Source: Eledone cirrhosa (lineage: Eukaryota). From it: DNA of 64,000 bases. Below the pieces are notes generated by a model. It was not told where the DNA came from and did no database searches. It worked only from the letters and a program-made list of their open reading frames with translations. The translations under genes were made by a program, and so were the position numbers. This document shows positions 1-64,000 of the stretch, one piece after another (position 1 is the stretch's first letter; every line of letters begins with the position of its first letter). Where the stretch lies: NCBI GenBank assembly GCA_964016885.1, contig OZ024742.1, positions 316,820,001-316,884,000 of the forward strand, given 5' to 3'.

Positions 1-2
1 AC

Positions 3-1856
3 CCAGTTCATTCGTCTGACGTCAGGAATAATAGCAGTAGCAGCCGTAATAACAACAGCAACAGTGACAATGAAAACAACAGTAGCAGCCGCAACAGCAT
101 CACCAGCAGCATAAACAACAACAGCATTAGCAGCAGCAACACCAACAACAACCACAGCAACAGCGGCGGAGGCAGTAGTCGTAGTACCTGCAGCAACAAC
201 AAAAGTACCAGCAGCTCTGACGACAACAACAACAGCAGAGAAAAACCAATCTCATTTGCAGGTATTGCGAAAAACCTGGAAACAATCCTCATAACAAATG
301 AGGAATTAGAGGAAGCGAAGAAGATGGTGACAAAGAACGGACACCGAGCAATCTGCAAGGCAGCGAAAAATTTTTTCGAAACCCAAGAGCACTGTACGGT
401 CACGTACCGTACAGTAAGTACAAAATCCCGTAGGGTGGAAAGAGCCACAGAGGCCCAAATACAAAAAGCCTTGGGGTCTGTGTGGCAGAGGAAAACGCAC
501 ATCACCCGAGGCAAAAAATACGCCACCGTAGACGTACTTTTTGCCACACCCCAGGAGGCAAAGGCCCAATCAGTAGTGACCCTAAGGAGCGAGGAAATGG
601 TGTTGGTGCCCTCCTACTGCGGGCAAAAAATTGTGAGGGTCAAACTGACCCACGTCCCCCCCGGAATGACCCCTTCTTGGCTGGCCGCGTCTGTCCTCGT
701 CGGAATCGAGGACAAAACAACTGTACTGCAAGTACAGAAAAAAGTAAGAGAAGATTGGGTCGGCTCCTCCATTGAGATGCTAATCCAAACCAACCAGGAG
801 TGCATCGAAGCTATCCCGGATGTGATAGACTTCGATAACGGCACTCAACTGCCCATAAGTGTTGAGGGCAAACGCCCGAAATGCTTTCGCTGTGGATCGA
901 AGACTCACCTCAGGGCCTTCTGCAACGAGAAGACCCTGAGAAAGGAGAAAACCCCCCTCCTCCCGAATCCGGTTCCACGGCTACCAGCAACAGGACAAGC
1001 GGCAACCAGGAACGATAGGTCCGTGGCACCCATACCCACTCCACGGAAATCAAAGACAGCAGCAGCAGTGGAAATATTAACAACAACAACAGCAATACCA
1101 AATGCAGCTGCAACAGAGACTCCAGTGCAAACATCACCAACAACAACAAGTGAAAGAGTGGAGCTGGTACCCCTCCCCGACCTTACAGAATCAGACATGG
1201 AGTGTGAGGTGGGAGAGGGATGGCAAAAGGTCTCAAGAAGGCACAAACGCAGAAGCAGCGCATCGTCGCCTTTGAAAAGGGAGGAAAGAAATGAGAAAAG
1301 GGTAAAGTCTACTGCAAAGAGACCCACAGCAGCAACACCACCAACACCATCACCACCCACACCAGCACCACCATCACCACCGGCGACAACCCCACCGCCA
1401 ACAACACCTTCAACACCACAAGCACCAACATCGCAAACACAACAACAAAACACACACACCCAGCAACAACGACAAGAAAATAGCAGAACCACACCCCACC
1501 CCCAGAAAAACAAATGCACGGCAATAAACACACACAACAAGAAACTAATGACTTACATAATTGAACACACAGACATTTCACAACAGGACTACATAATACC
1601 AGCACCAATCAAAACGCCAACTAACATAAGACTGCTAAAAATAGCACAGAAACAATACACAAACATTAAAACGAAATTCCCCAACGCAGTTGGTGATTTC
1701 AGGGACCTAGGAGGAACCATTAATCGAAGAGTATATTCAGACATTCTCTTAGAAGAGCCGACGACCAGCCGAAGGGACGATTCAACGGTCCCTTCACCAG
1801 ACGATCAAGTGAAAAGGGATGTAAAAACCATCCCTCCTCTACCAAAAATACGGTAA
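3..1856 (+). CDS. LINE ORF1 protein (N-terminus outside window), gag-like CCHC zinc knuckle
   Basis: CFRCGSKTHLRAFC (CX2CX4HX4C). Frame is open from the window start and collinear with the 697-aa ORF1 of the other copies. Confidence 0.9.
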   Translation, partial: PVHSSDVRNNSSSSRNNNSNSDNENNSSSRNSITSSINNNSISSSNTNNNHSNSGGGSSRSTCSNNKSTSSSDDNNNSREKPISFAGIAKNLETILITNEELEEAKKMVTKNGHRAICKAAKNFFETQEHCTVTYRTVSTKSRRVERATEAQIQKALGSVWQRKTHITRGKKYATVDVLFATPQEAKAQSVVTLRSEEMVLVPSYCGQKIVRVKLTHVPPGMTPSWLAASVLVGIEDKTTVLQVQKKVREDWVGSSIEMLIQTNQECIEAIPDVIDFDNGTQLPISVEGKRPKCFRCGSKTHLRAFCNEKTLRKEKTPLLPNPVPRLPATGQAATRNDRSVAPIPTPRKSKTAAAVEILTTTTAIPNAAATETPVQTSPTTTSERVELVPLPDLTESDMECEVGEGWQKVSRRHKRRSSASSPLKREERNEKRVKSTAKRPTAATPPTPSPPTPAPPSPPATTPPPTTPSTPQAPTSQTQQQNTHTQQQRQENSRTTPHPQKNKCTAINTHNKKLMTYIIEHTDISQQDYIIPAPIKTPTNIRLLKIAQKQYTNIKTKFPNAVGDFRDLGGTINRRVYSDILLEEPTTSRRDDSTVPSPDDQVKRDVKTIPPLPKIR

Positions 1857-1891
1857 GTGGTCTTTCCCATCTTTTCCACTCTATTTTAAAC

Positions 1892-4800
1892 ATGACCTCA
1901 CTCAGAATAGGCAGCATAAATGCGCGTGGCTTGGGGTCGTCATGGAAGCAGGGTCACCTGCTCAACGACCTCAGGTCACTAAACATAGATGTAGTGGCCA
2001 TCAGCGAGACCAGAATCTCCGAAGCACGGGCCTTCGCACCGATCTTCGGCGGCTACGATGTGTACGCATCTCCCAGCCGTCCTGGATCCGGTGGAGGAGT
2101 TGCTGTGCTTTTTCGGAGAGGTTTGGATCTCGCCATACGGGCCATCTTCCTGGACCCAGAGGGTAAGCTGGTGGTGCTGGACGTGACCAGCGGAGACGGG
2201 CAAGCTTTCAGGCTAGTGGCCGTCTATGCCCCGACAGGAGCAGGGCGGCCTGATTTCTTCCGGCGTCTGGAGACCTTTCTTGGAACGTCGCGCTCTTTAG
2301 TGTTAGTGGGCGACTGGAACGGGATCTTAGATGCACGCTGGGACTGTGTGGGATTAGCGGATAGGGGTGGAGGGTGCAAGAGCCTCACCAACCTGCTCAG
2401 GCGTTTTGAACTGTCTGACAGGTACCGATTGGATTTCCCGAATGTGCCAATGTGGACTTGGACAAACCGCATAGGGTCATCCAGATCATATCTAGATAGA
2501 GTATTTTGTAGGGAAATAGATAGGTCTAGCATAGGCTGTCCACAATTCAAGATAGTCAGCTACACGGACCACAAATTCGTGATCTGTGTGCTTGACTTAG
2601 ATAGGCTTCATAGACGAGGACCCGGCTACTGGAAGCTAAACGCATCCTTACCAGCGCGCAAGGCCTACAGAGACCGGATTAGCGAACTAGTTAAGCGGGC
2701 GTTGACGGGGGCCATCGTCAACAACAAGTGGTGGTTTGCTCTGAAAAGAGCGATTAGAATAGAATCGATTAGGTTTAGTAAGGCTTTAGCAATAGAGAAA
2801 AATAGAGCAGAGGGAGAACTAGTTAGAAAATTAGACGAGGCGCTTAGCAAAGGCATTGCGACCGACGTGCTTGCGGCGAAATTGGCCCTTGACCAATTCT
2901 TCAATGCAAAGCACGAAGGCTGCGTTGTCAGAGCTAGGGTGCGTGCTCTCAGACACGAGGGGACGAAAGCCGTTCAATGGGCCCGAGTGGCGGAGGCGCG
3001 TCGTGGCAACAAAGCCACGATCCGGTCTTTGGTGGACCACGACGGGCGCATGCTACTCGATCCCGGGCAAATGTGTGAAGCTTTTCAGCGACACTTCGCT
3101 CAGCTGTTCGGGGGCAGCGGGGGGCCGGGTAGAGGGATGGACTTTAGTGTCTACCTCGACGGACTGCCGCGGCTCTCGGCCACTGAGGCGAAGTGTTGCG
3201 AAAAGCCGATAACAGCCGCTGAAGTAAGGGAGGCAATGACTGGCTGCACAAGGGGTAAATCGCCTGGTTTGGATGGTCTGCCCTATGAACTTTACGTACA
3301 GATGCCAGACTTGTTCGGAGGCCTCTTGGCGGACGTCTACTGCAACTGGCAACAGAACGGGAGAATTCCCAGTTCTGTGAGCCGAGGAGCGGTGGCACTG
3401 CTGAGAAAGGATCCGAACAAGGGGGATAACATAGACAATTTCCGGCCCATAACTCTGCTAAACACAGAGTTTAAGATTTTGGCCAAGGTGCTAGCAAAGA
3501 GGTTGGCGCTTGTCGTTGGTGGTCTGGTGGGAGAGGCGCAGACATGCGCCATTCCCGACAGATCCATCCACGACAACCTCCACCTCATGCGATACATCGT
3601 AGAGAGGGTAGCTAGGGAACCTGGCACGGGTGGGTCCTTGATCAATTTAGATCAGTCGAAAGCTTTCGATAGGGTCGACCATCGTTACCTAGCGGCAGTC
3701 CTGAGGGCGGCTGGCTTTGGGCCCGTCTTCAGAGGCTGGATCGCTGCCATGCACAGCGACATCTGCTCTGTGGTGAGAGTGAACGGTCACCTGTCGGAAC
3801 CGTTCAACATCATGCGCTCGGTCCGCCAAGGATGTCCCCTCTCGTCCCTCTTGTACGTATTGACTCTCGAGCCATTACTGCACAAACTGGAGACGTTGAG
3901 GGGAGTCCCGCGCGAACTAGGATGCGGAAGATCCGTGTCAGCATATGCGGACGATGTCACCGTAGTGGTGTCGAACGCCAAACACATCGAGGCGATCGGC
4001 ACTACACTAAGAGAATACGAAGCGGTGACAGGAGCAATGATCAACCAGGAAAAGTCAGTGGGCCTGCAGCTCGGCACCTGGAGAGGCAGGTCCATGCCGT
4101 CCAACAGCGTCGTCGGGCGCTGGACGGACGGACCGGTTAAATTGCTAGGGGTCTGGTTCGGTCCGGACCTCCAGACGGACAAAAACTGGGACGAGGTGAC
4201 GAGCAGGGTGGCTTCTCTCACCCAGAAATGGGCGGAGAGGAAGCTATCCCTGAAAGGTCGAGCGGAGGTGGCTAACGCGTACATCGCGTCTGTCATCTGC
4301 TACCGCCTAACCGTCGTACCTTGTCCTAAGCCTCGCCTGACTGCGCTGGAGCGTTTGCTCTTTCGCTTTTTGTGGAAGGGACGTGCTCCGATGGTCAGGC
4401 GGTCCATCTGTTGTCAACACCCGCTACGTGGAGGGCTGGGCATGCCGTGGCTGATGATGCGCAGGCACGCGCTCAGGCTACGACATCTCCACCTCTTCCT
4501 CGACGGTGATCAGGTGTGGTCGCCGTTTGCTAGACGCGTTTTTCCCCAGCTCGTTTCCTTGACGGAGCTGCAGTCCTGGGTCAAGCGAAGACCGAGAGGG
4601 AGCGCCTGGAGACTGGAATGTCTTCAGGCGCTCACAGCCCTCGACCAATCGGGCAATGTGATCGGTGGAAACTCCACCTCGGCGTTCTATAGAGGATTAG
4701 TGGAGGGGAAGAGCGACGACGTACTTGGGGAAACTCTAGGCGTCGACGAAAATCAACTAGCCAATCTCTTCGGAAGAACCTTCGGGCCAGGGCCTATGGA

Positions 4801-5311
4801 CAACTTCCAGAAATCTCTGGCCTGGCAGTGCTACCGAGGAGCCTTGCCAGTTCGGGATAAACTCTACAGGCATGGAGGTGCCGTCAGCCGGGCATGTCCG
4901 AGATGCGCGCAGGGCGACGAAACCGTCCTGCACGCACTCGTCCAGTGTCCGAAAATTGCTGACTTGTGGGTTTATGTCGAACACCTGCTGTCGCGTTTAG
5001 GACGGATCCAGCTATCATCTGAGTCTATCGTGAGGATTGCCCCGCCCTCCTCCTTTAGCCGGGAAGGGCAGGCAGTTTTTATCTGTCTGGTGGCCATGGC
5101 GAAAGAGATAGTATGGTGGACACGTTTGAAAGGGCTGAAGACGAGCACTTACCTCTTCGGTGATGCTCTGATTGACTTTTTCAAATTTCATTTGAAAAGG
5201 AAAATCAGAGTAGAGAAGGAAGTGCTCTCTTCCCAGCATTTTGTTGAAAGATGGGTGAGAGAAGCAAGAATGGCCCGAGTGAATGGGCCGACTCTGAGTA
5301 TATATCTGTAA
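1892..5311 (+). CDS. LINE ORF2: AP endonuclease + reverse transcriptase + C-terminal CCHC (Tx1/L1 group)
   Basis: APE motifs SINARGL, ISETR, VYAP, GDWN, LDRVF, YTDH; RT motifs QSKAFDRVDH, RQGCPLS, YADD; C-terminal CPRC..ETVLHALVQC; 1139 aa. Confidence 0.97.
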   Translation: MTSLRIGSINARGLGSSWKQGHLLNDLRSLNIDVVAISETRISEARAFAPIFGGYDVYASPSRPGSGGGVAVLFRRGLDLAIRAIFLDPEGKLVVLDVTSGDGQAFRLVAVYAPTGAGRPDFFRRLETFLGTSRSLVLVGDWNGILDARWDCVGLADRGGGCKSLTNLLRRFELSDRYRLDFPNVPMWTWTNRIGSSRSYLDRVFCREIDRSSIGCPQFKIVSYTDHKFVICVLDLDRLHRRGPGYWKLNASLPARKAYRDRISELVKRALTGAIVNNKWWFALKRAIRIESIRFSKALAIEKNRAEGELVRKLDEALSKGIATDVLAAKLALDQFFNAKHEGCVVRARVRALRHEGTKAVQWARVAEARRGNKATIRSLVDHDGRMLLDPGQMCEAFQRHFAQLFGGSGGPGRGMDFSVYLDGLPRLSATEAKCCEKPITAAEVREAMTGCTRGKSPGLDGLPYELYVQMPDLFGGLLADVYCNWQQNGRIPSSVSRGAVALLRKDPNKGDNIDNFRPITLLNTEFKILAKVLAKRLALVVGGLVGEAQTCAIPDRSIHDNLHLMRYIVERVAREPGTGGSLINLDQSKAFDRVDHRYLAAVLRAAGFGPVFRGWIAAMHSDICSVVRVNGHLSEPFNIMRSVRQGCPLSSLLYVLTLEPLLHKLETLRGVPRELGCGRSVSAYADDVTVVVSNAKHIEAIGTTLREYEAVTGAMINQEKSVGLQLGTWRGRSMPSNSVVGRWTDGPVKLLGVWFGPDLQTDKNWDEVTSRVASLTQKWAERKLSLKGRAEVANAYIASVICYRLTVVPCPKPRLTALERLLFRFLWKGRAPMVRRSICCQHPLRGGLGMPWLMMRRHALRLRHLHLFLDGDQVWSPFARRVFPQLVSLTELQSWVKRRPRGSAWRLECLQALTALDQSGNVIGGNSTSAFYRGLVEGKSDDVLGETLGVDENQLANLFGRTFGPGPMDNFQKSLAWQCYRGALPVRDKLYRHGGAVSRACPRCAQGDETVLHALVQCPKIADLWVYVEHLLSRLGRIQLSSESIVRIAPPSSFSREGQAVFICLVAMAKEIVWWTRLKGLKTSTYLFGDALIDFFKFHLKRKIRVEKEVLSSQHFVERWVREARMARVNGPTLSIYL

Positions 5312-5572
5312 ACTAAAGGTGGAAAACTGGGAGAGGGCACTTGCCTTGGTGGTCAGGGTCATTGTGGCTTTTTACTGGGCTTTCTCCACAAATGTTCCTC
5401 CGAAGTCTCCCCCCTATTGGGGAATTTTTCATTGTTATTTTCATTGTTATTTTTGTTACATCCTCTATTTTTGTTTTTTTTACACGCAGAAATGCCCATT
5501 TGTACCGTCCTGCATTGTCCTGCACTGTCCTTAATGTCTACTTTATGTAAACCCTTGTGGTTAATAAAGAAA

Positions 5573-5604
<32 letters not shown>

Positions 5605-5819
5605 GAATGCCATGGTTGACGGAGGCTCGGCTCTGTAAGGTATAGTAATTTTTAACCGTTAAAACAATTGTAAATTGTTTAAAACTTGAACCAAATTGTT
5701 GATAAAGACACCCTCCTCCTCGTGAGAGGGGTCTTTCTGTCCGTTATTTGGCCCTTCGGGGTTAAATAATCAGTTATTGGGGTTTTGTACCCAAAATTTC
5801 ATTTTAAACAAAAAACAAC

Positions 5820-7913
5820 ATGGCTACGAAAAAGAAATTTCATACGTCACTCCCACTCATTCCGTCTTCTTCTTCCTCAATCATCACTACAGCAGAGAGA
5901 AGATTGTCTCTCTCCCTCCCTTCTTTAAATGTGTCTCTCTCCCTCCCTTCTCTTTCGCAAGTGACGAAAGAAAAGAAAAGTCTCGTGCAAAGCGTGCAAG
6001 GTTTCTCCACGACGACGACGACAGCGACGAAACAGGTGTGCGGGAAATACGAAAACCCAGTTCATTCGTCTGACGTCAGGAATAATAGCAGTAGCAGCCG
6101 TAATAACAACAGCAACAGTGACAATGAAAACAACAGTAGCAGCCGCAACAGCATCACCAGCAGCATAAACAACAACAGCATTAGCAGCAGCAACACCAAC
6201 AACAACCACAGCAACAGCGGCGGAGGCAGTAGTCGTAGTACCTGCAGCAACAAAAGTACCAGCAGCTCTGACGACAACAACAACAGCAGAGAAAAACCAA
6301 TCCCATTTGCAGGTATTGCGAAAAACTTGGAAACAATCCTCATAACAAATGAGGAATTAGAGGAAGCGAAGAAGATGGTGACAAAGAACGGACACCGAGC
6401 AATCTGCAAGGCAGCGAAAAATTTTTTCGAAACCCAAGAGCACTGTACGGTCACGTACCGTACAGTAAGTACAAAATCCCGTAGGGTGGAAAGAGCCACA
6501 GAGGCCCAAATACAAAAAGCCTTGGGGTCTGTGTGGCAGAGGAAAACGCACATCACCCGAGGCAAAAAATACGCCACCGTAGACGTACTTTTTGCCACAC
6601 CCCAGGAGGCAAAGGCCCAATCAGTAGTGACCCTAAGGAGCGAGGAAATGGTGTTGGTGCCCTCCTACTGCGGGCAAAAAATTGTGAGGGTCAAACTGAC
6701 CCACGTCCCCCCCGGAATGACCCCTTCTTGGCTGGCCGCGTCTGTCCTCGTCGGAATCGAGGACAAAACAACTGTACTGCAAGTACAGAAAAAAGTAAGA
6801 GAAGATTGGGTCGGCTCCTCCATTGAGATGCTAATCCAAACCAACCAGGAGTGCATCGAAGCTATCCCGGATGTGATAGACTTCGATAACGGCACTCAAC
6901 TGCCCATAAGTGTTGAGGGCAAACGCCCGAAATGCTTTCGCTGTGGATCGAAGACTCACCTCAGGGCCTTCTGCAACGAGAAGACCCTGAGAAAGGAGAA
7001 AACCCCCCTCCTTCCGAATCCGGCTCCACGGCTACCAGCAACAGGACAAGCGGCAACCAGGAACGATAGGTCCGTGGCACCCATACCCACACCACGGAAA
7101 TCAAAGACAGCAGCAGCAGTGGAAATATTAACAACAACAACAGCAATACCAAATGCAGCTGCAACAGAGACTCCAGTGCAAACATCACCAACAACAACAA
7201 GTGAAAGAGTGGAGCTGGTACCCCTCCCCGACCTTACAGAATCAGACATGGAGTGTGAGGTGGGAGAGGGATGGCAAAAGGTCGCAAGAAGGCACAAACG
7301 CAGAAGCAGCGCATCGTCGCCTTTGAAAAGGGAGGAAAGAAATGAGAAAAGGGTAAAGTCTACTGCAAAGAGACCCACAGCAGCAACACCACCAACACCA
7401 TCACCACCCACACCAGCACCACCATCACCACCGGCGACAACCCCACCGCCAACAACACCTTCAACACCACCACCACAAGCACCAACATCGCAAACACAAC
7501 AACAAAACACACACACCCAGCAACAACGACAAGAAAATAGCAGAACCACACCCCACCCCCAGAAAAACAAATGCACGGCAATAAACACACACAACAAGAA
7601 ACTAATGACTTACATAATTGAACACACAGACATTTCACAACAGGACTACATAATACCAGCACCAATCAAAACGCCAACTAACATAAGACTGCTAAAAATA
7701 GCACAGAAACAATACACAAACATTAAAACGAAATTCCCCAACGCAGTTGGTGATTTCAGGGACCTAGGAGGAACCATCAATCGAAGAGTATATTCAGACA
7801 TTCTCTTAGAAGAGCCGACGACCAGCCGAAGGGACGATTCAACGGTCCCTTCACCAGACGATCAAGTGAAAAGGGATGTAAAAACCATCCCTCCTCTACC
7901 AAAAGTACGGTAA
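5820..7913 (+). CDS. LINE ORF1 protein, 697 aa, CCHC zinc knuckle
   Basis: ORF track; CCHC motif; Ser/Asn-rich and Pro/Thr-rich low-complexity segments. Confidence 0.93.
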   Translation: MATKKKFHTSLPLIPSSSSSIITTAERRLSLSLPSLNVSLSLPSLSQVTKEKKSLVQSVQGFSTTTTTATKQVCGKYENPVHSSDVRNNSSSSRNNNSNSDNENNSSSRNSITSSINNNSISSSNTNNNHSNSGGGSSRSTCSNKSTSSSDDNNNSREKPIPFAGIAKNLETILITNEELEEAKKMVTKNGHRAICKAAKNFFETQEHCTVTYRTVSTKSRRVERATEAQIQKALGSVWQRKTHITRGKKYATVDVLFATPQEAKAQSVVTLRSEEMVLVPSYCGQKIVRVKLTHVPPGMTPSWLAASVLVGIEDKTTVLQVQKKVREDWVGSSIEMLIQTNQECIEAIPDVIDFDNGTQLPISVEGKRPKCFRCGSKTHLRAFCNEKTLRKEKTPLLPNPAPRLPATGQAATRNDRSVAPIPTPRKSKTAAAVEILTTTTAIPNAAATETPVQTSPTTTSERVELVPLPDLTESDMECEVGEGWQKVARRHKRRSSASSPLKREERNEKRVKSTAKRPTAATPPTPSPPTPAPPSPPATTPPPTTPSTPPPQAPTSQTQQQNTHTQQQRQENSRTTPHPQKNKCTAINTHNKKLMTYIIEHTDISQQDYIIPAPIKTPTNIRLLKIAQKQYTNIKTKFPNAVGDFRDLGGTINRRVYSDILLEEPTTSRRDDSTVPSPDDQVKRDVKTIPPLPKVR

Positions 7914-7948
7914 GTGGTCTTTCCCATCTTTTCCACTCTATTTTAAAC

Positions 7949-10900
7949 ATGACCTCACTCAGAATAGGCAGCATAAATGCGCGTGGCTTGGGGTCGTCAT
8001 GGAAGGAGGGTCACCTGCTCAACGACCTCAGGTCACTAAACATAGATGTAGTGGCCATCAGCGAGACCAGAATCTCCGAAGCACGGGCCTTCGCACCGAT
8101 CTTCGGCGGCTACGATGTGTACGCATCTCCCAGCCGTCCTGGATCGGGTGGAGGAGTTGCTGTGCTTTTTCGGAGAGGTTTGGATCTCGCCATACGGGCC
8201 ATCTTCCTGGACCCAGAGGGAAAGCTGGTGGTGCTGGACGTGACCAGCGGAGACGGGCAAGCTTTCAGGCTAGTGGCCGTCTATGCCCCGACAGGAGCAG
8301 GGCGGCCTGATTTCTTCCGGCGTCTGGAGACCTTTCTTGGAACGTCCCGCTCTTTAGTGTTAGTGGGCGACTGGAACGGGATCTTAGATGCACGCTGGGA
8401 CTGTGTGGGATTAGCGGATAGGGGTGGAGGGTGCAAGAGCCTCACCAACCTGCTCAGGCGTTTTGAACTGTCTGACAGGTACCGATTGGATTTCCCGAAT
8501 GTGCCAATGTGGACTTGGACAAACCGCATAGGGTCATCCAGATCATATCTAGATAGAGTATTTTGTAGGGAAATAGATAGGTCTAGCATAGGCTGTCCAC
8601 AATTCAAGATAGTCAGCTACACGGACCACAAATTCGTGACCTGTGTGCTTGACTTAGATAGGCTTCATAGACGAGGACCCGGCTACTGGAAGCTAAACGC
8701 GTCCTTACCAGCGCGCAAGGCCTACAGAGACCGGATTAGCGAACTAGTTAAGCGGGCGTTGACGGGGGCCATCGTCAACAACAAGTGGTGGTTTGCTCTG
8801 AAAAGAGCGATTAGAATAGAATCGATTAGGTTTAGTAAGGCTTTAGCAATAGAGAAAAATAGAGCAGAGGGAGAACTAGTTAGAAAATTAGACGAGGCGC
8901 TTAGCAAAGGCATTGCGACCGACGTGCTTGCGGCGAAATTGGCCCTTGACCAATTCTTCAATGCAAAGCACGAAGGCTGCGTTGTCAGAGCTAGGGTGCG
9001 TGCTCTCAGACACGAGGGGACGAAAGCCGTTCAATGGGCCCGAGTGGCGGAGGCGCGTCGTGGCAACAAAGCCACGATCCGGTCTTTGGTGGACCACGAC
9101 GGGCGCATGCTACTCGATCCCGGGCAAATGTGTGAAGCTTTTCAGCGACACTTCGCTCAGCTGTTCGGGGGCAGCGGGGGGCCGGGTAGAGGGATGGACT
9201 TTAGTGTCTACCTCGACGGACTGCCGCGGCTCTCGGCCACTGAGGCGAGGTGTTGCGAAAAGCCGATAACAGCCGCTGAAGTACGGGAGGCAATGACTGG
9301 CTGCACAAGGGGTAAATCGCCTGGTTTGGATGGTCTGCCCTATGAACTTTACGTACAGATGCCAGACTTGTTCGGAGGCCTCTTGGCGGACGTCTACTGC
9401 AACTGGCAACAGAACGGGAGAATTCCCAGTTCTGTGAGCCGAGGAGCGGTGGCACTGCTGAGAAAGGATCCGAACAAGGGGGATAACATAGACAATTTCC
9501 GGCCCATAACTCTGCTAAACACAGAGTTTAAGATTTTGGCCAAGGTGCTAGCAAAGAGGTTGGCGCTTGTCGTTGGTGGTCTGGTGGGAGAGGCGCAGAC
9601 ATGCGCCATTCCCGACAGATCCATCCACGACAACCTCCACCTCATGCGATACATCGTAGAGAGGGTAGCTAGGGAACCTGGCACGGGTGGGTCCTTGATC
9701 AATTTAGATCAGTCGAAAGCTTTCGATAGGGTCGACCATCGTTACCTAGCGGCAGTCCTGAGGGCGGCTGGCTTTGGGCCCGTCTTCAGAGGCTGGATCG
9801 CTGCCATGCATAGCGACATCTGCTCTGTGGTGAGAGTGAACGGTCACCTGTCGGAACCGTTCAACATCATGCGCTCGGTCCGCCAAGGATGTCCCCTCTC
9901 GTCCCTCTTGTACGTATTGACTCTCGAGCCATTACTGCACAAACTGGAGACGTTGAGGGGAGTCCCGCGCGAACTAGGATGCGGAAGATCCGTGTCAGCA
10001 TATGCCGACGATGTCACCGTAGTGGTGTCGAACGCCAAACACATCGAGGCGATCGGCACTACACTAAGAGAATACGAAGCGGTGACAGGAGCAATGATCA
10101 ACCAGGAAAAGTCAGTGGGCCTGCAGCTCGGCACCTGGAGAGGCAGGTCCATGCCGTCCAACAGCGTCGTCGGGCGCTGGACGGACGGACCGGTTAAATT
10201 GCTAGGGGTCTGGTTCGGTCCGGACCTCCAGACGGACAAAAACTGGGACGAGGTGACGAGCAGGGTGGCTTCTCTCACCCAGAAATGGGCGGAGAGGAAG
10301 CTATCCCTGAAAGGTCGAGCGGAGGTGGCTAACGCGTACATCGCGTCTGTCATCTGCTACCGCCTAACCGTCGTACCTTGTCCTAAGCCTCGCCTGACTG
10401 CGCTGGAGCGTTTGCTCTTTCGCTTTTTGTGGAAGGGACGTGCTCCGATGGTCAGGCGGTCCATCTGTTGTCAACACCCGCTACGTGGAGGGCTGGGCAT
10501 GCCGTGGCTGATGATGCGCAGGCACGCGCTCAGGCTACGACATCTCCACCTCTTCCTCGACGGTGATCAGGTGTGGTCGCCGTTTGCTAGACGCGTTTTT
10601 CCCCAGCTCGTTTCCTTGACGGAGCTGCAGTCCTGGGTCAAGCGAAGACCGAGAGGGAGCGCCTGGAGACTGGAATGTCTTCAGGCGCTCACAGCCCTCG
10701 ACCAATCGGGCAATGTGATCGGTGGAAACTCCACCTCGGCGTTCTATAGAGGATTAGTGGAGGGGAAGAGCGACGACGTACTTGGGGAAACTCTAGGCGT
10801 CGACGAAAATCAACTAGCCAATCTCTTCGGAAGAACTTTCGGGCCGGGGCCTATGGACAACTTCCAGAAATCTCTGGCCTGGCAGTGCTACCGAGGAGCC

Positions 10901-11368
10901 TTGCCAGTTCGGGATAAACTCTACAGGCATGGAGGTGCCGTCAGCCGGGCATGTCCGAGATGCGCGCAGGGCGACGAAACCGTCCTGCACGCACTCGTCC
11001 AGTGTCCGAAAATTGCTGACTTGTGGGTTTATGTCGAACACCTGCTGTCGCGTTTAGGACGGATCCAGCTATCATCTGAGTCTATCGTGAGGATTGCCCC
11101 GCCCTCCTCCTTTAGCCGGGAAGGGCAGGCAGTTTTTATCTGTCTGGTGGCCATGGCAAAAGAGATAGTATGGTGGACACGTTTGAAAGGGCTGAAGACG
11201 AGCACTTACCTCTTCGGTGATGCTCTGATTGACTTTTTCAAATTTCATTTGAAAAGGAAAATCAGAGTAGAGAAGGAAGTGCTCTCTTCCCAGCATTTTG
11301 TTGAAAGATGGGTGAGAGAAGCAAGAATGGCCCGAGTGAATGGGCCGACTCTGAGTATATATCTGTAA
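7949..11368 (+). CDS. LINE ORF2 APE-RT, intact, 1139 aa
   Basis: Same motifs as copy 1. Confidence 0.97.
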   Translation: MTSLRIGSINARGLGSSWKEGHLLNDLRSLNIDVVAISETRISEARAFAPIFGGYDVYASPSRPGSGGGVAVLFRRGLDLAIRAIFLDPEGKLVVLDVTSGDGQAFRLVAVYAPTGAGRPDFFRRLETFLGTSRSLVLVGDWNGILDARWDCVGLADRGGGCKSLTNLLRRFELSDRYRLDFPNVPMWTWTNRIGSSRSYLDRVFCREIDRSSIGCPQFKIVSYTDHKFVTCVLDLDRLHRRGPGYWKLNASLPARKAYRDRISELVKRALTGAIVNNKWWFALKRAIRIESIRFSKALAIEKNRAEGELVRKLDEALSKGIATDVLAAKLALDQFFNAKHEGCVVRARVRALRHEGTKAVQWARVAEARRGNKATIRSLVDHDGRMLLDPGQMCEAFQRHFAQLFGGSGGPGRGMDFSVYLDGLPRLSATEARCCEKPITAAEVREAMTGCTRGKSPGLDGLPYELYVQMPDLFGGLLADVYCNWQQNGRIPSSVSRGAVALLRKDPNKGDNIDNFRPITLLNTEFKILAKVLAKRLALVVGGLVGEAQTCAIPDRSIHDNLHLMRYIVERVAREPGTGGSLINLDQSKAFDRVDHRYLAAVLRAAGFGPVFRGWIAAMHSDICSVVRVNGHLSEPFNIMRSVRQGCPLSSLLYVLTLEPLLHKLETLRGVPRELGCGRSVSAYADDVTVVVSNAKHIEAIGTTLREYEAVTGAMINQEKSVGLQLGTWRGRSMPSNSVVGRWTDGPVKLLGVWFGPDLQTDKNWDEVTSRVASLTQKWAERKLSLKGRAEVANAYIASVICYRLTVVPCPKPRLTALERLLFRFLWKGRAPMVRRSICCQHPLRGGLGMPWLMMRRHALRLRHLHLFLDGDQVWSPFARRVFPQLVSLTELQSWVKRRPRGSAWRLECLQALTALDQSGNVIGGNSTSAFYRGLVEGKSDDVLGETLGVDENQLANLFGRTFGPGPMDNFQKSLAWQCYRGALPVRDKLYRHGGAVSRACPRCAQGDETVLHALVQCPKIADLWVYVEHLLSRLGRIQLSSESIVRIAPPSSFSREGQAVFICLVAMAKEIVWWTRLKGLKTSTYLFGDALIDFFKFHLKRKIRVEKEVLSSQHFVERWVREARMARVNGPTLSIYL

Positions 11369-11631
11369 ACTAAAGGTGGAAAACTGGGAGAGGGCACTTG
11401 CCTTGGTGGTCAGGGTCATTGTGGCTTTTTACTGGGCTTTCTCCACAAATGTCCCTCCGAAGTCTCCCCCCCCTATTGGGGAATTTTTCATTGTTATTTT
11501 CATTGTTATTTTTGTTACATCCTCTGTTTTTGTTTTTTTTACACGCAGAAATGCCCATTTGTACCGTCCTGCATTGTCCTGCACTGTCCTTAATGTCTAC
11601 TTTATGTAAACCCTTGTGGTTAATAAAGAAA

Positions 11632-11669
<38 letters not shown>

Positions 11670-11884
11670 GAATGCCATGGTTGACGGAGGCTCGGCTCTG
11701 TAAGGTATAGTAATTTTTAACCGTTAAAACAATTGTAAATTGTTTAAAACTTGAACCAAATTGTTGATAAAGACACCCTCCTCCTCGTGAGAGGGGTCTT
11801 TCTGTCCGTTATTTGGCCCTTCGGGGTTAAATAATCAGTTATTGGGGTTTTGTACCCAAAATTTCATTTTAAACAAAAAACAAC

Positions 11885-13981
11885 ATGGCTACGAAAAAGA
11901 AATTTCATACGTCACTCCCACTCATTCCGTCTTCTTCTTCCTCAATCATCACTACAGCAGAGAGAAGATTGTCTCTCTCCCTCCCTTCTTTAAATGTGTC
12001 TCTCTCCCTCCCTTCTCTTTCGCAAGTGACGAAAGAAAAGAAAAGTCTCGTGCAAAGCGTGCAAGGTTTCTCCACGACGACGACGACAGCGACGAAACAG
12101 GTGTGCGGGAAATACGAAAACCCAGTTCATTCGTCTGACGTCAGGAATAATAGCAGTAGCAGCCGTAATAACAACAGCAACAGTGACAATGAAAACAACA
12201 GTAGCAGCCGCAACAGCATCACCAGCAGCATAAACAACAACAGCATTAGCAGCAGCAACACCAACAACAACTACAGCAACAGCGGCGGAGGCAGTAGTCG
12301 TAGTACCTGCAGCAACAACAAAAGTAGCAGCAGCTCTGACGACAACAACAACAGCAGAGAAAAACCAATCTCATTTGCAGGTATTGCGAAAAACTTGGAA
12401 ACAATCCTCATAACAAATGAGGAATTAGAGGAAGCGAAGAAGATGGTGACAAAGAACGGACACCGAGCAATCTGCAAGGCAGCGAAAAATTTTTTCGAAA
12501 CCCAAGAGCACTGTACGGTCACGTACCGTACAGTAAGTACAAAATCCCGTAGGGTGGAAAGAGCCACAGAGGCCCAAATACAAAAAGCCTTGGGGTCTGT
12601 GTGGCAGAGGAAAACGCACATCACCCGAGGCAAAAAATACGCCACCGTAGACGTACTTTTTGCCACACCCCAGGAGGCAAAGGCCCAATCAGTAGTGACC
12701 CTAAGGAGCGAGGAAATGGTGTTGGTGCCCTCCTACTGCGGGCAAAAAATTGTGAGGGTCAAACTGACCCACGTCCCCCCCGGAATGACCCCTTCTTGGC
12801 TGGCCGCGTCTGTCCTCGTCGGAATCGAGGACAAAACAACTGTACTGCAAGTACAGAAAAAAGTAAGAGAAGATTGGGTCGGCTCCTCCATTGAGATGCT
12901 AATCCAAACCAACCAGGAGTGCATCGAAGCTATCCCGGATGTGATAGACTTCGATAACGGCACTCAACTGCCCATAAGTGTTGAGGGCAAACGCCCGAAA
13001 TGCTTTCGCTGTGGATCGAAGACTCACCTCAGGGCCTTCTGCAACGAGAAGACCCTGAGAAAGGAGAAAACCCCCCTCCTTCCGAATCCGGCTCCACGGC
13101 TACCAGCAACAGGACAAGCGGCAACCAGGAACGATAGGTCCGTAGCACCCATACCCACTCCACGGAAATCAAAGACAGCAGCAGCAGTGGAAATATTAAC
13201 AACAACAACAGCAATACCAAATGCAGCTGCAACAGAGACTCCAGTGCAAACATCACCAACAACAACAAGTGAAAGAGTGGAGCTGGTACCCCTCCCCGAC
13301 CTTACAGAATCAGACATGGAGTGTGAGGTGGGAGAGGGATGGCAAAAGGTCGCAAGAAGGCACAAACGCAGAAGCAGCGCATCGTCGCCTTTGAAAAGGG
13401 AGGAAAGAAATGAGAAAAGGGTAAAGTCTACTGCAAAGAGACCCACAGCAGCAACAACACCAACACCATCACCACCCACACTAGCGCCACCATCACCACC
13501 GGCGACAACCCCACCGCCAACAACACCTTCAACACCACCACCACAAGCACCAACATCGCAAACACAACAACAAAACACACACACCCAGCAACAACGACAA
13601 GAAAATAGCAGAACCACACCCCACCCCCAGAAAAACAAATGCACGGCAATAAATACACACAACAAGAAACTAATGACTTACATAATTGAACACACAGACA
13701 TTTCACAACAGGACTACATAATACCAGCACCAATCAAAACGCCAACTAACATAAGACTGCTAAAAATAGCACAGAAACAATACACAAATATTAAAACGAA
13801 ATTCCCCAACGCAGTTGGTGATTTCAGGGACCTAGGAGGAACCATCAATCGAAGAGTATACTCAGACATTCTCTTAGAAGAGCCGACGACCAGCCGAAGG
13901 GACGATTCAACGGTCCCTTCACCAGACGATCAAGTGAAAAGGGATGTAAAAACCATCCCTCCTCTACCAAAAGTACGGTAA
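11885..13981 (+). CDS. LINE ORF1 protein, 698 aa
   Basis: ORF track; CCHC motif. Confidence 0.93.
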   Translation: MATKKKFHTSLPLIPSSSSSIITTAERRLSLSLPSLNVSLSLPSLSQVTKEKKSLVQSVQGFSTTTTTATKQVCGKYENPVHSSDVRNNSSSSRNNNSNSDNENNSSSRNSITSSINNNSISSSNTNNNYSNSGGGSSRSTCSNNKSSSSSDDNNNSREKPISFAGIAKNLETILITNEELEEAKKMVTKNGHRAICKAAKNFFETQEHCTVTYRTVSTKSRRVERATEAQIQKALGSVWQRKTHITRGKKYATVDVLFATPQEAKAQSVVTLRSEEMVLVPSYCGQKIVRVKLTHVPPGMTPSWLAASVLVGIEDKTTVLQVQKKVREDWVGSSIEMLIQTNQECIEAIPDVIDFDNGTQLPISVEGKRPKCFRCGSKTHLRAFCNEKTLRKEKTPLLPNPAPRLPATGQAATRNDRSVAPIPTPRKSKTAAAVEILTTTTAIPNAAATETPVQTSPTTTSERVELVPLPDLTESDMECEVGEGWQKVARRHKRRSSASSPLKREERNEKRVKSTAKRPTAATTPTPSPPTLAPPSPPATTPPPTTPSTPPPQAPTSQTQQQNTHTQQQRQENSRTTPHPQKNKCTAINTHNKKLMTYIIEHTDISQQDYIIPAPIKTPTNIRLLKIAQKQYTNIKTKFPNAVGDFRDLGGTINRRVYSDILLEEPTTSRRDDSTVPSPDDQVKRDVKTIPPLPKVR

Positions 13982-14016
13982 GTGGTCTTTCCCATCTTTT
14001 CCACTCTATTTTAAAC

Positions 14017-17000
14017 ATGACCTCACTCAGAATAGGCAGCATAAATGCGCGTGGCTTGGGGTCGTCATGGAAGCAGGGTCACCTGCTCAACGACCTCAGG
14101 TCACTAAACATAGATGTAGTGGCCATCAGCGAGACCAGAATCTCCGAAGCACGGGCCTTCGCACCGATCTTCGGCGGCTACGATGTGTACGCATCTCCCA
14201 GCCGTCCTGGATCCGGTGGAGGAGTTGCTGTACTTTTTCGGAGAGGTTTGGATCTCGCCATACGGGCCATCTTCCTGGACCCAGAGGGTAAGCTGGTGGT
14301 GCTGGACGTGACCAGCGGAGACGGGCAAGCTTTCAGGCTAGTGGCCGTCTATGCCCCGACAGGAGCAGGGCGGCCTGATTTCTTCCGGCGTCTGGAGACC
14401 TTTCTTGGAACGTCCCGCTCTTTAGTGTTAGTGGGCGACTGGAACGGGATCTTAGATGCACGCTGGGACTGTGTGGGATTAGCGGATAGGGGTGGAGGGT
14501 GCAAGAGCCTCACCAACCTGCTCAGGCGTTTTGAACTGTCTGACAGGTACCGATTGGATTTCCCGAATGTGCCAATGTGGACTTGGACAAACCGCATAGG
14601 GTCATCCAGATCATATCTAGATAGAGTATTTTGTAGGGAAATAGATAGGTCTAGCATAGGCTGTCCACAATTCAAGATAGTCAGCTACACGGACCACAAA
14701 TTCGTGATCTGTGTGCTTGACTTAGATAGGCTTCATAGACGAGGACCCGGCTACTGGAAGCTAAACGCGTCCTTACCAGCGCGCAAGGCCTACAGAGACC
14801 GGATTAGCGAACTAGTTAAGCGGGCGTTGACGGGGGCCATCGTCAACAACAAGTGGTGGTTTGCTCTGAAAAGAGCGATTAGAATAGAATCGATTAGGTT
14901 TAGTAAGGCTTTAGCAATAGAGAAAAATAGAGCAGAGGGAGAACTAGTTAGAAAATTAGACGAGGCGCTTAGCAAAGGCATTGCGACCGACGTGCTTGCG
15001 GCGAAATTGGCCCTTGACCAATTCTTCAATGCAAAGCACGAAGGCTGCGTTGTCAGAGCTAGGGTGCGTGCTCTCAGACACGAGGGGACGAAAGCCGTTC
15101 AATGGGCCCGAGTGGCGGAGGCGCGTCGTGGCAACAAAGCCACGATCCGGTCTTTGGTGGACCACGACGGGCGCATGCTACTCGATCCCGGGCAAATGTG
15201 TGAAGCTTTTCAGCGACACTTCGCTCAGCTGTTCGGGGGCAGCGGTGGGCCGGGTAGAGGGATGGACTTTAGTGTCTACCTCGACGGACTGCCGCGGCTC
15301 TCGGCCACTGAGGCGAAGTGTTGCGAAAAGCCGATAACAGCCGCTGAAGTAAGGGAGGCAATGACTGGCTGCACAAGGGGTAAATCGCCTGGTTTGGATG
15401 GTCTGCCCTATGAACTTTACGTACAGATGCCAGACTTGTTCGGAGGCCTCTTGGCGGACGTCTACTGCAACTGGCAACAGAACGGGAGAATTCCCAGTTC
15501 TGTGAGCCGAGGAGCGGTGGCACTGCTGAGAAAGGATCCGAACAAGGGGGATAACATAGACAATTTCCGGCCCATAACTCTGCTAAACACAAAGTTTAAG
15601 ATTTTGGCCAAGGTGCTAGCAAAGAGGTTGGCGCTTGTCGTTGGTGGTCTGGTGGGAGAGGCGCAGACATGCGCCATTCCCGACAGATCCATCCACGACA
15701 ACCTCCACCTCATGCGATACATCGTAGAGAGGGTAGCTAGGGAACCTGGCACGGGTGGGTCCTTGATCAATTTAGATCAGTCGAAAGCTTTCGATAGGGT
15801 CGACCATCGTTACCTAGCGGCAGTCCTGAGGGCGGCTGGCTTTGGGCCCGTCTTCAGAGGCTGGATCGCTGCCATGCACAGCGACATCTGCTCTGTGGTG
15901 AGAGTGAACGGTCACCTGTCGGAACCGTTCAACATCATGCGCTCGGTCCGCCAAGGATGTCCCCTCTCGTCCCTCTTGTACGTATTGACTCTCGAGCCAT
16001 TACTGCACAAACTGGAGACGTTGAGGGGAGTCCCGCGCGAACTAGGATGCGGAAGATCCGTGTCAGCATATGCCGACGATGTCACCGTAGTGGTGTCGAA
16101 CGCCAAACACATCGAGGCGATCGGCACTACACTAAGAGAATACGAAGCGGTGACAGGAGCAATGATCAACCAGGAAAAGTCAGTGGGCCTGCAGCTCGGC
16201 ACCTGGAGAGGCAGGTCCATGCCGTCCAACAGCGTCGTCGGGCGCTGGACGGACGGACCGGTTAAATTGCTAGGGGTCTGGTTCGGTCCGGACCTCCAGA
16301 CGGACAAAAACTGGGACGAGGTGACGAGCAGGGTGGCTTCTCTCACCCAGAAATGGGCGGAGAGGAAGCTATCCCTGAAAGGTCGAGCGGAGGTGGCTAA
16401 CGCGTACATCGCGTCTGTCATCTGCTACCGCCTAACCGTCGTACCTTGTCCTAAGCCTCGCCTGACTGCGCTGGAGCGTTTGCTCTTTCGCTTTTTGTGG
16501 AAGGGACGTGCTCCGATGGTCAGGCGGTCCATCTGTTGTCAACACCCGCTACGTGGAGGGCTGGGCATGCCGTGGCTGATGATGCGCAGGCACGCGCTCA
16601 GGCTACGACATCTCCACCTCTTCCTCGACGGTGATCAGGTGTGGTCGCCGTTTGCTAGACGCGTTTTTCCCCAGCTCGTTTCCTTGACGGAGCTGCAGTC
16701 CTGGGTCAAGCGAAGACCGAGAGGGAGCGCCTGGAGACTGGAATGTCTTCAGGCGCTCACAGCCCTCGACCAATCGGGCAATGTGATCGGTGGAAACTCC
16801 ACCTCGGCGTTCTATAGAGGATTAGTGGAGGGGAAGAGCGACGACGTACTTGGGGAAACTCTAGGCGTCGACGAAAATCAACTAGCCAATCTCTTCGGAA
16901 GAACTTTCGGGCCAGGGCCTATGGACAACTTCCAGAAATCTCTGGCCTGGCAGTGCTACCGAGGAGCCTTGCCAGTTCGGGATAAACTCTACAGGCATGG

Positions 17001-17436
17001 AGGTGCCGTCAGCCGGGCATGTCCGAGATGCGCGCAGGGCGACGAAACCGTCCTGCACGCACTCGTCCAGTGTCCGAAAATTGCTGACTTGTGGGTTTAT
17101 GTCGAACACCTGCTGTCGCGTTTAGGACGGATCCAGCTATCATCTGAGTCTATCGTGAGGATTGCCCCGCCCTCCTCCTTTAGCCGGGAAGGGCAGGCAG
17201 TTTTTATCTGTCTGGTGGCCATGGCGAAAGAGATAGTATGGTGGACACGTTTGAAAGGGCTGAAGACGAGCACTTACCTCTTCGGTGATGCTCTGATTGA
17301 CTTTTTCAAATTTCATTTGAAAAGGAAAATCAGAGTAGAGAAGGAAGTGCTCTCTTCCCAGCATTTTGTTGAAAGATGGGTGAGAGAAGCAAGAATGGCC
17401 CGAGTGAATGGGCCGACTCTGAGTATATATCTGTAA
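14017..17436 (+). CDS. LINE ORF2 APE-RT, intact, 1139 aa
   Basis: Same motifs; private E>K change (LLNTKFK). Confidence 0.97.
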   Translation: MTSLRIGSINARGLGSSWKQGHLLNDLRSLNIDVVAISETRISEARAFAPIFGGYDVYASPSRPGSGGGVAVLFRRGLDLAIRAIFLDPEGKLVVLDVTSGDGQAFRLVAVYAPTGAGRPDFFRRLETFLGTSRSLVLVGDWNGILDARWDCVGLADRGGGCKSLTNLLRRFELSDRYRLDFPNVPMWTWTNRIGSSRSYLDRVFCREIDRSSIGCPQFKIVSYTDHKFVICVLDLDRLHRRGPGYWKLNASLPARKAYRDRISELVKRALTGAIVNNKWWFALKRAIRIESIRFSKALAIEKNRAEGELVRKLDEALSKGIATDVLAAKLALDQFFNAKHEGCVVRARVRALRHEGTKAVQWARVAEARRGNKATIRSLVDHDGRMLLDPGQMCEAFQRHFAQLFGGSGGPGRGMDFSVYLDGLPRLSATEAKCCEKPITAAEVREAMTGCTRGKSPGLDGLPYELYVQMPDLFGGLLADVYCNWQQNGRIPSSVSRGAVALLRKDPNKGDNIDNFRPITLLNTKFKILAKVLAKRLALVVGGLVGEAQTCAIPDRSIHDNLHLMRYIVERVAREPGTGGSLINLDQSKAFDRVDHRYLAAVLRAAGFGPVFRGWIAAMHSDICSVVRVNGHLSEPFNIMRSVRQGCPLSSLLYVLTLEPLLHKLETLRGVPRELGCGRSVSAYADDVTVVVSNAKHIEAIGTTLREYEAVTGAMINQEKSVGLQLGTWRGRSMPSNSVVGRWTDGPVKLLGVWFGPDLQTDKNWDEVTSRVASLTQKWAERKLSLKGRAEVANAYIASVICYRLTVVPCPKPRLTALERLLFRFLWKGRAPMVRRSICCQHPLRGGLGMPWLMMRRHALRLRHLHLFLDGDQVWSPFARRVFPQLVSLTELQSWVKRRPRGSAWRLECLQALTALDQSGNVIGGNSTSAFYRGLVEGKSDDVLGETLGVDENQLANLFGRTFGPGPMDNFQKSLAWQCYRGALPVRDKLYRHGGAVSRACPRCAQGDETVLHALVQCPKIADLWVYVEHLLSRLGRIQLSSESIVRIAPPSSFSREGQAVFICLVAMAKEIVWWTRLKGLKTSTYLFGDALIDFFKFHLKRKIRVEKEVLSSQHFVERWVREARMARVNGPTLSIYL

Positions 17437-17718
17437 ACTAAAGGTGGAAAACTGGGAGAGGGCACTTGCCTTGGTGGTCAGGGTCATTGTGGCTTTTTAC
17501 TGGGCTTTCTCCACAAATGTCCCTCCGAAGTCTCCCCCCTATTGGGGAATTTTTCATTGTTATTTTCATTGTTATTTTTGTTACATCCTCTGTTTTTGTT
17601 TTTTTACACGCAGAAATGCCCATTTGTACCGTCCTGCATTGTCCTGCACTGTCCTTAATGTCTACTTTATGTAAACCCTTGTGGTTAATAAAGAAATCAT
17701 TATCATTATTGTTGTGCC

Positions 17719-17752
<34 letters not shown>

Positions 17753-17967
17753 GAATGCCATGGTTGACGGAGGCTCGGCTCTGTAAGGTATAGTAATTTT
17801 TAACCGTTAAAACAATTGTAAATTGTTTAAAACTTGAACCAAATTGTTGATAAAGACACCCTCCTCCTCGTGAGAGGGGTCTTTCTGTCCGTTATTTGGC
17901 CCTTCGGGGTTAAATAATCAGTTATTGGGGTTTTGTACCCAAAATTTCATTTTAAACAAAAAACAAC

Positions 17968-20061
17968 ATGGCTACGAAAAAGAAATTTCATACGTCACTC
18001 CCACTCATTCCGTCTTCTTCTTCCTCAATCATCACTACAGCAGAGAGAAGATTGTCTCTCTCCCTCCCTTCTTTAAATGTGTCTCTCTCCCTCCCTTCTC
18101 TTTCGCAAGTGACGAAAGAAAAGAAAAGTCTCGTGCAAAGCGTGCAAGGTTTCTCCACGACGACGACGACAGCGACGAAACAGGTGTGCGGGAAATACGA
18201 AAACCCAGTTCATTCGTCTGACGTCAGGAATAATAGCAGTAGCAGCCGTAATAACAACAGCAACAGTGACAATGAAAACAACAGTAGCAGCCGCAACAGC
18301 ATCACCAGCAGCATAAACAACAACAGCATTAGCAGCAGCAACACCAACAACAACCACAGCAACAGCGGCGGAGGCAGTAGTCGTAGTACCTGCAGCAACA
18401 AAAGTACCAGCAGCTCTGACGACAACAACAACAGCAGAGAAAAACCAATCCCATTTGCAGGTATTGCGAAAAACTTGGAAACAATCCTCATAACAAATGA
18501 GGAATTAGAGGAAGCGAAGAAGATGGTGACAAAGAACGGACACCGAGCAATCTGCAAGGCAGCGAAAAATTTTTTCGAAACCCAAGAGCACTGTACGGTC
18601 ACGTACCGTACAGTAAGTACAAAATCCCGTAGGGTGGAAAGAGCCACAGAGGCCCAAATACAAAAAGCCTTGGGGTCTGTGTGGCAGAGGAAAACGCACA
18701 TCACCCGAGGCAAAAAATACGCCACCGTAGACGTACTTTTTGCCACACCCCAGGAGGCAAAGGCCCAATCAGTAGTGACCCTAAGGAGCGAGGAAATGGT
18801 GTTGGTGCCCTCCTACTGCGGGCAAAAAATTGTGAGGGTCAAACTGACCCACGTCCCCCCCGGAATGACCCCTTCTTGGCTGGCCGCGTCTGTCCTCGTC
18901 GGAATCGAGGACAAAACAACTGTACTGCAAGTACAGAAAAAAGTAAGAGAAGATTGGGTCGGCTCCTCCATTGAGATGCTAATCCAAACCAACCAGGAGT
19001 GCATCGAAGCTATCCCGGATGTGATAGACTTCGATAACGGCACTCAACTGCCCATAAGTGTTGAGGGCAAACGCCCGAAATGCTTTCGCTGTGGATCGAA
19101 GACTCACCTCAGGGCCTTCTGCAACGAGAAGACCCTGAGAAAGGAGAAAACCCCCCTCCTTCCGAATCCGGCTCCACGGCTACCAGCAACAGGACAAGCG
19201 GCAACCAGGAACGATAGGTCCGTGGCACCCATACCCACTCCACGGAAATCAAAGACAGCAGCAGCAGTGGAAATATTAACAACAACAACAGCAATACCAA
19301 ATGCAGCTGCAACAGAGACTCCAGTGCAAACATCACCAACAACAACAAGTGAAAGAGTGGAGCTGGTACCCCTCCCCGACCTTACAGAATCAGACATGGA
19401 GTGTGAGGTGGGAGAGGGATGGCAAAAGGTCGCAAGAAGGCACAAACGCAGAAGCAGCGCATCGTCGCCTTTGAAAAGGGAGGAAAGAAATGAGAAAAGG
19501 GTAAAGTCTACTGCAAAGAGACCCACAGCAGCAACACCACCAACACCATCACCACCCACACCAGCACCACCATCACCACCGGCGACAACCCCACCGCCAA
19601 CAACACCTTCAACACCACCACCACAAGCACCAACATCGCAAACACAACAACAAAACACACACACCCAGCAACAACGACAAGAAAATAGCAGAACCACACC
19701 CCACCCCCAGAAAAACAAATGCACGGCAATAAATACACACAACAAGAAACTAATGACTTACATAATTGAACACACAGACATTTCACAACAGGACTACATA
19801 ATACCAGCACCAATCAAAACGCCAACTAACATAAGACTGCTAAAAATAGCACAGAAACAATACACAAATATTAAAACGAAATTCCCCAACGCAGTTGGTG
19901 ATTTCAGGGACCTAGGAGGAACCATCAATCGAAGAGTATACTCAGACATTCTCTTAGAAGAGCCGACGACCAGCCGAAGGGACGATTCAACGGTCCCTTC
20001 ACCAGACGATCAAGTGAAAAGGGATGTAAAAACCATCCCTCCTCTACCAAAAGTACGGTAA
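17968..20061 (+). CDS. LINE ORF1 protein, 697 aa
   Basis: ORF track; CCHC motif. Confidence 0.93.
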   Translation: MATKKKFHTSLPLIPSSSSSIITTAERRLSLSLPSLNVSLSLPSLSQVTKEKKSLVQSVQGFSTTTTTATKQVCGKYENPVHSSDVRNNSSSSRNNNSNSDNENNSSSRNSITSSINNNSISSSNTNNNHSNSGGGSSRSTCSNKSTSSSDDNNNSREKPIPFAGIAKNLETILITNEELEEAKKMVTKNGHRAICKAAKNFFETQEHCTVTYRTVSTKSRRVERATEAQIQKALGSVWQRKTHITRGKKYATVDVLFATPQEAKAQSVVTLRSEEMVLVPSYCGQKIVRVKLTHVPPGMTPSWLAASVLVGIEDKTTVLQVQKKVREDWVGSSIEMLIQTNQECIEAIPDVIDFDNGTQLPISVEGKRPKCFRCGSKTHLRAFCNEKTLRKEKTPLLPNPAPRLPATGQAATRNDRSVAPIPTPRKSKTAAAVEILTTTTAIPNAAATETPVQTSPTTTSERVELVPLPDLTESDMECEVGEGWQKVARRHKRRSSASSPLKREERNEKRVKSTAKRPTAATPPTPSPPTPAPPSPPATTPPPTTPSTPPPQAPTSQTQQQNTHTQQQRQENSRTTPHPQKNKCTAINTHNKKLMTYIIEHTDISQQDYIIPAPIKTPTNIRLLKIAQKQYTNIKTKFPNAVGDFRDLGGTINRRVYSDILLEEPTTSRRDDSTVPSPDDQVKRDVKTIPPLPKVR

Positions 20062-20096
20062 GTGGTCTTTCCCATCTTTTCCACTCTATTTTAAAC

Positions 20097-23000
20097 ATGA
20101 CCTCACTCAGAATAGGCAGCATAAATGCGCGTGGCTTGGGGTCGTCATGGAAGGAGGGTCACCTGCTCAACGACCTCAGGTCACTAAACATAGATGTAGT
20201 GGCCATCAGCGAGACCAGAATCTCCGAAGCACGGGCCTTCGCACCGATCTTCGGCGGCTACGATGTGTACGCATCTCCCAGCCGTCCTGGATCGGGTGGA
20301 GGAGTTGCTGTGCTTTTTCGGAGAGGTTTGGATCTCGCCATACGGGCCATCTTCCTGGACCCAGAGGGAAAGCTGGTGGTGCTGGACGTGACCAGCGGAG
20401 ACGGGCAAGCTTTCAGGCTAGTGGCCGTCTATGCCCCGACAGGAGCAGGGCGGCCTGATTTCTTCCGGCGTCTGGAGACCTTTCTTGGAACGTCCCGCTC
20501 TTTAGTGTTAGTGGGCGACTGGAACGGGATCTTAGATGCACGCTGGGACTGTGTGGGATTAGCGGATAGGGGTGGAGGGTGCAAGAGCCTCACCAACCTG
20601 CTCAGGCGTTTTGAACTGTCTGACAGGTACCGATTGGATTTCCCGAATGTGCCAATGTGGACTTGGACAAACCGCATAGGGTCATCCAGATCATATCTAG
20701 ATAGAGTATTTTGTAGGGAAATAGATAGGTCTAGCATAGGCTGTCCACAATTCAAGATAGTCAGCTACACGGACCACAAATTCGTGACCTGTGTGCTTGA
20801 CTTAGATAGGCTTCATAGACGAGGACCCGGCTACTGGAAGCTAAACGCGTCCTTACCAGCGCGCAAGGCCTACAGAGACCGGATTAGCGAACTAGTTTAG
20901 CGGGCGTTGACGGGGGCCATCGTCAACAACAAGTGGTGGTTTGCTCTGAAAAGAGCGATTAGAATAGAATCGATTAGGTTTAGTAAGGCTTTAGCAATAG
21001 AGAAAAATAGAGCAGAGGGAGAACTAGTTAGAAAATTAGACGAGGCGCTTAGCAAAGGCATTGCGACCGACGTGCTTGCGGCGAAATTGGCCCTTGACCA
21101 ATTCTTCAATGCAAAGCACGAAGGCTGCGTTGTCAGAGCTAGGGTGCGTGCTCTCAGACACGAGGGGACGAAAGCCGTTCAATGGGCCCGAGTGGCGGAG
21201 GCGCGTCGTGGCAACAAAGCCACGATCCGGTCTTTGGTGGACCACGACGGGCGCATGCTACTCGATCCCGGGCAAATGTGTGAAGCTTTTCAGCGACACT
21301 TCGCTCAGCTGTTCGGGGGCAGCGGGGGGCCGGGTAGAGGGATGGACTTTAGTGTCTACCTCGACGGACTGCCGCGGCTCTCGGCCACTGAGGCGAGGTG
21401 TTGCGAAAAGCCGATAACAGCCGCTGAAGTACGGGAGGCAATGACTGGCTGCACAAGGGGTAAATCGCCTGGTTTGGATGGTCTGCCCTATGAACTTTAC
21501 GTACAGATGCCAGACTTGTTCGGAGGCCTCTTGGCGGACGTCTACTGCAACTGGCAACAGAACGGGAGAATTCCCAGTTCTGTGAGCCGAGGAGCGGTGG
21601 CACTGCTGAGAAAGGATCCGAACAAGGGGGATAACATAGACAATTTCCGGCCCATAACTCTGCTAAACACAGAGTTTAAGATTTTGGCCAAGGTGCTAGC
21701 AAAGAGGTTGGCGCTTGTCGTTGGTGGTCTGGTGGGAGAGGCGCAGACATGCGCCATTCCCGACAGATCCATCCACGACAACCTCCACCTCATGCGATAC
21801 ATCGTAGAGAGGGTAGCTAGGGAACCTGGCACGGGTGGGTCCTTGATCAATTTAGATCAGTCGAAAGCTTTCGATAGGGTCGACCATCGTTACCTAGCGG
21901 CAGTCCTGAGGGCGGCTGGCTTTGGGCCCGTCTTCAGAGGCTGGATCGCTGCCATGCATAGCGACATCTGCTCTGTGGTGAGAGTGAACGGTCACCTGTC
22001 GGAACCGTTCAACATCATGCGCTCGGTCCGCCAAGGATGTCCCCTCTCGTCCCTCTTGTACGTATTGACTCTCGAGCCATTACTGCACAAACTGGAGACG
22101 TTGAGGGGAGTCCCGCGCGAACTAGGATGCGGAAGATCCGTGTCAGCATATGCGGACGATGTCACCGTAGTGGTGTCGAACGCCAAACACATCGAGGCGA
22201 TCGGCACTACACTAAGAGAATACGAAGCGGTGACAGGAGCAATGATCAACCAGGAAAAGTCAGTGGGCCTGCAGCTCGGCACCTGGAGAGGCAGGTCCAT
22301 GCCGTCCAACAGCGTCGTCGGGCGCTGGACGGACGGACCGGTTAAATTGCTAGGGGTCTGGTTCGGTCCGGACCTCCAGACGGACAAAAACTGGGACGAG
22401 GTGACGAGCAGGGTGGCTTCTCTCACCCAGAAATGGGCGGAGAGGAAGCTATCCCTGAAAGGTCGAGCGGAGGTGGCTAACGCGTACATCGCGTCTGTCA
22501 TCTGCTACCGCCTAACCGTCGTACCTTGTCCTAAGCCTCGCCTGACTGCGCTGGAGCGTTTGCTCTTTCGCTTTTTGTGGAAGGGACGTGCTCCGATGGT
22601 CAGGCGGTCCATCTGTTGTCAACACCCGCTACGTGGAGGGCTGGGCATGCCGTGGCTGATGATGCGCAGGCACGCGCTCAGGCTACGACATCTCCACCTC
22701 TTCCTCGACGGTGATCAGGTGTGGTCGCCGTTTGCTAGACGCGTTTTTCCCCAGCTCGTTTCCTTGACGGAGCTGCAGTCCTGGGTCAAGCGAAGACCGA
22801 GAGGGAGCGCCTGGAGACTGGAATGTCTTCAGGCGCTCACAGCCCTCGACCAATCGGGCAATGTGATCGGTGGAAACTCCACCTCGGCGTTCTATAGAGG
22901 ATTAGTGGAGGGGAAGAGCGACGACGTACTTGGGGAAACTCTAGGCGTCGACGAAAATCAACTAGCCAATCTCTTCGGAAGAACTTTCGGGCCGGGGCCT

Positions 23001-23516
23001 ATGGACAACTTCCAGAAATCTCTGGCCTGGCAGTGCTACCGAGGAGCCTTGCCAGTTCGGGATAAACTCTACAGGCATGGAGGTGCCGTCAGCCGGGCAT
23101 GTCCGAGATGCGCGCAGGGCGACGAAACCGTCCTGCACGCACTCGTCCAGTGTCCGAAAATTGCTGACTTGTGGGTTTATGTCGAACACCTGCTGTCGCG
23201 TTTAGGACGGATCCAGCTATCATCTGAGTCTATCGTGAGGATTGCCCCGCCCTCCTCCTTTAGCCGGGAAGGGCAGGCAGTTTTTATCTGTCTGGTGGCC
23301 ATGGCAAAAGAGATAGTATGGTGGACACGTTTGAAAGGGCTGAAGACGAGCACTTACCTCTTCGGTGATGCTCTGATTGACTTTTTCAAATTTCATTTGA
23401 AAAGGAAAATCAGAGTAGAGAAGGAAGTGCTCTCTTCCCAGCATTTTGTTGAAAGATGGGTGAGAGAAGCAAGAATGGCCCGAGTGAATGGGCCGACTCT
23501 GAGTATATATCTGTAA
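20097..23516 (+). pseudogene. LINE ORF2 with premature stop at codon 268 (AAG>TAG)
   Basis: CTAGTTTAGCGG versus CTAGTTAAGCGG in intact copies; split into 267-aa and 869-aa ORFs in the same frame. Confidence 0.93.
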
Positions 23517-23778
23517 ACTAAAGGTGGAAAACTGGGAGAGGGCACTTGCCTTGGTGGTCAGGGTCATTGTGGCTTTTTACTGGGCTTTCTCCACAAATGT
23601 CCCTCCGAAGTCTCCCCCCCTATTGGGGAATTTTTCATTGTTATTTTCATTGTTATTTTTGTTACATCCTCTGTTTTTGTTTTTTTTACACGCAGAAATG
23701 CCCATTTGTACCGTCCTGCATTGTCCTGCACTGTCCTTAATGTCTACTTTATGTAAACCCTTGTGGTTAATAAAGAAA

Positions 23779-23816
<38 letters not shown>

Positions 23817-24031
23817 GAATGCCATGGTTGACGGAGGCTCGGCTCTGTAAGGTATAGTAATTTTTAACCGTTAAAACAATTGTAAATTGTTTAAAACTTG
23901 AACCAAATTGTTGATAAAGACACCCTCCTCCTCGTGAGAGGGGTCTTTCTGTCCGTTATTTGGCCCTTCGGGGTTAAATAATCAGTTATTGGGGTTTTGT
24001 ACCCAAAATTTCATTTTAAACAAAAAACAAC

Positions 24032-26125
24032 ATGGCTACGAAAAAGAAATTTCATACGTCACTCCCACTCATTCCGTCTTCTTCTTCCTCAATCATCACT
24101 ACAGCAGAGAGAAGATTGTCTCTCTCCCTCCCTTCTTTAAATGTGTCTCTCCCCCTCCCTTCTCTTTCGCAAGTGACGAAAGAAAAGAAAAGTCTCGTGC
24201 AAAGCGTGCAAGGTTTCTCCACGACGACGACGACAGCGACGAAACAGGTGTGCGGGAAATACGAAAACCCAGTTCATTCGTCTGACGTCAGGAATAATAG
24301 CAGTAGCAGCCGTAATAACAACAGCAACAGTGACAATGAAAACAACAGTAGCAGCCGCAACAGCATCACCAGCAGCATAAACAACAACAGCATTAGCAGC
24401 AGCAACACCAACAACAACCACAGCAACAGCGGCGGAGGCAGTAGTCGTAGTACCTGCAGCAACAAAAGTACCAGCAGCTCTGACGACAACAACAACAGCA
24501 GAGAAAAACCAATCCCATTTGCAGGTATTGCGAAAAACTTGGAAACAATCCTCATAACAAATGAGGAATTAGAGGAAGCGAAGAAGATGGTGACAAAGAA
24601 CGGACACCGAGCAATCTGCAAGGCAGCGAAAAATTTTTTCGAAACCCAAGAGCACTGTACGGTCACGTACCGTACAGTAAGTACAAAATCCCGTAGGGTG
24701 GAAAGAGCCACAGAGGCCCAAATACAAAAAGCCTTGGGGTCTGTGTGGCAGAGGAAAACGCACATCACCCGAGGCAAAAAATACGCCACCGTAGACGTAC
24801 TTTTTGCCACACCCCAGGAGGCAAAGGCCCAATCAGTAGTGACCCTAAGGAGCGAGGAAATGGTGTTGGTGCCCTCCTACTGCGGGCAAAAAATTGTGAG
24901 GGTCAAACTGACCCACGTCCCCCCCGGAATGACCCCTTCTTGGCTGGCCGCGTCTGTCCTCGTCGGAATCGAGGACAAAACAACTGTACTGCAAGTACAG
25001 AAAAAAGTAAGAGAAGATTGGGTCGGCTCCTCCCTTGAGATGCTAATCCAAACCAACCAGGAGTGCATCGAAGCTATCCCGGATGTGATAGACTTCGATA
25101 ACGGCACTCAACTGCCCATAAGTGTTGAGGGCAAACGCCCGAAATGCTTTCGCTGTGGATCGAAGACTCACCTCAGGGCCTTCTGCAACGAGAAGACCCT
25201 GAGAAAGGAGAAAACCCCCCTCCTTCCGAATCCGGCTCCACGGCTACCAGCAACAGGACAAGCGGCAACCAGGAACGATAGGTCCGTGGCACCCATACCC
25301 ACACCACGGAAATCAAAGACAGCAGCAGCAGTGGAAATATTAACAACAACAACAGCAATACCAAATGCAGCTGCAACAGAGACTCCAGTGCAAACATCAC
25401 CAACAACAACAAGTGAAAGAGTGGAGCTGGTACCCCTCCCCGACCTTACAGAATCAGACATGGAGTGTGAGGTGGGAGAGGGATGGCAAAAGGTCGCAAG
25501 AAGGCACAAACGCAGAAGCAGCGCATCGTCGCCTTTGAAAAGGGAGGAAAGAAATGAGAAAAGGGTAAAGTCTACTGCAAAGAGACCCACAGCAGCAACA
25601 CCACCAACACCATCACCACCCACACCAGCACCACCATCACCACCGGCGACAACCCCACCGCCAACAACACCTTCAACACCACCACCACAAGCACCAACAT
25701 CGCAAACACAACAACAAAACACACACACCCAGCAACAACGACAAGAAAATAGCAGAACCACACCCCACCCCCAGAAAAACAAATGCACGGCAATAAACAC
25801 ACACAACAAGAAACTAATGACTTACATAATTGAACACACAGACATTTCACAACAGGACTACATAATACCAGCACCAATCAAAACGCCAACTAACATAAGA
25901 CTGCTAAAAATAGCACAGAAACAATACACAAACATTAAAACGAAATTCCCCAACGCAGTTGGTGATTTCAGGGACCTAGGAGGAACCATCAATCGAAGAG
26001 TATATTCAGACATTCTCTTAGAAGAGCCGACGACCAGCCGAAGGGACGATTCAACGGTCCCTTCACCAGACGATCAAGTGAAAAGGGATGTAAAAACCAT
26101 CCCTCCTCTACCAAAAGTACGGTAA
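24032..26125 (+). CDS. LINE ORF1 protein, 697 aa
   Basis: ORF track; CCHC motif. Confidence 0.93.
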   Translation: MATKKKFHTSLPLIPSSSSSIITTAERRLSLSLPSLNVSLPLPSLSQVTKEKKSLVQSVQGFSTTTTTATKQVCGKYENPVHSSDVRNNSSSSRNNNSNSDNENNSSSRNSITSSINNNSISSSNTNNNHSNSGGGSSRSTCSNKSTSSSDDNNNSREKPIPFAGIAKNLETILITNEELEEAKKMVTKNGHRAICKAAKNFFETQEHCTVTYRTVSTKSRRVERATEAQIQKALGSVWQRKTHITRGKKYATVDVLFATPQEAKAQSVVTLRSEEMVLVPSYCGQKIVRVKLTHVPPGMTPSWLAASVLVGIEDKTTVLQVQKKVREDWVGSSLEMLIQTNQECIEAIPDVIDFDNGTQLPISVEGKRPKCFRCGSKTHLRAFCNEKTLRKEKTPLLPNPAPRLPATGQAATRNDRSVAPIPTPRKSKTAAAVEILTTTTAIPNAAATETPVQTSPTTTSERVELVPLPDLTESDMECEVGEGWQKVARRHKRRSSASSPLKREERNEKRVKSTAKRPTAATPPTPSPPTPAPPSPPATTPPPTTPSTPPPQAPTSQTQQQNTHTQQQRQENSRTTPHPQKNKCTAINTHNKKLMTYIIEHTDISQQDYIIPAPIKTPTNIRLLKIAQKQYTNIKTKFPNAVGDFRDLGGTINRRVYSDILLEEPTTSRRDDSTVPSPDDQVKRDVKTIPPLPKVR

Positions 26126-26160
26126 GTGGTCTTTCCCATCTTTTCCACTCTATTTTAAAC

Positions 26161-29100
26161 ATGACCTCACTCAGAATAGGCAGCATAAATGCGCGTGGCT
26201 TGGTGTCGTCATGGAAGAAGGGTCACCTGCTCAACGACCTCAGGTCACTAAACATAGATGTAGTGGCCATCAGCGAGACCAGAATCTCCGAAGCACGGGC
26301 CTTCGCACCGATCTTCGGCGGCTACGATGTGTACGCATCTCCCAGCCGTCCTGGATCGGGTGGAGGAGTTGCTGTGCTTTTTCGGAGAGGTTTGGATCTC
26401 GCCATACGGGCCATCTTCCTGGACCCAGAGGGTAAGCTGGTGGTGCTGGACGTGACCAGCGGAGACGGGCAAGCTTTCAGGCTAGTGGCCGTCTATGCCC
26501 CGACAGGAGCAGGGCGGCCTGATTTCTTCCGGCGTCTGGAGACCTTTCTTGGAACGTCGCGCTCTTTAGTGTTAGTGGGCGACTGGAACGGGATCTTAGA
26601 TGCACGCTGGGACTGTGTGGGATTAGCGGATAGGGGTGGAGGGTGCAAGAGCCTCACCAACCTGCTCAGGCGTTTTGAACTGTCTGACAGGTACCGATTG
26701 GATTTCCCGAATGTGCCAATGTGGACTTGGACAAACCGCATAGGGTCATCCAGATCATATCTAGATAGAGTATTTTGTAGGGAAATAGATAGGTCTAGCA
26801 TAGGCTGTCCACAATTCAAGATAGTCAGCTACACGGACCACAAATTCGTGACCTGTGTGCTTGACTTAGATAGGCTTCATAGACGAGGACCCGGCTACTG
26901 GAAGCTAAACGCGTCCTTACCAGCGCGCAAGGCCTACAGAGACCGGATTAGCGAACTAGTTTAGCGGGCGTTGACGGGGGCCATCGTCAACAACAAGTGG
27001 TGGTTTGCTCTGAAAAGAGCGATTAGAATAGAATCGATTAGGTTTAGTAAGGCTTTAGCAATAGAGAAAAATAGAGCAGAGGGAGAACTAGTTAGAAAAT
27101 TAGACGAGGCGCTTAGCAAAGGCATTGCGACCGACGTGCTTGCGGCGAAATTGGCCCTTGACCAATTCTTCAATGCAAAGCACGAAGGCTGCGTTGTCAG
27201 AGCTAGGGTGCGTGCTCTCAGACACGAGGGGACGAAAGCCGTTCAATGGGCCCGAGTGGCGGAGGCGCGTCGTGGCAACAAAGCCACGATCCGGTCTTTG
27301 GTGGACCACGACGGGCGCATGCTACTCGATCCCGGGCAAATGTGTGAAGCTTTTCAGCGACACTTCGCTCAGCTGTTCGGGGGCAGCGGGGGGCCGGGTA
27401 GAGGGATGGACTTTAGTGTCTACCTCGACGGACTGCCGCGGCTCTCGGCCACTGAGGCGAGGTGTTGCGAAAAGCCGATAACAGCCGCTGAAGTACGGGA
27501 GGCAATGACTGGCTGCACAAGGGGTAAATCGCCTGGTTTGGATGGTCTGCCCTATGAACTTTACGTACAGATGCCAGACTTGTTCGGAGGCCTCTTGGCG
27601 GACGTCTACTGCAACTGGCAACAGAACGGGAGAATTCCCAGTTCTGTGAGCCGAGGAGCGGTGGCACTGCTGAGAAAGGATCCGAACAAGGGGGATAACA
27701 TAGACAATTTCCGGCCCATAACTCTGCTAAACACAGAGTTTAAGATTTTGGCCAAGGTGCTAGCAAAGAGGTTGGCGCTTGTCGTTGGTGGTCTGGTGGG
27801 AGAGGCGCAGACATGCGCCATTCCCGACAGATCCATCCACGACAACCTCCACCTCATGCGATACATCGTAGAGAGGGTAGCTAGGGAACCTGGCACGGGT
27901 GGGTCCTTGATCAATTTAGATCAGTCGAAAGCTTTCGATAGGGTCGACCATCGTTACCTAGCGGCAGTCCTGAGGGCGGCTGGCTTTGGGCCCGTCTTCA
28001 GAGGCTGGATCGCTGCCATGCATAGCGACATCTGCTCTGTGGTGAGAGTGAACGGTCACCTGTCGGAACCGTTCAACATCATGCGCTCGGTCCGCCAAGG
28101 ATGTCCCCTCTCGTCCCTCTTGTACGTATTGACTCTCGAGCCATTACTGCACAAACTGGAGACGTTGAGGGGAGTCCCGCGCGAACTAGGATGCGGAAGA
28201 TCCGTGTCAGCATATGCCGACGATGTCACCGTAGTGGTGTCGAACGCCAAACACATCGAGGCGATCGGCACTACACTAAGAGAATACGAAGCGGTGACAG
28301 GAGCAATGATCAACCAGGAAAAGTCAGTGGGCCTGCAGCTCGGCACCTGGAGAGGCAGGTCCATGCCGTCCAACAGCGTCGTCGGGCGCTGGACGGACGG
28401 ACCGGTTAAATTGCTAGGGGTCTGGTTCGGTCCGGACCTCCAGACGGACAAAAACTGGGACGAGGTGACGAGCAGGGTGGCTTCTCTCACCCAGAAATGG
28501 GCGGAGAGGAAGCTATCCCTGAAAGGTCGAGCGGAGGTGGCTAACGCGTACATCGCGTCTGTCATCTGCTACCGCCTAACCGTCGTACCTTGTCCTAAGC
28601 CTCGCCTGACTGCGCTGGAGCGTTTGCTCTTTCGCTTTTTGTGGAAGGGACGTGCTCCGATGGTCAGGCGGTCCATCTGTTGTCAACACCCGCTACGTGG
28701 AGGGCTGGGCATGCCGTGGCTGATGATGCGCAGGCACGCGCTCAGGCTACGACATCTCCACCTCTTCCTCGACGGTGATCAGGTGTGGTCGCCGTTTGCT
28801 AGACGCGTTTTTCCCCAGCTCGTTTCCTTGACGGAGCTGCAGTCCTGGGTCAAGCGAAGACCGAGAGGGAGCGCCTGGAGACTGGAATGTCTTCAGGCGC
28901 TCACAGCCCTCGACCAATCGGGCAATGTGATCGGTGGAAACTCCACCTCGGCGTTCTATAGAGGATTAGTGGAGGGGAAGAGCGACGACGTACTTGGGGA
29001 AACTCTAGGCGTCGACGAAAATCAACTAGCCAATCTCTTCGGAAGAACTTTCGGGCCGGGGCCTATGGACAACTTCCAGAAATCTCTGGCCTGGCAGTGC

Positions 29101-29580
29101 TACCGAGGAGCCTTGCCAGTTCGGGATAAACTCTACAGGCATGGAGGTGCCGTCAGCCGGGCATGTCCGAGATGCGCGCAGGGCGACGAAACCGTCCTGC
29201 ACGCACTCGTCCAGTGTCCGAAAATTGCTGACTTGTGGGTTTATGTCGAACACCTGCTGTCGCGTTTAGGACGGATCCAGCTATCATCTGAGTCTATCGT
29301 GAGGATTGCCCCTCCCTCCTCCTTTAGCCGGGAAGGGCAGGCAGTTTTTATCTGTCTGGTGGCCATGGCAAAAGAGATAGTATGGTGGACACGTTTGAAA
29401 GGGCTGAAGACGAGCACTTACCTCTTCGGTGATGCTCTGATTGACTTTTTCAAATTTCATTTGAAAAGGAAAATCAGAGTAGAGAAGGAAGTGCTCTCTT
29501 CCCAGCATTTTGTTGAAAGATGGGTGAGAGAAGCAAGAATGGCCCGAGTGAATGGGCCGACTCTGAGTATATATCTGTAA
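26161..29580 (+). pseudogene. LINE ORF2 with the same premature stop at codon 268
   Basis: TAG at 26962-26964; also G15V (ARGLVSS). Confidence 0.93.
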
Positions 29581-29842
29581 ACTAAAGGTGGAAAACTGGG
29601 AGAGGGCACTTGCCTTGGTGGTCAGGGTCATTGTGGCTTTTTACTGGGCTTTCTCCACAAATGTCCCTCCGAAGTCTCCCCCCCTATTGGGGAATTTTTC
29701 ATTGTTATTTTCATTGTTATTTTTGTTACATCCTCTGTTTTTGTTTTTTTTACACGCAGAAATGCCCATTTGTACCGTCCTGCATTGTCCTGCACTGTCC
29801 TTAATGTCTACTTTATGTAAACCCTTGTGGTTAATAAAGAAA

Positions 29843-29880
<38 letters not shown>

Positions 29881-30095
29881 GAATGCCATGGTTGACGGAG
29901 GCTCGGCTCTGTAAGGTATAGTAATTTTTAACCGTTAAAACAATTGTAAATTGTTTAAAACTTGAACCAAATTGTTGATAAAGACACCCTCCTCCTCGTG
30001 AGAGGGGTCTTTCTGTCCGTTATTTGGCCCTTCGGGGTTAAATAATCAGTTATTGGGGTTTTGTACCCAAAATTTCATTTTAAACAAAAAACAAC

Positions 30096-32189
30096 ATGGC
30101 TACGAAAAAGAAATTTCATACGTCACTCCCACTCATTCCGTCTTCTTCTTCCTCAATCATCACTACAGCAGAGAGAAGATTGTCTCTCTCCCTCCCTTCT
30201 TTAAATGTGTCTCTCCCCCTCCCTTCTCTTTCGCAAGTGACGAAAGAAAAGAAAAGTCTCGTGCAAAGCGTGCAAGGTTTCTCCACGACGACGACGACAG
30301 CGACGAAACAGGTGTGCGGGAAATACGAAAACCCAGTTCATTCGTCTGACGTCAGGAATAATAGCAGTAGCAGCCGTAATAACAACAGCAACAGTGACAA
30401 TGAAAACAACAGTAGCAGCCGCAACAGCATCACCAGCAGCATAAACAACAACAGCATTAGCAGCAGCAACACCAACAACAACCACAGCAACAGCGGCGGA
30501 GGCAGTAGTCGTAGTACCTGCAGCAACAAAAGTACCAGCAGCTCTGACGACAACAACAACAGCAGAGAAAAACCAATCCCATTTGCAGGTATTGCGAAAA
30601 ACTTGGAAACAATCCTCATAACAAATGAGGAATTAGAGGAAGCGAAGAAGATGGTGACAAAGAACGGACACCGAGCAATCTGCAAGGCAGCGAAAAATTT
30701 TTTCGAAACCCAAGAGCACTGTACGGTCACGTACCGTACAGTAAGTACAAAATCCCGTAGGGTGGAAAGAGCCACAGAGGCCCAAATACAAAAAGCCTTG
30801 GGGTCTGTGTGGCAGAGGAAAACGCACATCACCCGAGGCAAAAAATACGCCACCGTAGACGTACTTTTTGCCACACCCCAGGAGGCAAAGGCCCAATCAG
30901 TAGTGACCCTAAGGAGCGAGGAAATGGTGTTGGTGCCCTCCTACTGCGGGCAAAAAATTGTGAGGGTCAAACTGACCCACGTCCCCCCCGGAATGACCCC
31001 TTCTTGGCTGGCCGCGTCTGTCCTCGTCGGAATCGAGGACAAAACAACTGTACTGCAAGTACAGAAAAAAGTAAGAGAAGATTGGGTCGGCTCCTCCATT
31101 GAGATGCTAATCCAAACCAACCAGGAGTGCATCGAAGCTATCCCGGATGTGATAGACTTCGATAACGGCACTCAACTGCCCATAAGTGTTGAGGGCAAAC
31201 GCCCGAAATGCTTTCGCTGTGGATCGAAGACTCACCTCAGGGCCTTCTGCAACGAGAAGACCCTGAGAAAGGAGAAAACCCCCCTCCTTCCGAATCCGGC
31301 TCCACGGCTACCAGCAACAGGACAAGCGGCAACCAGGAACGATAGGTCCGTGGCACCCATACCCACACCACGGAAATCAAAGACAGCAGCAGCAGTGGAA
31401 ATATTAACAACAACAACAGCAATACCAAATGCAGCTGCAACAGAGACTCCAGTGCAAACATCACCAACAACAACAAGTGAAAGAGTGGAGCTGGTACCCC
31501 TCCCCGACCTTACAGAATCAGACATGGAGTGTGAGGTGGGAGAGGGATGGCAAAAGGTCGCAAGAAGGCACAAACGCAGAAGCAGCGCATCGTCGCCTTT
31601 GAAAAGGGAGGAAAGAAATGAGAAAAGGGTAAAGTCTACTGCAAAGAGACCCACAGCAGCAACACCACCAACACCATCACCACCCACACCAGCACCACCA
31701 TCACCACCGGCGACAACCCCACCGCCAACAACACCTTCAACACCACCACCACAAGCACCAACATCGCAAACACAACAACAAAACACACACACCCAGCAAC
31801 AACGACAAGAAAATAGCAGAACCACACCCCACCCCCAGAAAAACAAATGCACGGCAATAAACACACACAACAAGAAACTAATGACTTACATAATTGAACA
31901 CACAGACATTTCACAACAGGACTACATAATACCAGCACCAATCAAAACGCCAACTAACATAAGACTGCTAAAAATAGCACAGAAACAATACACAAACATT
32001 AAAACGAAATTCCCCAACGCAGTTGGTGATTTCAGGGACCTAGGAGGAACCATCAATCGAAGAGTATATTCAGACATTCTCTTAGAAGAGCCGACGACCA
32101 GCCGAAGGGACGATTCAACGGTCCCTTCACCAGACGATCAAGTGAAAAGGGATGTAAAAACCATCCCTCCTCTACCAAAAGTACGGTAA
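30096..32189 (+). CDS. LINE ORF1 protein, 697 aa
   Basis: ORF track; CCHC motif. Confidence 0.93.
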   Translation: MATKKKFHTSLPLIPSSSSSIITTAERRLSLSLPSLNVSLPLPSLSQVTKEKKSLVQSVQGFSTTTTTATKQVCGKYENPVHSSDVRNNSSSSRNNNSNSDNENNSSSRNSITSSINNNSISSSNTNNNHSNSGGGSSRSTCSNKSTSSSDDNNNSREKPIPFAGIAKNLETILITNEELEEAKKMVTKNGHRAICKAAKNFFETQEHCTVTYRTVSTKSRRVERATEAQIQKALGSVWQRKTHITRGKKYATVDVLFATPQEAKAQSVVTLRSEEMVLVPSYCGQKIVRVKLTHVPPGMTPSWLAASVLVGIEDKTTVLQVQKKVREDWVGSSIEMLIQTNQECIEAIPDVIDFDNGTQLPISVEGKRPKCFRCGSKTHLRAFCNEKTLRKEKTPLLPNPAPRLPATGQAATRNDRSVAPIPTPRKSKTAAAVEILTTTTAIPNAAATETPVQTSPTTTSERVELVPLPDLTESDMECEVGEGWQKVARRHKRRSSASSPLKREERNEKRVKSTAKRPTAATPPTPSPPTPAPPSPPATTPPPTTPSTPPPQAPTSQTQQQNTHTQQQRQENSRTTPHPQKNKCTAINTHNKKLMTYIIEHTDISQQDYIIPAPIKTPTNIRLLKIAQKQYTNIKTKFPNAVGDFRDLGGTINRRVYSDILLEEPTTSRRDDSTVPSPDDQVKRDVKTIPPLPKVR

Positions 32190-32224
32190 GTGGTCTTTCC
32201 CATCTTTTCCACTCTATTTTAAAC

Positions 32225-35200
32225 ATGACCTCACTCAGAATAGGCAGCATAAATGCGCGTGGCTTGGGGTCGTCATGGAAGAAGGGTCACCTGCTCAACG
32301 ACCTCAGGTCACTAAACATAGATGTAGTGGCCATCAGCGAGACCAGAATCTCCGAAGCACGGGCCTTCGCACCGATCTTCGGCGGCTACGATGTGTACGC
32401 ATCTCCCAGCCGTCCTGGATCGGGTGGAGGAGTTGCTGTGCTTTTTCGGAGAGGTTTGGATCTCGCCATACGGGCCATCTTCCTGGACCCAGAGGGTAAG
32501 CTGGTGGTGCTGGACGTGACCAGCGGAGACGGGCAAGCTTTCAGGCTAGTGGCCGTCTATGCCCCGACAGGAGCAGGGCGGCCTGATTTCTTCCGGCGTC
32601 TGGAGACCTTTCTTGGAACGTCGCGCTCTTTAGTGTTAGTGGGCGACTGGAACGGGATCTTAGATGCACGCTGGGACTGTGTGGGATTAGCGGATAGGGG
32701 TGGAGGGTGCAAGAGCCTCACCAACCTGCTCAGGCGTTTTGAACTGTCTGACAGGTACCGATTGGATTTCCCGAATGTGCCAATGTGGACTTGGACAAAC
32801 CGCATAGGGTCATCCAGATCATATCTAGATAGAGTATTTTGTAGGGAAATAGATAGGTCTAGCATAGGCTGTCCACAATTCAAGATAGTCAGCTACACGG
32901 ACCACAAATTCGTGATCTGTGTGCTTGACTTAGATAGGCTTCATAGACGAGGACCCGGCTACTGGAAGCTAAACGCGTCCTTACCAGCGCGCAAGGCCTA
33001 CAGAGACCGGATTAGCGAACTAGTTAAGCGGGCGTTGACGGGGGCCATCGTCAACAACAAGTGGTGGTTTGCTCTGAAAAGAGCGATTAGAATAGAATCG
33101 ATTAGATTTAGTAAGGCTTTAGCAATAGAGAAAAATAGAGCAGAGGGAGAACTAGTTAGAAAATTAGACGAGGCGCTTAGCAAAGGCATTGCGACCGACG
33201 TGCTTGCGGCGAAATTGGCCCTTGACCAATTCTTCAATGCAAAGCACGAAGGCTGCGTTGTCAGAGCAAGGGTGCGTGCTCTCAGACACGAGGGGACGAA
33301 AGCCGTTCAATGGGCCCGAGTGGCGGAGGCGCGTCGTGGCAACAAAGCCACGATCCGGTCTTTGGTGGACCACGACGGGCGCATGCTACTCGATCCCGGG
33401 CAAATGTGTGAAGCTTTTCAGCGACACTTCGCTCAGCTGTTCGGGGGCAGCGGTGGGCCGGGTAGAGGGATGGACTTTAGTGTCTACCTCGACGGACTGC
33501 CGCGGCTCTCGGCCACTGAGGCGAAGTGTTGCGAAAAGCCGATAACAGCCGCTGAAGTAAGGGAGGCAATGACTGGCTGCACAAGGGGTAAATCGCCTGG
33601 TTTGGATGGTCTGCCCTATGAACTTTACGTACAGATGCCAGACTTGTTCGGAGGCCTCTTGGCGGACGTCTACTGCAACTGGCAACAGAACGGGAGAATT
33701 CCCAGTTCTGTGAGCCGAGGAGCGGTGGCACTGCTGAGAAAGGATCCGAACAAGGGGGATAACATAGAAAATTTCCGGCCCATAACTCTGCTAAACACAG
33801 AGTTTAAGATTTTGGCCAAGGTGCTAGCAAAGAGGTTGGCGCTTGTCGTTGGTGGTCTGGTGGGAGAGGCGCAGACATGCGCCATTCCCGACAGATCCAT
33901 CCACGACAACCTCCACCTCATGCGATACATCGTAGAGAGGGTAGCTAGGGAACCTGGCACGGGTGGGTCCTTGATCAATTTAGATCAGTCGAAAGCTTTC
34001 GATAGGGTCGACCATCGTTACCTAGCGGCAGTCCTGAGGGCGGCTGGCTTTGGGCCCGTCTTCAGAGGCTGGATCGCTGCCATGCACAGCGACATCTGCT
34101 CTGTGGTGAGAGTGAACGGTCACCTGTCGGAACCGTTCAACATCATGCGCTCGGTCCGCCAAGGATGTCCCCTCTCGTCCCTCTTGTACGTATTGACTCT
34201 CGAGCCATTACTGCACAAACTGGAGACGTTGAGGGGGGTCCCGCGCGAACTAGGATGCGGAAGATCCGTATCAGCATATGCGGACGATGTCACCGTAGTG
34301 GTGTCGAACGCCAAACACATCGAGGCGATCGGCACTACACTAAGAGAATACGAAGCGGTGACAGGAGCAATGATCAACCAGGAAAAGTCAGTGGGCCTGC
34401 AGCTCGGCACCTGGAGAGGCAGGTCCATGCCGTCCAACAGCGTCGTCGGACGCTGGACGGACGGACCGGTTAAATTGCTAGGGGTCTGGTTCGGTCCGGA
34501 CCTCCAGACGGACAAAAACTGGGACGAGGTGACGAGCAGGGTGGCTTCTCTCACCCAGAAATGGGCCGAGAGGAAGCTATCCCTGAAAGGTCGAGCGGAG
34601 GTGGCTAACGCGTACATCGCGTCCGTCATCTGCTACCGCCTGACCGTCGTACCTTGTCCTAAGCCTCGCCTGACTGTGCTGGAGCGTTTGCTCTTTCGCT
34701 TTTTGTGGAAGGGACGCGCTCCGATGGTCAGGCGGTCCATCTGTTGTCAACACCCGCTACGTGGAGGGCTGGGCATGCCGTGGCTGATGATGCGCAGGCA
34801 CGCGCTCAGGCTACGACATCTCCACCTCTTCCTCGACGGTGATCAAGTGTGGTCGCCGTTTGCTAGACGCGTGTTTCCCCAGCTCGTTTCCTTGACGGAG
34901 CTGCAGTCCTGGGTCAAGCGAAGACCGAGAAGGAGCGCCTGGAGACTGGAATGTCTTCAGGCGCTCACAGCCCTCGACCAATCGGGCAATGTGATCGGTG
35001 GAAACTCCACCTCGGCGTTCTATAGAGGATTAGTGGAGGGGAAGAGCGACGACGTACTTGGGGAAACTCTAGGCGTCGACGAAAATCAACTAGCCAATCT
35101 CTTCGGAAGAACTTTCGGGCCAGGGCCTATGGACAACTTCCAGAAATCTCTGGCCTGGCAGTGCTACCGAGGAGCCTTGCCAGTTCGGGATAAACTCTAC

Positions 35201-35644
35201 AGGCATGGAGGTGCCGTCAGCCGGGCATGTCCGAGATGCGCGCAGGGCGACGAAACCGTCCTGCACGCACTCGTCCAGTGTCCGAAAATTGCTGACTTGT
35301 GGGTTTATGTCGAACACCTGCTGTCGCGTTTAGGACGGATCCAGCTATCATCTGAGTCTATCGTGAGGATTGCCCCGCCCTCCTCCTTTAGCCGGGAAGG
35401 GCAGGCAGTTTTTATCTGTCTGGTGGCCATGGCGAAAGAGATAGTATGGTGGACACGTTTGAAAGGGCTGAAGACGAGCACTTACCTCTTCGGTGATGCT
35501 CTGATTGACTTTTTCAAATTTCATTTGAAAAGGAAAATCAGAGTAGAGAGGGAAGTGCTCTCTTCCCAGCATTTTGTTGAAAGATGGGTGAGAGAAGCAA
35601 GAATGGCCCGAGTGAATGGGCCGACTCTGAGTATATATCTGTAA
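32225..35644 (+). CDS. LINE ORF2 APE-RT, intact, 1139 aa
   Basis: Same motifs; several private substitutions. Confidence 0.97.
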   Translation: MTSLRIGSINARGLGSSWKKGHLLNDLRSLNIDVVAISETRISEARAFAPIFGGYDVYASPSRPGSGGGVAVLFRRGLDLAIRAIFLDPEGKLVVLDVTSGDGQAFRLVAVYAPTGAGRPDFFRRLETFLGTSRSLVLVGDWNGILDARWDCVGLADRGGGCKSLTNLLRRFELSDRYRLDFPNVPMWTWTNRIGSSRSYLDRVFCREIDRSSIGCPQFKIVSYTDHKFVICVLDLDRLHRRGPGYWKLNASLPARKAYRDRISELVKRALTGAIVNNKWWFALKRAIRIESIRFSKALAIEKNRAEGELVRKLDEALSKGIATDVLAAKLALDQFFNAKHEGCVVRARVRALRHEGTKAVQWARVAEARRGNKATIRSLVDHDGRMLLDPGQMCEAFQRHFAQLFGGSGGPGRGMDFSVYLDGLPRLSATEAKCCEKPITAAEVREAMTGCTRGKSPGLDGLPYELYVQMPDLFGGLLADVYCNWQQNGRIPSSVSRGAVALLRKDPNKGDNIENFRPITLLNTEFKILAKVLAKRLALVVGGLVGEAQTCAIPDRSIHDNLHLMRYIVERVAREPGTGGSLINLDQSKAFDRVDHRYLAAVLRAAGFGPVFRGWIAAMHSDICSVVRVNGHLSEPFNIMRSVRQGCPLSSLLYVLTLEPLLHKLETLRGVPRELGCGRSVSAYADDVTVVVSNAKHIEAIGTTLREYEAVTGAMINQEKSVGLQLGTWRGRSMPSNSVVGRWTDGPVKLLGVWFGPDLQTDKNWDEVTSRVASLTQKWAERKLSLKGRAEVANAYIASVICYRLTVVPCPKPRLTVLERLLFRFLWKGRAPMVRRSICCQHPLRGGLGMPWLMMRRHALRLRHLHLFLDGDQVWSPFARRVFPQLVSLTELQSWVKRRPRRSAWRLECLQALTALDQSGNVIGGNSTSAFYRGLVEGKSDDVLGETLGVDENQLANLFGRTFGPGPMDNFQKSLAWQCYRGALPVRDKLYRHGGAVSRACPRCAQGDETVLHALVQCPKIADLWVYVEHLLSRLGRIQLSSESIVRIAPPSSFSREGQAVFICLVAMAKEIVWWTRLKGLKTSTYLFGDALIDFFKFHLKRKIRVEREVLSSQHFVERWVREARMARVNGPTLSIYL

Positions 35645-35902
35645 ACTAAAGGTGGAAAACTGGGAGAGGGCACTTGCCTTGGTGGTCAGGGTCATTGTGG
35701 ATTTTTACTGGGTTCTCCACAAATGTCCCTCCGAAGTCTCCCCCCTATTGGGGAATTTTTCATTGTTATTTTCATTGTTATTTTTGTTACATCCTCTGTT
35801 TTTGTTTTTTTACACGCAGAAATGCCCATTTGCACCGTCCTGCATTGTCCTGCACTGTCCTTAATGTCTACTTTATGTAAACCCTTGTGGTTAATAAAGA
35901 AA

Positions 35903-35954
<52 letters not shown>

Positions 35955-35969
35955 TTTTTTTTTTTTTTT

Positions 35970-38900
35970 CTAATTCAATGATGATCCAGAACAATATAAA
36001 AGAGATAATTGGCAATTTAGGTTCTGGAACAAAAAAGATCATTGGCAATAAGGGCAGGGGCCCCAGGTTATCACAGCCTGGGCCCGCTCGTCATCGTGCC
36101 ATTGTAATATACCCAAACAAGGCATTTAGTCTCGGCTGCTGGAACGTACGGACGCTGCTTGACAGGGATTCCTTGTGGCGTCTTGAACGAAGGACCGCTC
36201 TTGTTGCAAAGGAGCTGCGACGTTACGATCTTGACATCGTGGCTTTATCTGAGACGAAGCTAGCTGGAGATGGTCATCTTACGGAATTTTGTGGAGAATA
36301 TACATTCTTCTGGAAAGGAAGAGATGAAGGAACCAGAAGAGAGGCTGGGGTAGGATTTGCTGTTAAGGCCGTGCTTGTGAACAAATTAGAAGAATTCCCA
36401 GTAGGGATTAGTGAGCGTCTTATGTCCATGAGAGTTCCGCTGGACAAGGGAAGATATGCTACCCTGGTGAGTGTGTATGCTCCAACTATGAGTTCTGTCG
36501 ATGAGGAAAAGATGTCCTTTTACCATGCCTTGAAAGGTGTTTTAAGAAATATCCCTCAGGCAGACAAAGTCATCGTGCTTGGTGATTTTAATGCGAGAGT
36601 GGGTAGAGATTTTAACACATGGAATGTAATCGGAAGGCATGGGGTGGGAAAGTGTAACAGCAATGGTATGCTCCTGCTGCAGATGTGTGAGGAGCTGGAT
36701 CTGTGTGTTACCAACACCATGTTCCAACAAAAAAACAAATTCAAGACCACATGGATGCATCCTGCATCTAAGGAATGGCATCTTTTGGACTACGTCCTAG
36801 TCAGGATGCGTGACAGACAGGATGTGCAGTGTGTTCGTGTTCTTCGTGGTGCTGAGTGCTGGACGGACCATCGCCTGGTACGCGCAAAAGTGAAACTAAT
36901 CACTAAACGTAAAATCCGGGCTCCTGGTGTTGCCCTGCCCAAAAGATTGAATGCTGCTCGTCTTAAGGATAAACATGTGAAGAGGACATTGGAAGAAGAG
37001 ATGCAGGCTGCAGATCTTGGTGAGGATTGGCCGACCCTTAAAAAGTCGGTTTATGATGTAGGCAGGCGTGTTCTGGGATTGGCGCAGAGGAAACATCAGG
37101 ACTGGTTTGATGAGAATGATGTACATATAGAAGACTTGTTGGCTGATAAGAGGCGTGCTCTGTCACGCTACTTGACGGCAAAACCACAGGAGAGGAATAC
37201 GTTGCATGAGGAACTCAGGGATGTAAAATCTCGTGTTAGGCGGAGTCTTTCTCAGATGAAGGATCAGTGGTGGAGTGAGAAGGCTGGTGAGATACAAACT
37301 GCATCTGATTCCAATAACACAAAGCTGTTGTACAGTCTCTTGCGTGAGGTTTATGGGCCGTCTTCTTCTCTGGTGACACCGCTTCGCAGCAGGGATGGCA
37401 AAGAACTTCTTCCTGACTCACAAGGAATTCTACGAAGGTGGCGAGAGCACTTTGATGATCTTTTGAATCAGCCGTCTGTCGTCAGTGAAGATTTCCTCAA
37501 TCTCATTCCAGAAAGTCCTGTGAAAGTAGCTCTCGCAGAACCTCCGACGCTTGTGGAGGTTGCAGTGGCTATTTCGAAGCTGAACAGTGGAAGATCTCCA
37601 GGTATGGAAGGCATACATGCTGAGCTCCTACAATATGGTGGTGAGAGACTCCTGCAACATCTTCACTCTTTGTTTGGCAGGATATGGGCTAATGAATCCG
37701 TACCTGAGGACTGGATAGATGCAGTAATGGTGGTCTTGTACAAGGGAAAGGGTAACAGGAATGATTGTGGGAACTACAGAGGTATATCATTGCTTTCTGT
37801 CGTAGGGAAAGTTTTATGTAGAGTGCTTCTGGACCGTCTGCTGACACACATTGCAGATTGTGTTCTCCTGAAAGTCAATCTGCTTTTCGTGCTGGACGCG
37901 GCACTACTGATATGATCTTCTCAGCTAGACAGCTCCAGGAGAAGTGCATGGAACAAGGCTTGGATCTGTATCAGGTGTTTGTCGATCTGACAAAAGCTTT
38001 CGATACTGTTAACAGAGATGCATTATGGAAGGCTCTCCAGAAACTTGGTTGCCCTGATAAGTTCCTTGCTTTAGTTAGGTCTTTCCATGACGACATGAAG
38101 GCTTGGGTTAATGTCGGGGGTAACATGTCGGAGCCTATCTCAGTAAAAAATGGAGTGAAGCAGGGGGATATTCCAGCACCGACCCTGTTTGCCATATACT
38201 TTGCAATGGTTTTCTGTATTGCATTCAGGAATTGCGAGCATGGTGTTTACATCCGATATCGAACCTCAGGCAGCGTATTTAACATCAGGCGCTTTGCTGC
38301 GAAGACAAAAGTGTTTACATCAATCATAAGAGACCTCTTGTATGCAGATGATTGCGATCTTGTAGCGCACAGAGAGAGTGATATGCAGCACATTTTGAAT
38401 GCATTTTCTGACGCTTGCACTGCCCTAGGTCTGACTGTCAGTCTCAAGAAAACTGTCGTCATGTACCAACCTGCCCCTGGTAAGCAGTACACTGAACCAA
38501 ACATCTATGTGTATGGCAAACGACTTGGAGTGGTTGATCAGTTTGTCTACCTGGGAAGCACTGTCAATCGATACAGCAACCTTGACAGTGAAATCTCACT
38601 TAGGATTAGGAAAGCAAGTGATGCTTTCGGAAAGCTAGAAAGGTGACTCTGGGGTCGGCGAGACATATGCAGGAGGACTAAGGTAAAGGTGTACAGGGCA
38701 TGTGTGCTCTCTTGTCTTCTTTATGCCTGCGAGACCTGGGTCACATATCTACACCACCTTAAGCAATTGGAGCGTTTCCATCAGATGTGTCTCAGACGGA
38801 TCCATGGCGTTCACTGGAGGGACCACATCAGTGATGTCGAGATTTTGGAAAGCACTATGTGTGACAGTATAGAAGCTCTGGTGCTTAAGCAACGACTCCG

Positions 38901-39378
38901 TTGGAGTGGTCACCTTGCCAGGATGAAGGATTCTAGAGTACCAAAACAACTCTTTTATGGAGAGTTGGATAAAGGAAAACGACCGCCACATAAACCAAAA
39001 AAGAGGTATAAGGATTCCTTGAAAGCCTCTCTGAAAGACGCTAACATTTCTGCTGATACATGGGAGAATATTGCTGCTGATCGTAATAAATGGAGAAAGA
39101 CTGCATATGAGGGAAAAGTTGCCTTTGAGGCATCTCGAATCGCATACGAGAAAGTAAAGCGGGATGTGATGAAGGGCATTGCTGTTGCACTCCCAGACGG
39201 CGAGGGTCCTCCTATGGTGCTGACATGCAGCGTATGTGCGAGACTCTGCCTAAGCAAAGCTGGACTCGAAAGTCACACTCGTTCAGCGTATCGGTAGGGG
39301 TTCTCCTACATGGATATAAAGTAGTGGCCGTACTCGAAAACGAGTTCGGATCCACCATGTATGTATGTATGTAAGTAT
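35970..39378 (+). mobile_element. RTE-clade LINE, decayed, (TATG)n tail
   Basis: Single APE-RT ORF (WNVRTL, LSETK, VYAPT, GDFNARVG, WHLLDY, WTDHRLV; FVDLTKAFD, GVKQG, YADD, LRWSGHLARM). Short 3'UTR ends in CATGTATGTATG. Confidence 0.92.
35978..39297 (+). pseudogene. RTE ORF with a 1-bp frameshift near 37866 and in-frame TGA at 38644-38646
   Basis: Three consecutive ORF-track pieces join into one EN-RT protein ending in a C2H2-like motif CSVCARLCLSKAGLESH. Confidence 0.9.
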
Positions 39379-39978
39379 GTGGTGCTACTGGTAACATGTA
39401 TCCCAGTACAACCTATCCCATGGTCGGGTCCTTGGCGACTAAACTGGCAACCCCACCAAGGTTTCTTGGTGAGGAAGGTTACTTTTGACATCCTGCAGGA
39501 CTAAAAACAAAACCTGTCAAAGGGCAAAGGAGCTCTTAAGAGTCAATGGCCATCTAAAATCACCGGGAGAGATAGCCCCTTAGCCTTTGTCAAGGCAGAA
39601 TTCTAGGAGAAGGAAAACTCTGATATAACACCTGCAATCCTGATGGTATCCAATGATGTTGACTTGTTCTTCTTTTTGGTAAATATCATCTTGGTTACGC
39701 CAGTGGGACTGGCTTGGTGCAGAGTCTTTGCTCACTATAAAAGCATCACGGCACAGGCATTGCTTTATATCTGGAGATCTCTCTGCACTTGTCGTCACAT
39801 GGTACCATGGGCCCAGCACTATGTGTCAATAATTGTCACAAGTGTAGTGTTTGTACCAGAGTTTTCAAGTCGTTGGCTGGACTAAAATGTCACACTCGTT
39901 CAGCGCATCGGTAGGGGTTCTCCTACATGGATATAAAGTAGTGGCCGTACTCGAAAACGAGTTGGCAGCCACCATGTA
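39379..39978 (+). mobile_element. ~600-bp non-autonomous bipartite RTE derivative (SINE-like), copy 1
   Basis: Last ~100 nt match the adjacent RTE 3' end (GTCACACTCGTTCAGCG...CCACCATGTA). Carries the RTE-type 5' motif TAGCCTTTGTCAAGGC..CTAGGAGAAGGAAAACTCTGA. Second copy at 63121. Confidence 0.8.
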
Positions 39979-39980
39979 AG

Positions 39981-40301
39981 AATGTACGTTCTTCTAGTTT
40001 TATAATTTCACAAAGTTTTACCAATAGAGAGAGAGTGGGTTTCTAACATAGATACAAGATTCTCTCATTGGAATTTACACAACATCAACTAGTTAGTTAT
40101 GTCTGCATGTCTGTATGCATGCATGTGTGTGCAGGTATGGATGTTATTGTATGTGTGGATGTGTATGTTTTGAGTTGTATGTCTGCATATGCTTTGTATC
40201 TGTACAAGTGTATATGCTGTTATCAGATGCAGAATTTTTGGAATGTTTTACATACTTTTACTGTTCCATTAAAGGATTGTATTTATAATTTCCTAACTAG
40301 T
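39981..40301 (-). mobile_element. 3' fragment of R4/Dong-like RLE LINE
   Basis: Matches the 3'UTR and ORF end of the fragments at 61098-63038. Confidence 0.75.
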
Positions 40302-40349
40302 CATTATGTAGGTATGTATGTATATATGTATGTATGCATATATGTATGT

Positions 40350-40630
40350 ATATATGTATGTTCTTCTAGTTTTATAATTTCACAAATGTTTGCCAATAGA
40401 GAGAGAGTCGGCTTCTAACATAGACACAAGACTCTCTCATTAGAATTTACACAACATCAACTAGGTAGATATGTATGCATGTCTGCATGCATGCATGTGT
40501 AGACGTGGATGTTATTGTATGTGTGGATGTGTATGTTTTGACTTGTATGTGTGCATGTGCATATGTTTTGTATCTGTACATGCAGTTATTAGATGTAGAA
40601 TTTTTGGAATGTTTTACATGTTTTACATAT
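40350..40630 (-). mobile_element. Second 3'UTR fragment of the R4/Dong-like LINE
   Basis: TATG-TTCTTCTAGTTTTATAATTTCAC... as in the other copies. Confidence 0.7.
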
Positions 40631-40659
40631 TTATGTATGTATATATACATATGGTTGCC

Positions 40660-40815
40660 TAGGTAATATGACGCATGGAGTTACGGCCCTTGCTATTCTG
40701 AGTTCAAATCCCGCCGAGGTTAACTTTGCCTTTCATCCTTACGGGGTCGATAAAATAAAGTACCAGTAATGTACTGGGTAATTGCTGGCCTTGTGCCAAA
40801 CGTAGAAACAATTAT
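40660..40815 (+). mobile_element. tRNA-derived SINE, partial
   Basis: B box GAGTTCAAATCC followed by the conserved core GCCTTTCATCCTT.CGGGGTCGATAAAATAAAGTACCAG; related copies at 45847 and 54245. Confidence 0.7.
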
Positions 40816-40911
40816 TTTATATATATCTATAAATAACTACCCGGTTGAATGGGCTGCGTCGGCATATGGTGGACATATGTTTGTGTTTATATAAATACAC
40901 ACACACACACG

Positions 40912-40954
<43 letters not shown>

Positions 40955-41108
40955 AATAAATGCTCTGAAATAGCGATATATATGTGAATATAGACATAGA
41001 ATATTCGAAAATATTCTGTATGTTTATAATAAACATTTTGAAGACCTAATCGCTATAGAATAGAATACGTCACGTATTACAATTAGATTCTCGACAAAAG
41101 CAAGGGAA

Positions 41109-41151
41109 GTAATCTACGCGTTTCATTCTTGTTAGAAATCTTCAGGACTAC
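41109..41151 (-). ncRNA. Minimal type I hammerhead ribozyme (also 41419-41461, 41729-41771, 42039-42081)
   Basis: Reverse complement of GTAGTC-CTGAAGA-T TTCT AACA AGAA T-GAAA-CGCG-TA-GATTAC. Confidence 0.85.
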
Positions 41152-42540
41152 ATATCCAGTGCTTTTATCGAGAATGACACAGCTAGAGACTTATAGAATA
41201 CTTAGCTGTGTACAGGAACTGGTTTGAAAGAGCGGTTGCCGGTCCGGCAGAAATTAGAAATTGGAATAAATGCTCTGAAATAGCGATATATATGTGAATA
41301 TAGACATAGAATATTCGAAAATATTCTGTATGTTTATAATAAACATTTTGAAGACCTAATCGCTATAGAATAGAATACGTCACGTATTACAATTAGATTC
41401 TCGACAAAAGCAAGGGAAGTAATCTACGCGTTTCATTCTTGTTAGAAATCTTCAGGACTACATATCCAGTGCTTTTATCGAGAATGACACAGCTAGAGAC
41501 TTATAGAATACTTAGCTGTGTACAGGAACTGGTTTGAAAGAGCGGTTGCCGGTCCGGCAGAAATTAGAAATTGGAATAAATGCTCTGAAATAGCGATATA
41601 TATGTGAATATAGACATAGAATATTCGAAAATATTCTGTATGTTTATAATAAACATTTTGAAGACCTAATCGCTATAGAATAGAATACGTCACGTATTAC
41701 AATTAGATTCTCGACAAAAGCAAGGGAAGTAATCTACGCGTTTCATTCTTGTTAGAAATCTTCAGGACTACATATCCAGTGCTTTTATCGAGAATGACAC
41801 AGCTAGAGACTTATAGAATACTTAGCTGTGTACAGGAACTGGTTTGAAAGAGCGGTTGCCGGTCCGGCAGAAATTAGAAATTGGAATAAATGCTCTGAAA
41901 TAGCGATATATATGTGAATATAGACATAGAATATTCGAAAATATTCTGTATGTTTATAATAAACATTTTAAAGACCTAATCGCTATAGAATAGAATACGT
42001 CACGTATTACAATTAGATTCTCGACAAAAGCAAGGGAAGTAATCTACGCGTTTCATTCTTGTTAGAAATCTTCAGGACTACATATCCAGTGCTTTTATCG
42101 AGAATGACACAGCTAGAGACTTATAGAATACTTAGCTGTGTACAGGAACTGGTTTGAAAGAGCGGTTGCCGGTCCGGCAGAAATTAGAAATTGGAATAAA
42201 TGCTCTGAAATAGCGATATATATGTGAATATAGACATAGAATATTCGAAAATATTCTGTATGTTTATAATAAACATTTTGAAGACCTAATCGCTATAGAA
42301 TAGAATACGTCACGTATTCTATTCTATAGCGATTAGGTCTTCAAAATGTTTATTATAAACATACAGAATATTTTCGAATATTCTATGTCTATATTCACAT
42401 ATATATCGCTATTTCAGAGCATTTATTCCAATTTCTAATTTCTGCCGGACCGGCAACCGCTCTTTCAAACCAGTTCCTGTACACAGCTAAGTATTCTATA
42501 AGTCTCTAGCTGTATCATTCTCGATAAAAGCACTGGATAT

Positions 42541-42583
42541 GTAGTCCTGAAGATTTCTAACAAGAATGAAACGCGTAGATTAC
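42541..42583 (+). ncRNA. Minimal type I hammerhead ribozyme (also 42851-42893, 43161-43203, 43470-43512, 43780-43822)
   Basis: Stem I GTAGTC/GATTAC; core CUGAAGA and GAAA; stem II TTCT/AGAA; palindromic stem III ACGCGT; GUA cleavage triplet (cut after 42577). Confidence 0.87.
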
Positions 42584-43987
42584 TTCCCTTGCTTTTGTCG
42601 AGAATCTAATTGTAATACGTCACGTATTCTATTCTATAGCGATTAGGTCTTCAAAATGTTTATTATAAACATACAGAATATTTTCGAATATTCTATGTCT
42701 ATATTCACATATATATCGCTATTTCAGAGCATTTATTCCAATTTCTAATTTCTGCCGGACCGGCAACCGCTCTTTCAAACCAGTTCCTGTACACAGCTAA
42801 GTATTCTATAAGTCTCTAGCTGTATCATTCTCGATAAAAGCACTGGATATGTAGTCCTGAAGATTTCTAACAAGAATGAAACGCGTAGATTACTTCCCTT
42901 GCTTTTGTCGAGAATCTAATTGTAATACGTGACGTATTCTATTCTATAGCGATTAGGTCTTCAAAATGTTTATTATAAACATACAGAATATTTTCGAATA
43001 TTCTATGTCTATATTCACATATATATCGCTATTTCAGAGCATTTATTCCAATTTCTAATTTCTGCCGGACCGGCAACCGCTCTTTCAAACCAGTTCCTGT
43101 ACACAGCTAAGTATTCTATAAGTCTCTAGCTGTGTCATTCTCGATAAAAGCACTGGATATGTAGTCCTGAAGATTTCTAACAAGAATGAAACGCGTAGAT
43201 TACTTCCCTTGCTTTTGTCGAGAATCTAATTGTAATACGTGACGTATTCTATTCTATAGCGATTAGGTCTTCAAAATGTTTATTATAAACATACAGAATA
43301 TTTTCGAATATTCTATGTCTATATTCACATATATATCGCTATTTCAGAGCATTTATTCCAATTTCTAATTTCTGCCGGCCGGCAACCGCTCTTTCAAACC
43401 AGTTCCTGTACACAGCTAAGTATTCTATAAGTCTCTAGCTGTGTCATTCTTGATAAAAGCACTGGATATGTAGTCCTGAAGATTTCTAACAAGAATGAAA
43501 CGCGTAGATTACTTCCCTTGCTTTTGTCGAGAATCTAATTGTAATACGTGACGTATTCTATTCTATAGCGATTAGGTCTTCAAAATGTTTATTATAAACA
43601 TACAGAATATTTTCGAATATTCTATGTCTATATTCACATATATATCGCTATTTCAGAGCATTTATTCCAATTTCTAATTTCTGCCGGACCGGCAACCGCT
43701 CTTTCAAACCAGTTCCTGTACACAGCTAAGTATTCTATAAGTCTCTAGCTGTGTCATTCTCGATAAAAGCACTGGATATGTAGTCCTGAAGATTTCTAAC
43801 AAGAATGAAACGCGTAGATTACTTCCCTTGCTTTTGTCGAGAATCTAATTGTAATACGTGACGTATTCTATTCTATAGCGATTAGGTCTTCAAAATGTTT
43901 ATTATAAACATACAGAATATTTTCGAATATTCTATGTCTATATTCACATATATATATTTATATATTAAGCGTATATATACATTCAAA

Positions 43988-44760
43988 TTAAGCGCCGAAA
44001 CATCTATGATCTGTAGTAAACAGCTGATGAAGGTTTATCCTCTAACCCTTCGTTTTCAGTAACCACACAGCCTAACTCTTCGCCTGTAATTTTGTATTTA
44101 CTGCTGTCACCTCTCAGTCGATTTGTGTTTCAGATCGACTCCCTCCTTTTCCCTCCCTCTTTTTCCCTATATGTCTCTCTCTTTCTCTCACTCTCTCTCT
44201 CACTCTCACTCTATCCATTTGACTGTTTTTGGCCTGGTCCCAGTGTCGTAAAACCTTTTTGGATTAACTACCTTTCCCTTCTCCTCCCTCACCCTCTGTC
44301 CCTCTTGCTCACCCCTCTCCCTTCCTGTCCTCCGGTCTCTCCGTCTTTCACTCTTTCTACCCTCACACTACTGAGATCGCCACGGAAAAACCTTGCTCAG
44401 CTGTTATCACCGCCAACGGGCTTATACCCATCGGCGTACTATAACTTATTCCACTTTCTCTTCGGTTACCTTACATACATGTGCCATTGTCCTGTATCCC
44501 AACTCATATTGGTATGTTTACTTCGTTTTTTCCTCTTTTTCTTTTTTTCTTCTTCTTCCTCTCTCTTCATTATCACTTCTTTCCCTCAATGCCTTTTGAT
44601 GGATAAAAGGCCATGGGCGCGCTACAGATCGATGTTCTGTTTTATTTAAGCGCTGAAACATCTATGATCTGTAGTAAACAGCTGATGAAGGGATACTTTT
44701 CTTCTCCTGTTTACGCCCCGTTTACCTTCTAACCCTTCGTTTTCAGTAACCACACAGCCT
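43988..44760 (+). repeat. Element remnant with imperfect terminal direct repeats (43988-44073 and 44646-44760)
   Basis: TTAAGCG..GAAACATCTATGATCTGTAGTAAACAGCTGATGAAGG...TCTAACCCTTCGTTTTCAGTAACCACACAGCCT occurs twice, 658 bp apart. Confidence 0.6.
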
Positions 44761-45846
44761 CTCTGTATGTGTGCGTTTAATATACGTATGAAATTACAGT
44801 ACAAATATGGGTTAATGTATGTGACTGTATGTTCATTTGTCTCTCTTTCAGGCCCTTGTATGGATAGAATCCGATTTCATGAATGTTCATAAAAATTGGT
44901 TGAGAAAAAGTCGGAATGGGATAAATATGCCTATGAAAGATTGACTATATATGGTAAGCATCGTTTCGAGGACGTAACTTAGTGGAATGAAAATCGAATT
45001 GAAACATATCAGCTACAGTTAACTGAATTTGAAAACTCAACATAAACAGAGAAGTCATGCTTTTCTGATGGATTCTGCATTTATCTAAAATTGTTTCAAT
45101 AATTTTCTTACGCATATGAGGTGTGAATTGAAGACAGGGTTTTTGCATGGAAATTTTATCGGCAATATTGTTAACGCAGCACGTTAGGTGAGAAGCAACA
45201 GGATCCATATTTAATGATGTAGAGGCCTTCATATATGATAGCACAACTAACGATAGAGATATGTTTTAATTGGCAGTCCAAGAAAAGGGATCCGTATAAT
45301 ACACAACCTAATCAGTAAACAGATGTTACATAGTGTCCTCGATTTTACCACATCCTACATTTCCAAAATTACTTATCAATAATGAGACTTTTAGAGGGTG
45401 AACTAGAAATGTCTAGCGCTTCCCTCACAGTGTACACATACAACACAAACAAGCTACGTGGACTACATTGTACAGAACAGCAAAGAATAAGCGAAAAAAA
45501 GTCCTAATTACCAAATACAATGATTAAGAATAATAAATATTCTGCCACGAACTCACGGGCAAATTCACCTGATTACTGCAAAGATTATTATATTTTAAAT
45601 TTTACAATCAGAACGCTAGCATTCTACGATGACTTTTTATATGACTTACTTATTTACAGTAAACACTAATGATTAGCTACATGCAAAACACCGCTCAAAG
45701 GTGATAAACCGTTGATAATAAGCGGTAATTAATGTTTGATATTAAAATAAAATTGGAATAAACAGTATATAAGTTTTAACATTAAATAATTTATAAACTG
45801 TAAAGCATAGAGTATGTTTCTTGTTTAATATTATTTAAAAGATTTA

Positions 45847-46070
45847 GGGTGACGGATTGGCAGTATCGGTAGAGCGTCACACAACATAATTTATGGCATA
45901 GGGTTACGCCTCTTTAATATCTGAGTTCAAATCCTGCCGAGGCTAGCTTTGGCTTTCATCCTTTCGGGGTTGATGAAATAAAGTACCAGAAATGCACTGG
46001 ACACGATTTAATCGACTTTCCCATCCCCCAAAGTTGTTGGTCTTGTGCCTAAATCTGAAGTCAATATTAT
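45847..46070 (+). mobile_element. tRNA-derived SINE
   Basis: A-box-like TGGCAGTATCGG, B box GAGTTCAAATCC, core CTTTCATCCTTTCGGGGTTGATGAAATAAAGTACCAG. Confidence 0.72.
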
Positions 46071-46279
46071 TATAAACAGTATTATATCAAATATACTGTT
46101 TCCTCTGTATATTTTTGCAGGTATCGCCTATGTTTTAATACACACAGACTCACATATATGAACACATCATACACACTCACAAACAGACAAACACACACAC
46201 ATATATATATAAAGAGTGAGATTTATGTATGTACATAAGTATATTTATACACCCCCCCCCCATATATATATATACATAC

Positions 46280-46326
<47 letters not shown>

Positions 46327-47605
46327 CACTTATACATACACACATATGCACACACTCACGCACGTATGTAAACACAAACACACACACACACACACTCAAA
46401 CACACATATATTTAATAAAGTTCAGGGATTTGTATATACCATTTATTATTTCCATATAATTAATAATTTAATGATATTTACCAATTAATTATTTATGATG
46501 TTTTATCAGGAAAAGACTAATAAGATTAACCAACCAGACTGGCTGAGCAGTCTTGTCTCCCAATTAAATTGGCTATCAGATCCGAGTGGATACATGCTAT
46601 CCTAATTATATTATTAATAAACTCTCAAAACTGGTCATTATAAGCAATATAAAATCCTACAAGGATTATCTCCCTCACAATATTACGTATATGAAAACTA
46701 ATTATGTACAAACCTTTATGTCAAAGTGTCAGTTTGTCTCTAAGGTTGGGGTGTTGCTTCGTATTTTAGAACACATACCAAATTGTAAATCACGAGTTTG
46801 ATTGATGACCGACTCTTTTGAAGAAGCTTTCAAGAAATAGATACTCGAATAAATGTTTTTTTAATTTCTTTCAGGGCGAGAACTAATAGTAAATATTCAA
46901 CAATAATATACAATAATGTCTATGCAATAAATAGAAAATAATACATTGCTTCCATATAACATTTTAATAAAACCTATCTACAACGTATGCTCATAGACAT
47001 AAGTCGACCAGCAAAACTTACCGATAGGTTGTGAAATATGTTTTGAAATCATTTAATCATTTACCTGACCATGCGCAATCAAATGCTGTTGGTATGTGTG
47101 CAATAGTAGTAAGGTATTAAGAATGTGATTTCGGTGGGATATCATCTGTAATGATGCTATGCTGTCTCTTCCAGGGAAGTGAAAATATTTTCCGTGTTGA
47201 AGTTCAAGTTTGTGTTATATGGTTTTCATTAACCATTGCTGTGCTTCCGTTTTTCAATATCCCTAAAATTTCTCTTTTATATCATTTTGTTCATGTTTAT
47301 TTGGAAATAGGGGTTGTGTCCATGGCTTTTGCAGTCCACCAGAGACTGATGTGATTGATGTCCTTTGACACTTTCACATTACTTACTCCAGAAAAGATAT
47401 TGGAGGTTCCTAGAGGATATCAGTTTTGGAGAGGAAGGATTGCAGGCAGTATTTTATGCAGAGTATGGTGGTATCAAGTATTCATGACGTGAGGAAGAGA
47501 AATGGTGAATTTGGTGGTCATGAGTTCAGTGACGGGGTTGTAGAAGAGGAACTATGAGAAAACATCACATCTGTGAGTTAGAGATTGAAGAGCAACATTT
47601 TGAAT

Positions 47606-47641
<36 letters not shown>

Positions 47642-48206
47642 GTTTAGCGAGGTTTTTTTATATGAAATCGTGTGTCGAAACAAATATTGTTATACTTGGG
47701 GAGGGTCATATTTGTGTAATATTGCCAGAATTAATAACAGAACACACTCACTGTTTGGTTGGTTTTCGCTTCTCGCTGTCTTTTATATCTGCGATCTAAC
47801 TTAATCGGTCCTCAATGTTGACATTGACTGACCGACGGTCAAAAATAATACAGATACAATATAGACACAAAGACATATATATATTTTACATAATTTACAT
47901 AAATCTTTCGTTGCACATCTGCAACATCGTCAGTGGTGTTATATTTTTTCCTCCTGTTGTGTTGTATGTCTACGCCATTTTTTATTCAGTCTGTCTATAT
48001 ATTTATTTATTTATTTGCTTGTTTGTTTATTTTATTTTGTCTTCTTTGCGCATGCGTTTGCGTGTGTGTATAGTGTCATGTTTGCTGTGTGACTAGTGTG
48101 TATAGTGTTGTGTCTGCTGGGTGACTAGTGTGTGTTTATGTGCTTGTTGTTATTGTGCTTGTGTATGTATTTATTTATCTTATTTTATTTTATTTTATTT
48201 ACTTAT

Positions 48207-48527
48207 TTATACTTCTCTTAGGTCAGTGTTGTTTGCTTGGGTGTTGTTGTTGTTCCACTCATTCTTTCTGTTTAGCTTTGGTCTTCTAATTTCTATTTCA
48301 CTGGCCTCTCTGATTTGTCTATCTGCTGGGTCATTCCTATGTTTAGATATTATTCTAATTTCTATGTTGTCTATGTTACCGTCATGTTGTTGCCTAGCAT
48401 GTTCGTATAGTACTGACCCGTTTTTTCGTCCTTTTAGTTCCCCCCAGTGTTGGTCTATCCTTTCACCTATGCTGCGAGCTGTTTCGCCTATGTATGTTGT
48501 TGTCATGTTTCTGCAAGTACCCTCTGT
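48207..48527 (-). pseudogene. GIY-YIG endonuclease fragment of Penelope-like element (left arm)
   Basis: TEGTCRNMTTTYIGETARSIGERIDQH...REASEIEIRRPKLNRKNEW. Confidence 0.8.
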
Positions 48528-48864
48528 CTATAGCATAAGATGTACAGAGGGTACTTGCAGAAACATGACAACAACATACATAGGCGAAACAGCTCGTAGC
48601 ATAGGTGAAAGGATAGACCAACACTGGGGGGAACTAAAAGGACGAAAAAACGGGTCAGTACTATACGAACATGCTAGGCAACAACATGACGGTAACATAG
48701 ACAACATAGAAATTAGAATAATATCTAAACATAGGAATGACCCAGCAGATAGGCAAATCAGAGAGGCCAGTGAAATAGAAATTAGAAGACCAAAGCTAAA
48801 CAGAAAGAATGAGTGGAACAACAACAACACCCAAACAAACAACACTGACCTAAGAGAAGTATAA
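48526..48864 (+). pseudogene. GIY-YIG endonuclease fragment of Penelope-like element (right arm)
   Basis: VYSIRC...C....YIGETAR...RIDQH...EH...E..EI....PKLN, the PLE-type GIY-YIG pattern. Confidence 0.85.
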
Positions 48865-49130
48865 ATAAGTAAATAAAATAAAATAAAATAAGATAAATAA
48901 ATACATACACAAGCACAATAACAACAAGCACATAAACACACACTAGTCACCCAGCAGACACAACACTATACACACTAGTCACACAGCAAACATGACACTA
49001 TACACACACGCAAACGCATGCGCAAAGAAGACAAAATAAAATAAACAAACAAGCAAATAAATAAATAAATATATAGACAGACTGAATAAAAAATGGCGTA
49101 GACATACAACACAACAGGAGGAAAAAATAT

Positions 49131-49175
49131 AACACCACTGACGATGTTGCAGATGTGCAACGAAAGATTTATGTA
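49131..49175 (+). ncRNA. Hammerhead-like motif in PLE 3' region (mirror copy ~47896-47940, minus strand)
   Basis: CTGACGA-T-GTTGCA GATG TGCAAC-GAAA-GATT-TA. Core and stem II are good but stem I is only ~2 bp, so it may be degenerate. Confidence 0.5.
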
Positions 49176-49379
49176 AATTATGTAAACTATATATATGTGT
49201 TTGTGTCTATATTGTATCTGTATTATTTTTGACCGTCGGTCAGTCAATGTCAACATTGAGGACCGAGTAAGTTAGATCGCAGATATAAAAGACAGCGAGA
49301 AGCGAAAACCAACCAAACAGTGAGTGTGTTCTGTTATTAATTCTGGCAATATTACACAAATATGACCCTCCCCAAGTAT

Positions 49380-49455
<76 letters not shown>

Positions 49456-49516
49456 TATTGAGTTAGGAACTCAAAATAGTCTCTTACAACAATATATCTT
49501 TTATATTCTATTATAA

Positions 49517-49551
<35 letters not shown>

Positions 49552-51837
49552 TTTTTTTTCATAAACCGCAACTTTCCCATTAAGGCATATCACCTAGATA
49601 TTATAAAAGAGTGACGAATGATAGAGTTCATCCTATGAAGAAAAAATAATTTGGTTCGGTTATATTGTTAACTTGGTAAGCTAAATGAAATGTATATCAT
49701 AGTTTTAGATGTATATCATAGTTTTAGATATTGCAGAAACACATAAATGGCTCTATAGTTTGTTTTTTTTATTCGCATATTGCAAATACAGTCTATTTTA
49801 TTTGTAATTACTTTGTTTGCGTTCCTATTTTTTATAATATAAAAAAGACTTTACACGTTCTTTTACTTTTATAGTATCGGGTAAAATGAAAAGTAGGATT
49901 CAGCAATTTCTCATTAAAATTGATTTTTTAAATTAAATGAAAACCAATTCTTGATTTGCATTTTAAGTGTAGTTTAAATAGATATCGATGGTACTCTGTG
50001 GTGTGAAATCAGGTAGATCATTATGATAAAAGTGAAATTGTTTCAAACGTTGTAGTCTCATTATACTTTGGGTAGAATTATATCGCTTACGTTGCTTACA
50101 ATACAGCAAGCCAAAGAAAACTAATCATCAAATACAAACTCATTTTGTAGAATGATTGATCATTAGAGATAATCTGTAAAACTTGACTAACAGTAAATAC
50201 ATTAGCGCAAATGACTGTGTAGTCACGGTACTGAACATAAACATTTCAACAATCACAGTCCTAAACACAATTACCTCTACAAGGATCGTCTTTAAAGTAC
50301 CATGAACCTACTAATAGGCTGTACATGTTTGACAAATGTAAGCTACAATGATTATTCCTGTTTTACTATCAATAGTATACCTAATGGTTATTTTACTACT
50401 TTAGTTGAAACAGTATAAACAAATACATAGTTGTTATGCAGGAATATACAAATCTGTTTCGCTCACGTTTAGTATATTTATTAAAATTATTGATGTTGTT
50501 ATTCTTGAGAATTATATTAGTAACTAGAATATAGCGGGTTTCGACGAGGAATTGAAATCATAGCACGCCTACATTTTATTCTAAATGTAATTCTAATATA
50601 CCACACACGTTACTGTTTTGCCACACAATAAAGAAGTAATTTTTAAGTCCATCTCACATTCACCTTCAGTCAAAAGATAGATTGAAATATTGTAGCATAA
50701 ATGAAATACCGAAATACTAAACCGATGCAAAAATATGAGAGGAAATCATAAATTGCAATATCGAATCTCAATATTTAATTTGAAATAAATAAAAATGTTA
50801 AACAAAGAATTCAGACAAAAAATACACGAAAGTAAAAGAGAAATTGAAAAGAGAAAATATTTCTAAAAAAATAGCAATTTAACGAAATGATGATCAAGTT
50901 ATTATGTTTTTTTTAAGGTTTCAAGAAGTATCAGATAAAACCCAGGAAATACAGTTTAATTGCAGCTTGCCGTCAATTTGTGGCATGAATGAAGGTTTGA
51001 TAACAGACGCATGCGCAGTCAGTTCTGCCAACACAAAAACATTTCTCAATAACAGACTAATGCAATTGTATTTCCTATTGAGAAAGTATTGATTTATTTT
51101 TTCTGCTCCTCTTCCTCATCCTCACACCTTCTCTCAGCCTGTTTTTCCCTGATTGTTTCAATTCGCCGAAGCCGCTTGTTGCAACAATACTGTATCACAG
51201 AAGAAAGCTGAAATTGAAACTGAGAAATATTTGTACAATTTTAAAGAAAACAGTACATCTTTAGATTTATTCAACTTAAGATACATTTAACTTGTATTTC
51301 TCCGTTCTATTCTAAAATGTTCTACGTTTTCTTCGTCATTTACTTTTCACCCATTTCCCTACAATGGCTGATTTTATCGTCTCTAATAGCCAAAGATTAA
51401 GATTTAGACATAACTTGATAATGCACGTCAGGAATCGCAGGGGGTTTCTATGTCATGATGCTTTATATCATGTATGCTGGCGTGACTGTCTTTAACCGTA
51501 TTTCTATGCTTACATGGGGCCTGAGGCTTAATATATTTCCAGTGACATCGATGTCAAAATATCTTAAGTAGGAAGTGATATCCGACAAAGATGAATATGA
51601 ATGTTTGTACGAACATGAATACATAAAATCATATACATTATTTTGAGATCAACAGTCTCCCATTGATTCATGTCTACGCTTGTTTATATGTGATACATAA
51701 TTTATTGGCATACTTGTTAGAAATAATATAATCGTTAATTTACTCACACACACACACACACACACACATAAACACACATATACATATACAGATAGACACA
51801 TAATATCTATGTCACTCTCAATATATAATATATATAT

Positions 51838-51841
51838 ATGT

Positions 51842-51915
<74 letters not shown>

Positions 51916-51932
51916 GTGTGTGTGTGTGTGTG
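51838..51932. repeat. (TG)n microsatellite
   Basis: Direct observation. Confidence 0.95.
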
Positions 51933-51934
51933 TT

Positions 51935-52650
51935 GCCCCATAGGTAGTAGTCCGATACATTCAGGTTTGCAGAGCTATGAGGTCATATATTTGGAGTGAC
52001 GTGATCGCGAATATTATAACGCATCTATTCTTGGGTTGACTTTGTCTTATAAAAAGGCACAGAGGATTGTTGATAGAATCTCTTTCCAATGCCTCACAAC
52101 TGTCGCTAGAACCTTATGGCCAGCAGTATTGACACTTACGCCTCAAGGAAAGAACTATTAGAACTGCCTGAATCTTTGTGTGCAAGACTATTATATCTTT
52201 ACGGACTCTGCATAAACATATATCATTCCCTCCGTTGACATGTTGGTTCTGATCAAAGAAAGTCCAAGGCATTCATGCGCTTTGCCCAGCTTAAAGGCTT
52301 ATTCTTTGATTTGAGTTATGTATTGACCTCTCCGCATCACGAATGAATTGTATCGACAGCCTTCGCGCACAATTCTTCTGATCGTGTGCCTTCTGATCGT
52401 GTGCACTAATTGGTTTTCTAATGCATTATCTATGGTTCTCCGCACCTTTCGTACACATTTTGGTGTTCTGGTGGTATTAAGACCCTTGGGAGGCGTTTTA
52501 CATTTGGCTACAGCTGTAGAATCGGCGTTGATAGTTTCAAACACTTTTCTTTGCAAACTTTGTCAATCATCTGTGCAATTTCAGGAAGCGAGCACTCTAC
52601 GTCACATTGCTCTGCCTTTAAGGCAACGGATATAGCGTGTCGTCTGATAT
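51935..52650 (-). pseudogene. Decayed Tc1/mariner-superfamily transposase
   Basis: Minus-strand translation gives RTPKCVRKVRR..TIRRIVRE...FVMRRGQ and QQSSVPFYKTKSTQE*M...TPNI*PHSSANLNVSDYYLWG, a degenerate QQDSAP..H / WPPxSPDLNPLDY signature. Confidence 0.7.
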
Positions 52651-52794
52651 CTGCCATCATCCTCATTTAGCTAAAACGAAAGGATAATCAGAACAAGTTA
52701 GAAAAACGTTATTGCTATTAAAAGACGTGTCCTGAAAGAACTGGGAAACAATGTACAAACATACATACATGCACACATATATACACATACATAT

Positions 52795-52839
<45 letters not shown>

Positions 52840-53524
52840 GGGGTGTTATCTGTCTGCGTTTGTCCCTTAAAATACCTACGTTAATCCCTTTGTTTTTGCA
52901 GGTAAAATCTTTAATGTGTAGAGTACGTGTAGTAATAGCGTTCGACAAGAAACTCAATAGACATATTTTCCTAACTCAGATGGTTGTTCCGCGCTTGATT
53001 ACAGCAAAGCGACCGTTATCTTTCATTGACATTTTACATGTAAGTTATAATATAACGATAGAGTGAGAAAAGAAGACGGTAAAGGAAAACATTCATTAGC
53101 ATTTATTGGTGTATTGACAGTTGGTTACTTAACAGATAAGTGGTAGCATAAAATATATGGTTTATAATACAGGTGCAATGTGTCGGAACACGGAAGAGCC
53201 GAAATACCACCATCATCGGCCCCATCTTTCTCTCCCTCCTCATCTCTCTGTATAGTGAGTAAATGGGGACACACGTGCTGGCCGCCCCACAGCCCCGCTG
53301 ACAGAATGGAGAAGGCGTTTCCCCGGAGGATGGTAAAGGAGATGTGCGCTATGTGCCATGTGCTGTTAATTTAATAAGCAGTCCTAAATTCCATTCTTTG
53401 AATGTTACTCTGTGATTCACCTCACGTGGTATGATTTATTTTTAATATTATTTTCATATGGCGGAGAAGCGAAAGATTTAAACATGTTTCCTTTTTTCCC
53501 TGAATGGAACCTTTATTGCCACAG

Positions 53525-53777
53525 TGTATGTGTGATAGCTCACACCTATGCAGGTTTAGCTGGCCTCCTTCAAGGTATATCTCGTTGGAGGTGTCTTGGG
53601 TAATTTAATGATAGGGAACCCAGTCCTATCATCTCATTTCTACAGCTGCGTAAACTGGAGAAACGTGAAATAAAGTGTCTTGCTCAAGGAAACAACACAT
53701 CACCCGGTCCGAGAATTGAACTCACAACCTTTTGGTTGCAAGCCCTATGCTCTAACCACTAAGCCATGCGCCTTCAC
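53525..53777 (-). mobile_element. tRNA-derived CORE-type SINE with 11-bp target-site duplication TATTGCCACAG
   Basis: Minus strand: A box TGGCTTAGTGG, B box GAGTTCAATTC, CORE-like TCCTTGAGCAAGACACTTTATTTCAC. TSD at 53514-53524 and 53778-53788. Confidence 0.8.
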
Positions 53778-54244
53778 TATTGCCACAGAGCCATCCACGT
53801 AAATCGAATACCCTGTCAACGATTCAGTCAACTATAATATAATACTTCCTATATAATTATATGGCCTTGGGCCTATATGAGAAATGTCAGTTCATATTCA
53901 ACTTAATTTTGTATTCTGTTGTGATTATGGTCAGTAATTTCACCTTTCTTGATAAAACAGTTTCTTCCTTCCAGATAACGAAGGCATTTATCTGTGATGC
54001 TGTGTAGAATAACATTTTATTTGCTTGAATTGTATAGAGAATACATTTACAGAACGAGTAAAAAGCAGCGTGTCCTTTACAACGTATCATTTAAGAAGAT
54101 GAGAAATGTAAATAACCTAAAGCACCTCTCAGCACTCAATCTACACAGAGTTGACTCAGCTAGATTGGCGCTTCGTTCTTGCTCTATGGAATGTTCACAG
54201 AATGTACGAATTTGAAGTAAATTATTCTCAATATATACAAAGTG

Positions 54245-54430
54245 TTTCTATTTTGGGCACAAGGCCAGCAATTATCCCTGTGCATTAGTGGAACTTTATT
54301 TTATTGATCCCGTAAGGACGAAAGGCAAAGTTAACCCCGGCGAGATTTGAACTCGGAACGTAAAGGGCTATAACTTTATGCTGCTAAGCATGGTGTCTGA
54401 CACTCTACCGATACTGCCAATCCACCGCCC
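54245..54430 (-). mobile_element. tRNA-derived SINE (same family as 40660 and 45847)
   Basis: Reverse complement shows GGGCGGTGGATTGGCAGTATCGG...GAGTTCAAATC...GCCTTTCGTCCTTACGGG. Confidence 0.72.
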
Positions 54431-55072
54431 TTAAAGTTAATAATGATAATGGTAAATGTAGCATGTTCTACTTTGCTAATGCTGTATGAGACAACGGGGA
54501 AATCTCTGTGATTGGAGGTGCTGCTAGGAATAGCAGTAAAATCTCCGAAATGAAATTCTAGTGTGTTGTAAATGAAGAAACAAATTGAATAATTGAGCTT
54601 TGTGTATGCACTGCTCTATGAGCGGACAGGCCTGTTATGTTTGGTTTATAGAAATCGTTGAATATCAAAACCAAGTACAGGTATCTTTATGATCGACAAT
54701 ATCCCTTTAAGGCTGATCGCAGACAAATGGCTGAAGCCAGTGAATAAATGTATATTGTGCTTCGATCAACATACTTATTCTGTCTTTTAAAAAATCGGCT
54801 CTATTTACTAAGTGAAATAAGTCGTAACTTCAATTACATTTTTCCAATAAGACAGAATTATAAGATTTAGCTGACTATTTGATAATTAATTGCTTTAGCT
54901 TTATACTATTATGTTCTTCTAATAGCCACAAAGACTCTTGCTATCAATCTCACCAAAGAATCTTAAACGAATTTTCTTAGTATTTTATGATTTTCTCTCA
55001 ACACAAATATAGATTATTAAATATACAAAGGAGAAATTTGTCTTCGTTGTGTAAACTTAATTCATACTCGAC

Positions 55073-55091
55073 TCTCTCTCTCTCTGTACCC

Positions 55092-55150
<59 letters not shown>
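55073..55150. repeat. (CT)n microsatellite
   Basis: Direct observation. Confidence 0.95.
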
Positions 55151-55152
<2 letters not shown>

Positions 55153-55677
55153 GCTCTCCCTTACGTGCTCTCTTTCGCTCACCCGTTTTTTCATTGTCTT
55201 TCATTGTTCATATTGCATCTGACTTTCCTGTCATTTGTCTGTCTATGTCAATTTACCTCTATACATGTATCTTCTTTCTATTTCAGTTATAATTACTCAC
55301 CCACACATTTATGTCTTTTCTTCTAGCATTATTCAATTGTCCTTTCCCATTTTGAATATCTGATTGTCTCATTCCCGTTCTCTCCTATCTCTATGTCGCT
55401 TCTTATTACCAGTATGCGTATTCAGTTTCTTTTCTTACAATTATTGTTCTTTTTATTTTCCCTTTATACATTTCGTCGTTCTCTCATTCTTCCAAGCAAT
55501 TCCAGACTTTTCTCTTGCGTTTATCTGCCACTAATATTAATTATTATTTCTGCGAATGCAATTCATTCCTCGTATCTCTATCATTTTCCTAAACACTGCT
55601 TTACCTCTCTCAAAATATTTCTTTTACATCTACCTACAGGAATACACATTTTTCTTAACTTACTTCCATATATAAAT

Positions 55678-55816
55678 GCATACATACATACTCACATACA
55701 TGCATACATACATACTCACATACATACATACATACATACATACATACATACATACATACATACATACATACATACATACATACATACATACATACATACA
55801 TACATACATACATACA
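55678..55816. repeat. (CATA)n microsatellite
   Basis: Direct observation. Confidence 0.95.
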
Positions 55817-56100
55817 TGATGTTGATGGCTGCCCCCTCATTATCAAGTATGGTCATTGCACGATATACTATTATTAATAATTAAGTTAAAGATGTACATC
55901 CATATATGTATACTGAAATACTAGTATGTATATGAATACACACACGTATACATATGTAGGTGTACCAAGTTTTTTCACTGGTCACTTTACTGTGAGTGGC
56001 CAGCTAGTCTGTATGTAAACACACAGACAAACCGGTTTTTAGAGTCATACTGGTTTTTGAGGAAACACCTCTCCTCTATTCTCCAGAAAGCCAGACAAGG

Positions 56101-56145
56101 AATATTGAACTAGTTTCGTTGTTGTTACAACTCATCAGCAATATT
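56101..56145 (-). ncRNA. Minimal type I hammerhead ribozyme (also 56568-56612, 57035-57079, 57502-57546, 57969-58013)
   Basis: Reverse complement of AATATTG-CTGATGA-GTTG TAACAA CAAC-GAAA-CTAG-TT-CAATATT. Confidence 0.9.
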
Positions 56146-58698
56146 TACCTATCTTCCGGCCTCTCTAGAGAATCGTAAAAGCACATATCGTTATATGCTT
56201 TTTCTATGAAAATTAGTAGTGGGCAGACTAATTTGCATAGAGTGTGAGTAAGTACCGGTTCAACAGAGACGATAAAAACAAATAACGAAACGAAATTAAA
56301 TTTCGTTTCGTTTGTAACTCACTTTTGTATGACTGACGCTTAAACAATTAAGTTAAAGATGTACATCCATATATGTATACTGAAATACTAGTATGTATAT
56401 GAATACACACACGTATACATATGTAGGTGTACCAAGTTTTTTCACTGGTCACTTTACTGTGAGTGGCCAGCTAGTCTGTATGTAAACACACAGACAAACC
56501 GGTTTTTAGAGTCATACTGGTTTTTGAGGAAACACCTCTCCTCTATTCTCCAGAAAGCCAGACAAGGAATATTGAACTAGTTTCGTTGTTGTTACAACTC
56601 ATCAGCAATATTTACCTATCTTCCGGCCTCTCTAGAGAATCGTAAAAGCACATATCGTTATATGCTTTTTCTATGAAAATTAGTAGTGGGCAGACTAATT
56701 TGCATAGAGTGTGAGTAAGTACCGGTTCAACAGAGACGATAAAAACAAATAACGAAACGAAATTAAATTTCGTTTCGTTTGTAACTCACTTTTGTATGAC
56801 TGACGCTTAAACAATTAAGTTAAAGATGTACATCCATATATGTATACTGAAATACTAGTATGTATATGAATACACACACGTATACATATGTAGGTGTACC
56901 AAGTTTTTTCACTGGTCACTTTACTGTGAGTGGCCAGCTAGTCTGTATGTAAACACACAGACAAACCGGTTTTTAGAGTCATACTGGTTTTTGAGGAAAC
57001 ACCTCTCCTCTATTCTCCAGAAAGCCAGACAAGGAATATTGAACTAGTTTCGTTGTTGTTACAACTCATCAGCAATATTTACCTATCTTCCGGCCTCTCT
57101 AGAGAATCGTAAAAGCACATATCGTTATATGCTTTTTCTATGAAAATTAGTAGTGGGCAGACTAATTTGCATAGAGTGTGAGTAAGTACCGGTTCAACAG
57201 AGACGATAAAAACAAATAACGAAACGAAATTAAATTTCGTTTCGTTTGTAACTCACTTTTGTATGACTGACGCTTAAACAATTAAGTTAAAGATGTACAT
57301 CCATATATGTATACTGAAATACTAGTATGTATATGAATACACACACGTATACATATGTAGGTGTACCAAGTTTTTTCACTGGTCACTTTACTGTGAGTGG
57401 CCAGCTAGTCTGTATGTAAACACACAGACAAACCGGTTTTTAGAGTCATACTGGTTTTTGAGGAAACACCTCTCCTCTATTCTCCAGAAAGCCAGACAAG
57501 GAATATTGAACTAGTTTCGTTGTTGTTACAACTCATCAGCAATATTTACCTATCTTCCGGCCTCTCTAGAGAATCGTAAAAGCACATATCGTTATATGCT
57601 TTTTCTATGAAAATTAGTAGTGGGCAGACGAATTTGCATAGAGTGTGAGTAAGTACCGGTTCAACAGAGACGATAAAAACAAATAACGAAACGAAATTAA
57701 ATTTCGTTTCGTTTGTAACTCACTTTTGTATGACTGACGCTTAAACAATTAAGTTAAAGATGTACATCCATATATGTATACTGAAATACTAGTATGTATA
57801 TGAATACACACACGTATACATATGTAGGTGTACCAAGTTTTTTCACTGGTCACTTTACTGTGAGTGGCCGGCTAGTCTGTATGTAAACACACAGACAAAC
57901 CGGTTTTTAGAGTCATACTGGTTTTTGAGGAAACACCTCTCCTCTATTCTCCAGAAAGCCAGACAAGGAATATTGAACTAGTTTCGTTGTTGTTACAACT
58001 CATCAGCAATATTTACCTATCTTCCGGCCTCTCTAGAGAATCGTAAAAGCACATATCGTTATATGCTTTTTCTATGAAAATTAGTAGTGGGCAGACGAAT
58101 TTGCATAGAGTGTGAGTAAGTACCGGTTCAACAGAGACGATAAAAACAAATAACGAAACGAAATTAAATTTCGTTTCGTTTGTAACTCACTTTTGTATGA
58201 CTGACGCTTAAACAATTAAGTTAAAGATGTACATCCATATATGTATACTGAAATACTAGTATGTATATGAATACACACACGTATACATATGTAGGTGTAC
58301 CAAGTTTTTTCACTGGTCACTTTACTGTGAGTGGCCGGCTAGTCTGTATGTAAACACACAGACAAACCGGTTTTTAGAGTCATACTGGTTTTTGACCAGT
58401 GAAAAAACTTGGTACACCTACATATGTATACGTGTGTGTATTCATATACATACTAGTATTTCAGTATACATATATGGATGTACATCTTTAACTTAATTGT
58501 TTAAGCGTCAGTCATACAAAAGTGAGTTACAAACGAAACGAAATTTAATTTCGTTTCGTTATTTGTTTTTATCGTCTCTGTTGAACCGGTACTTACTCAC
58601 ACTCTATGCAAATTAGTCTGCCCACTACTAATTTTCATAGAAAAAGCATATAACGATATGTGCTTTTACGATTCTCTAGAGAGGCCGGAAGATAGGTA

Positions 58699-58743
58699 AA
58701 TATTGCTGATGAGTTGTAACAACAACGAAACTAGTTCAATATT
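58699..58743 (+). ncRNA. Minimal type I hammerhead ribozyme (also 59166-59210, 59633-59677, 60100-60144)
   Basis: Stem I AATATTG/CAATATT; CUGAUGA; stem II GTTG/CAAC; GAAA; palindromic stem III ACTAGT; GUU triplet (cut after 58736). Confidence 0.92.
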
Positions 58744-60499
58744 CCTTGTCTGGCTTTCTGGAGAATAGAGGAGAGGTGTTTCCTCAAAAACCAGTATGAC
58801 TCTAAAAACCGGTTTGTCTGTGTGTTTACATACAGACTAGCTGGCCACTCACAGTAAAGTGACCAGTGAAAAAACTTGGTACACCTACATATGTATACGT
58901 GTGTGTATTCATATACATACTAGTATTTCAGTATACATATATGGATGTACATCTTTAACTTAATTGTTTAAGCGTCAGTCATACAAAAGTGAGTTACAAA
59001 CGAAACGAAATTTAATTTCGTTTCGTTATTTGTTTTTATCGTCTCTGTTGAACCGGTACTTACTCACACTCTATGCAAATTAGTCTGCCCACTACTAATT
59101 TTCATAGAAAAAGCATATAACGATATGTGCTTTTACGATTCTCTAGAGAGGCCGGAAGATAGGTAAATATTGCTGATGAGTTGTAACAACAACGAAACTA
59201 GTTCAATATTCCTTGTCTGGCTTTCTGGAGAATAGAGGAGAGGTGTTTCCTCAAAAACCAGTATGACTCTAAAAACCGGTTTGTCTGTGTGTTTACATAC
59301 AGACTAGCTGGCCACTCACAGTAAAGTGACCAGTGAAAAAACTTGGTACACCTACATATGTATACGTGTGTGTATTCATATACATACTAGTATTTCAGTA
59401 TACATATATGGATGTACATCTTTAACTTAATTGTTTAAGCGTCAGTCATACAAAAGTGAGTTACAAACGAAACGAAATTTAATTTCGTTTCGTTATTTGT
59501 TTTTATCGTCTCTGTTGAACCGGTACTTACTCACACTCTATGCAAATTAGTCTGCCCACTACTAATTTTCATAGAAAAAGCATATAACGATATGTGCTTT
59601 TACGATTCTCTAGAGAGGCCGGAAGATAGGTAAATATTGCTGATGAGTTGTAACAACAACGAAACTAGTTCAATATTCCTTGTCTGGCTTTCTGGAGAAT
59701 AGAGGAGAGGTGTTTCCTCAAAAACCAGTATGACTCTAAAAACCGGTTTGTCTGTGTGTTTACATACAGACTAGCTGGCCACTCACAGTAAAGTGACCAG
59801 TGAAAAAACTTGGTACACCTACATATGTATACGTGTGTGTATTCATATACATACTAGTATTTCAGTATACATATATGGATGTACATCTTTAACTTAATTG
59901 TTTAAGCGTCAGTCATACAAAAGTGAGTTACAAACGAAACGAAATTTAATTTCGTTTCGTTATTTGTTTTTATCGTCTCTGTTGAACCGGTACTTACTCA
60001 CACTCTATGCAAATTAGTCTGCCCACTACTAATTTTCATAGAAAAAGCATATAACGATATGTGCTTTTACGATTCTCTAGAGAGGCCGGAAGATAGGTAA
60101 ATATTGCTGATGAGTTGTAACAACAACGAAACTAGTTCAATATTCCTTGTCTGGCTTTCTGGAGAATAGAGGAGAGGTGTTTCCTCAAAAACCAGTATGA
60201 CTCTAAAAACCGGTTTGTCTGTGTGTTTACATACAGACTAGCTGGCCACTCACAGTAAAGTGACCAGTGAAAAAACTTGGTACACCTACATATGTATACG
60301 TGTGTGTATTCATATACATACTAGTATTTCAGTATACATATATGGATGTACATCTTTAACTTAATTGTTTAAGCGTCAGTCATACAAAAGTGAGTTACAA
60401 ACGAAACGAAATTTAATTTCGTTTCGTTATTTGTTTCTATTATTAATAATTATTGATTAATTCTATCGTGCAATGCCTGTGCGTGAAGATTTTTTTTAA

Positions 60500-60730
60500 A
60501 GTGAGGAAAGACTGTGCACTGAGCCAATCCCACTCTCTGGGCGACAGTAGATATAACCAGAAAAGAAGAAAAGATCAGCATCATCGGTAACTACTGAGCC
60601 GCAGGTTTTAAGTCGGTGTTATCCCAGTTTCCTGAGTTGCCTTCTCCTAGAAGAATGCCCTGACCAAGGCTAGGGGTCCTTCACTCCCAGTGGTTTAACC
60701 GCGCGATCGGGTATCCAGCACAATTATCAG
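60500..60730 (-). mobile_element. Fragment with RTE-type 5'UTR motif
   Basis: Minus strand CCCCTAGCCTTGGTCAGGGCATTCTTCTAGGAGAAGGCAACTCAG resembles the motif in the 600-bp non-autonomous element. Confidence 0.55.
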
Positions 60731-60945
60731 ATTTGCTCAAGCAAATTTTTCCACACTCAAGGCACTTCAATTCAATGGAGACACCGATCGTTTCGAGAGA
60801 TACACCACGGCATTGCTTACACACATCCCGTTTGATCTTCACGTGCTCTATGCGTCTGTCCTCAAAATTATGGACCCCATCTTTCACCATTCCACGCCAA
60901 GTTTCTCTTTCAAGAGCTTCTATCTCCCAGTCAGCCATCATCAAA
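60731..60945 (-). pseudogene. RTE LINE C-terminal coding fragment
   Basis: DWEIEALERETWRGMVKDGVHNFEDRR...KCLECGKICLSKS aligns by eye with the RTE C-terminus at 39050-39290. Confidence 0.7.
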
Positions 60946-61097
60946 CCAGTTTTTTCAATGATTCCTTTATACAATCCAACTAGTGACAAGTAAATATATA
61001 TATTTATTTCTATGTCCCCGCGCATATACATACACATGCATACATATATATACATATATGCATACATACATACATGGTGGCTGCCAACTCGTTTTCG

Positions 61098-62387
61098 TTT
61101 TCACAAAGTTTTACCAATAGAGAGAGAGTCGGTTCCTAACATAGACACAAGACTCTCTCATTGGAATTTACACACTAGGTAGATTATGTATGCATGCATG
61201 CATGTGTAGATATCGATGTTATTGTATGTGTGGATGTGTATGTTTTGAGTTGTATGTATGCATGTGTATATGCTTTGTATCTGTACATGTGTATATGCAG
61301 TTATTAGATGCAACATTTTTGGAATGTTTTACATTTATTTTATTGTTCCATTAATGGATTGTACTTGTAATTTCCTAACTAGTTGTGTTCTTTCTGTTCC
61401 TGTGAAGCCTAGCTTCTCAAGATTTGTATTGAGGCAGTTACTAACATATCCCAGTGCCCCAATAGTCACAGGCATAAATCTGAAGGTGTAATCAGGGTGG
61501 AGTATCTGCAAATTTCTCATCAGTTCTGCATAAATATTCTCCTTTTCACTAATCTTTGATATTATATTGACATCTGCTGGGCAGCTAATTTCCACTACTG
61601 TGCATGCTTTCTTCTCCCTGTCCCATATCATAATATCTGGTCTGTTATGCCTGCATTTTATTGGGGTTTTTACTGGAATATTCCACCAGTACTCTTTCAT
61701 ATTATGTACATGGATATATTCCACATTGTTGTAGCTTTTAATGTGTTTATTATAGGGGCTATCCTTTTTACGAACTGCACTGTACAGTGTTTTGGCCACT
61801 ACATCATGCCTCATAGGTAATAGTACCGCGATGACATCTTTGGACAGCTGCTGATGACATGGGTGATATCCTCGATGTTAGTTCTGCATAGTCTGCACTT
61901 GTTATCACATCTAGGTATTTTTGCCTGCATCCCTATCTCTTTTGTGAATCAGGTATTTCGTGCTAATCTCCTGTTCCTGGATTGCAAAAGCGTATCCTTC
62001 AAAGTGGGAGCCAATATAGCGGTTGTTAGTCCAAGATAGACTACTTTTCTTTTCTATATTACTCTCACTCTGGAGCTTGCTGGCAACATATCCATGCATG
62101 ACTTTTTGCTGATAGGCATGCAGTTTTTCATCCATGGATTCACAGCGATACTGCTGAGCGACATCCCTGGGTGTGAGTTTTTGATTATCACACAGGGAAT
62201 ATCTTTCGAGAAGTTCCTTCCCAACTCTCATGATCTTATCTGTTTCATGCAGATAGACTTGCTCGAGAAACGGGCTCCTACGCTTCGAGGTTCGTAGATG
62301 TTGTCGGAGAGATAAGATGCGACATTCAAATGTTGTCTGGACTGATGTTAGGCCTCTGCCTCGCTGCTTACGTTTCAAGTAAAGGCG
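61098..62387 (-). mobile_element. 5'-truncated R4/Dong-like LINE (restriction-like endonuclease), frameshifted
   Basis: RLYLKRKQRGRGL, MHG, EGYAFAIQEQEIST, CRLC....EDITHVISSC, RHD, HNRPD...VEISCP, IGALG. Confidence 0.85.
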
Positions 62388-62391
62388 GTAT

Positions 62392-63038
62392 GAATGTATG
62401 TATGTTCTTCTGGTTTTATAATTTCACAACGTTTTACCAATAGAGAGTCGGTTTCTAACATAGACACAAGACTCTCTCATTGGAATTTACACAACATCAA
62501 CTAGGTAGATATGTATGTATGTCTGCATTCATGCATGTGTAGATATGGATGTTATTGTATGTGTGGATGTGTATGTTTTGAGTTGTATGTGTTCATGTGT
62601 ATATGCTTTGTATCTGTACATGTGTATATGCAGTTATTAGATGCAACATTTTTGGAATGTTTTACATATTTTTACTGTTCCATTAATGGATTGTACTTGT
62701 AATTTCCTAACTAGTTGTGTTCTTTCTGTTCCTGTGAAGCCTAGCTTCTCAAGATTTGTATTGAGGCAGTTACTAACATATCCCAGTGCCCCAATAATCA
62801 CAGGCATAAATCTCAAGGTGTAATCAGGGTGGAGTATCTGCAGATTTCTCATCAGTTCTGCATAAATATTCTCCTTTTCACTAATCTTTGTTATTATATT
62901 GGCATCTGCTGGGCAGCTAATTTCCACTACTGTGCATGTTATCTTCTCCCTGTCCCATATCATATCTGGTCTGTTATGCCTGCATTTTATTGGGGTTTTT
63001 ACTGGAACATTCCACCAGTACTCTTTCATATTATGTAC
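62392..63038 (-). mobile_element. Second 5'-truncated R4/Dong-like LINE copy, (CATA)n tail, stacked head-to-tail
   Basis: KEYWWNVPVKTPIKCRHNRPD...VEISCP...KTFQKCCI* plus the 3'UTR. Confidence 0.85.
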
Positions 63039-63120
63039 GTATGTATGTATGTATGTATGTATGTATGTATGTATGTATGTATGTATGTATGTATGTATGT
63101 ATGTATGTATGTATGTATGT
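63039..63120. repeat. (TATG)n microsatellite
   Basis: Direct observation. Confidence 0.95.
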
Positions 63121-63745
63121 CAGGTCACCAGTTGGTGCTACTGGTAACATGTATCCCAGTACAACCTGTCTCATGGTCGGGTCGTTGGCGACTAAACTGG
63201 CAACCTCACCAAGGTTTCTTGGTGAGGAGGGTGACTTTGGACATCCTGCAGGACTAAAGACAAAACCTGTCAAAGGGCAAAAGAGCTCTTAAGAGTCAAT
63301 GGCCATCCAAAATAACCGGGAGAGATGACCCCTTAGCCTTTGTCAAGGCAGAATTCTAGGAGAAGGAAAACTCTGATATAACACCTGCAACTCTGATGGT
63401 ATCCAATGATGTTGACTTGTTCTTCTTTTTGGTAAATATCATCTTGGTTAAGAGAGTGGGACTGGCTTGTGCAGTGCCTTTGCTCACTATAAAAGCTTCA
63501 CGCCACAGGCATTGCTTTATATCTGGAGATCTCTCTGCACTTGTCGTCACATGGTACCATGGGCCCAGCACTATGTGTCAATAATTGTCGCAAGTGTAGT
63601 GTTTGTACCAGAGTTTTCAAGTCGCTGGCTGGACTAAAAAGTCACACTCGTTCAGCGCATCGGTAGGGGTTCTCCTACATGGATATAAAGTAGTGGCCGT
63701 ACTCGAAAACGAGTTGGCAGCTACCATGTATCTATGTATGTATGG
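63121..63745 (+). mobile_element. ~600-bp non-autonomous bipartite RTE derivative, copy 2
   Basis: Collinear with 39379-39978; begins right after (TATG)n and ends in a degenerate TATG tail. Confidence 0.8.
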
Positions 63746-63784
63746 ATGCATACATGTATATATATGTATGCATGTGTATGTATA

Positions 63785-64000
63785 TGCGCGGGGACATAGA
63801 AATAAATATATATATATATATTTACTTGTCACTAGTTGGTTGTTTTTTCTATTTGTGTGTGTCTGATTTGTTTTGTTAGTTTGGGTTTTGTGTGTGTCTG
63901 TATGTCTATATTTTGTCCTTAATTACTAGTTGCAATGATACTATTCCACTCATGTTTTTCTATTTAATTTTGATTGGAGTTCGTTTATGTTTGTCGCCTC
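63785..64000 (-). mobile_element. 3' end of another Penelope-like element running off the window
   Basis: Minus strand reads EATNINELQSKLNRK/(frameshift)HEWNS, like EASEIEIRRPKLNRKNEWNN of the PLE at 48.8 kb, followed by an A/C-rich 3' region. Confidence 0.55.

Follow-up and report, generated by a model that had tools for sequence, protein, structure and literature searches.

Palindromic insertions in the genome of Eledone cirrhosa appear to be young Penelope-type insertions that, judging from sequence, were probably made by double priming of one circular or tandem RNA at (TA)n targets. Three of these large inverted repeats lie within a 20-kb part of the window, the 64,000-nt stretch of OZ024742.1 (assembly GCA_964016885.1) that was analyzed and to which all coordinates refer. 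Self-BLAST and TRF confirm that all three are real, as originally predicted.

The first inverted repeat (40955–43955) consists of 310-bp units, in 4.4 + 5.3 copies at 99.5% by self-BLAST. Its left arm (40955–42318, minus strand, 4.4 units) has a long-type outer end at unit phase 123, close to the family mode of 128, and lies beside an (AT)18 target microsatellite identified by TRF (40915–40951). The right arm (42304–43955, plus strand, 5.3 units) has a short-type outer end at phase 93–102, which merges into TA. The apex (42304–42318) falls on a 15-nt quasi-palindrome present in every unit, shows an offset of 8 nt, and is reused identically at an independent locus, L036. A motif scan places a type I hammerhead in the first right-arm copy (42517–42604, plus strand; core at 42547, predicted cut after 42577). 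The motif, with U-U at the base of helix II, recurs every 310 nt in both arms.

The second inverted repeat (approximately 47640–49387) is formed by the 3' end of a Penelope-like element (PLE). The left arm (47640–48527, minus strand) has a long outer end with a tail of about 45 nt and (AT)n outside; the right arm (48526–49387, plus strand) has a short outer end followed by (AT)38. The right arm contains the GIY-YIG C-terminus (VYSIRC...YIGET, stop at 48864), the 3' UTR/pLTR and the start of the next ORF. At the apex, 2 nt of microhomology (48526–48527) adjoin an unpaired 16-nt spacer (48528–48543, plus strand). The pLTR carries a minimal hammerhead core (49138–49165, plus strand), whose 6-bp helix II is preceded by an extra base, and a mirror copy starts at 47933 on the minus strand; these features were compared with those in excerpts of PMC4209133. 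Rfam also returned miRNA matches at the PLE apex, which are by-products of the palindrome.

The third inverted repeat (55879–60436) is built of 467-bp units, a period borne out by TRF, as is that of 310 bp. Its left arm (55879–58395, minus strand, 5.4 units) has a short-type outer end at phase 105, and its right arm (58393–60436, plus strand, 4.4 units) a long-type outer end at phase 175 (family mode 179). The arms meet at 58393–58395 with 3 nt of microhomology and a 76-nt phase offset. A type I hammerhead (58688–58759, plus strand; core at 58706, predicted cut after 58736) occurs every 467 nt in both arms. The insertion is bracketed by an 11-nt target-site duplication (55868–55878 and 60437–60447, plus strand).

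The features that the original prediction ascribed to all three palindromes are borne out. Hammerhead cores lie on the plus strand in all right arms and on the minus strand in all left arms, and the GIY-YIG frame agrees, so that the sense strand reads outward. The targets are AT-rich or (AT)n: to the left of the 310-bp array, on both sides of the PLE, and around the 467-bp array with its duplication. From the start of the outermost hammerhead core to the outer end we measured 169–329 nt, compared with the 140–300 nt claimed. The arms are not mirror copies: their lengths are unequal and their fixed outer ends differ.

Based on sequence, the 310- and 467-bp units are assigned to the non-LTR retrozymes, being short, non-coding tandem units with a type I hammerhead. 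The Rfam family HH9 (RF02275) matches nine of the 467-bp units (37.7 bits, E 6e-6), under its gathering score of 52. No Rfam hammerhead family matched the 310-bp unit or the PLE at E<=1; a CUGANGA...GAAA core was found in both by motif scan. One copy of the 310-bp motif (43137–43224) is predicted to fold as a type I hammerhead with a z-score of -6.6; the predicted fold of the 467-bp hammerhead, in the copy after the one described above, has a z-score of -1.7. The two families have at least 298 and 263 genome matches, respectively, which indicates dispersed young copies.

We sampled loci of all three families across the genome, reading palindromes as they stand in the assembly. Back-to-back inverted pairs are the usual insertion form for both retrozymes and the PLE, found at 32/38 loci of the 310-bp family, 26/36 of the 467-bp family and 32/54 PLE loci. 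Neither direct-only arrays nor random orientation prevailed, and outward polarity, predicted as a rule, held at 91 apices against one small internal inversion. Opposite-strand pairs met by chance in the flanks were also outward (9/9). The targets are (TA)n, with duplications of 7–11 nt where readable, including four retrozyme loci with complex flanks. Elements cluster and abut in TA-rich sites (L034, L036, L064 and L078), and some arrays carry later unit duplications.

Each arm ends at one of two fixed sites, 30–70 nt apart, the long one corresponding to the PLE 'tail'. In the 467-bp family the tail contains a 30-nt hairpin, and the spacing of the sites is about 74 nt. With end classes binned after the data were seen, a short end was paired with a long end in 31/31 classifiable palindromes of the 310-bp family, 23/23 of the 467-bp family and 26/26 of the PLE (80/80 in all); no long-long or short-short palindrome occurred among these 80, and 11/91 could not be classified. 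Because target, polarity and this two-end 'tail' signature are common to all three families, the proposal that a single PLE-type process made them holds up.

Could the palindromes be fold-back reads or mis-assemblies? An artefact of this kind would mirror the flank as well and give identical arms. Here the flanks are unique, the two arms are unlike in length, in end site and in individual variants, and target duplications are present. Both 3' end types, followed by (AT)n, also recur in contigs of an independent run, X1. Reads of X1, X5 and X6 aligned to a single 467-bp unit gave no listed strand-switch joints, which says nothing about the apices, each being private and under the 1% floor. We regard an artefact as extremely unlikely. 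It is also very unlikely that the inverted form arose through two independent insertions at the same site, or through later rearrangement of direct arrays by breakage-fusion or gene conversion. The clustering of elements in TA-rich sites and the later unit duplications favor such an origin, but under it polarity and end pairing should be random and arm haplotypes mixed, whereas the observed ratios are 91:1, 80:0 and 40:0. Moreover, where readable, a single target duplication brackets the entire palindrome.

The haplotype ratio comes from comparing the two arms of each locus. Both arms carry the same haplotype at 22/22 and 18/18 loci (40/40), compared with shuffled agreement of 11.0 and 6.0 on average and at most 18 and 12 in 10,000 shuffles; a shared haplotype points to a common donor but not necessarily to a single molecule, and conversion between arms could contribute. 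In the 467-bp family, the haplotype is private among the sampled loci at 16/36, and for 20/24 PLE arms the closest arm is the one opposite in the same palindrome. Uniform private haplotypes across whole arrays point to a bottleneck of one unit. The predicted cut site is passed seamlessly, with 2 indels within 10 nt in 500 passes. Together with the uniform haplotypes, this supports the circular or multimeric template of the original prediction. A linear monomer ending at the ribozyme cut was rejected as the template: only 1/138 5' ends lies there.

The same data bear on whether both cDNAs were copied from one circle. Double priming on two separate RNAs, or on a linear multimer with template jumps, is compatible with a shared haplotype, which needs just the same donor locus. 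PLE copies do occur as tandems of 4.1-kb units, and three loci (L045, L071 and L098), inspected by eye, carry a non-uniform variant whose distance from the end is greater by one unit in the short-site arm than in its long-site counterpart, as would be expected if the two starts were on different units. Against this are the one-unit bottleneck, the seamless joins at the cut site and the tail-sized arms that end at the short site (L054 and L110), suggesting two primers on one molecule. We therefore think this variant improbable.

The apices show 0–4 nt of microhomology or short inserts; apex phases and arm lengths are for the most part unrelated. The offset exceeds 20 nt in 76/91, reaching 2 kb in the PLE, and is 20 nt or less in 5/32 (310-bp), 8/26 (467-bp) and 2/33 (PLE). 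Retrozyme arms reach 19 units. Among the 80 palindromes the longer arm is the short-end arm in 34 and the long-end arm in 38; in the remaining 8 the arms agree within 110 nt, not above shuffled, and a lockstep model with cDNAs of equal length was rejected as the rule.

These distributions weigh on the mechanism first envisaged, in which the 3' end of a target-primed cDNA snaps back on itself, is extended to a hairpin and integrates as a palindrome. Two apices in the window have this appearance: that of the 310-bp array, which lies on a natural palindrome with an offset of 8 nt and is reused at L036, and that of the PLE, with its 16-nt loop. Near-symmetric apices are a minority form genome-wide, in excess in the 467-bp family (8/26 within 20 nt versus 2.3 expected, p 0.0013) and weakly so in the PLE (2/33, p 0.04), whose arm lengths are weakly correlated (rho 0.36, p 0.04). 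Some single-arm PLE copies carry short fold-back hairpins at the 5' end (L109, L128 and L131), indicating that snap-back does occur, and the excerpted text of PMC3846280 infers self-priming from junction palindromes. However, most apices are broadly offset, the two arms of a palindrome stop at separate fixed ends, complementary in 80/80, and a strand copied from the first could not outrun its template, yet either arm may be the longer one. Arm differences of whole units are frequent even at near-symmetric loci; at L047 the arms measure 5968 and 1599 nt. A symmetric apex with a second arm copying the first was found at a minority of apices only. Fold-back second-strand synthesis as the general route is contradicted by these observations, and we consider it unlikely to account for the palindromes, although a minority of the near-symmetric apices may be true fold-backs.

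We favor double priming. Array transcripts would self-cleave and circularize. The PLE RT-endonuclease, probably a dimer, would bind the RNA and make staggered nicks in both strands of (TA)n; the two target 3' ends would then prime at different sites, one at the short and one at the long. Each RT would make a varying number of rounds of the template while displacing the cDNA of its counterpart, until host end-joining connects both cDNA 3' ends and the sense strands are filled in. Where a primer fails or stops early, only one arm would be left, or a second arm the size of a tail; second arms that are tail-sized or tiny occur at L054, L110, L107, L106, L124 and L072. Some near-symmetric apices probably reflect snap-back of a cDNA end, or annealing of both ends at a palindromic site, before joining. 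The near-symmetric excess, the single-arm hairpins and the correlation of PLE arm lengths argue against double priming as the sole route.

Support comes from a lizard PLE, whose ends, like those of the PLE here, fall inside the ORF start; in vitro, this element nicks both strands and extends them using two sites in the RNA (excerpts of PMC11167929). Two findings in the same excerpts count against double priming: the strands showed no difference in start site, and hammerhead cleavage was dispensable. We see an even chance that Penelope-type retrotransposition is intrinsically double-primed by a dimer on one RNA circle, which would be copied in rolling-circle fashion in the two directions leading away from the target, with multi-kb head-to-head palindromes the default for PLEs and animal retrozymes. 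If so, the tail and the inverted pLTR would be explained in one step, the insertion anatomy would show retrozyme circles to be PLE cargo, and double copying would tie ribozyme repeats to the Penelope machinery. The process would also steadily supply the genome with multi-kb perfect palindromes, which could be sources of hairpin RNA and unstable DNA.

The PLE in the window is an EN+ Penelope-like element, with a single ORF containing RT and, at the C-terminus, a GIY-YIG domain. Intact copies of this family, which the original prediction had proposed to look for, do exist: at 7/53 loci the frame is unbroken from Met over about 1210 aa, with YVDD and VVYSIRC...YIGET identified by eye. Pfam RVT_1 matches at E 1.7e-4, below cut-off, and neither the frame as a whole nor its GIY-YIG portion gave a Pfam match; Atlas matches at 0.97 are to clusters with RVT_1 and GIY-YIG, and a PDB sequence search returned just two weak RT matches. 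The frame contains a CX4CX2C motif, which was compared, as a motif, with the CX2-5CxxC that precedes GIY-YIG in the Neptune/Nematis clade (excerpts of Craig et al., 2021, 10.1101/2021.04.23.441226). The unit is 4122 nt long and terminates in the next ORF frame, near nt 46 or 89/104. When the genome was searched at the protein level for an autonomous partner of the retrozymes, the same PLE family and no other was returned. The 310- and 467-bp units gave no BLAST match to the PLE end at E<=1e-3, and no similarity to a second PLE-like hammerhead family (17 RF00163 loci) among the matches listed. The proposal that the retrozymes are Penelope-driven is thus supported for a PLE-type process and not for this particular PLE family as their mobilizer: their insertion anatomy is PLE-like, and no common pLTR or 3' sequence marks them as its non-autonomous partners.

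Much of the PLE anatomy is already published. According to the available portions of Arkhipova et al. (2013; PMC3846280) and Craig et al. (2021), EN+ PLEs share with the element here the pLTR, which includes the ORF start and here bears a minimal hammerhead, a head-to-head inverted 5'-truncated copy, a one-ended tail (30–40 bp there), target duplications (8–10 bp there), microsatellite targets, partial tandems and Asn-rich ORF inserts. In those accounts the tail is termed optional, and the inversion is either attributed to self-priming or given no defined cause; in the present loci, short/long pairing is strict (80/80), the apex is mostly asymmetric, and non-coding ribozyme arrays carry the form as well. 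Similarly, animal non-LTR retrozymes (Cervera and de la Pena, 2020, PMC7229834; Li et al., 2026, 10.64898/2026.07.22.740005; both in part) are short AT-rich tandem units without an ORF, each with a canonical type I hammerhead, forming dimers to multimers and found alongside PLEs. The U-U of the 310-bp unit agrees with the description of axolotl HHR_Amex2, and the 467-nt unit slightly exceeds the 150–450 bp range of PMC7229834. In contrast to the arrays here, published animal retrozymes are direct tandem repeats: the excerpts of PMC7229834 do not contain the word 'inverted', and those of the 2026 report contain it in one reference title and 'tail' nowhere. Their link to PLEs is co-occurrence and pLTR similarity; here it is insertion anatomy, with no similarity to the PLEs checked. 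The palindromic form is therefore known for PLEs, while the partial texts surveyed yielded no report of palindromic retrozyme arrays, strict end pairing or PLE double priming.

The origin of tandem and inverted PLE insertions is called unresolved in the portions seen of Craig et al. (2021) and Frangieh et al. (2024; PMC11167929). The latter study describes the lizard Poseidon PLE, PAc, which in vitro nicks and extends both AT-rich DNA strands as a predicted dimer and initiates reverse transcription internally on the RNA, at two sites that bound the tail, comparable to what we propose. Its excerpts draw no connection to inverted copies and report no strand difference in start site, whereas our locus set implies that both sites are used together, one per target strand. 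The strict one-short-one-long rule makes the PLE insertion question simply testable in this existing in vitro system. Young, near-identical arrays also serve as a ruler, since the two priming sites and the two stop sites of an event can be read off from unit phase.

LINE-1 twin priming is a further parallel: a single RNA is copied into cDNA from primers on the two strands of the target, and joining by microhomology yields an inversion. There, the second primer acts at a variable internal site and the cDNAs cover non-overlapping parts. Unlike in LINE-1, both sites here are fixed, and long palindromes result because the two cDNAs are copies of the same sequence.

Self-comparison of the window yields three large inverted repeats, at 40955–43955, ~47640–49387 and 55879–60436. 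The outer two are built of 310-bp and 467-bp retrozyme units in tandem, at ~99.5% identity, and the middle one is the truncated 3′ end of a Penelope-like element (PLE). In the right arms the hammerhead cores are found on the + strand, in the left arms on the – strand, and the GIY-YIG frame of the PLE has the same polarity. The 467 motif matches Rfam HH9 at 37.7 bits, below the gathering score of 52; the Rfam search of the 310 and PLE motifs gave no match. Sequence folding predicts a type I hammerhead with extended helix I for the 310 motif (z –6.6) and also a type I hammerhead, with a weaker score (z –1.7), for the 467 motif. The PLE motif folds into a 6-bp helix II only, which agrees with the minimal PLE form as described in the available text of PMC4209133.

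The two arms measure 1364 and 1644 nt in the 310 palindrome, ~890 and ~860 nt in the PLE, and 2517 and 2044 nt in the 467 palindrome. Because the lengths are unequal and the outer ends differ between the arms in all three, the arms are not mirror copies. In both arrays, two units of one arm next to the apex, the junction of the opposite arms, have extra variants in common (42304–42930 and 57630–58395), suggesting a one-unit duplication at this place; taking out the duplicated unit would leave arms of near equal length. The 310 array is adjoined on its right by a direct repeat of 658 nt that contains a CTGATGA core (43961–44770), possibly an older retrozyme or PLE repeat (pLTR) that was the target, and related sequence occurs at L053, L070 and L077, three other loci of the assembly. 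Over positions 1–35953, a 6.06-kb LINE (99.4% identity, each copy with an (ATT)n end; frames of 701 and 1204 aa with APE and RT) is repeated head to tail about six times, and a broken second LINE follows directly at ~35954–39380.

The original prediction proposed a genome-wide search with the three units. In the 3.0-Gb assembly, where the window lies on contig C3, the 310 and 467 units have at least 298 and at least 263 matches (150 listed each) and the PLE end has 41. We analyzed 10 kb around every distinct other place among the listed matches, 37 (310), 35 (467) and 33 (PLE) loci, widening the PLE sample by 20 of the 40 places matched by an RT-region probe (10 kb each); the sample is skewed to copies that are nearly identical and hold one full unit or more. 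Orientation, arm lengths, apex and TSD were scored. Counting the window, two adjoining opposite arms are present at 26/36 loci for the 467 unit, 32/54 for the PLE and 32/38 for the 310 unit, the last share being too high since its listing is skewed to minus-strand matches (about three quarters after correction by hand). The inverted repeats are real, and among the sampled loci the palindrome is the usual insertion form of all three families. Some loci scored as single-armed carry tiny second arms of 11–47 nt (L072, L106, L107, L124), and another, L046, is broken by an assembly gap.

The sense strand reads outward at all 91 apices, the polarity originally predicted; the only inward case is L125, with an internal inversion of 27 nt. 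The same outward polarity holds for 9/9 opposite-strand pairs that turned up incidentally in the flanks, and for 16 such pairs no more than 8 kb apart among 144 protein matches, counted by eye.

The arms end at two fixed places. Outer ends fall at unit phase 90–102 or 123–135 in the 310 family, at 105–113 or 174–179 in the 467 family, and at ~nt 46 or nt 89/104 of the next ORF frame in the PLE; these bins were defined after the data were seen, and the groups are nonetheless well separated. Every classifiable palindrome has one short and one long end (31/31, 23/23 and 26/26 for 310, 467 and PLE), with 11 of the 91 not classifiable. In contigs from an independent run, the 467 unit likewise stops at these two positions, 58970 (4 contigs) and 59039 (12 contigs), and gives way to (AT)n. 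The PLE ‘tail’ is the distance between the two ends. In the 467 unit it is ~74 nt, ~30 of them a perfect hairpin; with the hairpin looped out it would be ~44 nt, near the other two families.

The original prediction invoked fold-back second-strand synthesis. Such a hairpin copy must begin at the fold and cannot pass the end of its template, so it cannot give the apices and arms observed. The 5′ stops of the two arms lie within 20 nt in 5/32 (310; expected 4.2), 8/26 (467; 2.3) and 2/33 (PLE; 0.33) cases; the remaining offsets are scattered across the whole unit, reaching 2 kb in the PLE. The longer arm is the short-end one in 34 palindromes and the long-end one in 38, and the arms differ by at most 110 nt in 8/80, not above shuffles. 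As a rule, fold-back is thus wrong. However, near-symmetric apices are commoner than expected in the 467 family (p 0.0013) and, to a small degree, in the PLE (p 0.04), a pair of these 467 apices fall on the unit’s own hairpin, the window 310 apex sits on a natural 15-nt palindrome and is reused at L036, and short fold-back hairpins cap some single PLE arms. Snap-back is therefore likely a minor way to start the junction. Most junctions have 0–4 nt of microhomology or inserts of 1–40 nt, some templated (L034, L135). Among the inserts are short tandem copies, a 10-mer repeated four times at L135:6169–6208 and a repeated 13-mer at L034:5581–5603, which resemble telomerase-style repeat addition or polymerase-theta templated inserts.

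Both arms come from the same donor. Array-uniform variants are common to the two arms at 22/22 and 18/18 loci with two full arms, while shuffling arms between loci (10,000 trials) gave means of 11.0 and 6.0 and maxima of 18 and 12. In the 467 family, 16/36 loci (the window included) have a haplotype found at no other sampled locus, and 20/24 PLE arms are nearest to their own partner. We infer that the two arms were copied from the same RNA molecule. Arrays span the predicted ribozyme cut 500 times; 2 indels lie no more than 10 nt from it, and 1/138 5′ ends coincides with it. This pattern fits a sealed circle, derived from a single unit and copied round repeatedly. Variants that recur every 2 or 3 units (L043, L044, L076, L077, L098) suggest that some templates were multimeric or that units were duplicated later. 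L045, L071 and L098 each have a non-uniform variant, present in both arms, that the short-site arm carries one unit farther in from its outer end than the long-site arm does (3/3 clean cases; L073 is inconsistent); copying of the two arms may have started on different units.

At a threshold that we set, TA-rich sequence flanks 48 of 80 palindromes on both sides and another 24 on one side, while the other 8 have no such flank. Where the flanks are complex (the window 467 array, L039, L082, L087), a 7–11 nt duplication brackets the whole palindrome, as staggered nicks in one event would give. The most likely mechanism is double-primed PLE-type insertion. A PLE RT-endonuclease would nick a (TA)n site on both strands and prime two cDNAs on one circular or tandem RNA, one from the short and one from the long site; the two would be extended over variable lengths, and host repair would link their 3′ ends. 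The common PLE-type origin first proposed for the three palindromes is borne out by their shared targets, polarity and two-end pattern, and the strict pairing of ends makes the PLE mechanism testable.

An intact PLE, also sought in the original prediction, was found: 7 of 53 fetched loci have an unbroken ~1210-aa frame from Met with an Asn-rich region, RT motifs, a CX4CX2C linker and GIY-YIG, supported weakly by Pfam and clearly by Atlas. Many more open frames (1216–1217 codons, identical RT stretch) are among the protein matches listed. The family is young and probably active. Among the matches listed, the 310 and 467 retrozymes show no likeness to the window PLE pLTR or to that of a second hammerhead family. 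This second family (L156–L172, at the centre, ~5000) has a hammerhead scoring above the RF00163 cut-off, lies in (TA)n and often forms short outward palindromes; further hammerhead families are among the matches listed. Other PLE-like ORFs are present in the flanks of sampled loci; one such family, with long ORFs beside the studied PLE (L118:6693–8933, L119:949–2532; 747 aa, C-terminal Cys/His motif), is a candidate retrozyme partner. The 467 unit is also present in sequencing runs (X1–X20) from 17 studies and many organism codes, near identical and tandem or circular at depth 5–15 in X5 and X6, which may reflect contamination, diet or wide spread.

Searches of an open-access library, without supplements, turned up neither palindromic retrozyme arrays nor double priming in PLEs. 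The available text of PMC7229834 and 10.64898/2026.07.22.740005 presents retrozymes as direct tandems, whereas the arrays here are palindromic. For PLEs, the portions available of Craig et al. (10.1101/2021.04.23.441226) and Arkhipova et al. 2013 (PMC3846280) already describe inverted head-to-head copies that bear a tail, the latter preferring self-priming; the window PLE palindrome is thus ordinary in form. The available text on a lizard PLE (PMC11167929) draws no link from two-strand extension to inverted copies. It reports that the protein nicks and extends both strands, with two start sites that delimit the tail, and this in vitro activity supplies the chemistry for double priming.

Follow-up and report, generated by a model that had tools for sequence, protein, structure and literature searches.

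A 310-bp tandem array in the genome of Eledone cirrhosa inverts at a single base inside a short palindrome of its own unit, which raises the question of whether that hairpin produced the inversion. The array occupies 40955-43955 of the window, by which we mean the whole 64,000-nt stretch analysed here, and TRF resolves it into 4.4 + 5.3 copies of the unit at 99%. The initial annotation proposed that a nascent cDNA had snapped back on a 7-bp hairpin and primed its own copy, as in hairpin-primed replication. Features are given below in window positions; unit numbering sets 42924 as 1, so that the loop base is 8, the hammerhead core 244-274 and the predicted cut after 274.

40915..40954, no strand: left part of the (TA)n target, AT x18.5
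40955..42311, minus: left arm, 4.4 units with 4 hammerhead motifs, 3' end outward
42304..42318, no strand: apex, hairpin AATACGT-N-ACGTATT, a possible 7+7 nt homology between two same-sense cDNAs
42312..43955, plus: right arm, 5.3 units with 5 hammerhead motifs, 3' end outward
42312..42621, plus: first right-arm unit, apparent tandem duplicate (211A twice; apex-type C again at 42621)
42326..42440, plus: long stem-loop, unit 23-110, whose 3' side contains site A at about 42395-42406; site B follows downstream
42518..42605, plus: type I hammerhead, one of nine, core CUGAAGA at 42547, predicted cut after 42577
43956..43980, no strand: right part of the AT-rich target
47640-49387, both arms: palindrome of a 5'-truncated Penelope-like element (PLE), 844-nt arms, 16-nt spacer
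55876-60440, both arms: 467-bp hammerhead array, tail-out inverted, ends at 106 and 176

The nine hammerhead cores of the initial annotation, four minus and five plus, were all located. CTGAnGA...GAAA occurs at 41145, 41455, 41765 and 42075 on the minus strand and at 42547, 42857, 43167, 43476 and 43786 on the plus strand, so that each tandem unit carries one type I motif with three stems (9 cores in 9 full units). The inversion at 42311 within AATACGT-C-ACGTATT was also found as described, and its apex base C comes from the left (B-type) arm. The reported near-perfect palindrome of ~2.7 kb stands in extent: 41244-42310 pairs with 42312-43378 with 4 mismatches, and the mirror continues to 43666, about 2.7 kb. 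It is not a clean mirror, being interrupted by 211A, 8C and a 1-nt deletion at about 43379. The proposed 1-nt hairpin loop cannot form; the predicted cDNA hairpin at the apex has 6 bp and a 3-nt loop (-2.7 kcal/mol), and two other hairpins of the unit reach -4.1 and -3.0.

As assembled, the right arm exceeds the left by one unit. Right-arm units 1 and 2 both have 211A, and unit 2 has the apex-type C (8C) at 42621, which no other sense copy of the genome carries. The simplest account that this repeat suggests is that one unit, beginning in the apex, was duplicated, either in the genome or through an assembly error; if the duplication came later, the insertion originally had 4+4 units. The variants 39T, 211A, 146del and 219T each lack a mirror copy in the other arm and, because the arms have no variant in common, this locus cannot discriminate between models. 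Neither a strand-switch joint nor coverage of 42621 was obtained among contigs from public runs; those from sample S1, possibly the material behind the assembly, carry the family's alleles and have A and B ends joined to TA. By itself the locus is one ordinary copy of a known class, and the value lies in the statistics of its family, which make a paired-priming model directly testable.

The motif places the predicted cut after 42577 (GUA), in agreement with the initial annotation. In the hammerhead at 42518..42605 stem I is extended, stem II has U.U at its base and an AACA loop, and stem III is formed by 2 bp within the palindrome ACGCGU; the core sequence is CUGA(A/U)GA. Rfam at gathering scores returned no match in the window, and the assignment rests on motif plus fold. 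In the axolotl HHR_Amex2, too, helix II has a U.U pair at its base and helix III is 2 bp long, and an axolotl retrozyme hammerhead with this helix II base is described as weakly active, with activity enhanced in the dimer (PMC7229834). At the 14 core positions we counted 0/45 locus-wide alleles against 9/164 private changes; as a sign of purifying selection on the ribozyme core, this difference did not reach significance (p 0.21). A locus-wide change that appears as a one-base insertion just after unit position 276 was seen at L082, L111, L121, L191, L200 and L207 (C) and at L117 and L132 (T), and also in run contigs; it is offset by two bases from the predicted cut, beside the actual junction, and is possibly tied to ligation.

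The 310-nt unit has 34.5% GC and its monomer folds with a z of -3.95. The array contains no ATG ORF of at least 40 aa; the only two run into the TA flanks. It also lacks the RT plus GIY-YIG ORF expected of an autonomous Penelope-like element. By sequence criteria (a non-coding unit in the range of about 170-400 nt and below 45% GC) the family can be classed as a young non-LTR retrozyme. Like the animal non-LTR retrozymes described by Cervera and de la Pena 2020 (PMC7229834) and by Li, Clavereau and Pollet 2026 (10.64898/2026.07.22.740005), it is built of tandem units of ~300 nt that are low in GC, do not code for protein and carry a single type I hammerhead, and it is dispersed as dimers to multimers, with arms that reach 26 units or more. 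It differs from those published in being a new sequence family. The identity of units within a locus fits a circular RNA and equally a uniform multimer. In the literature searched, of which coverage is incomplete, we found no retrozyme description for octopus.

Genome-wide we found at least 1,236 exact B-end matches to the family (3.0 Gb assembly). The 173 insertions examined comprise 37 picked by similarity, 95 by B end, 20 by A end (loci without a listed B end) and 21 by hairpin apex, the last including the locus at 40955-43955; one further hairpin-apex match was already in this count. These insertions sit in (TA)n. Two complete arms were present in 144/173 and one arm only in 16/173; a further 13/173 are cut by a gap or fetch edge, or have an end unseen or missing. 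Statistics on length, junctions and haplotypes use 107 simple two-arm loci, or 102 without five that were hairpin-picked, and leave aside complex joins, truncated loci, L050, L080, L083 and L214. Since private changes amount to only 4.1e-4 per base, the copies are very young.

The inversion is shared across the family and the turn-around point is not. The initial annotation had suggested checking whether other copies invert at the same hairpin: 0/37 similarity-picked loci do so, and AATACGT-N-ACGTATT is the turn at 6 loci genome-wide, the one at 42304..42318 and 5 others, against about 0.2 expected per 1,236 insertions, an expectation that assumes independent inner ends. Two other unit hairpins serve as turn points, 62-81 at 6 loci and 43-59 at 10, which brings the three hairpins together to 22 loci. 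On these counts the apex hairpin is a modest hot spot, not chance. Otherwise inner ends are uniform over the unit, as is the inner-end offset (KS p 0.43, 102 simple loci). In the same 102 loci arm lengths are nearly independent (Spearman 0.16, p 0.11) and either arm may be the longer (44 vs 55). Near-equal arms, within 50 nt, occur in 8/102 against 3.6 expected (p 0.024), and in 7/8 of these the B arm is equal or longer. Joins have a mean microhomology of 1.81 nt (75 joins) versus a null of 0.75, a value reached in 0 of 200,000 draws, and 27/102 joins hold inserted bases. As far as the genomic copies go, the family shows fold-back to be its normal shape and one not set by the apex hairpin. Run-off at cleaved monomer ends was considered as the usual stop and rejected, as inner ends lie within 5 nt of the ribozyme cut in 4/204; L035 is one possible case of a stop there.

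The outer ends follow a near-strict rule. They fall at site A (unit 82-103) or site B (121-136), and 143/144 complete two-arm loci have one of each, with 0 AA and 0 BB. The rule holds however the loci were picked: 85/85 via the B end, 14/14 via the A end and 44/45 independently of end type. The sole exception, L050, has B plus another site; the 11-nt B arm of L243 was read by eye, and L246 is perhaps a second assembly copy of L098. At 40955-43955 the left arm ends at unit position 124, of the site B class, with a tail, and the right arm at 103, of the site A class, without one, which gives a tail of 21 nt (124 vs 103). In this locus site B corresponds to about 42427-42439, 26-40 nt downstream of site A, and the A/B stretch is among the best-conserved parts of the unit in a 321-bp sister family. 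The A/B offset is the one-sided 'tail' of Penelope elements. Because the target at L039 is not pure TA, a target duplication can be read there; elsewhere in the 310-bp family it would be hidden in the microsatellite. Read by eye, duplications are also present at the window's 467-bp copy and at L151.

The same pairing recurs in related elements of this genome. The 467-bp family pairs ends of the A+B type (106/180) in 15/16 two-arm loci, L150 being a possible exception; the 321-bp sister family has paired ends at homologous sites in 8/8 distinct loci with both ends resolved; and an RT/GIY-YIG element obeys the rule in 16/17 inverted pairs (L167-L186), the exception being L182. The GIY-YIG and Neptune-like labels of that element are ones we assume from motifs.

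The two arms of a locus also share their haplotype. Among loci with arms of at least 2 units, 61/63 carry the same locus-wide haplotype in both; we distinguished 26 haplotypes, and permutation gave a mean of 7.1 and a maximum of 21. Shared haplotypes include alleles unique to one locus. L129 has arms of 3 and 17.7 units, and each of them shows a haplotype switch, defined by three sites, at a depth of two units from its outer end. L108 and L256 each have a one-unit variant common to both arms in the same outer register. Out of the outer register are 4/7 shared one-unit variants (L045 by -1 unit, L109 by -2, L225 by +1, L224 far off), that of L225 being mirrored about its hairpin apex. A two-unit variant of L189 is confined to a single arm. 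The register cases are suggestive of a single template, being few and not decisive, and arm-to-arm gene conversion could be the source of any shared one-unit variant.

A shared haplotype is what would be expected if one target-primed cDNA folded on its own hairpin or microhomology and copied itself, the copy then being joined to the other flank at a second site. Hairpin apexes are enriched (6, 6, 10), near-equal arms are in excess with B slightly longer, as a B-first version predicts, and the mirrored variant of L225 has its loop from the longer arm. The locus at 40955-43955 would join these cases as 4+4 units, and could have arisen in this way only if its extra right-arm unit is a later duplication, as the 8C/211A repeat suggests. 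A copy cannot outgrow its template, whereas in this family the longer arm may be A or B. A folding cDNA must supply its own loop base, and a loop from the shorter arm therefore contradicts snap-back. Such wrong donors account for 6/14 scorable hairpin apexes: L070, L072, L233, L236, L238 and the 40955-43955 locus as assembled, with L070, L072 and L238 being single-unit palindromes. The other 8/14 are compatible with snap-back, and 8/22 hairpin apexes are unscored, being rearranged or with arm identity unseen; later loop flip or assembly polishing could blur the test. In L108 the A arm is 44 nt longer inside and the B arm 26 nt longer outside, snap-back offers no reason for an A-first copy always to stop at B, and 39T, 211A, 146del and 219T are not mirrored. 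We regard a snap-back origin of the family as decidedly unlikely. Of the initial annotation, the placement of the apex at a hairpin holds up as non-random, and snap-back as the mode of the family goes mostly unsupported. Hairpin-primed replication in particular is not supported, given that other hairpins are used as often (6, 10), either arm may be longer and 6/14 loop donors are wrong. As in parvoviruses, which replicate by rolling hairpin, fold-back on self-complementary DNA gives a long palindrome; parvoviruses use one fixed terminal hairpin, and the 310-bp family has no fixed turn-around hairpin, with 6 loci among more than 1,200 at the apex hairpin.

Two independent primings on different RNAs, with the target strand setting A or B and one dominant transcript or circle per cell, would fit the A+B rule, independent lengths, microhomology and mixed loop donors equally well, and would fit the out-of-register variants of L045 and L109. 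It would demand that one of at least 26 haplotypes dominate each cell, and it leaves the L129 switch at equal depth in both arms unexplained; we think it improbable. Rearrangement after insertion (a cruciform break with fold-back repair) or misassembly of a tandem array would have to produce outer ends that are, on both sides, the specific family ends in (TA)n, in a form seen in 144 complete loci whose apexes vary among loci and whose two flanks differ. The duplicated unit beside the apex may be an event of this kind, like the apex repeats in L047 and L075, and public-run contigs gave no read-level support for the 42311 apex. As an account of the inversion we hold this to be highly improbable. 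In L047, L075, L043 and L222, apex-type junctions or private variants recur several units apart within an arm, which suggests that templates were multimeric or that units were duplicated later.

The reading that we prefer, and think likely, is that a young retrozyme was inserted by a Penelope-like (RT plus GIY-YIG) enzyme priming two cDNAs on one RNA. The enzyme would cut both strands of a (TA)n tract, and two cDNAs would be primed on one RNA, one from each target end. A circular or uncleaved multimeric template would let each RT run several units. In an enzyme dimer one active site would start at A and the other at B, with a usual spacing of about 35 nt, and each RT would travel an independent distance. 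Having the same polarity, the cDNAs could pair only at short inverted homology, head to head, with each annealed cDNA serving as template for the second strand of the other. If both came to a stop near the same point of the template, a self-complementary stretch would be the sole homology left to join them, which would make unit hairpins modest hot spots (22 loci). In our best model the hairpin merely provides homology for joining two cDNAs. On this evidence the arrays look to have been formed at insertion and not by later unequal crossover.

All support for paired priming comes from genome sequence. Against it count the out-of-register variants, the one-arm insertions (16/173) and the near-equal-arm excess (8/102), although this last fits paired priming and fits a minority snap-back route too. 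As regards a partner element, comparison of the 310 unit with the 3'-terminal 620 nt of one PLE family showed no resemblance, and a search with the older 321-bp sister unit returned sister copies only, with no partner PLE.

L1 twin priming, attributed to Ostertag and Kazazian (2001), is reportedly similar in that a single RNA is copied from both target ends and the result is an inversion joined by microhomology. In L1 this reportedly accounts for a minority of events, the second site is internal and random, and the arms do not overlap on the RNA. In the 310-bp family inversion is the rule, both sites are fixed and the arms cover the same units.

Insertions of endonuclease-bearing PLEs offer the closer parallel. 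They share with the 310-bp family an inverted, 5'-truncated copy located at the 5' end, a (TA)n target and junction palindromes or microhomology (PMC8557442, PMC3846280), as well as a 30-40-bp tail at one end only; unlike PLEs, the 310-bp family has no ORF. Formation of the inverted copy and one-sided tail has been called undefined (Craig et al. 2021, PMC8557442), and self-priming at palindromic junctions has been proposed for Penelope elements (Arkhipova et al. 2013, PMC3846280). In these papers the tail is optional or often one-sided and the inversion unexplained or self-primed, whereas the 310-bp family is near-strict in having one A, one B and one haplotype. In vitro, Penelope protein cuts AT-rich DNA and extends both strands (Frangieh et al. 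2024, PMC11167929). It has two internal start sites flanking the tail and works with RNA that is uncleaved, and a dimeric form is predicted (PMC11167929). The same authors found the start site alike on both strands and concluded ordinary second-strand synthesis (PMC11167929), a conclusion that counts against paired priming. Judged by its genomic copies, the 310-bp family works like a Penelope insertion and is neither an autonomous PLE nor a hairpin-primed replicon.

Going further, Penelope-type integration in general may be obligate paired priming, in which a dimer primes both ends of a double-strand cut on one RNA, its subunits always at A and B, and the cDNAs prime each other's second strand; we lean towards this by a little. 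If true, this one rule would account for inverted 5' copy, one-sided tail and junction palindromes alike, and a retrozyme array would represent several rounds of reverse transcription around a circle, made at insertion. The literature searched, with incomplete coverage and supplements aside, yielded no statement of obligate paired priming for PLEs. Mobilisation of retrozymes by PLEs has already been proposed (Li, Clavereau and Pollet 2026, 10.64898/2026.07.22.740005), and the available parts of that work and of PMC7229834, supplements aside, describe no inverted arms, tail or paired ends for retrozymes. A+B pairing and a shared haplotype support such mobilisation by PLE enzymes through insertion anatomy, not phylogeny. 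The 310-bp family is thus a large, very young, haplotype-marked record of Penelope-type integration, and its strict A+B pairing with a shared haplotype makes a precise prediction for the in vitro assay already established (PMC11167929).

The window holds two further inverted elements. In the 467-bp array at 55876-60440 the arms are separated by a 73-nt spacer with 3-nt microhomology, and the target duplication is about 11-16 nt (CTATTATTAAT...). Family ends at 106/180 give a tail of roughly 74 nt, about twice the usual length. The initial annotation saw no likeness between the 310- and 467-bp units outside the ribozyme core; the 3' strand of stem I is also alike (63 columns, score 33 vs 20.6 +/- 2.6, 0/500 shuffles), and the status of the 310-bp unit as an independent family stands. 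The PLE palindrome at 47640-49387, a truncated copy of the RT/GIY-YIG element above with a GIY-YIG-like C-terminus, has a tail on the left only, lies within (TA)n and carries a hammerhead-like motif at 49138 and 47933. Family copies of this element have open frames of more than 1,000 aa with an Asn-rich stretch (L169-L175). A 1,054-aa ORF gave only a weak Pfam RT match (RVT_1, E 2e-4, below cut-off), and a PDB sequence search returned nothing significant.

Runs matching the 310 unit numbered 20 in 17 studies, at 67-97% of words and under 18 organism labels; RNA runs were absent from those listed. Three runs with other labels (X3, X7, X4) gave one low-depth circular contig each, which is not host-range evidence. 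A near-identical unit under 18 labels could reflect relatives, contamination or transfer.

The 321-bp sister retrozyme family (L189 3262-4060, L260-L279) is older and colinear with the 310 unit, with 1,896 first-look candidates and 92-95% between copies. In an aligned sister copy hammerhead position 3 is U and position 8 is A, which we take to be a paired change of the C3-G8 contact, a known variant. Near 40650-40800 lies a putative SINE motif of octopod type. Window positions 1-36000 hold about six head-to-tail copies of a 6.06-kb non-LTR retrotransposon, presumably Tx1/L1-like, each adjoining an (ATT)n tract; it has a 701-aa frame and a 1,195-aa frame in which endonuclease and RT motifs were recognized by eye.

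Follow-up and report, generated by a model that had tools for sequence, protein, structure and literature searches.

A head-to-head array of 467-bp hammerhead units, probably a retrozyme inserted by a PLE

The block at 55868..60452 of the window, i.e. the whole 64-kb stretch of DNA analysed, is best explained as a young insertion of a non-LTR retrozyme, likely written by a PLE with priming on both target strands and likely copied around one small circular RNA (probability about 0.65). Judged by its sequence, the 467-nt repeat has the features of a non-LTR retrozyme: the units are non-coding, low in GC and dispersed, each has a predicted type I hammerhead, and the insertion is flanked by a target duplication of more than 4 bp. 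The locus is one of thousands in the genome. By its likeness to known insertions, the anatomy points to PLE machinery, while the circular template, which is likely, is argued from evidence other than the end positions.

Results

A strict scan of the window for cores of the form CUGAUGA...GAAA with a fully paired 5-bp stem II gave nine hammerheads, all in the 467-bp array and divided between the strands as the earlier note had counted them (Table 1). The cores of a 310-bp array and of a PLE, in which the basal pair of stem II is mismatched, escaped the scan. The two arms are arranged head to head and overlap by 3 nt, and the longest complementary arms are separated by 73 nt, which agrees with the inversion at TGA and the loop of about 73 nt that had been described. 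The outer ends also fall where they had been placed, at unit positions 229 and 299 numbered from the predicted cut; the second becomes 303 if microhomology with one G-U pair is counted in. All units are alike except at four positions (57630, 57870, 58097 and 58337). The unit has a GC content of about 0.35, a constant period and no ATG reading frame longer than 30 amino acids, and is regarded as non-coding. It contains no reading frame with RT and GIY-YIG and has no match to two PLE proteins, and no LTR-type structure was seen in the array.

Table 1. Features of the 467-bp array, its target and two further head-to-head structures in the window
Feature	Positions	Strand	Remarks
Second hammerhead palindrome, 310-bp unit, other family	40955..43955		4.4 units minus and 5.3 units plus; in (TA)n
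Head-to-head 3' fragment of autonomous PLE	47639..49387		GIY-YIG C-terminus, minimal hammerhead motif; in (TA)n; control
Target, an abundant host repeat, 5' part	55818..55883	+
Left copy of 16-bp target-site duplication	55868..55883	+	last 5 nt match RNA at site A (primer-template microhomology)
Left arm, 5.4 units of 467 bp	55879..58395	-	RNA 3' end outward, position 229 (site A); inner end position 48
Type I hammerhead core 1	56108..56145	-	scan position 56138; stem I 7 bp, stem II 5 bp, palindromic 2-bp stem III, GUU triplet
Hammerhead core 2	56575..56612	-	motif scan, 56605
Hammerhead core 3	57042..57079	-	motif scan, 57072
Hammerhead core 4	57509..57546	-	motif scan, 57539
Hammerhead core 5	57976..58013	-	motif scan, 58006
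Two innermost left-arm units	57630..58337	-	two extra variants each; right arm without mirror of the variants
Inversion centre	58320..58395		73-nt asymmetric segment and 3-nt TGA microhomology (58393-58395)
Right arm, 4.4 units	58393..60436	+	inner end position 124; RNA 3' end outward, position 299 (site B)
Hammerhead core 6	58699..58743	+	scan position 58706; predicted cut after 58736
Hammerhead core 7	59166..59210	+	scan position 59173; predicted cut after 59203; 58737-59203 is one cut-to-cut monomer
Hammerhead core 8	59633..59677	+	motif scan, 59640
Hammerhead core 9	60100..60144	+	motif scan, 60107
'Tail', 70 nt between sites A and B	60367..60436	+	this outer end only; contains 13-bp hairpin 60400-60428
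Right copy of 16-bp target-site duplication	60437..60452	+
Host repeat, 3' part	60437..60727	+	3,490 candidate copies in the assembly

The 16-mer is present in exactly two copies, at 55868 and 60437, of which the first overlaps the left arm with its final 5 nt. The flanks are the two halves of one host repeat, and in seven of nine empty paralogues of this repeat a single 16-mer with one or two differences links the sequences of the left and right flanks. The remaining two have the site shifted by an indel, again with the 16-mer not doubled. The duplication proposed in the earlier note is therefore real. Contigs from one sequencing run, with 44 loose ends at 60439, also fuse the right flank straight to sequence of the left flank. 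An empty allele of the locus itself was not found, and the empty sites are those of the paralogues. At three unique-sequence sites the target duplications are 16, 13 and 14 bp, with microhomology of 2-5 nt that is present at both outer ends; elsewhere the duplications are hidden in (TA)n. Most flanks in the unconditioned set consist of (TA)n, which is the AT-rich or microsatellite bias expected of PLEs.

The locus is a member of a large non-coding family with 2,015 exact genome matches to one array end. The 95 insertions sampled comprise 65 head-to-head and no tail-to-tail arrangements and 30 single arms, 11 of which carry an inverted stub of 8-18 nt ending at the complementary site. L114, L124 and L128, which gave no arm, and L130, with less than 40 nt, were left out, as were L066-L069, which overlap other loci. 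In 57 of the 61 complete palindromes one arm stops some 229 nt past the predicted cut and its partner some 303 nt past it (31 AB, 26 BA, 1 AA, 0 BB and 3 other), and A was paired with B in 25 of 26 palindromes chosen without regard to end pattern. The idea of internal priming is thereby supported and sharpened, the two ends being two fixed sites used throughout the family, one per arm. Arms extend from a few nt to more than 13 units and their inner joints mostly overlap by 0-3 nt. A related family with units of 420-430 nt uses the two homologous sites. Between the two fixed RNA sites there is a conserved hairpin.

The same rule is found in the other head-to-head structures of the window. The 310-bp array, which serves as a replicate, ends at unit positions 160 and 139, and its family follows the two-site rule in 17 of 17 palindromes, with a tail of about 25 nt. 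The PLE fragment has a tail of 45 nt at its left end only, and the autonomous PLE follows the rule in all eight head-to-head pairs found in 34 stretches examined. The ends in the two hammerhead families and in the PLE match the published 'tail' signature of PLEs. Ends away from the cut had been taken in the earlier note as a sign of a circular RNA. This argument does not hold, since the protein-coding PLE of the window has the same two internal ends and so does an anole PLE in vitro (PMC11167929).

From 26,129 and 23,857 PLE candidates in the assembly, 150 of each were scored. In the few PLE families sampled, likeness between the unit and PLE 3' regions was limited to weak AT-rich matches or to overlap with retrozyme insertions, and the PLE family at L152 has no visible likeness to the unit. 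A retrozyme arm standing head to head with a 5'-truncated PLE at L156 was rejected as a hybrid insertion and is kept as a weak lead. The PLE part carries 13 private changes over 1,009 columns, compared with 3 differences in some 800 comparisons in the retrozyme arm, and probably represents an older neighbour.

The search with hammerhead models suggested in the earlier note gave a match to HH9 (37.7 bits, E 9.6e-08) that is below the cut-off of 52 for this model, and nothing in the array matched at the Rfam gathering score. The 467-nt monomer is strongly self-paired (folding z = -8.8 against shuffles; -7.4 in the related family). Double changes are seen at 5 of 14 pairs of the hammerhead stems across families, counted over two related clades and thus not as independent events. 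In the predicted circular minimum-energy fold the core of the monomer lies outside the active shape, which counts against the preferred reading. Of nine Xenopus retrozymes, eight failed to cleave in vitro (10.64898/2026.07.22.740005), which likewise counts against it. Internal junctions at the cut site are perfect in 265 of 271 cases, and the junctions of L125 fall exactly at the predicted cut. An excess of inner ends lies between -4 and +21 relative to the cut (19 of 158, 8.5 expected, p = 9e-4); the enrichment is absent among arms of at least one unit (8 of 105), which also counts against the preferred reading.

Discussion

The insertion can be described as a series of steps. Transcripts of an array would cut themselves, probably in dimeric form given that stem III is a palindrome of only 2 bp, and the monomer would be ligated to a circle that resists re-cleavage. 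A GIY-YIG endonuclease would nick AT-rich DNA with a stagger of 13-16 nt, to judge from the duplications. Copying of the RNA appears, from the pattern of ends, to begin at the two fixed sites beside the hairpin, one for each DNA end and in either order. Each reverse transcriptase would travel a variable distance with a template switch now and then, and the two copies appear to be joined by their inner ends to form a head-to-head palindrome with a one-sided tail. A slight preference is given to a version with a PLE protein dimer that grips one ribozyme-made circle at the hairpin, each subunit priming its own strand and running round the circle; animal genomes would then preserve target-primed rolling-circle reverse transcription as a fossil record. 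Arrival of the whole palindrome in one endonuclease-primed event, as had been proposed, is supported by the empty paralogues, by one private haplotype in both arms and by the mostly independent, single-unit mutations of older arrays.

The arms of one locus share their haplotypes. The mean distance between arms of the same locus is 0.007, compared with 0.054 for shuffled pairs (p = 2e-4), and the own arm is nearest or tied in 38 of 53 cases. The marker of the window array occurs 11 times in the assembly, ten of them here. The only outside match, L190, was rejected as a source of the haplotype; it belongs to another subfamily and is without the second marker. The L052 marker occurs 7 + 1 times, and that of L059 is found in a 9-unit arm and in at most two units per arm elsewhere. 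An equally long source array is missing from the assembly for three of five markers tested; because the assembly is one haplotype, such a source may be unassembled or segregating. The markers of L155 and L055, which seemed private in the sample, are instead common to several loci, and longer sibling arrays exist as possible linear sources. This counts against the preferred reading.

These patterns bear on the possibility that the template for dual priming by a PLE was no circle but read-through RNA from an existing array, long and uncleaved. Such a template is unlikely, but several observations speak for it. An anole PLE in vitro used mainly uncleaved RNA (PMC11167929), two of the five markers have the longer sibling arrays, and the haplotype blocks within arms resemble a copied heterogeneous array. 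The two innermost units of the left arm of the window array are of a closely related haplotype, L053 and L049 also change haplotype within an arm, and L143 and L034 have mixed patterns; all count against copying from one circle and require multimer templates, a switch of template or exchange at a later time. The shared variants of L134 and L139 are largely artefacts of gap placement against the 467 reference. With a linear template, however, arrays would only become shorter in each generation and new variants should stay in single units, yet variants are fixed across all units of both arms. The missing sources of three markers are a further objection, and the period-2 patterns of L039 and L040, although few variants lie behind them, are compatible with dimer circles.

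Alternatively, a single primed cDNA may fold back and copy itself, with the endonuclease resolving the ends and leaving the tail. Self-priming on an antisense template has been suggested for PLE inversions in the cited part of PMC3846280. Nearly symmetric centres are found in 14 of 66 cases (p = 0.0016), three of them with overlaps of 29-74 nt at RNA hairpins, and the lengths of the two arms show a positive correlation (rho 0.42), so fold-back may be the origin of a minority of centres. As a general origin it is improbable: 52 of the 66 centres are asymmetric, the longer arm can be that at A (27) or at B (30) and exceeds its partner by over one unit in 13 and 15 cases respectively, the inner left-arm variants of the window array have no counterpart on the right, and microhomology is found at both outer ends.

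Growth in place has about as little to recommend it. Here a short palindrome comes first and each arm then expands as a satellite by slippage or unequal exchange, in line with a local-amplification route suggested for retrozymes (10.64898/2026.07.22.740005). Variants are shared between neighbouring or repeated units in L143, L110, L053 and the window array, and shared non-fixed variants occur in 15 of 44 arrays. Among about 320 units, however, 242 mutations are confined to single units, and such changes dominate the older arrays, so the units appear to be equally old. Very long arrays are nearly free of mutations (L044, 13.2 units and L155, at least 14 units, none; L032, 14.6 units, one), and 105 of 154 arms already span at least one full unit.

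It is very improbable that the block is an artefact of assembly or library (fold-back reads) or an end repeat belonging to an ordinary PLE copy. A perfect palindrome with identical units is difficult to assemble and the centre is known from the assembly, but the duplication is validated, the arms have their own variants, the centres vary and the two-site rule recurs in two families and a PLE, while the constant period, the lack of longer reading frames and of matches to the PLE proteins, and the absence of PLE coding sequence within 1.2 kb upstream in 29 of 30 single arms all oppose an end repeat.

Retrozymes and PLE inversions are already known. A link between them through insertion anatomy was not found in the open-access literature searched. 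The enzyme that mobilises animal retrozymes and the copying of the circle are stated as open in the cited parts of PMC7229834 and 10.64898/2026.07.22.740005, as is the origin of tandem and inverted PLE structures and their tails in those of PMC8557442 and PMC3846280. The arrays address the first question by insertion anatomy, beyond mere coexistence. For the second they give a sharp rule, with one start site per strand, in either order, on one shared template; if true, it would account for two long-unexplained features of all endonuclease-positive PLEs, the inverted copy and the tail on one side. There would also be a direct route for satellite-like arrays that are born full length. The model lends itself to tests in vitro, as the element is young, has many copies and starts at defined sites, and the same genome has intact PLE reading frames, with candidates such as those of 1,167 and 777-780 amino acids. 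A reverse transcriptase that inserts multimers from circular RNA is of interest to genome-writing work.

Relation to known elements

The polarity of the array is that of L1 twin priming, in which both target strands prime, the RNA 3' ends point outward, the inner joint has microhomology and the target is duplicated. In L1 the first primer lies at the poly(A) end and the second at variable sites, whereas both sites are internal and fixed in the array, which has no poly(A).

Metazoan non-LTR retrozymes, as described in the cited parts of PMC7229834 and 10.64898/2026.07.22.740005, agree with the array in being non-coding tandems of low-GC units, a few hundred bp long and each with one type I hammerhead, and in having a strongly self-paired monomer, target duplications of more than 4 bp and PLEs in the same genomes. 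They are described there as direct tandems, in contrast to the head-to-head arrays found here, and neither fixed pairs of ends nor arms sharing a haplotype were found in those parts. Mobilisation by PLEs and copying of circles are put forward in them as hypotheses from coexistence and phylogeny. The circles of metazoan retrozymes were demonstrated by northern and RT-PCR, whereas that of the present array is predicted.

Endonuclease-positive PLEs share with the array the head-to-head arrangement, the tail at one end, AT-rich or microsatellite targets, duplications of about 8-16 bp and, probably, trans-mobilisation via cis-acting repeats (PMC3846280 and PMC8557442, parts cited). The array differs in having no reading frame and in that both arms are multimers of one exact unit, and no matching autonomous repeat was found in the few PLE families sampled. 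The array has a tail of about 70 nt and the 310-bp family one of about 25 nt, compared with 30-40 nt in the PLEs.

A biochemical parallel is the PAc (Poseidon) protein of Anolis (cited part of PMC11167929). Target and start site are reported there to be without homology, in contrast to the microhomology at the three unique-sequence sites, and the use of one site for each strand in a single event, trans templates and circles are outside the scope of that work, in which uncleaved RNA was the dominant substrate. The protein, a predicted dimer, nicks and extends both strands and prefers AT-rich DNA, and as in the array two internal RNA start sites bound the tail.

Hammerhead core and target site

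The inverted array of 467-bp units proposed in the earlier note is confirmed, and all nine hammerhead cores, five minus and four plus, are present. Its arms of 5.4 and 4.4 units are in head-to-head orientation, with the RNA 3' ends outward, and share a TGA overlap at the joint. The core is of type I, with a stem I of 7 bp, a stem II of 5 bp and a palindromic stem III of 2 bp. The suggested check with Rfam hammerhead models gave a match to HH9 (E 9.6e-08), but with a score below the gathering threshold. When the 467, 469 and related 420-430-nt families are compared, both sides are changed in 5 of 14 hammerhead pairs, a count that reflects few clades and not many independent events, and the pairing is lost in slid controls. 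According to PMC4209133, a short palindromic stem III hinders cleavage of monomers while dimers still cleave.

The 16-bp duplication at the window palindrome is real. The 16-mer claimed as a target-site duplication occurs exactly twice in the window, and the flanks are the two halves of one abundant host repeat (3,490 candidates). In seven of nine empty paralogues a single copy lies between the left-flank and right-flank sequence; in the remaining two the site is shifted by an indel and the 16-mer is still not doubled. The flanks are directly joined, as in the empty paralogues, in contigs of sequencing run X1. At two further insertion sites in unique sequence the duplication measures 13 and 14 bp, and each end has microhomology of 2-5 nt. 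The majority of the other insertions lie in (TA)n, where duplications are unreadable.

Family size and sample

The window locus is one among a large family. A search of the 3.0-Gb assembly with the 467 unit gave 782 candidates, 36 of which were scored. Exact end-plus-(TA)n patterns gave 349 matches for one end and 2,015 for the other (control matches 1 and 0), and all 20 sampled matches of the latter pattern were family members. The analysis covered 96 stretches with 95 insertions: the window, 35 from among the best matches to the unit, and 60 matches to the end patterns (40 from the 349, 20 from the 2,015). These 60 were taken in order along contig C1, and in them one end is fixed by the selection pattern and the other is free. 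The unit or parts of it were present in runs X1-X20 of many organisms, with at least half of the words in 8 rows; the unit was confirmed in X1, X4 and X5, and the tandem joint in X4 and X5.

Anatomy of the insertions

Among the 95 insertions, 65 are head-to-head and none is tail-to-tail; the remaining 30 consist of a single arm, which in 11 cases carries an inverted stub of 8-18 nt. Inner ends are variable, with an overlap of mostly 0-3 nt. Two sites are used for the outer ends, A at 224-241 nt and B at 282-306 nt after the predicted cut. The 61 complete palindromes comprise 31 AB, 26 BA, one AA, no BB and three others, and one A and one B end were found in 25 of the 26 palindromes of the unconditioned set. 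Each of the 11 stubs ends at whichever of the two sites its own long arm does not use. The two-site rule also holds in 17 of 17 palindromes (18 insertions) of the 310 family, a second hammerhead family in the window, and in all eight head-to-head pairs (34 stretches) of the autonomous Penelope-like element (PLE) family represented in the window. A more distant hammerhead family has its outer ends at the two homologous positions. ORFs of the window PLE family reach 1,167 aa and presumably contain RT and GIY-YIG motifs; a Pfam search with the 1,167-aa ORF gave no match.

Coordinates of the features in the window and in stretches fetched from the assembly (L-numbers)
Feature	Position	Description
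Tandem non-LTR array	window 1-35700	about six head-to-tail copies of a two-ORF retrotransposon, period ~6.06 kb; ORF2 intact in the one copy examined (1,204 aa; endonuclease, RT and zf-RVT domains); presumably Tx1-like
Broken non-LTR element	window 35645-39297	immediately after the tandem array; taken to be RTE-like
310 family palindrome	window 40955-43955	310-bp unit, GUA triplet, U-U mismatch at stem II base; genome-wide family
Window PLE	window 47639-49387	head-to-head 3' fragment; abundant, young family; full-length ORFs with asparagine-rich N-terminal insert
467 family palindrome	window 55868-60452	
Non-LTR fragments	window 61335-63119	two fragments, minus strand; we assume a restriction-like endonuclease motif
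Third, related hammerhead family	L106:7471-7899, L112, L126, L164, L082, L178	~420-430 nt; homologous A and B ends, compensatory changes
Array with mid-unit change	L049:3873-6275	
Array with junctions at the cut	L125:5785-7218	
Retrozyme arm next to a PLE	L156:553-4290	

Template of the arms

The mean difference between arms is 0.007 within a locus and 0.054 when pairs are shuffled (p = 2e-4), which points to one template for both arms. In 38 of 53 cases the closest arm, alone or tied, is the partner at the same locus, in 21 of them alone, and the 310 family has the same concordance. Variants are often fixed across all units of both arms. Five markers were searched genome-wide, in an assembly of one haplotype only; for three of them there is no other array long enough as a linear source (window marker, 10 copies and one elsewhere; L052, seven and one; L059, nine versus at most two per arm elsewhere); for the other two, longer sibling arrays exist. 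Of 271 junctions at the cut site, 265 are perfect, which would fit ligation better than end-to-end jumping. Mutations confined to single units dominate (242 in about 320 units), and the units therefore look born together, not grown stepwise; shared non-fixed variants are found in 15 of 44 arrays.

Copying of a single circle only is contradicted in part by haplotype switches inside arms (window, L053 and L049), which need template switching or multimer templates. One arm in L049 begins with the common haplotype and continues, from the middle of a unit, with that of a subfamily that differs at 13 positions; a template switch between two RNAs is the likely cause. Variants recur every second or fourth unit, at few sites, in L039, L040, L035 and L059, a pattern expected from dimer or tetramer templates.

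Inner ends are enriched near the predicted cut (19 of 158, p = 9e-4), mainly in arms of less than one unit, and in L125 two junctions fall exactly at this cut with the hammerhead core skipped. Both are hints that linear RNA left by cleavage serves as a template too; another possible cause is the closing stem of the fold. A reiterated hexamer just downstream of the L125 junctions resembles reverse-transcriptase stuttering.

Fold-back is unlikely as the main route because the longer arm is found at either site (27 versus 30), 52 of 66 inversion centres are asymmetric and inner left-unit variants of the window palindrome lack a mirror in the right arm; 14 nearly symmetric centres and a positive correlation of arm lengths suggest that it contributes in part.

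Mechanism and comparison with Penelope-like elements

The patterns seen at the sequence level are a duplication, polarity, two fixed sites each used once, a shared haplotype and the variable inner ends. RNA of the 467 unit would self-cleave and then ligate, and would be copied by rolling circle; this whole chain, with a PLE enzyme, is reasonably probable. A partner PLE was looked for and none was identified among the PLE families compared. A retrozyme arm head-to-head with a 5'-truncated PLE of another family (L156) is probably no hybrid insertion, the ages appearing different.

The 467 family has the testable sequence features of a non-LTR retrozyme, and it is no autonomous PLE. Retrozymes were known before, as were the inversions and tails of PLEs, and the copying of retrozyme circles by a PLE is an earlier hypothesis in PMC7229834 and 10.64898/2026.07.22.740005. 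A search of openly accessible papers, main text only, gave no earlier account of retrozyme arrays in head-to-head arrangement, of the one-site-per-end rule or of the arm-haplotype evidence.

PMC8557442 and PMC3846280 describe for PLEs a tail on one side and a 5'-truncated copy in inverted orientation, and do not settle how these arise. The retrozyme palindromes share this signature. With purified anole PLE protein, synthesis begins at two internal sites bounding the tail, the segment between them (PMC11167929), so that ends away from the cut point to PLE-type internal priming. The earlier reading of these ends as internal priming on a circular RNA thus holds for the priming but not for the circle, which the ends do not show. 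We infer that a PLE protein very probably writes the 467-family insertions (probability about 0.85). The anole protein nicks and extends both strands and prefers AT-rich DNA, according to the same paper, PMC11167929.
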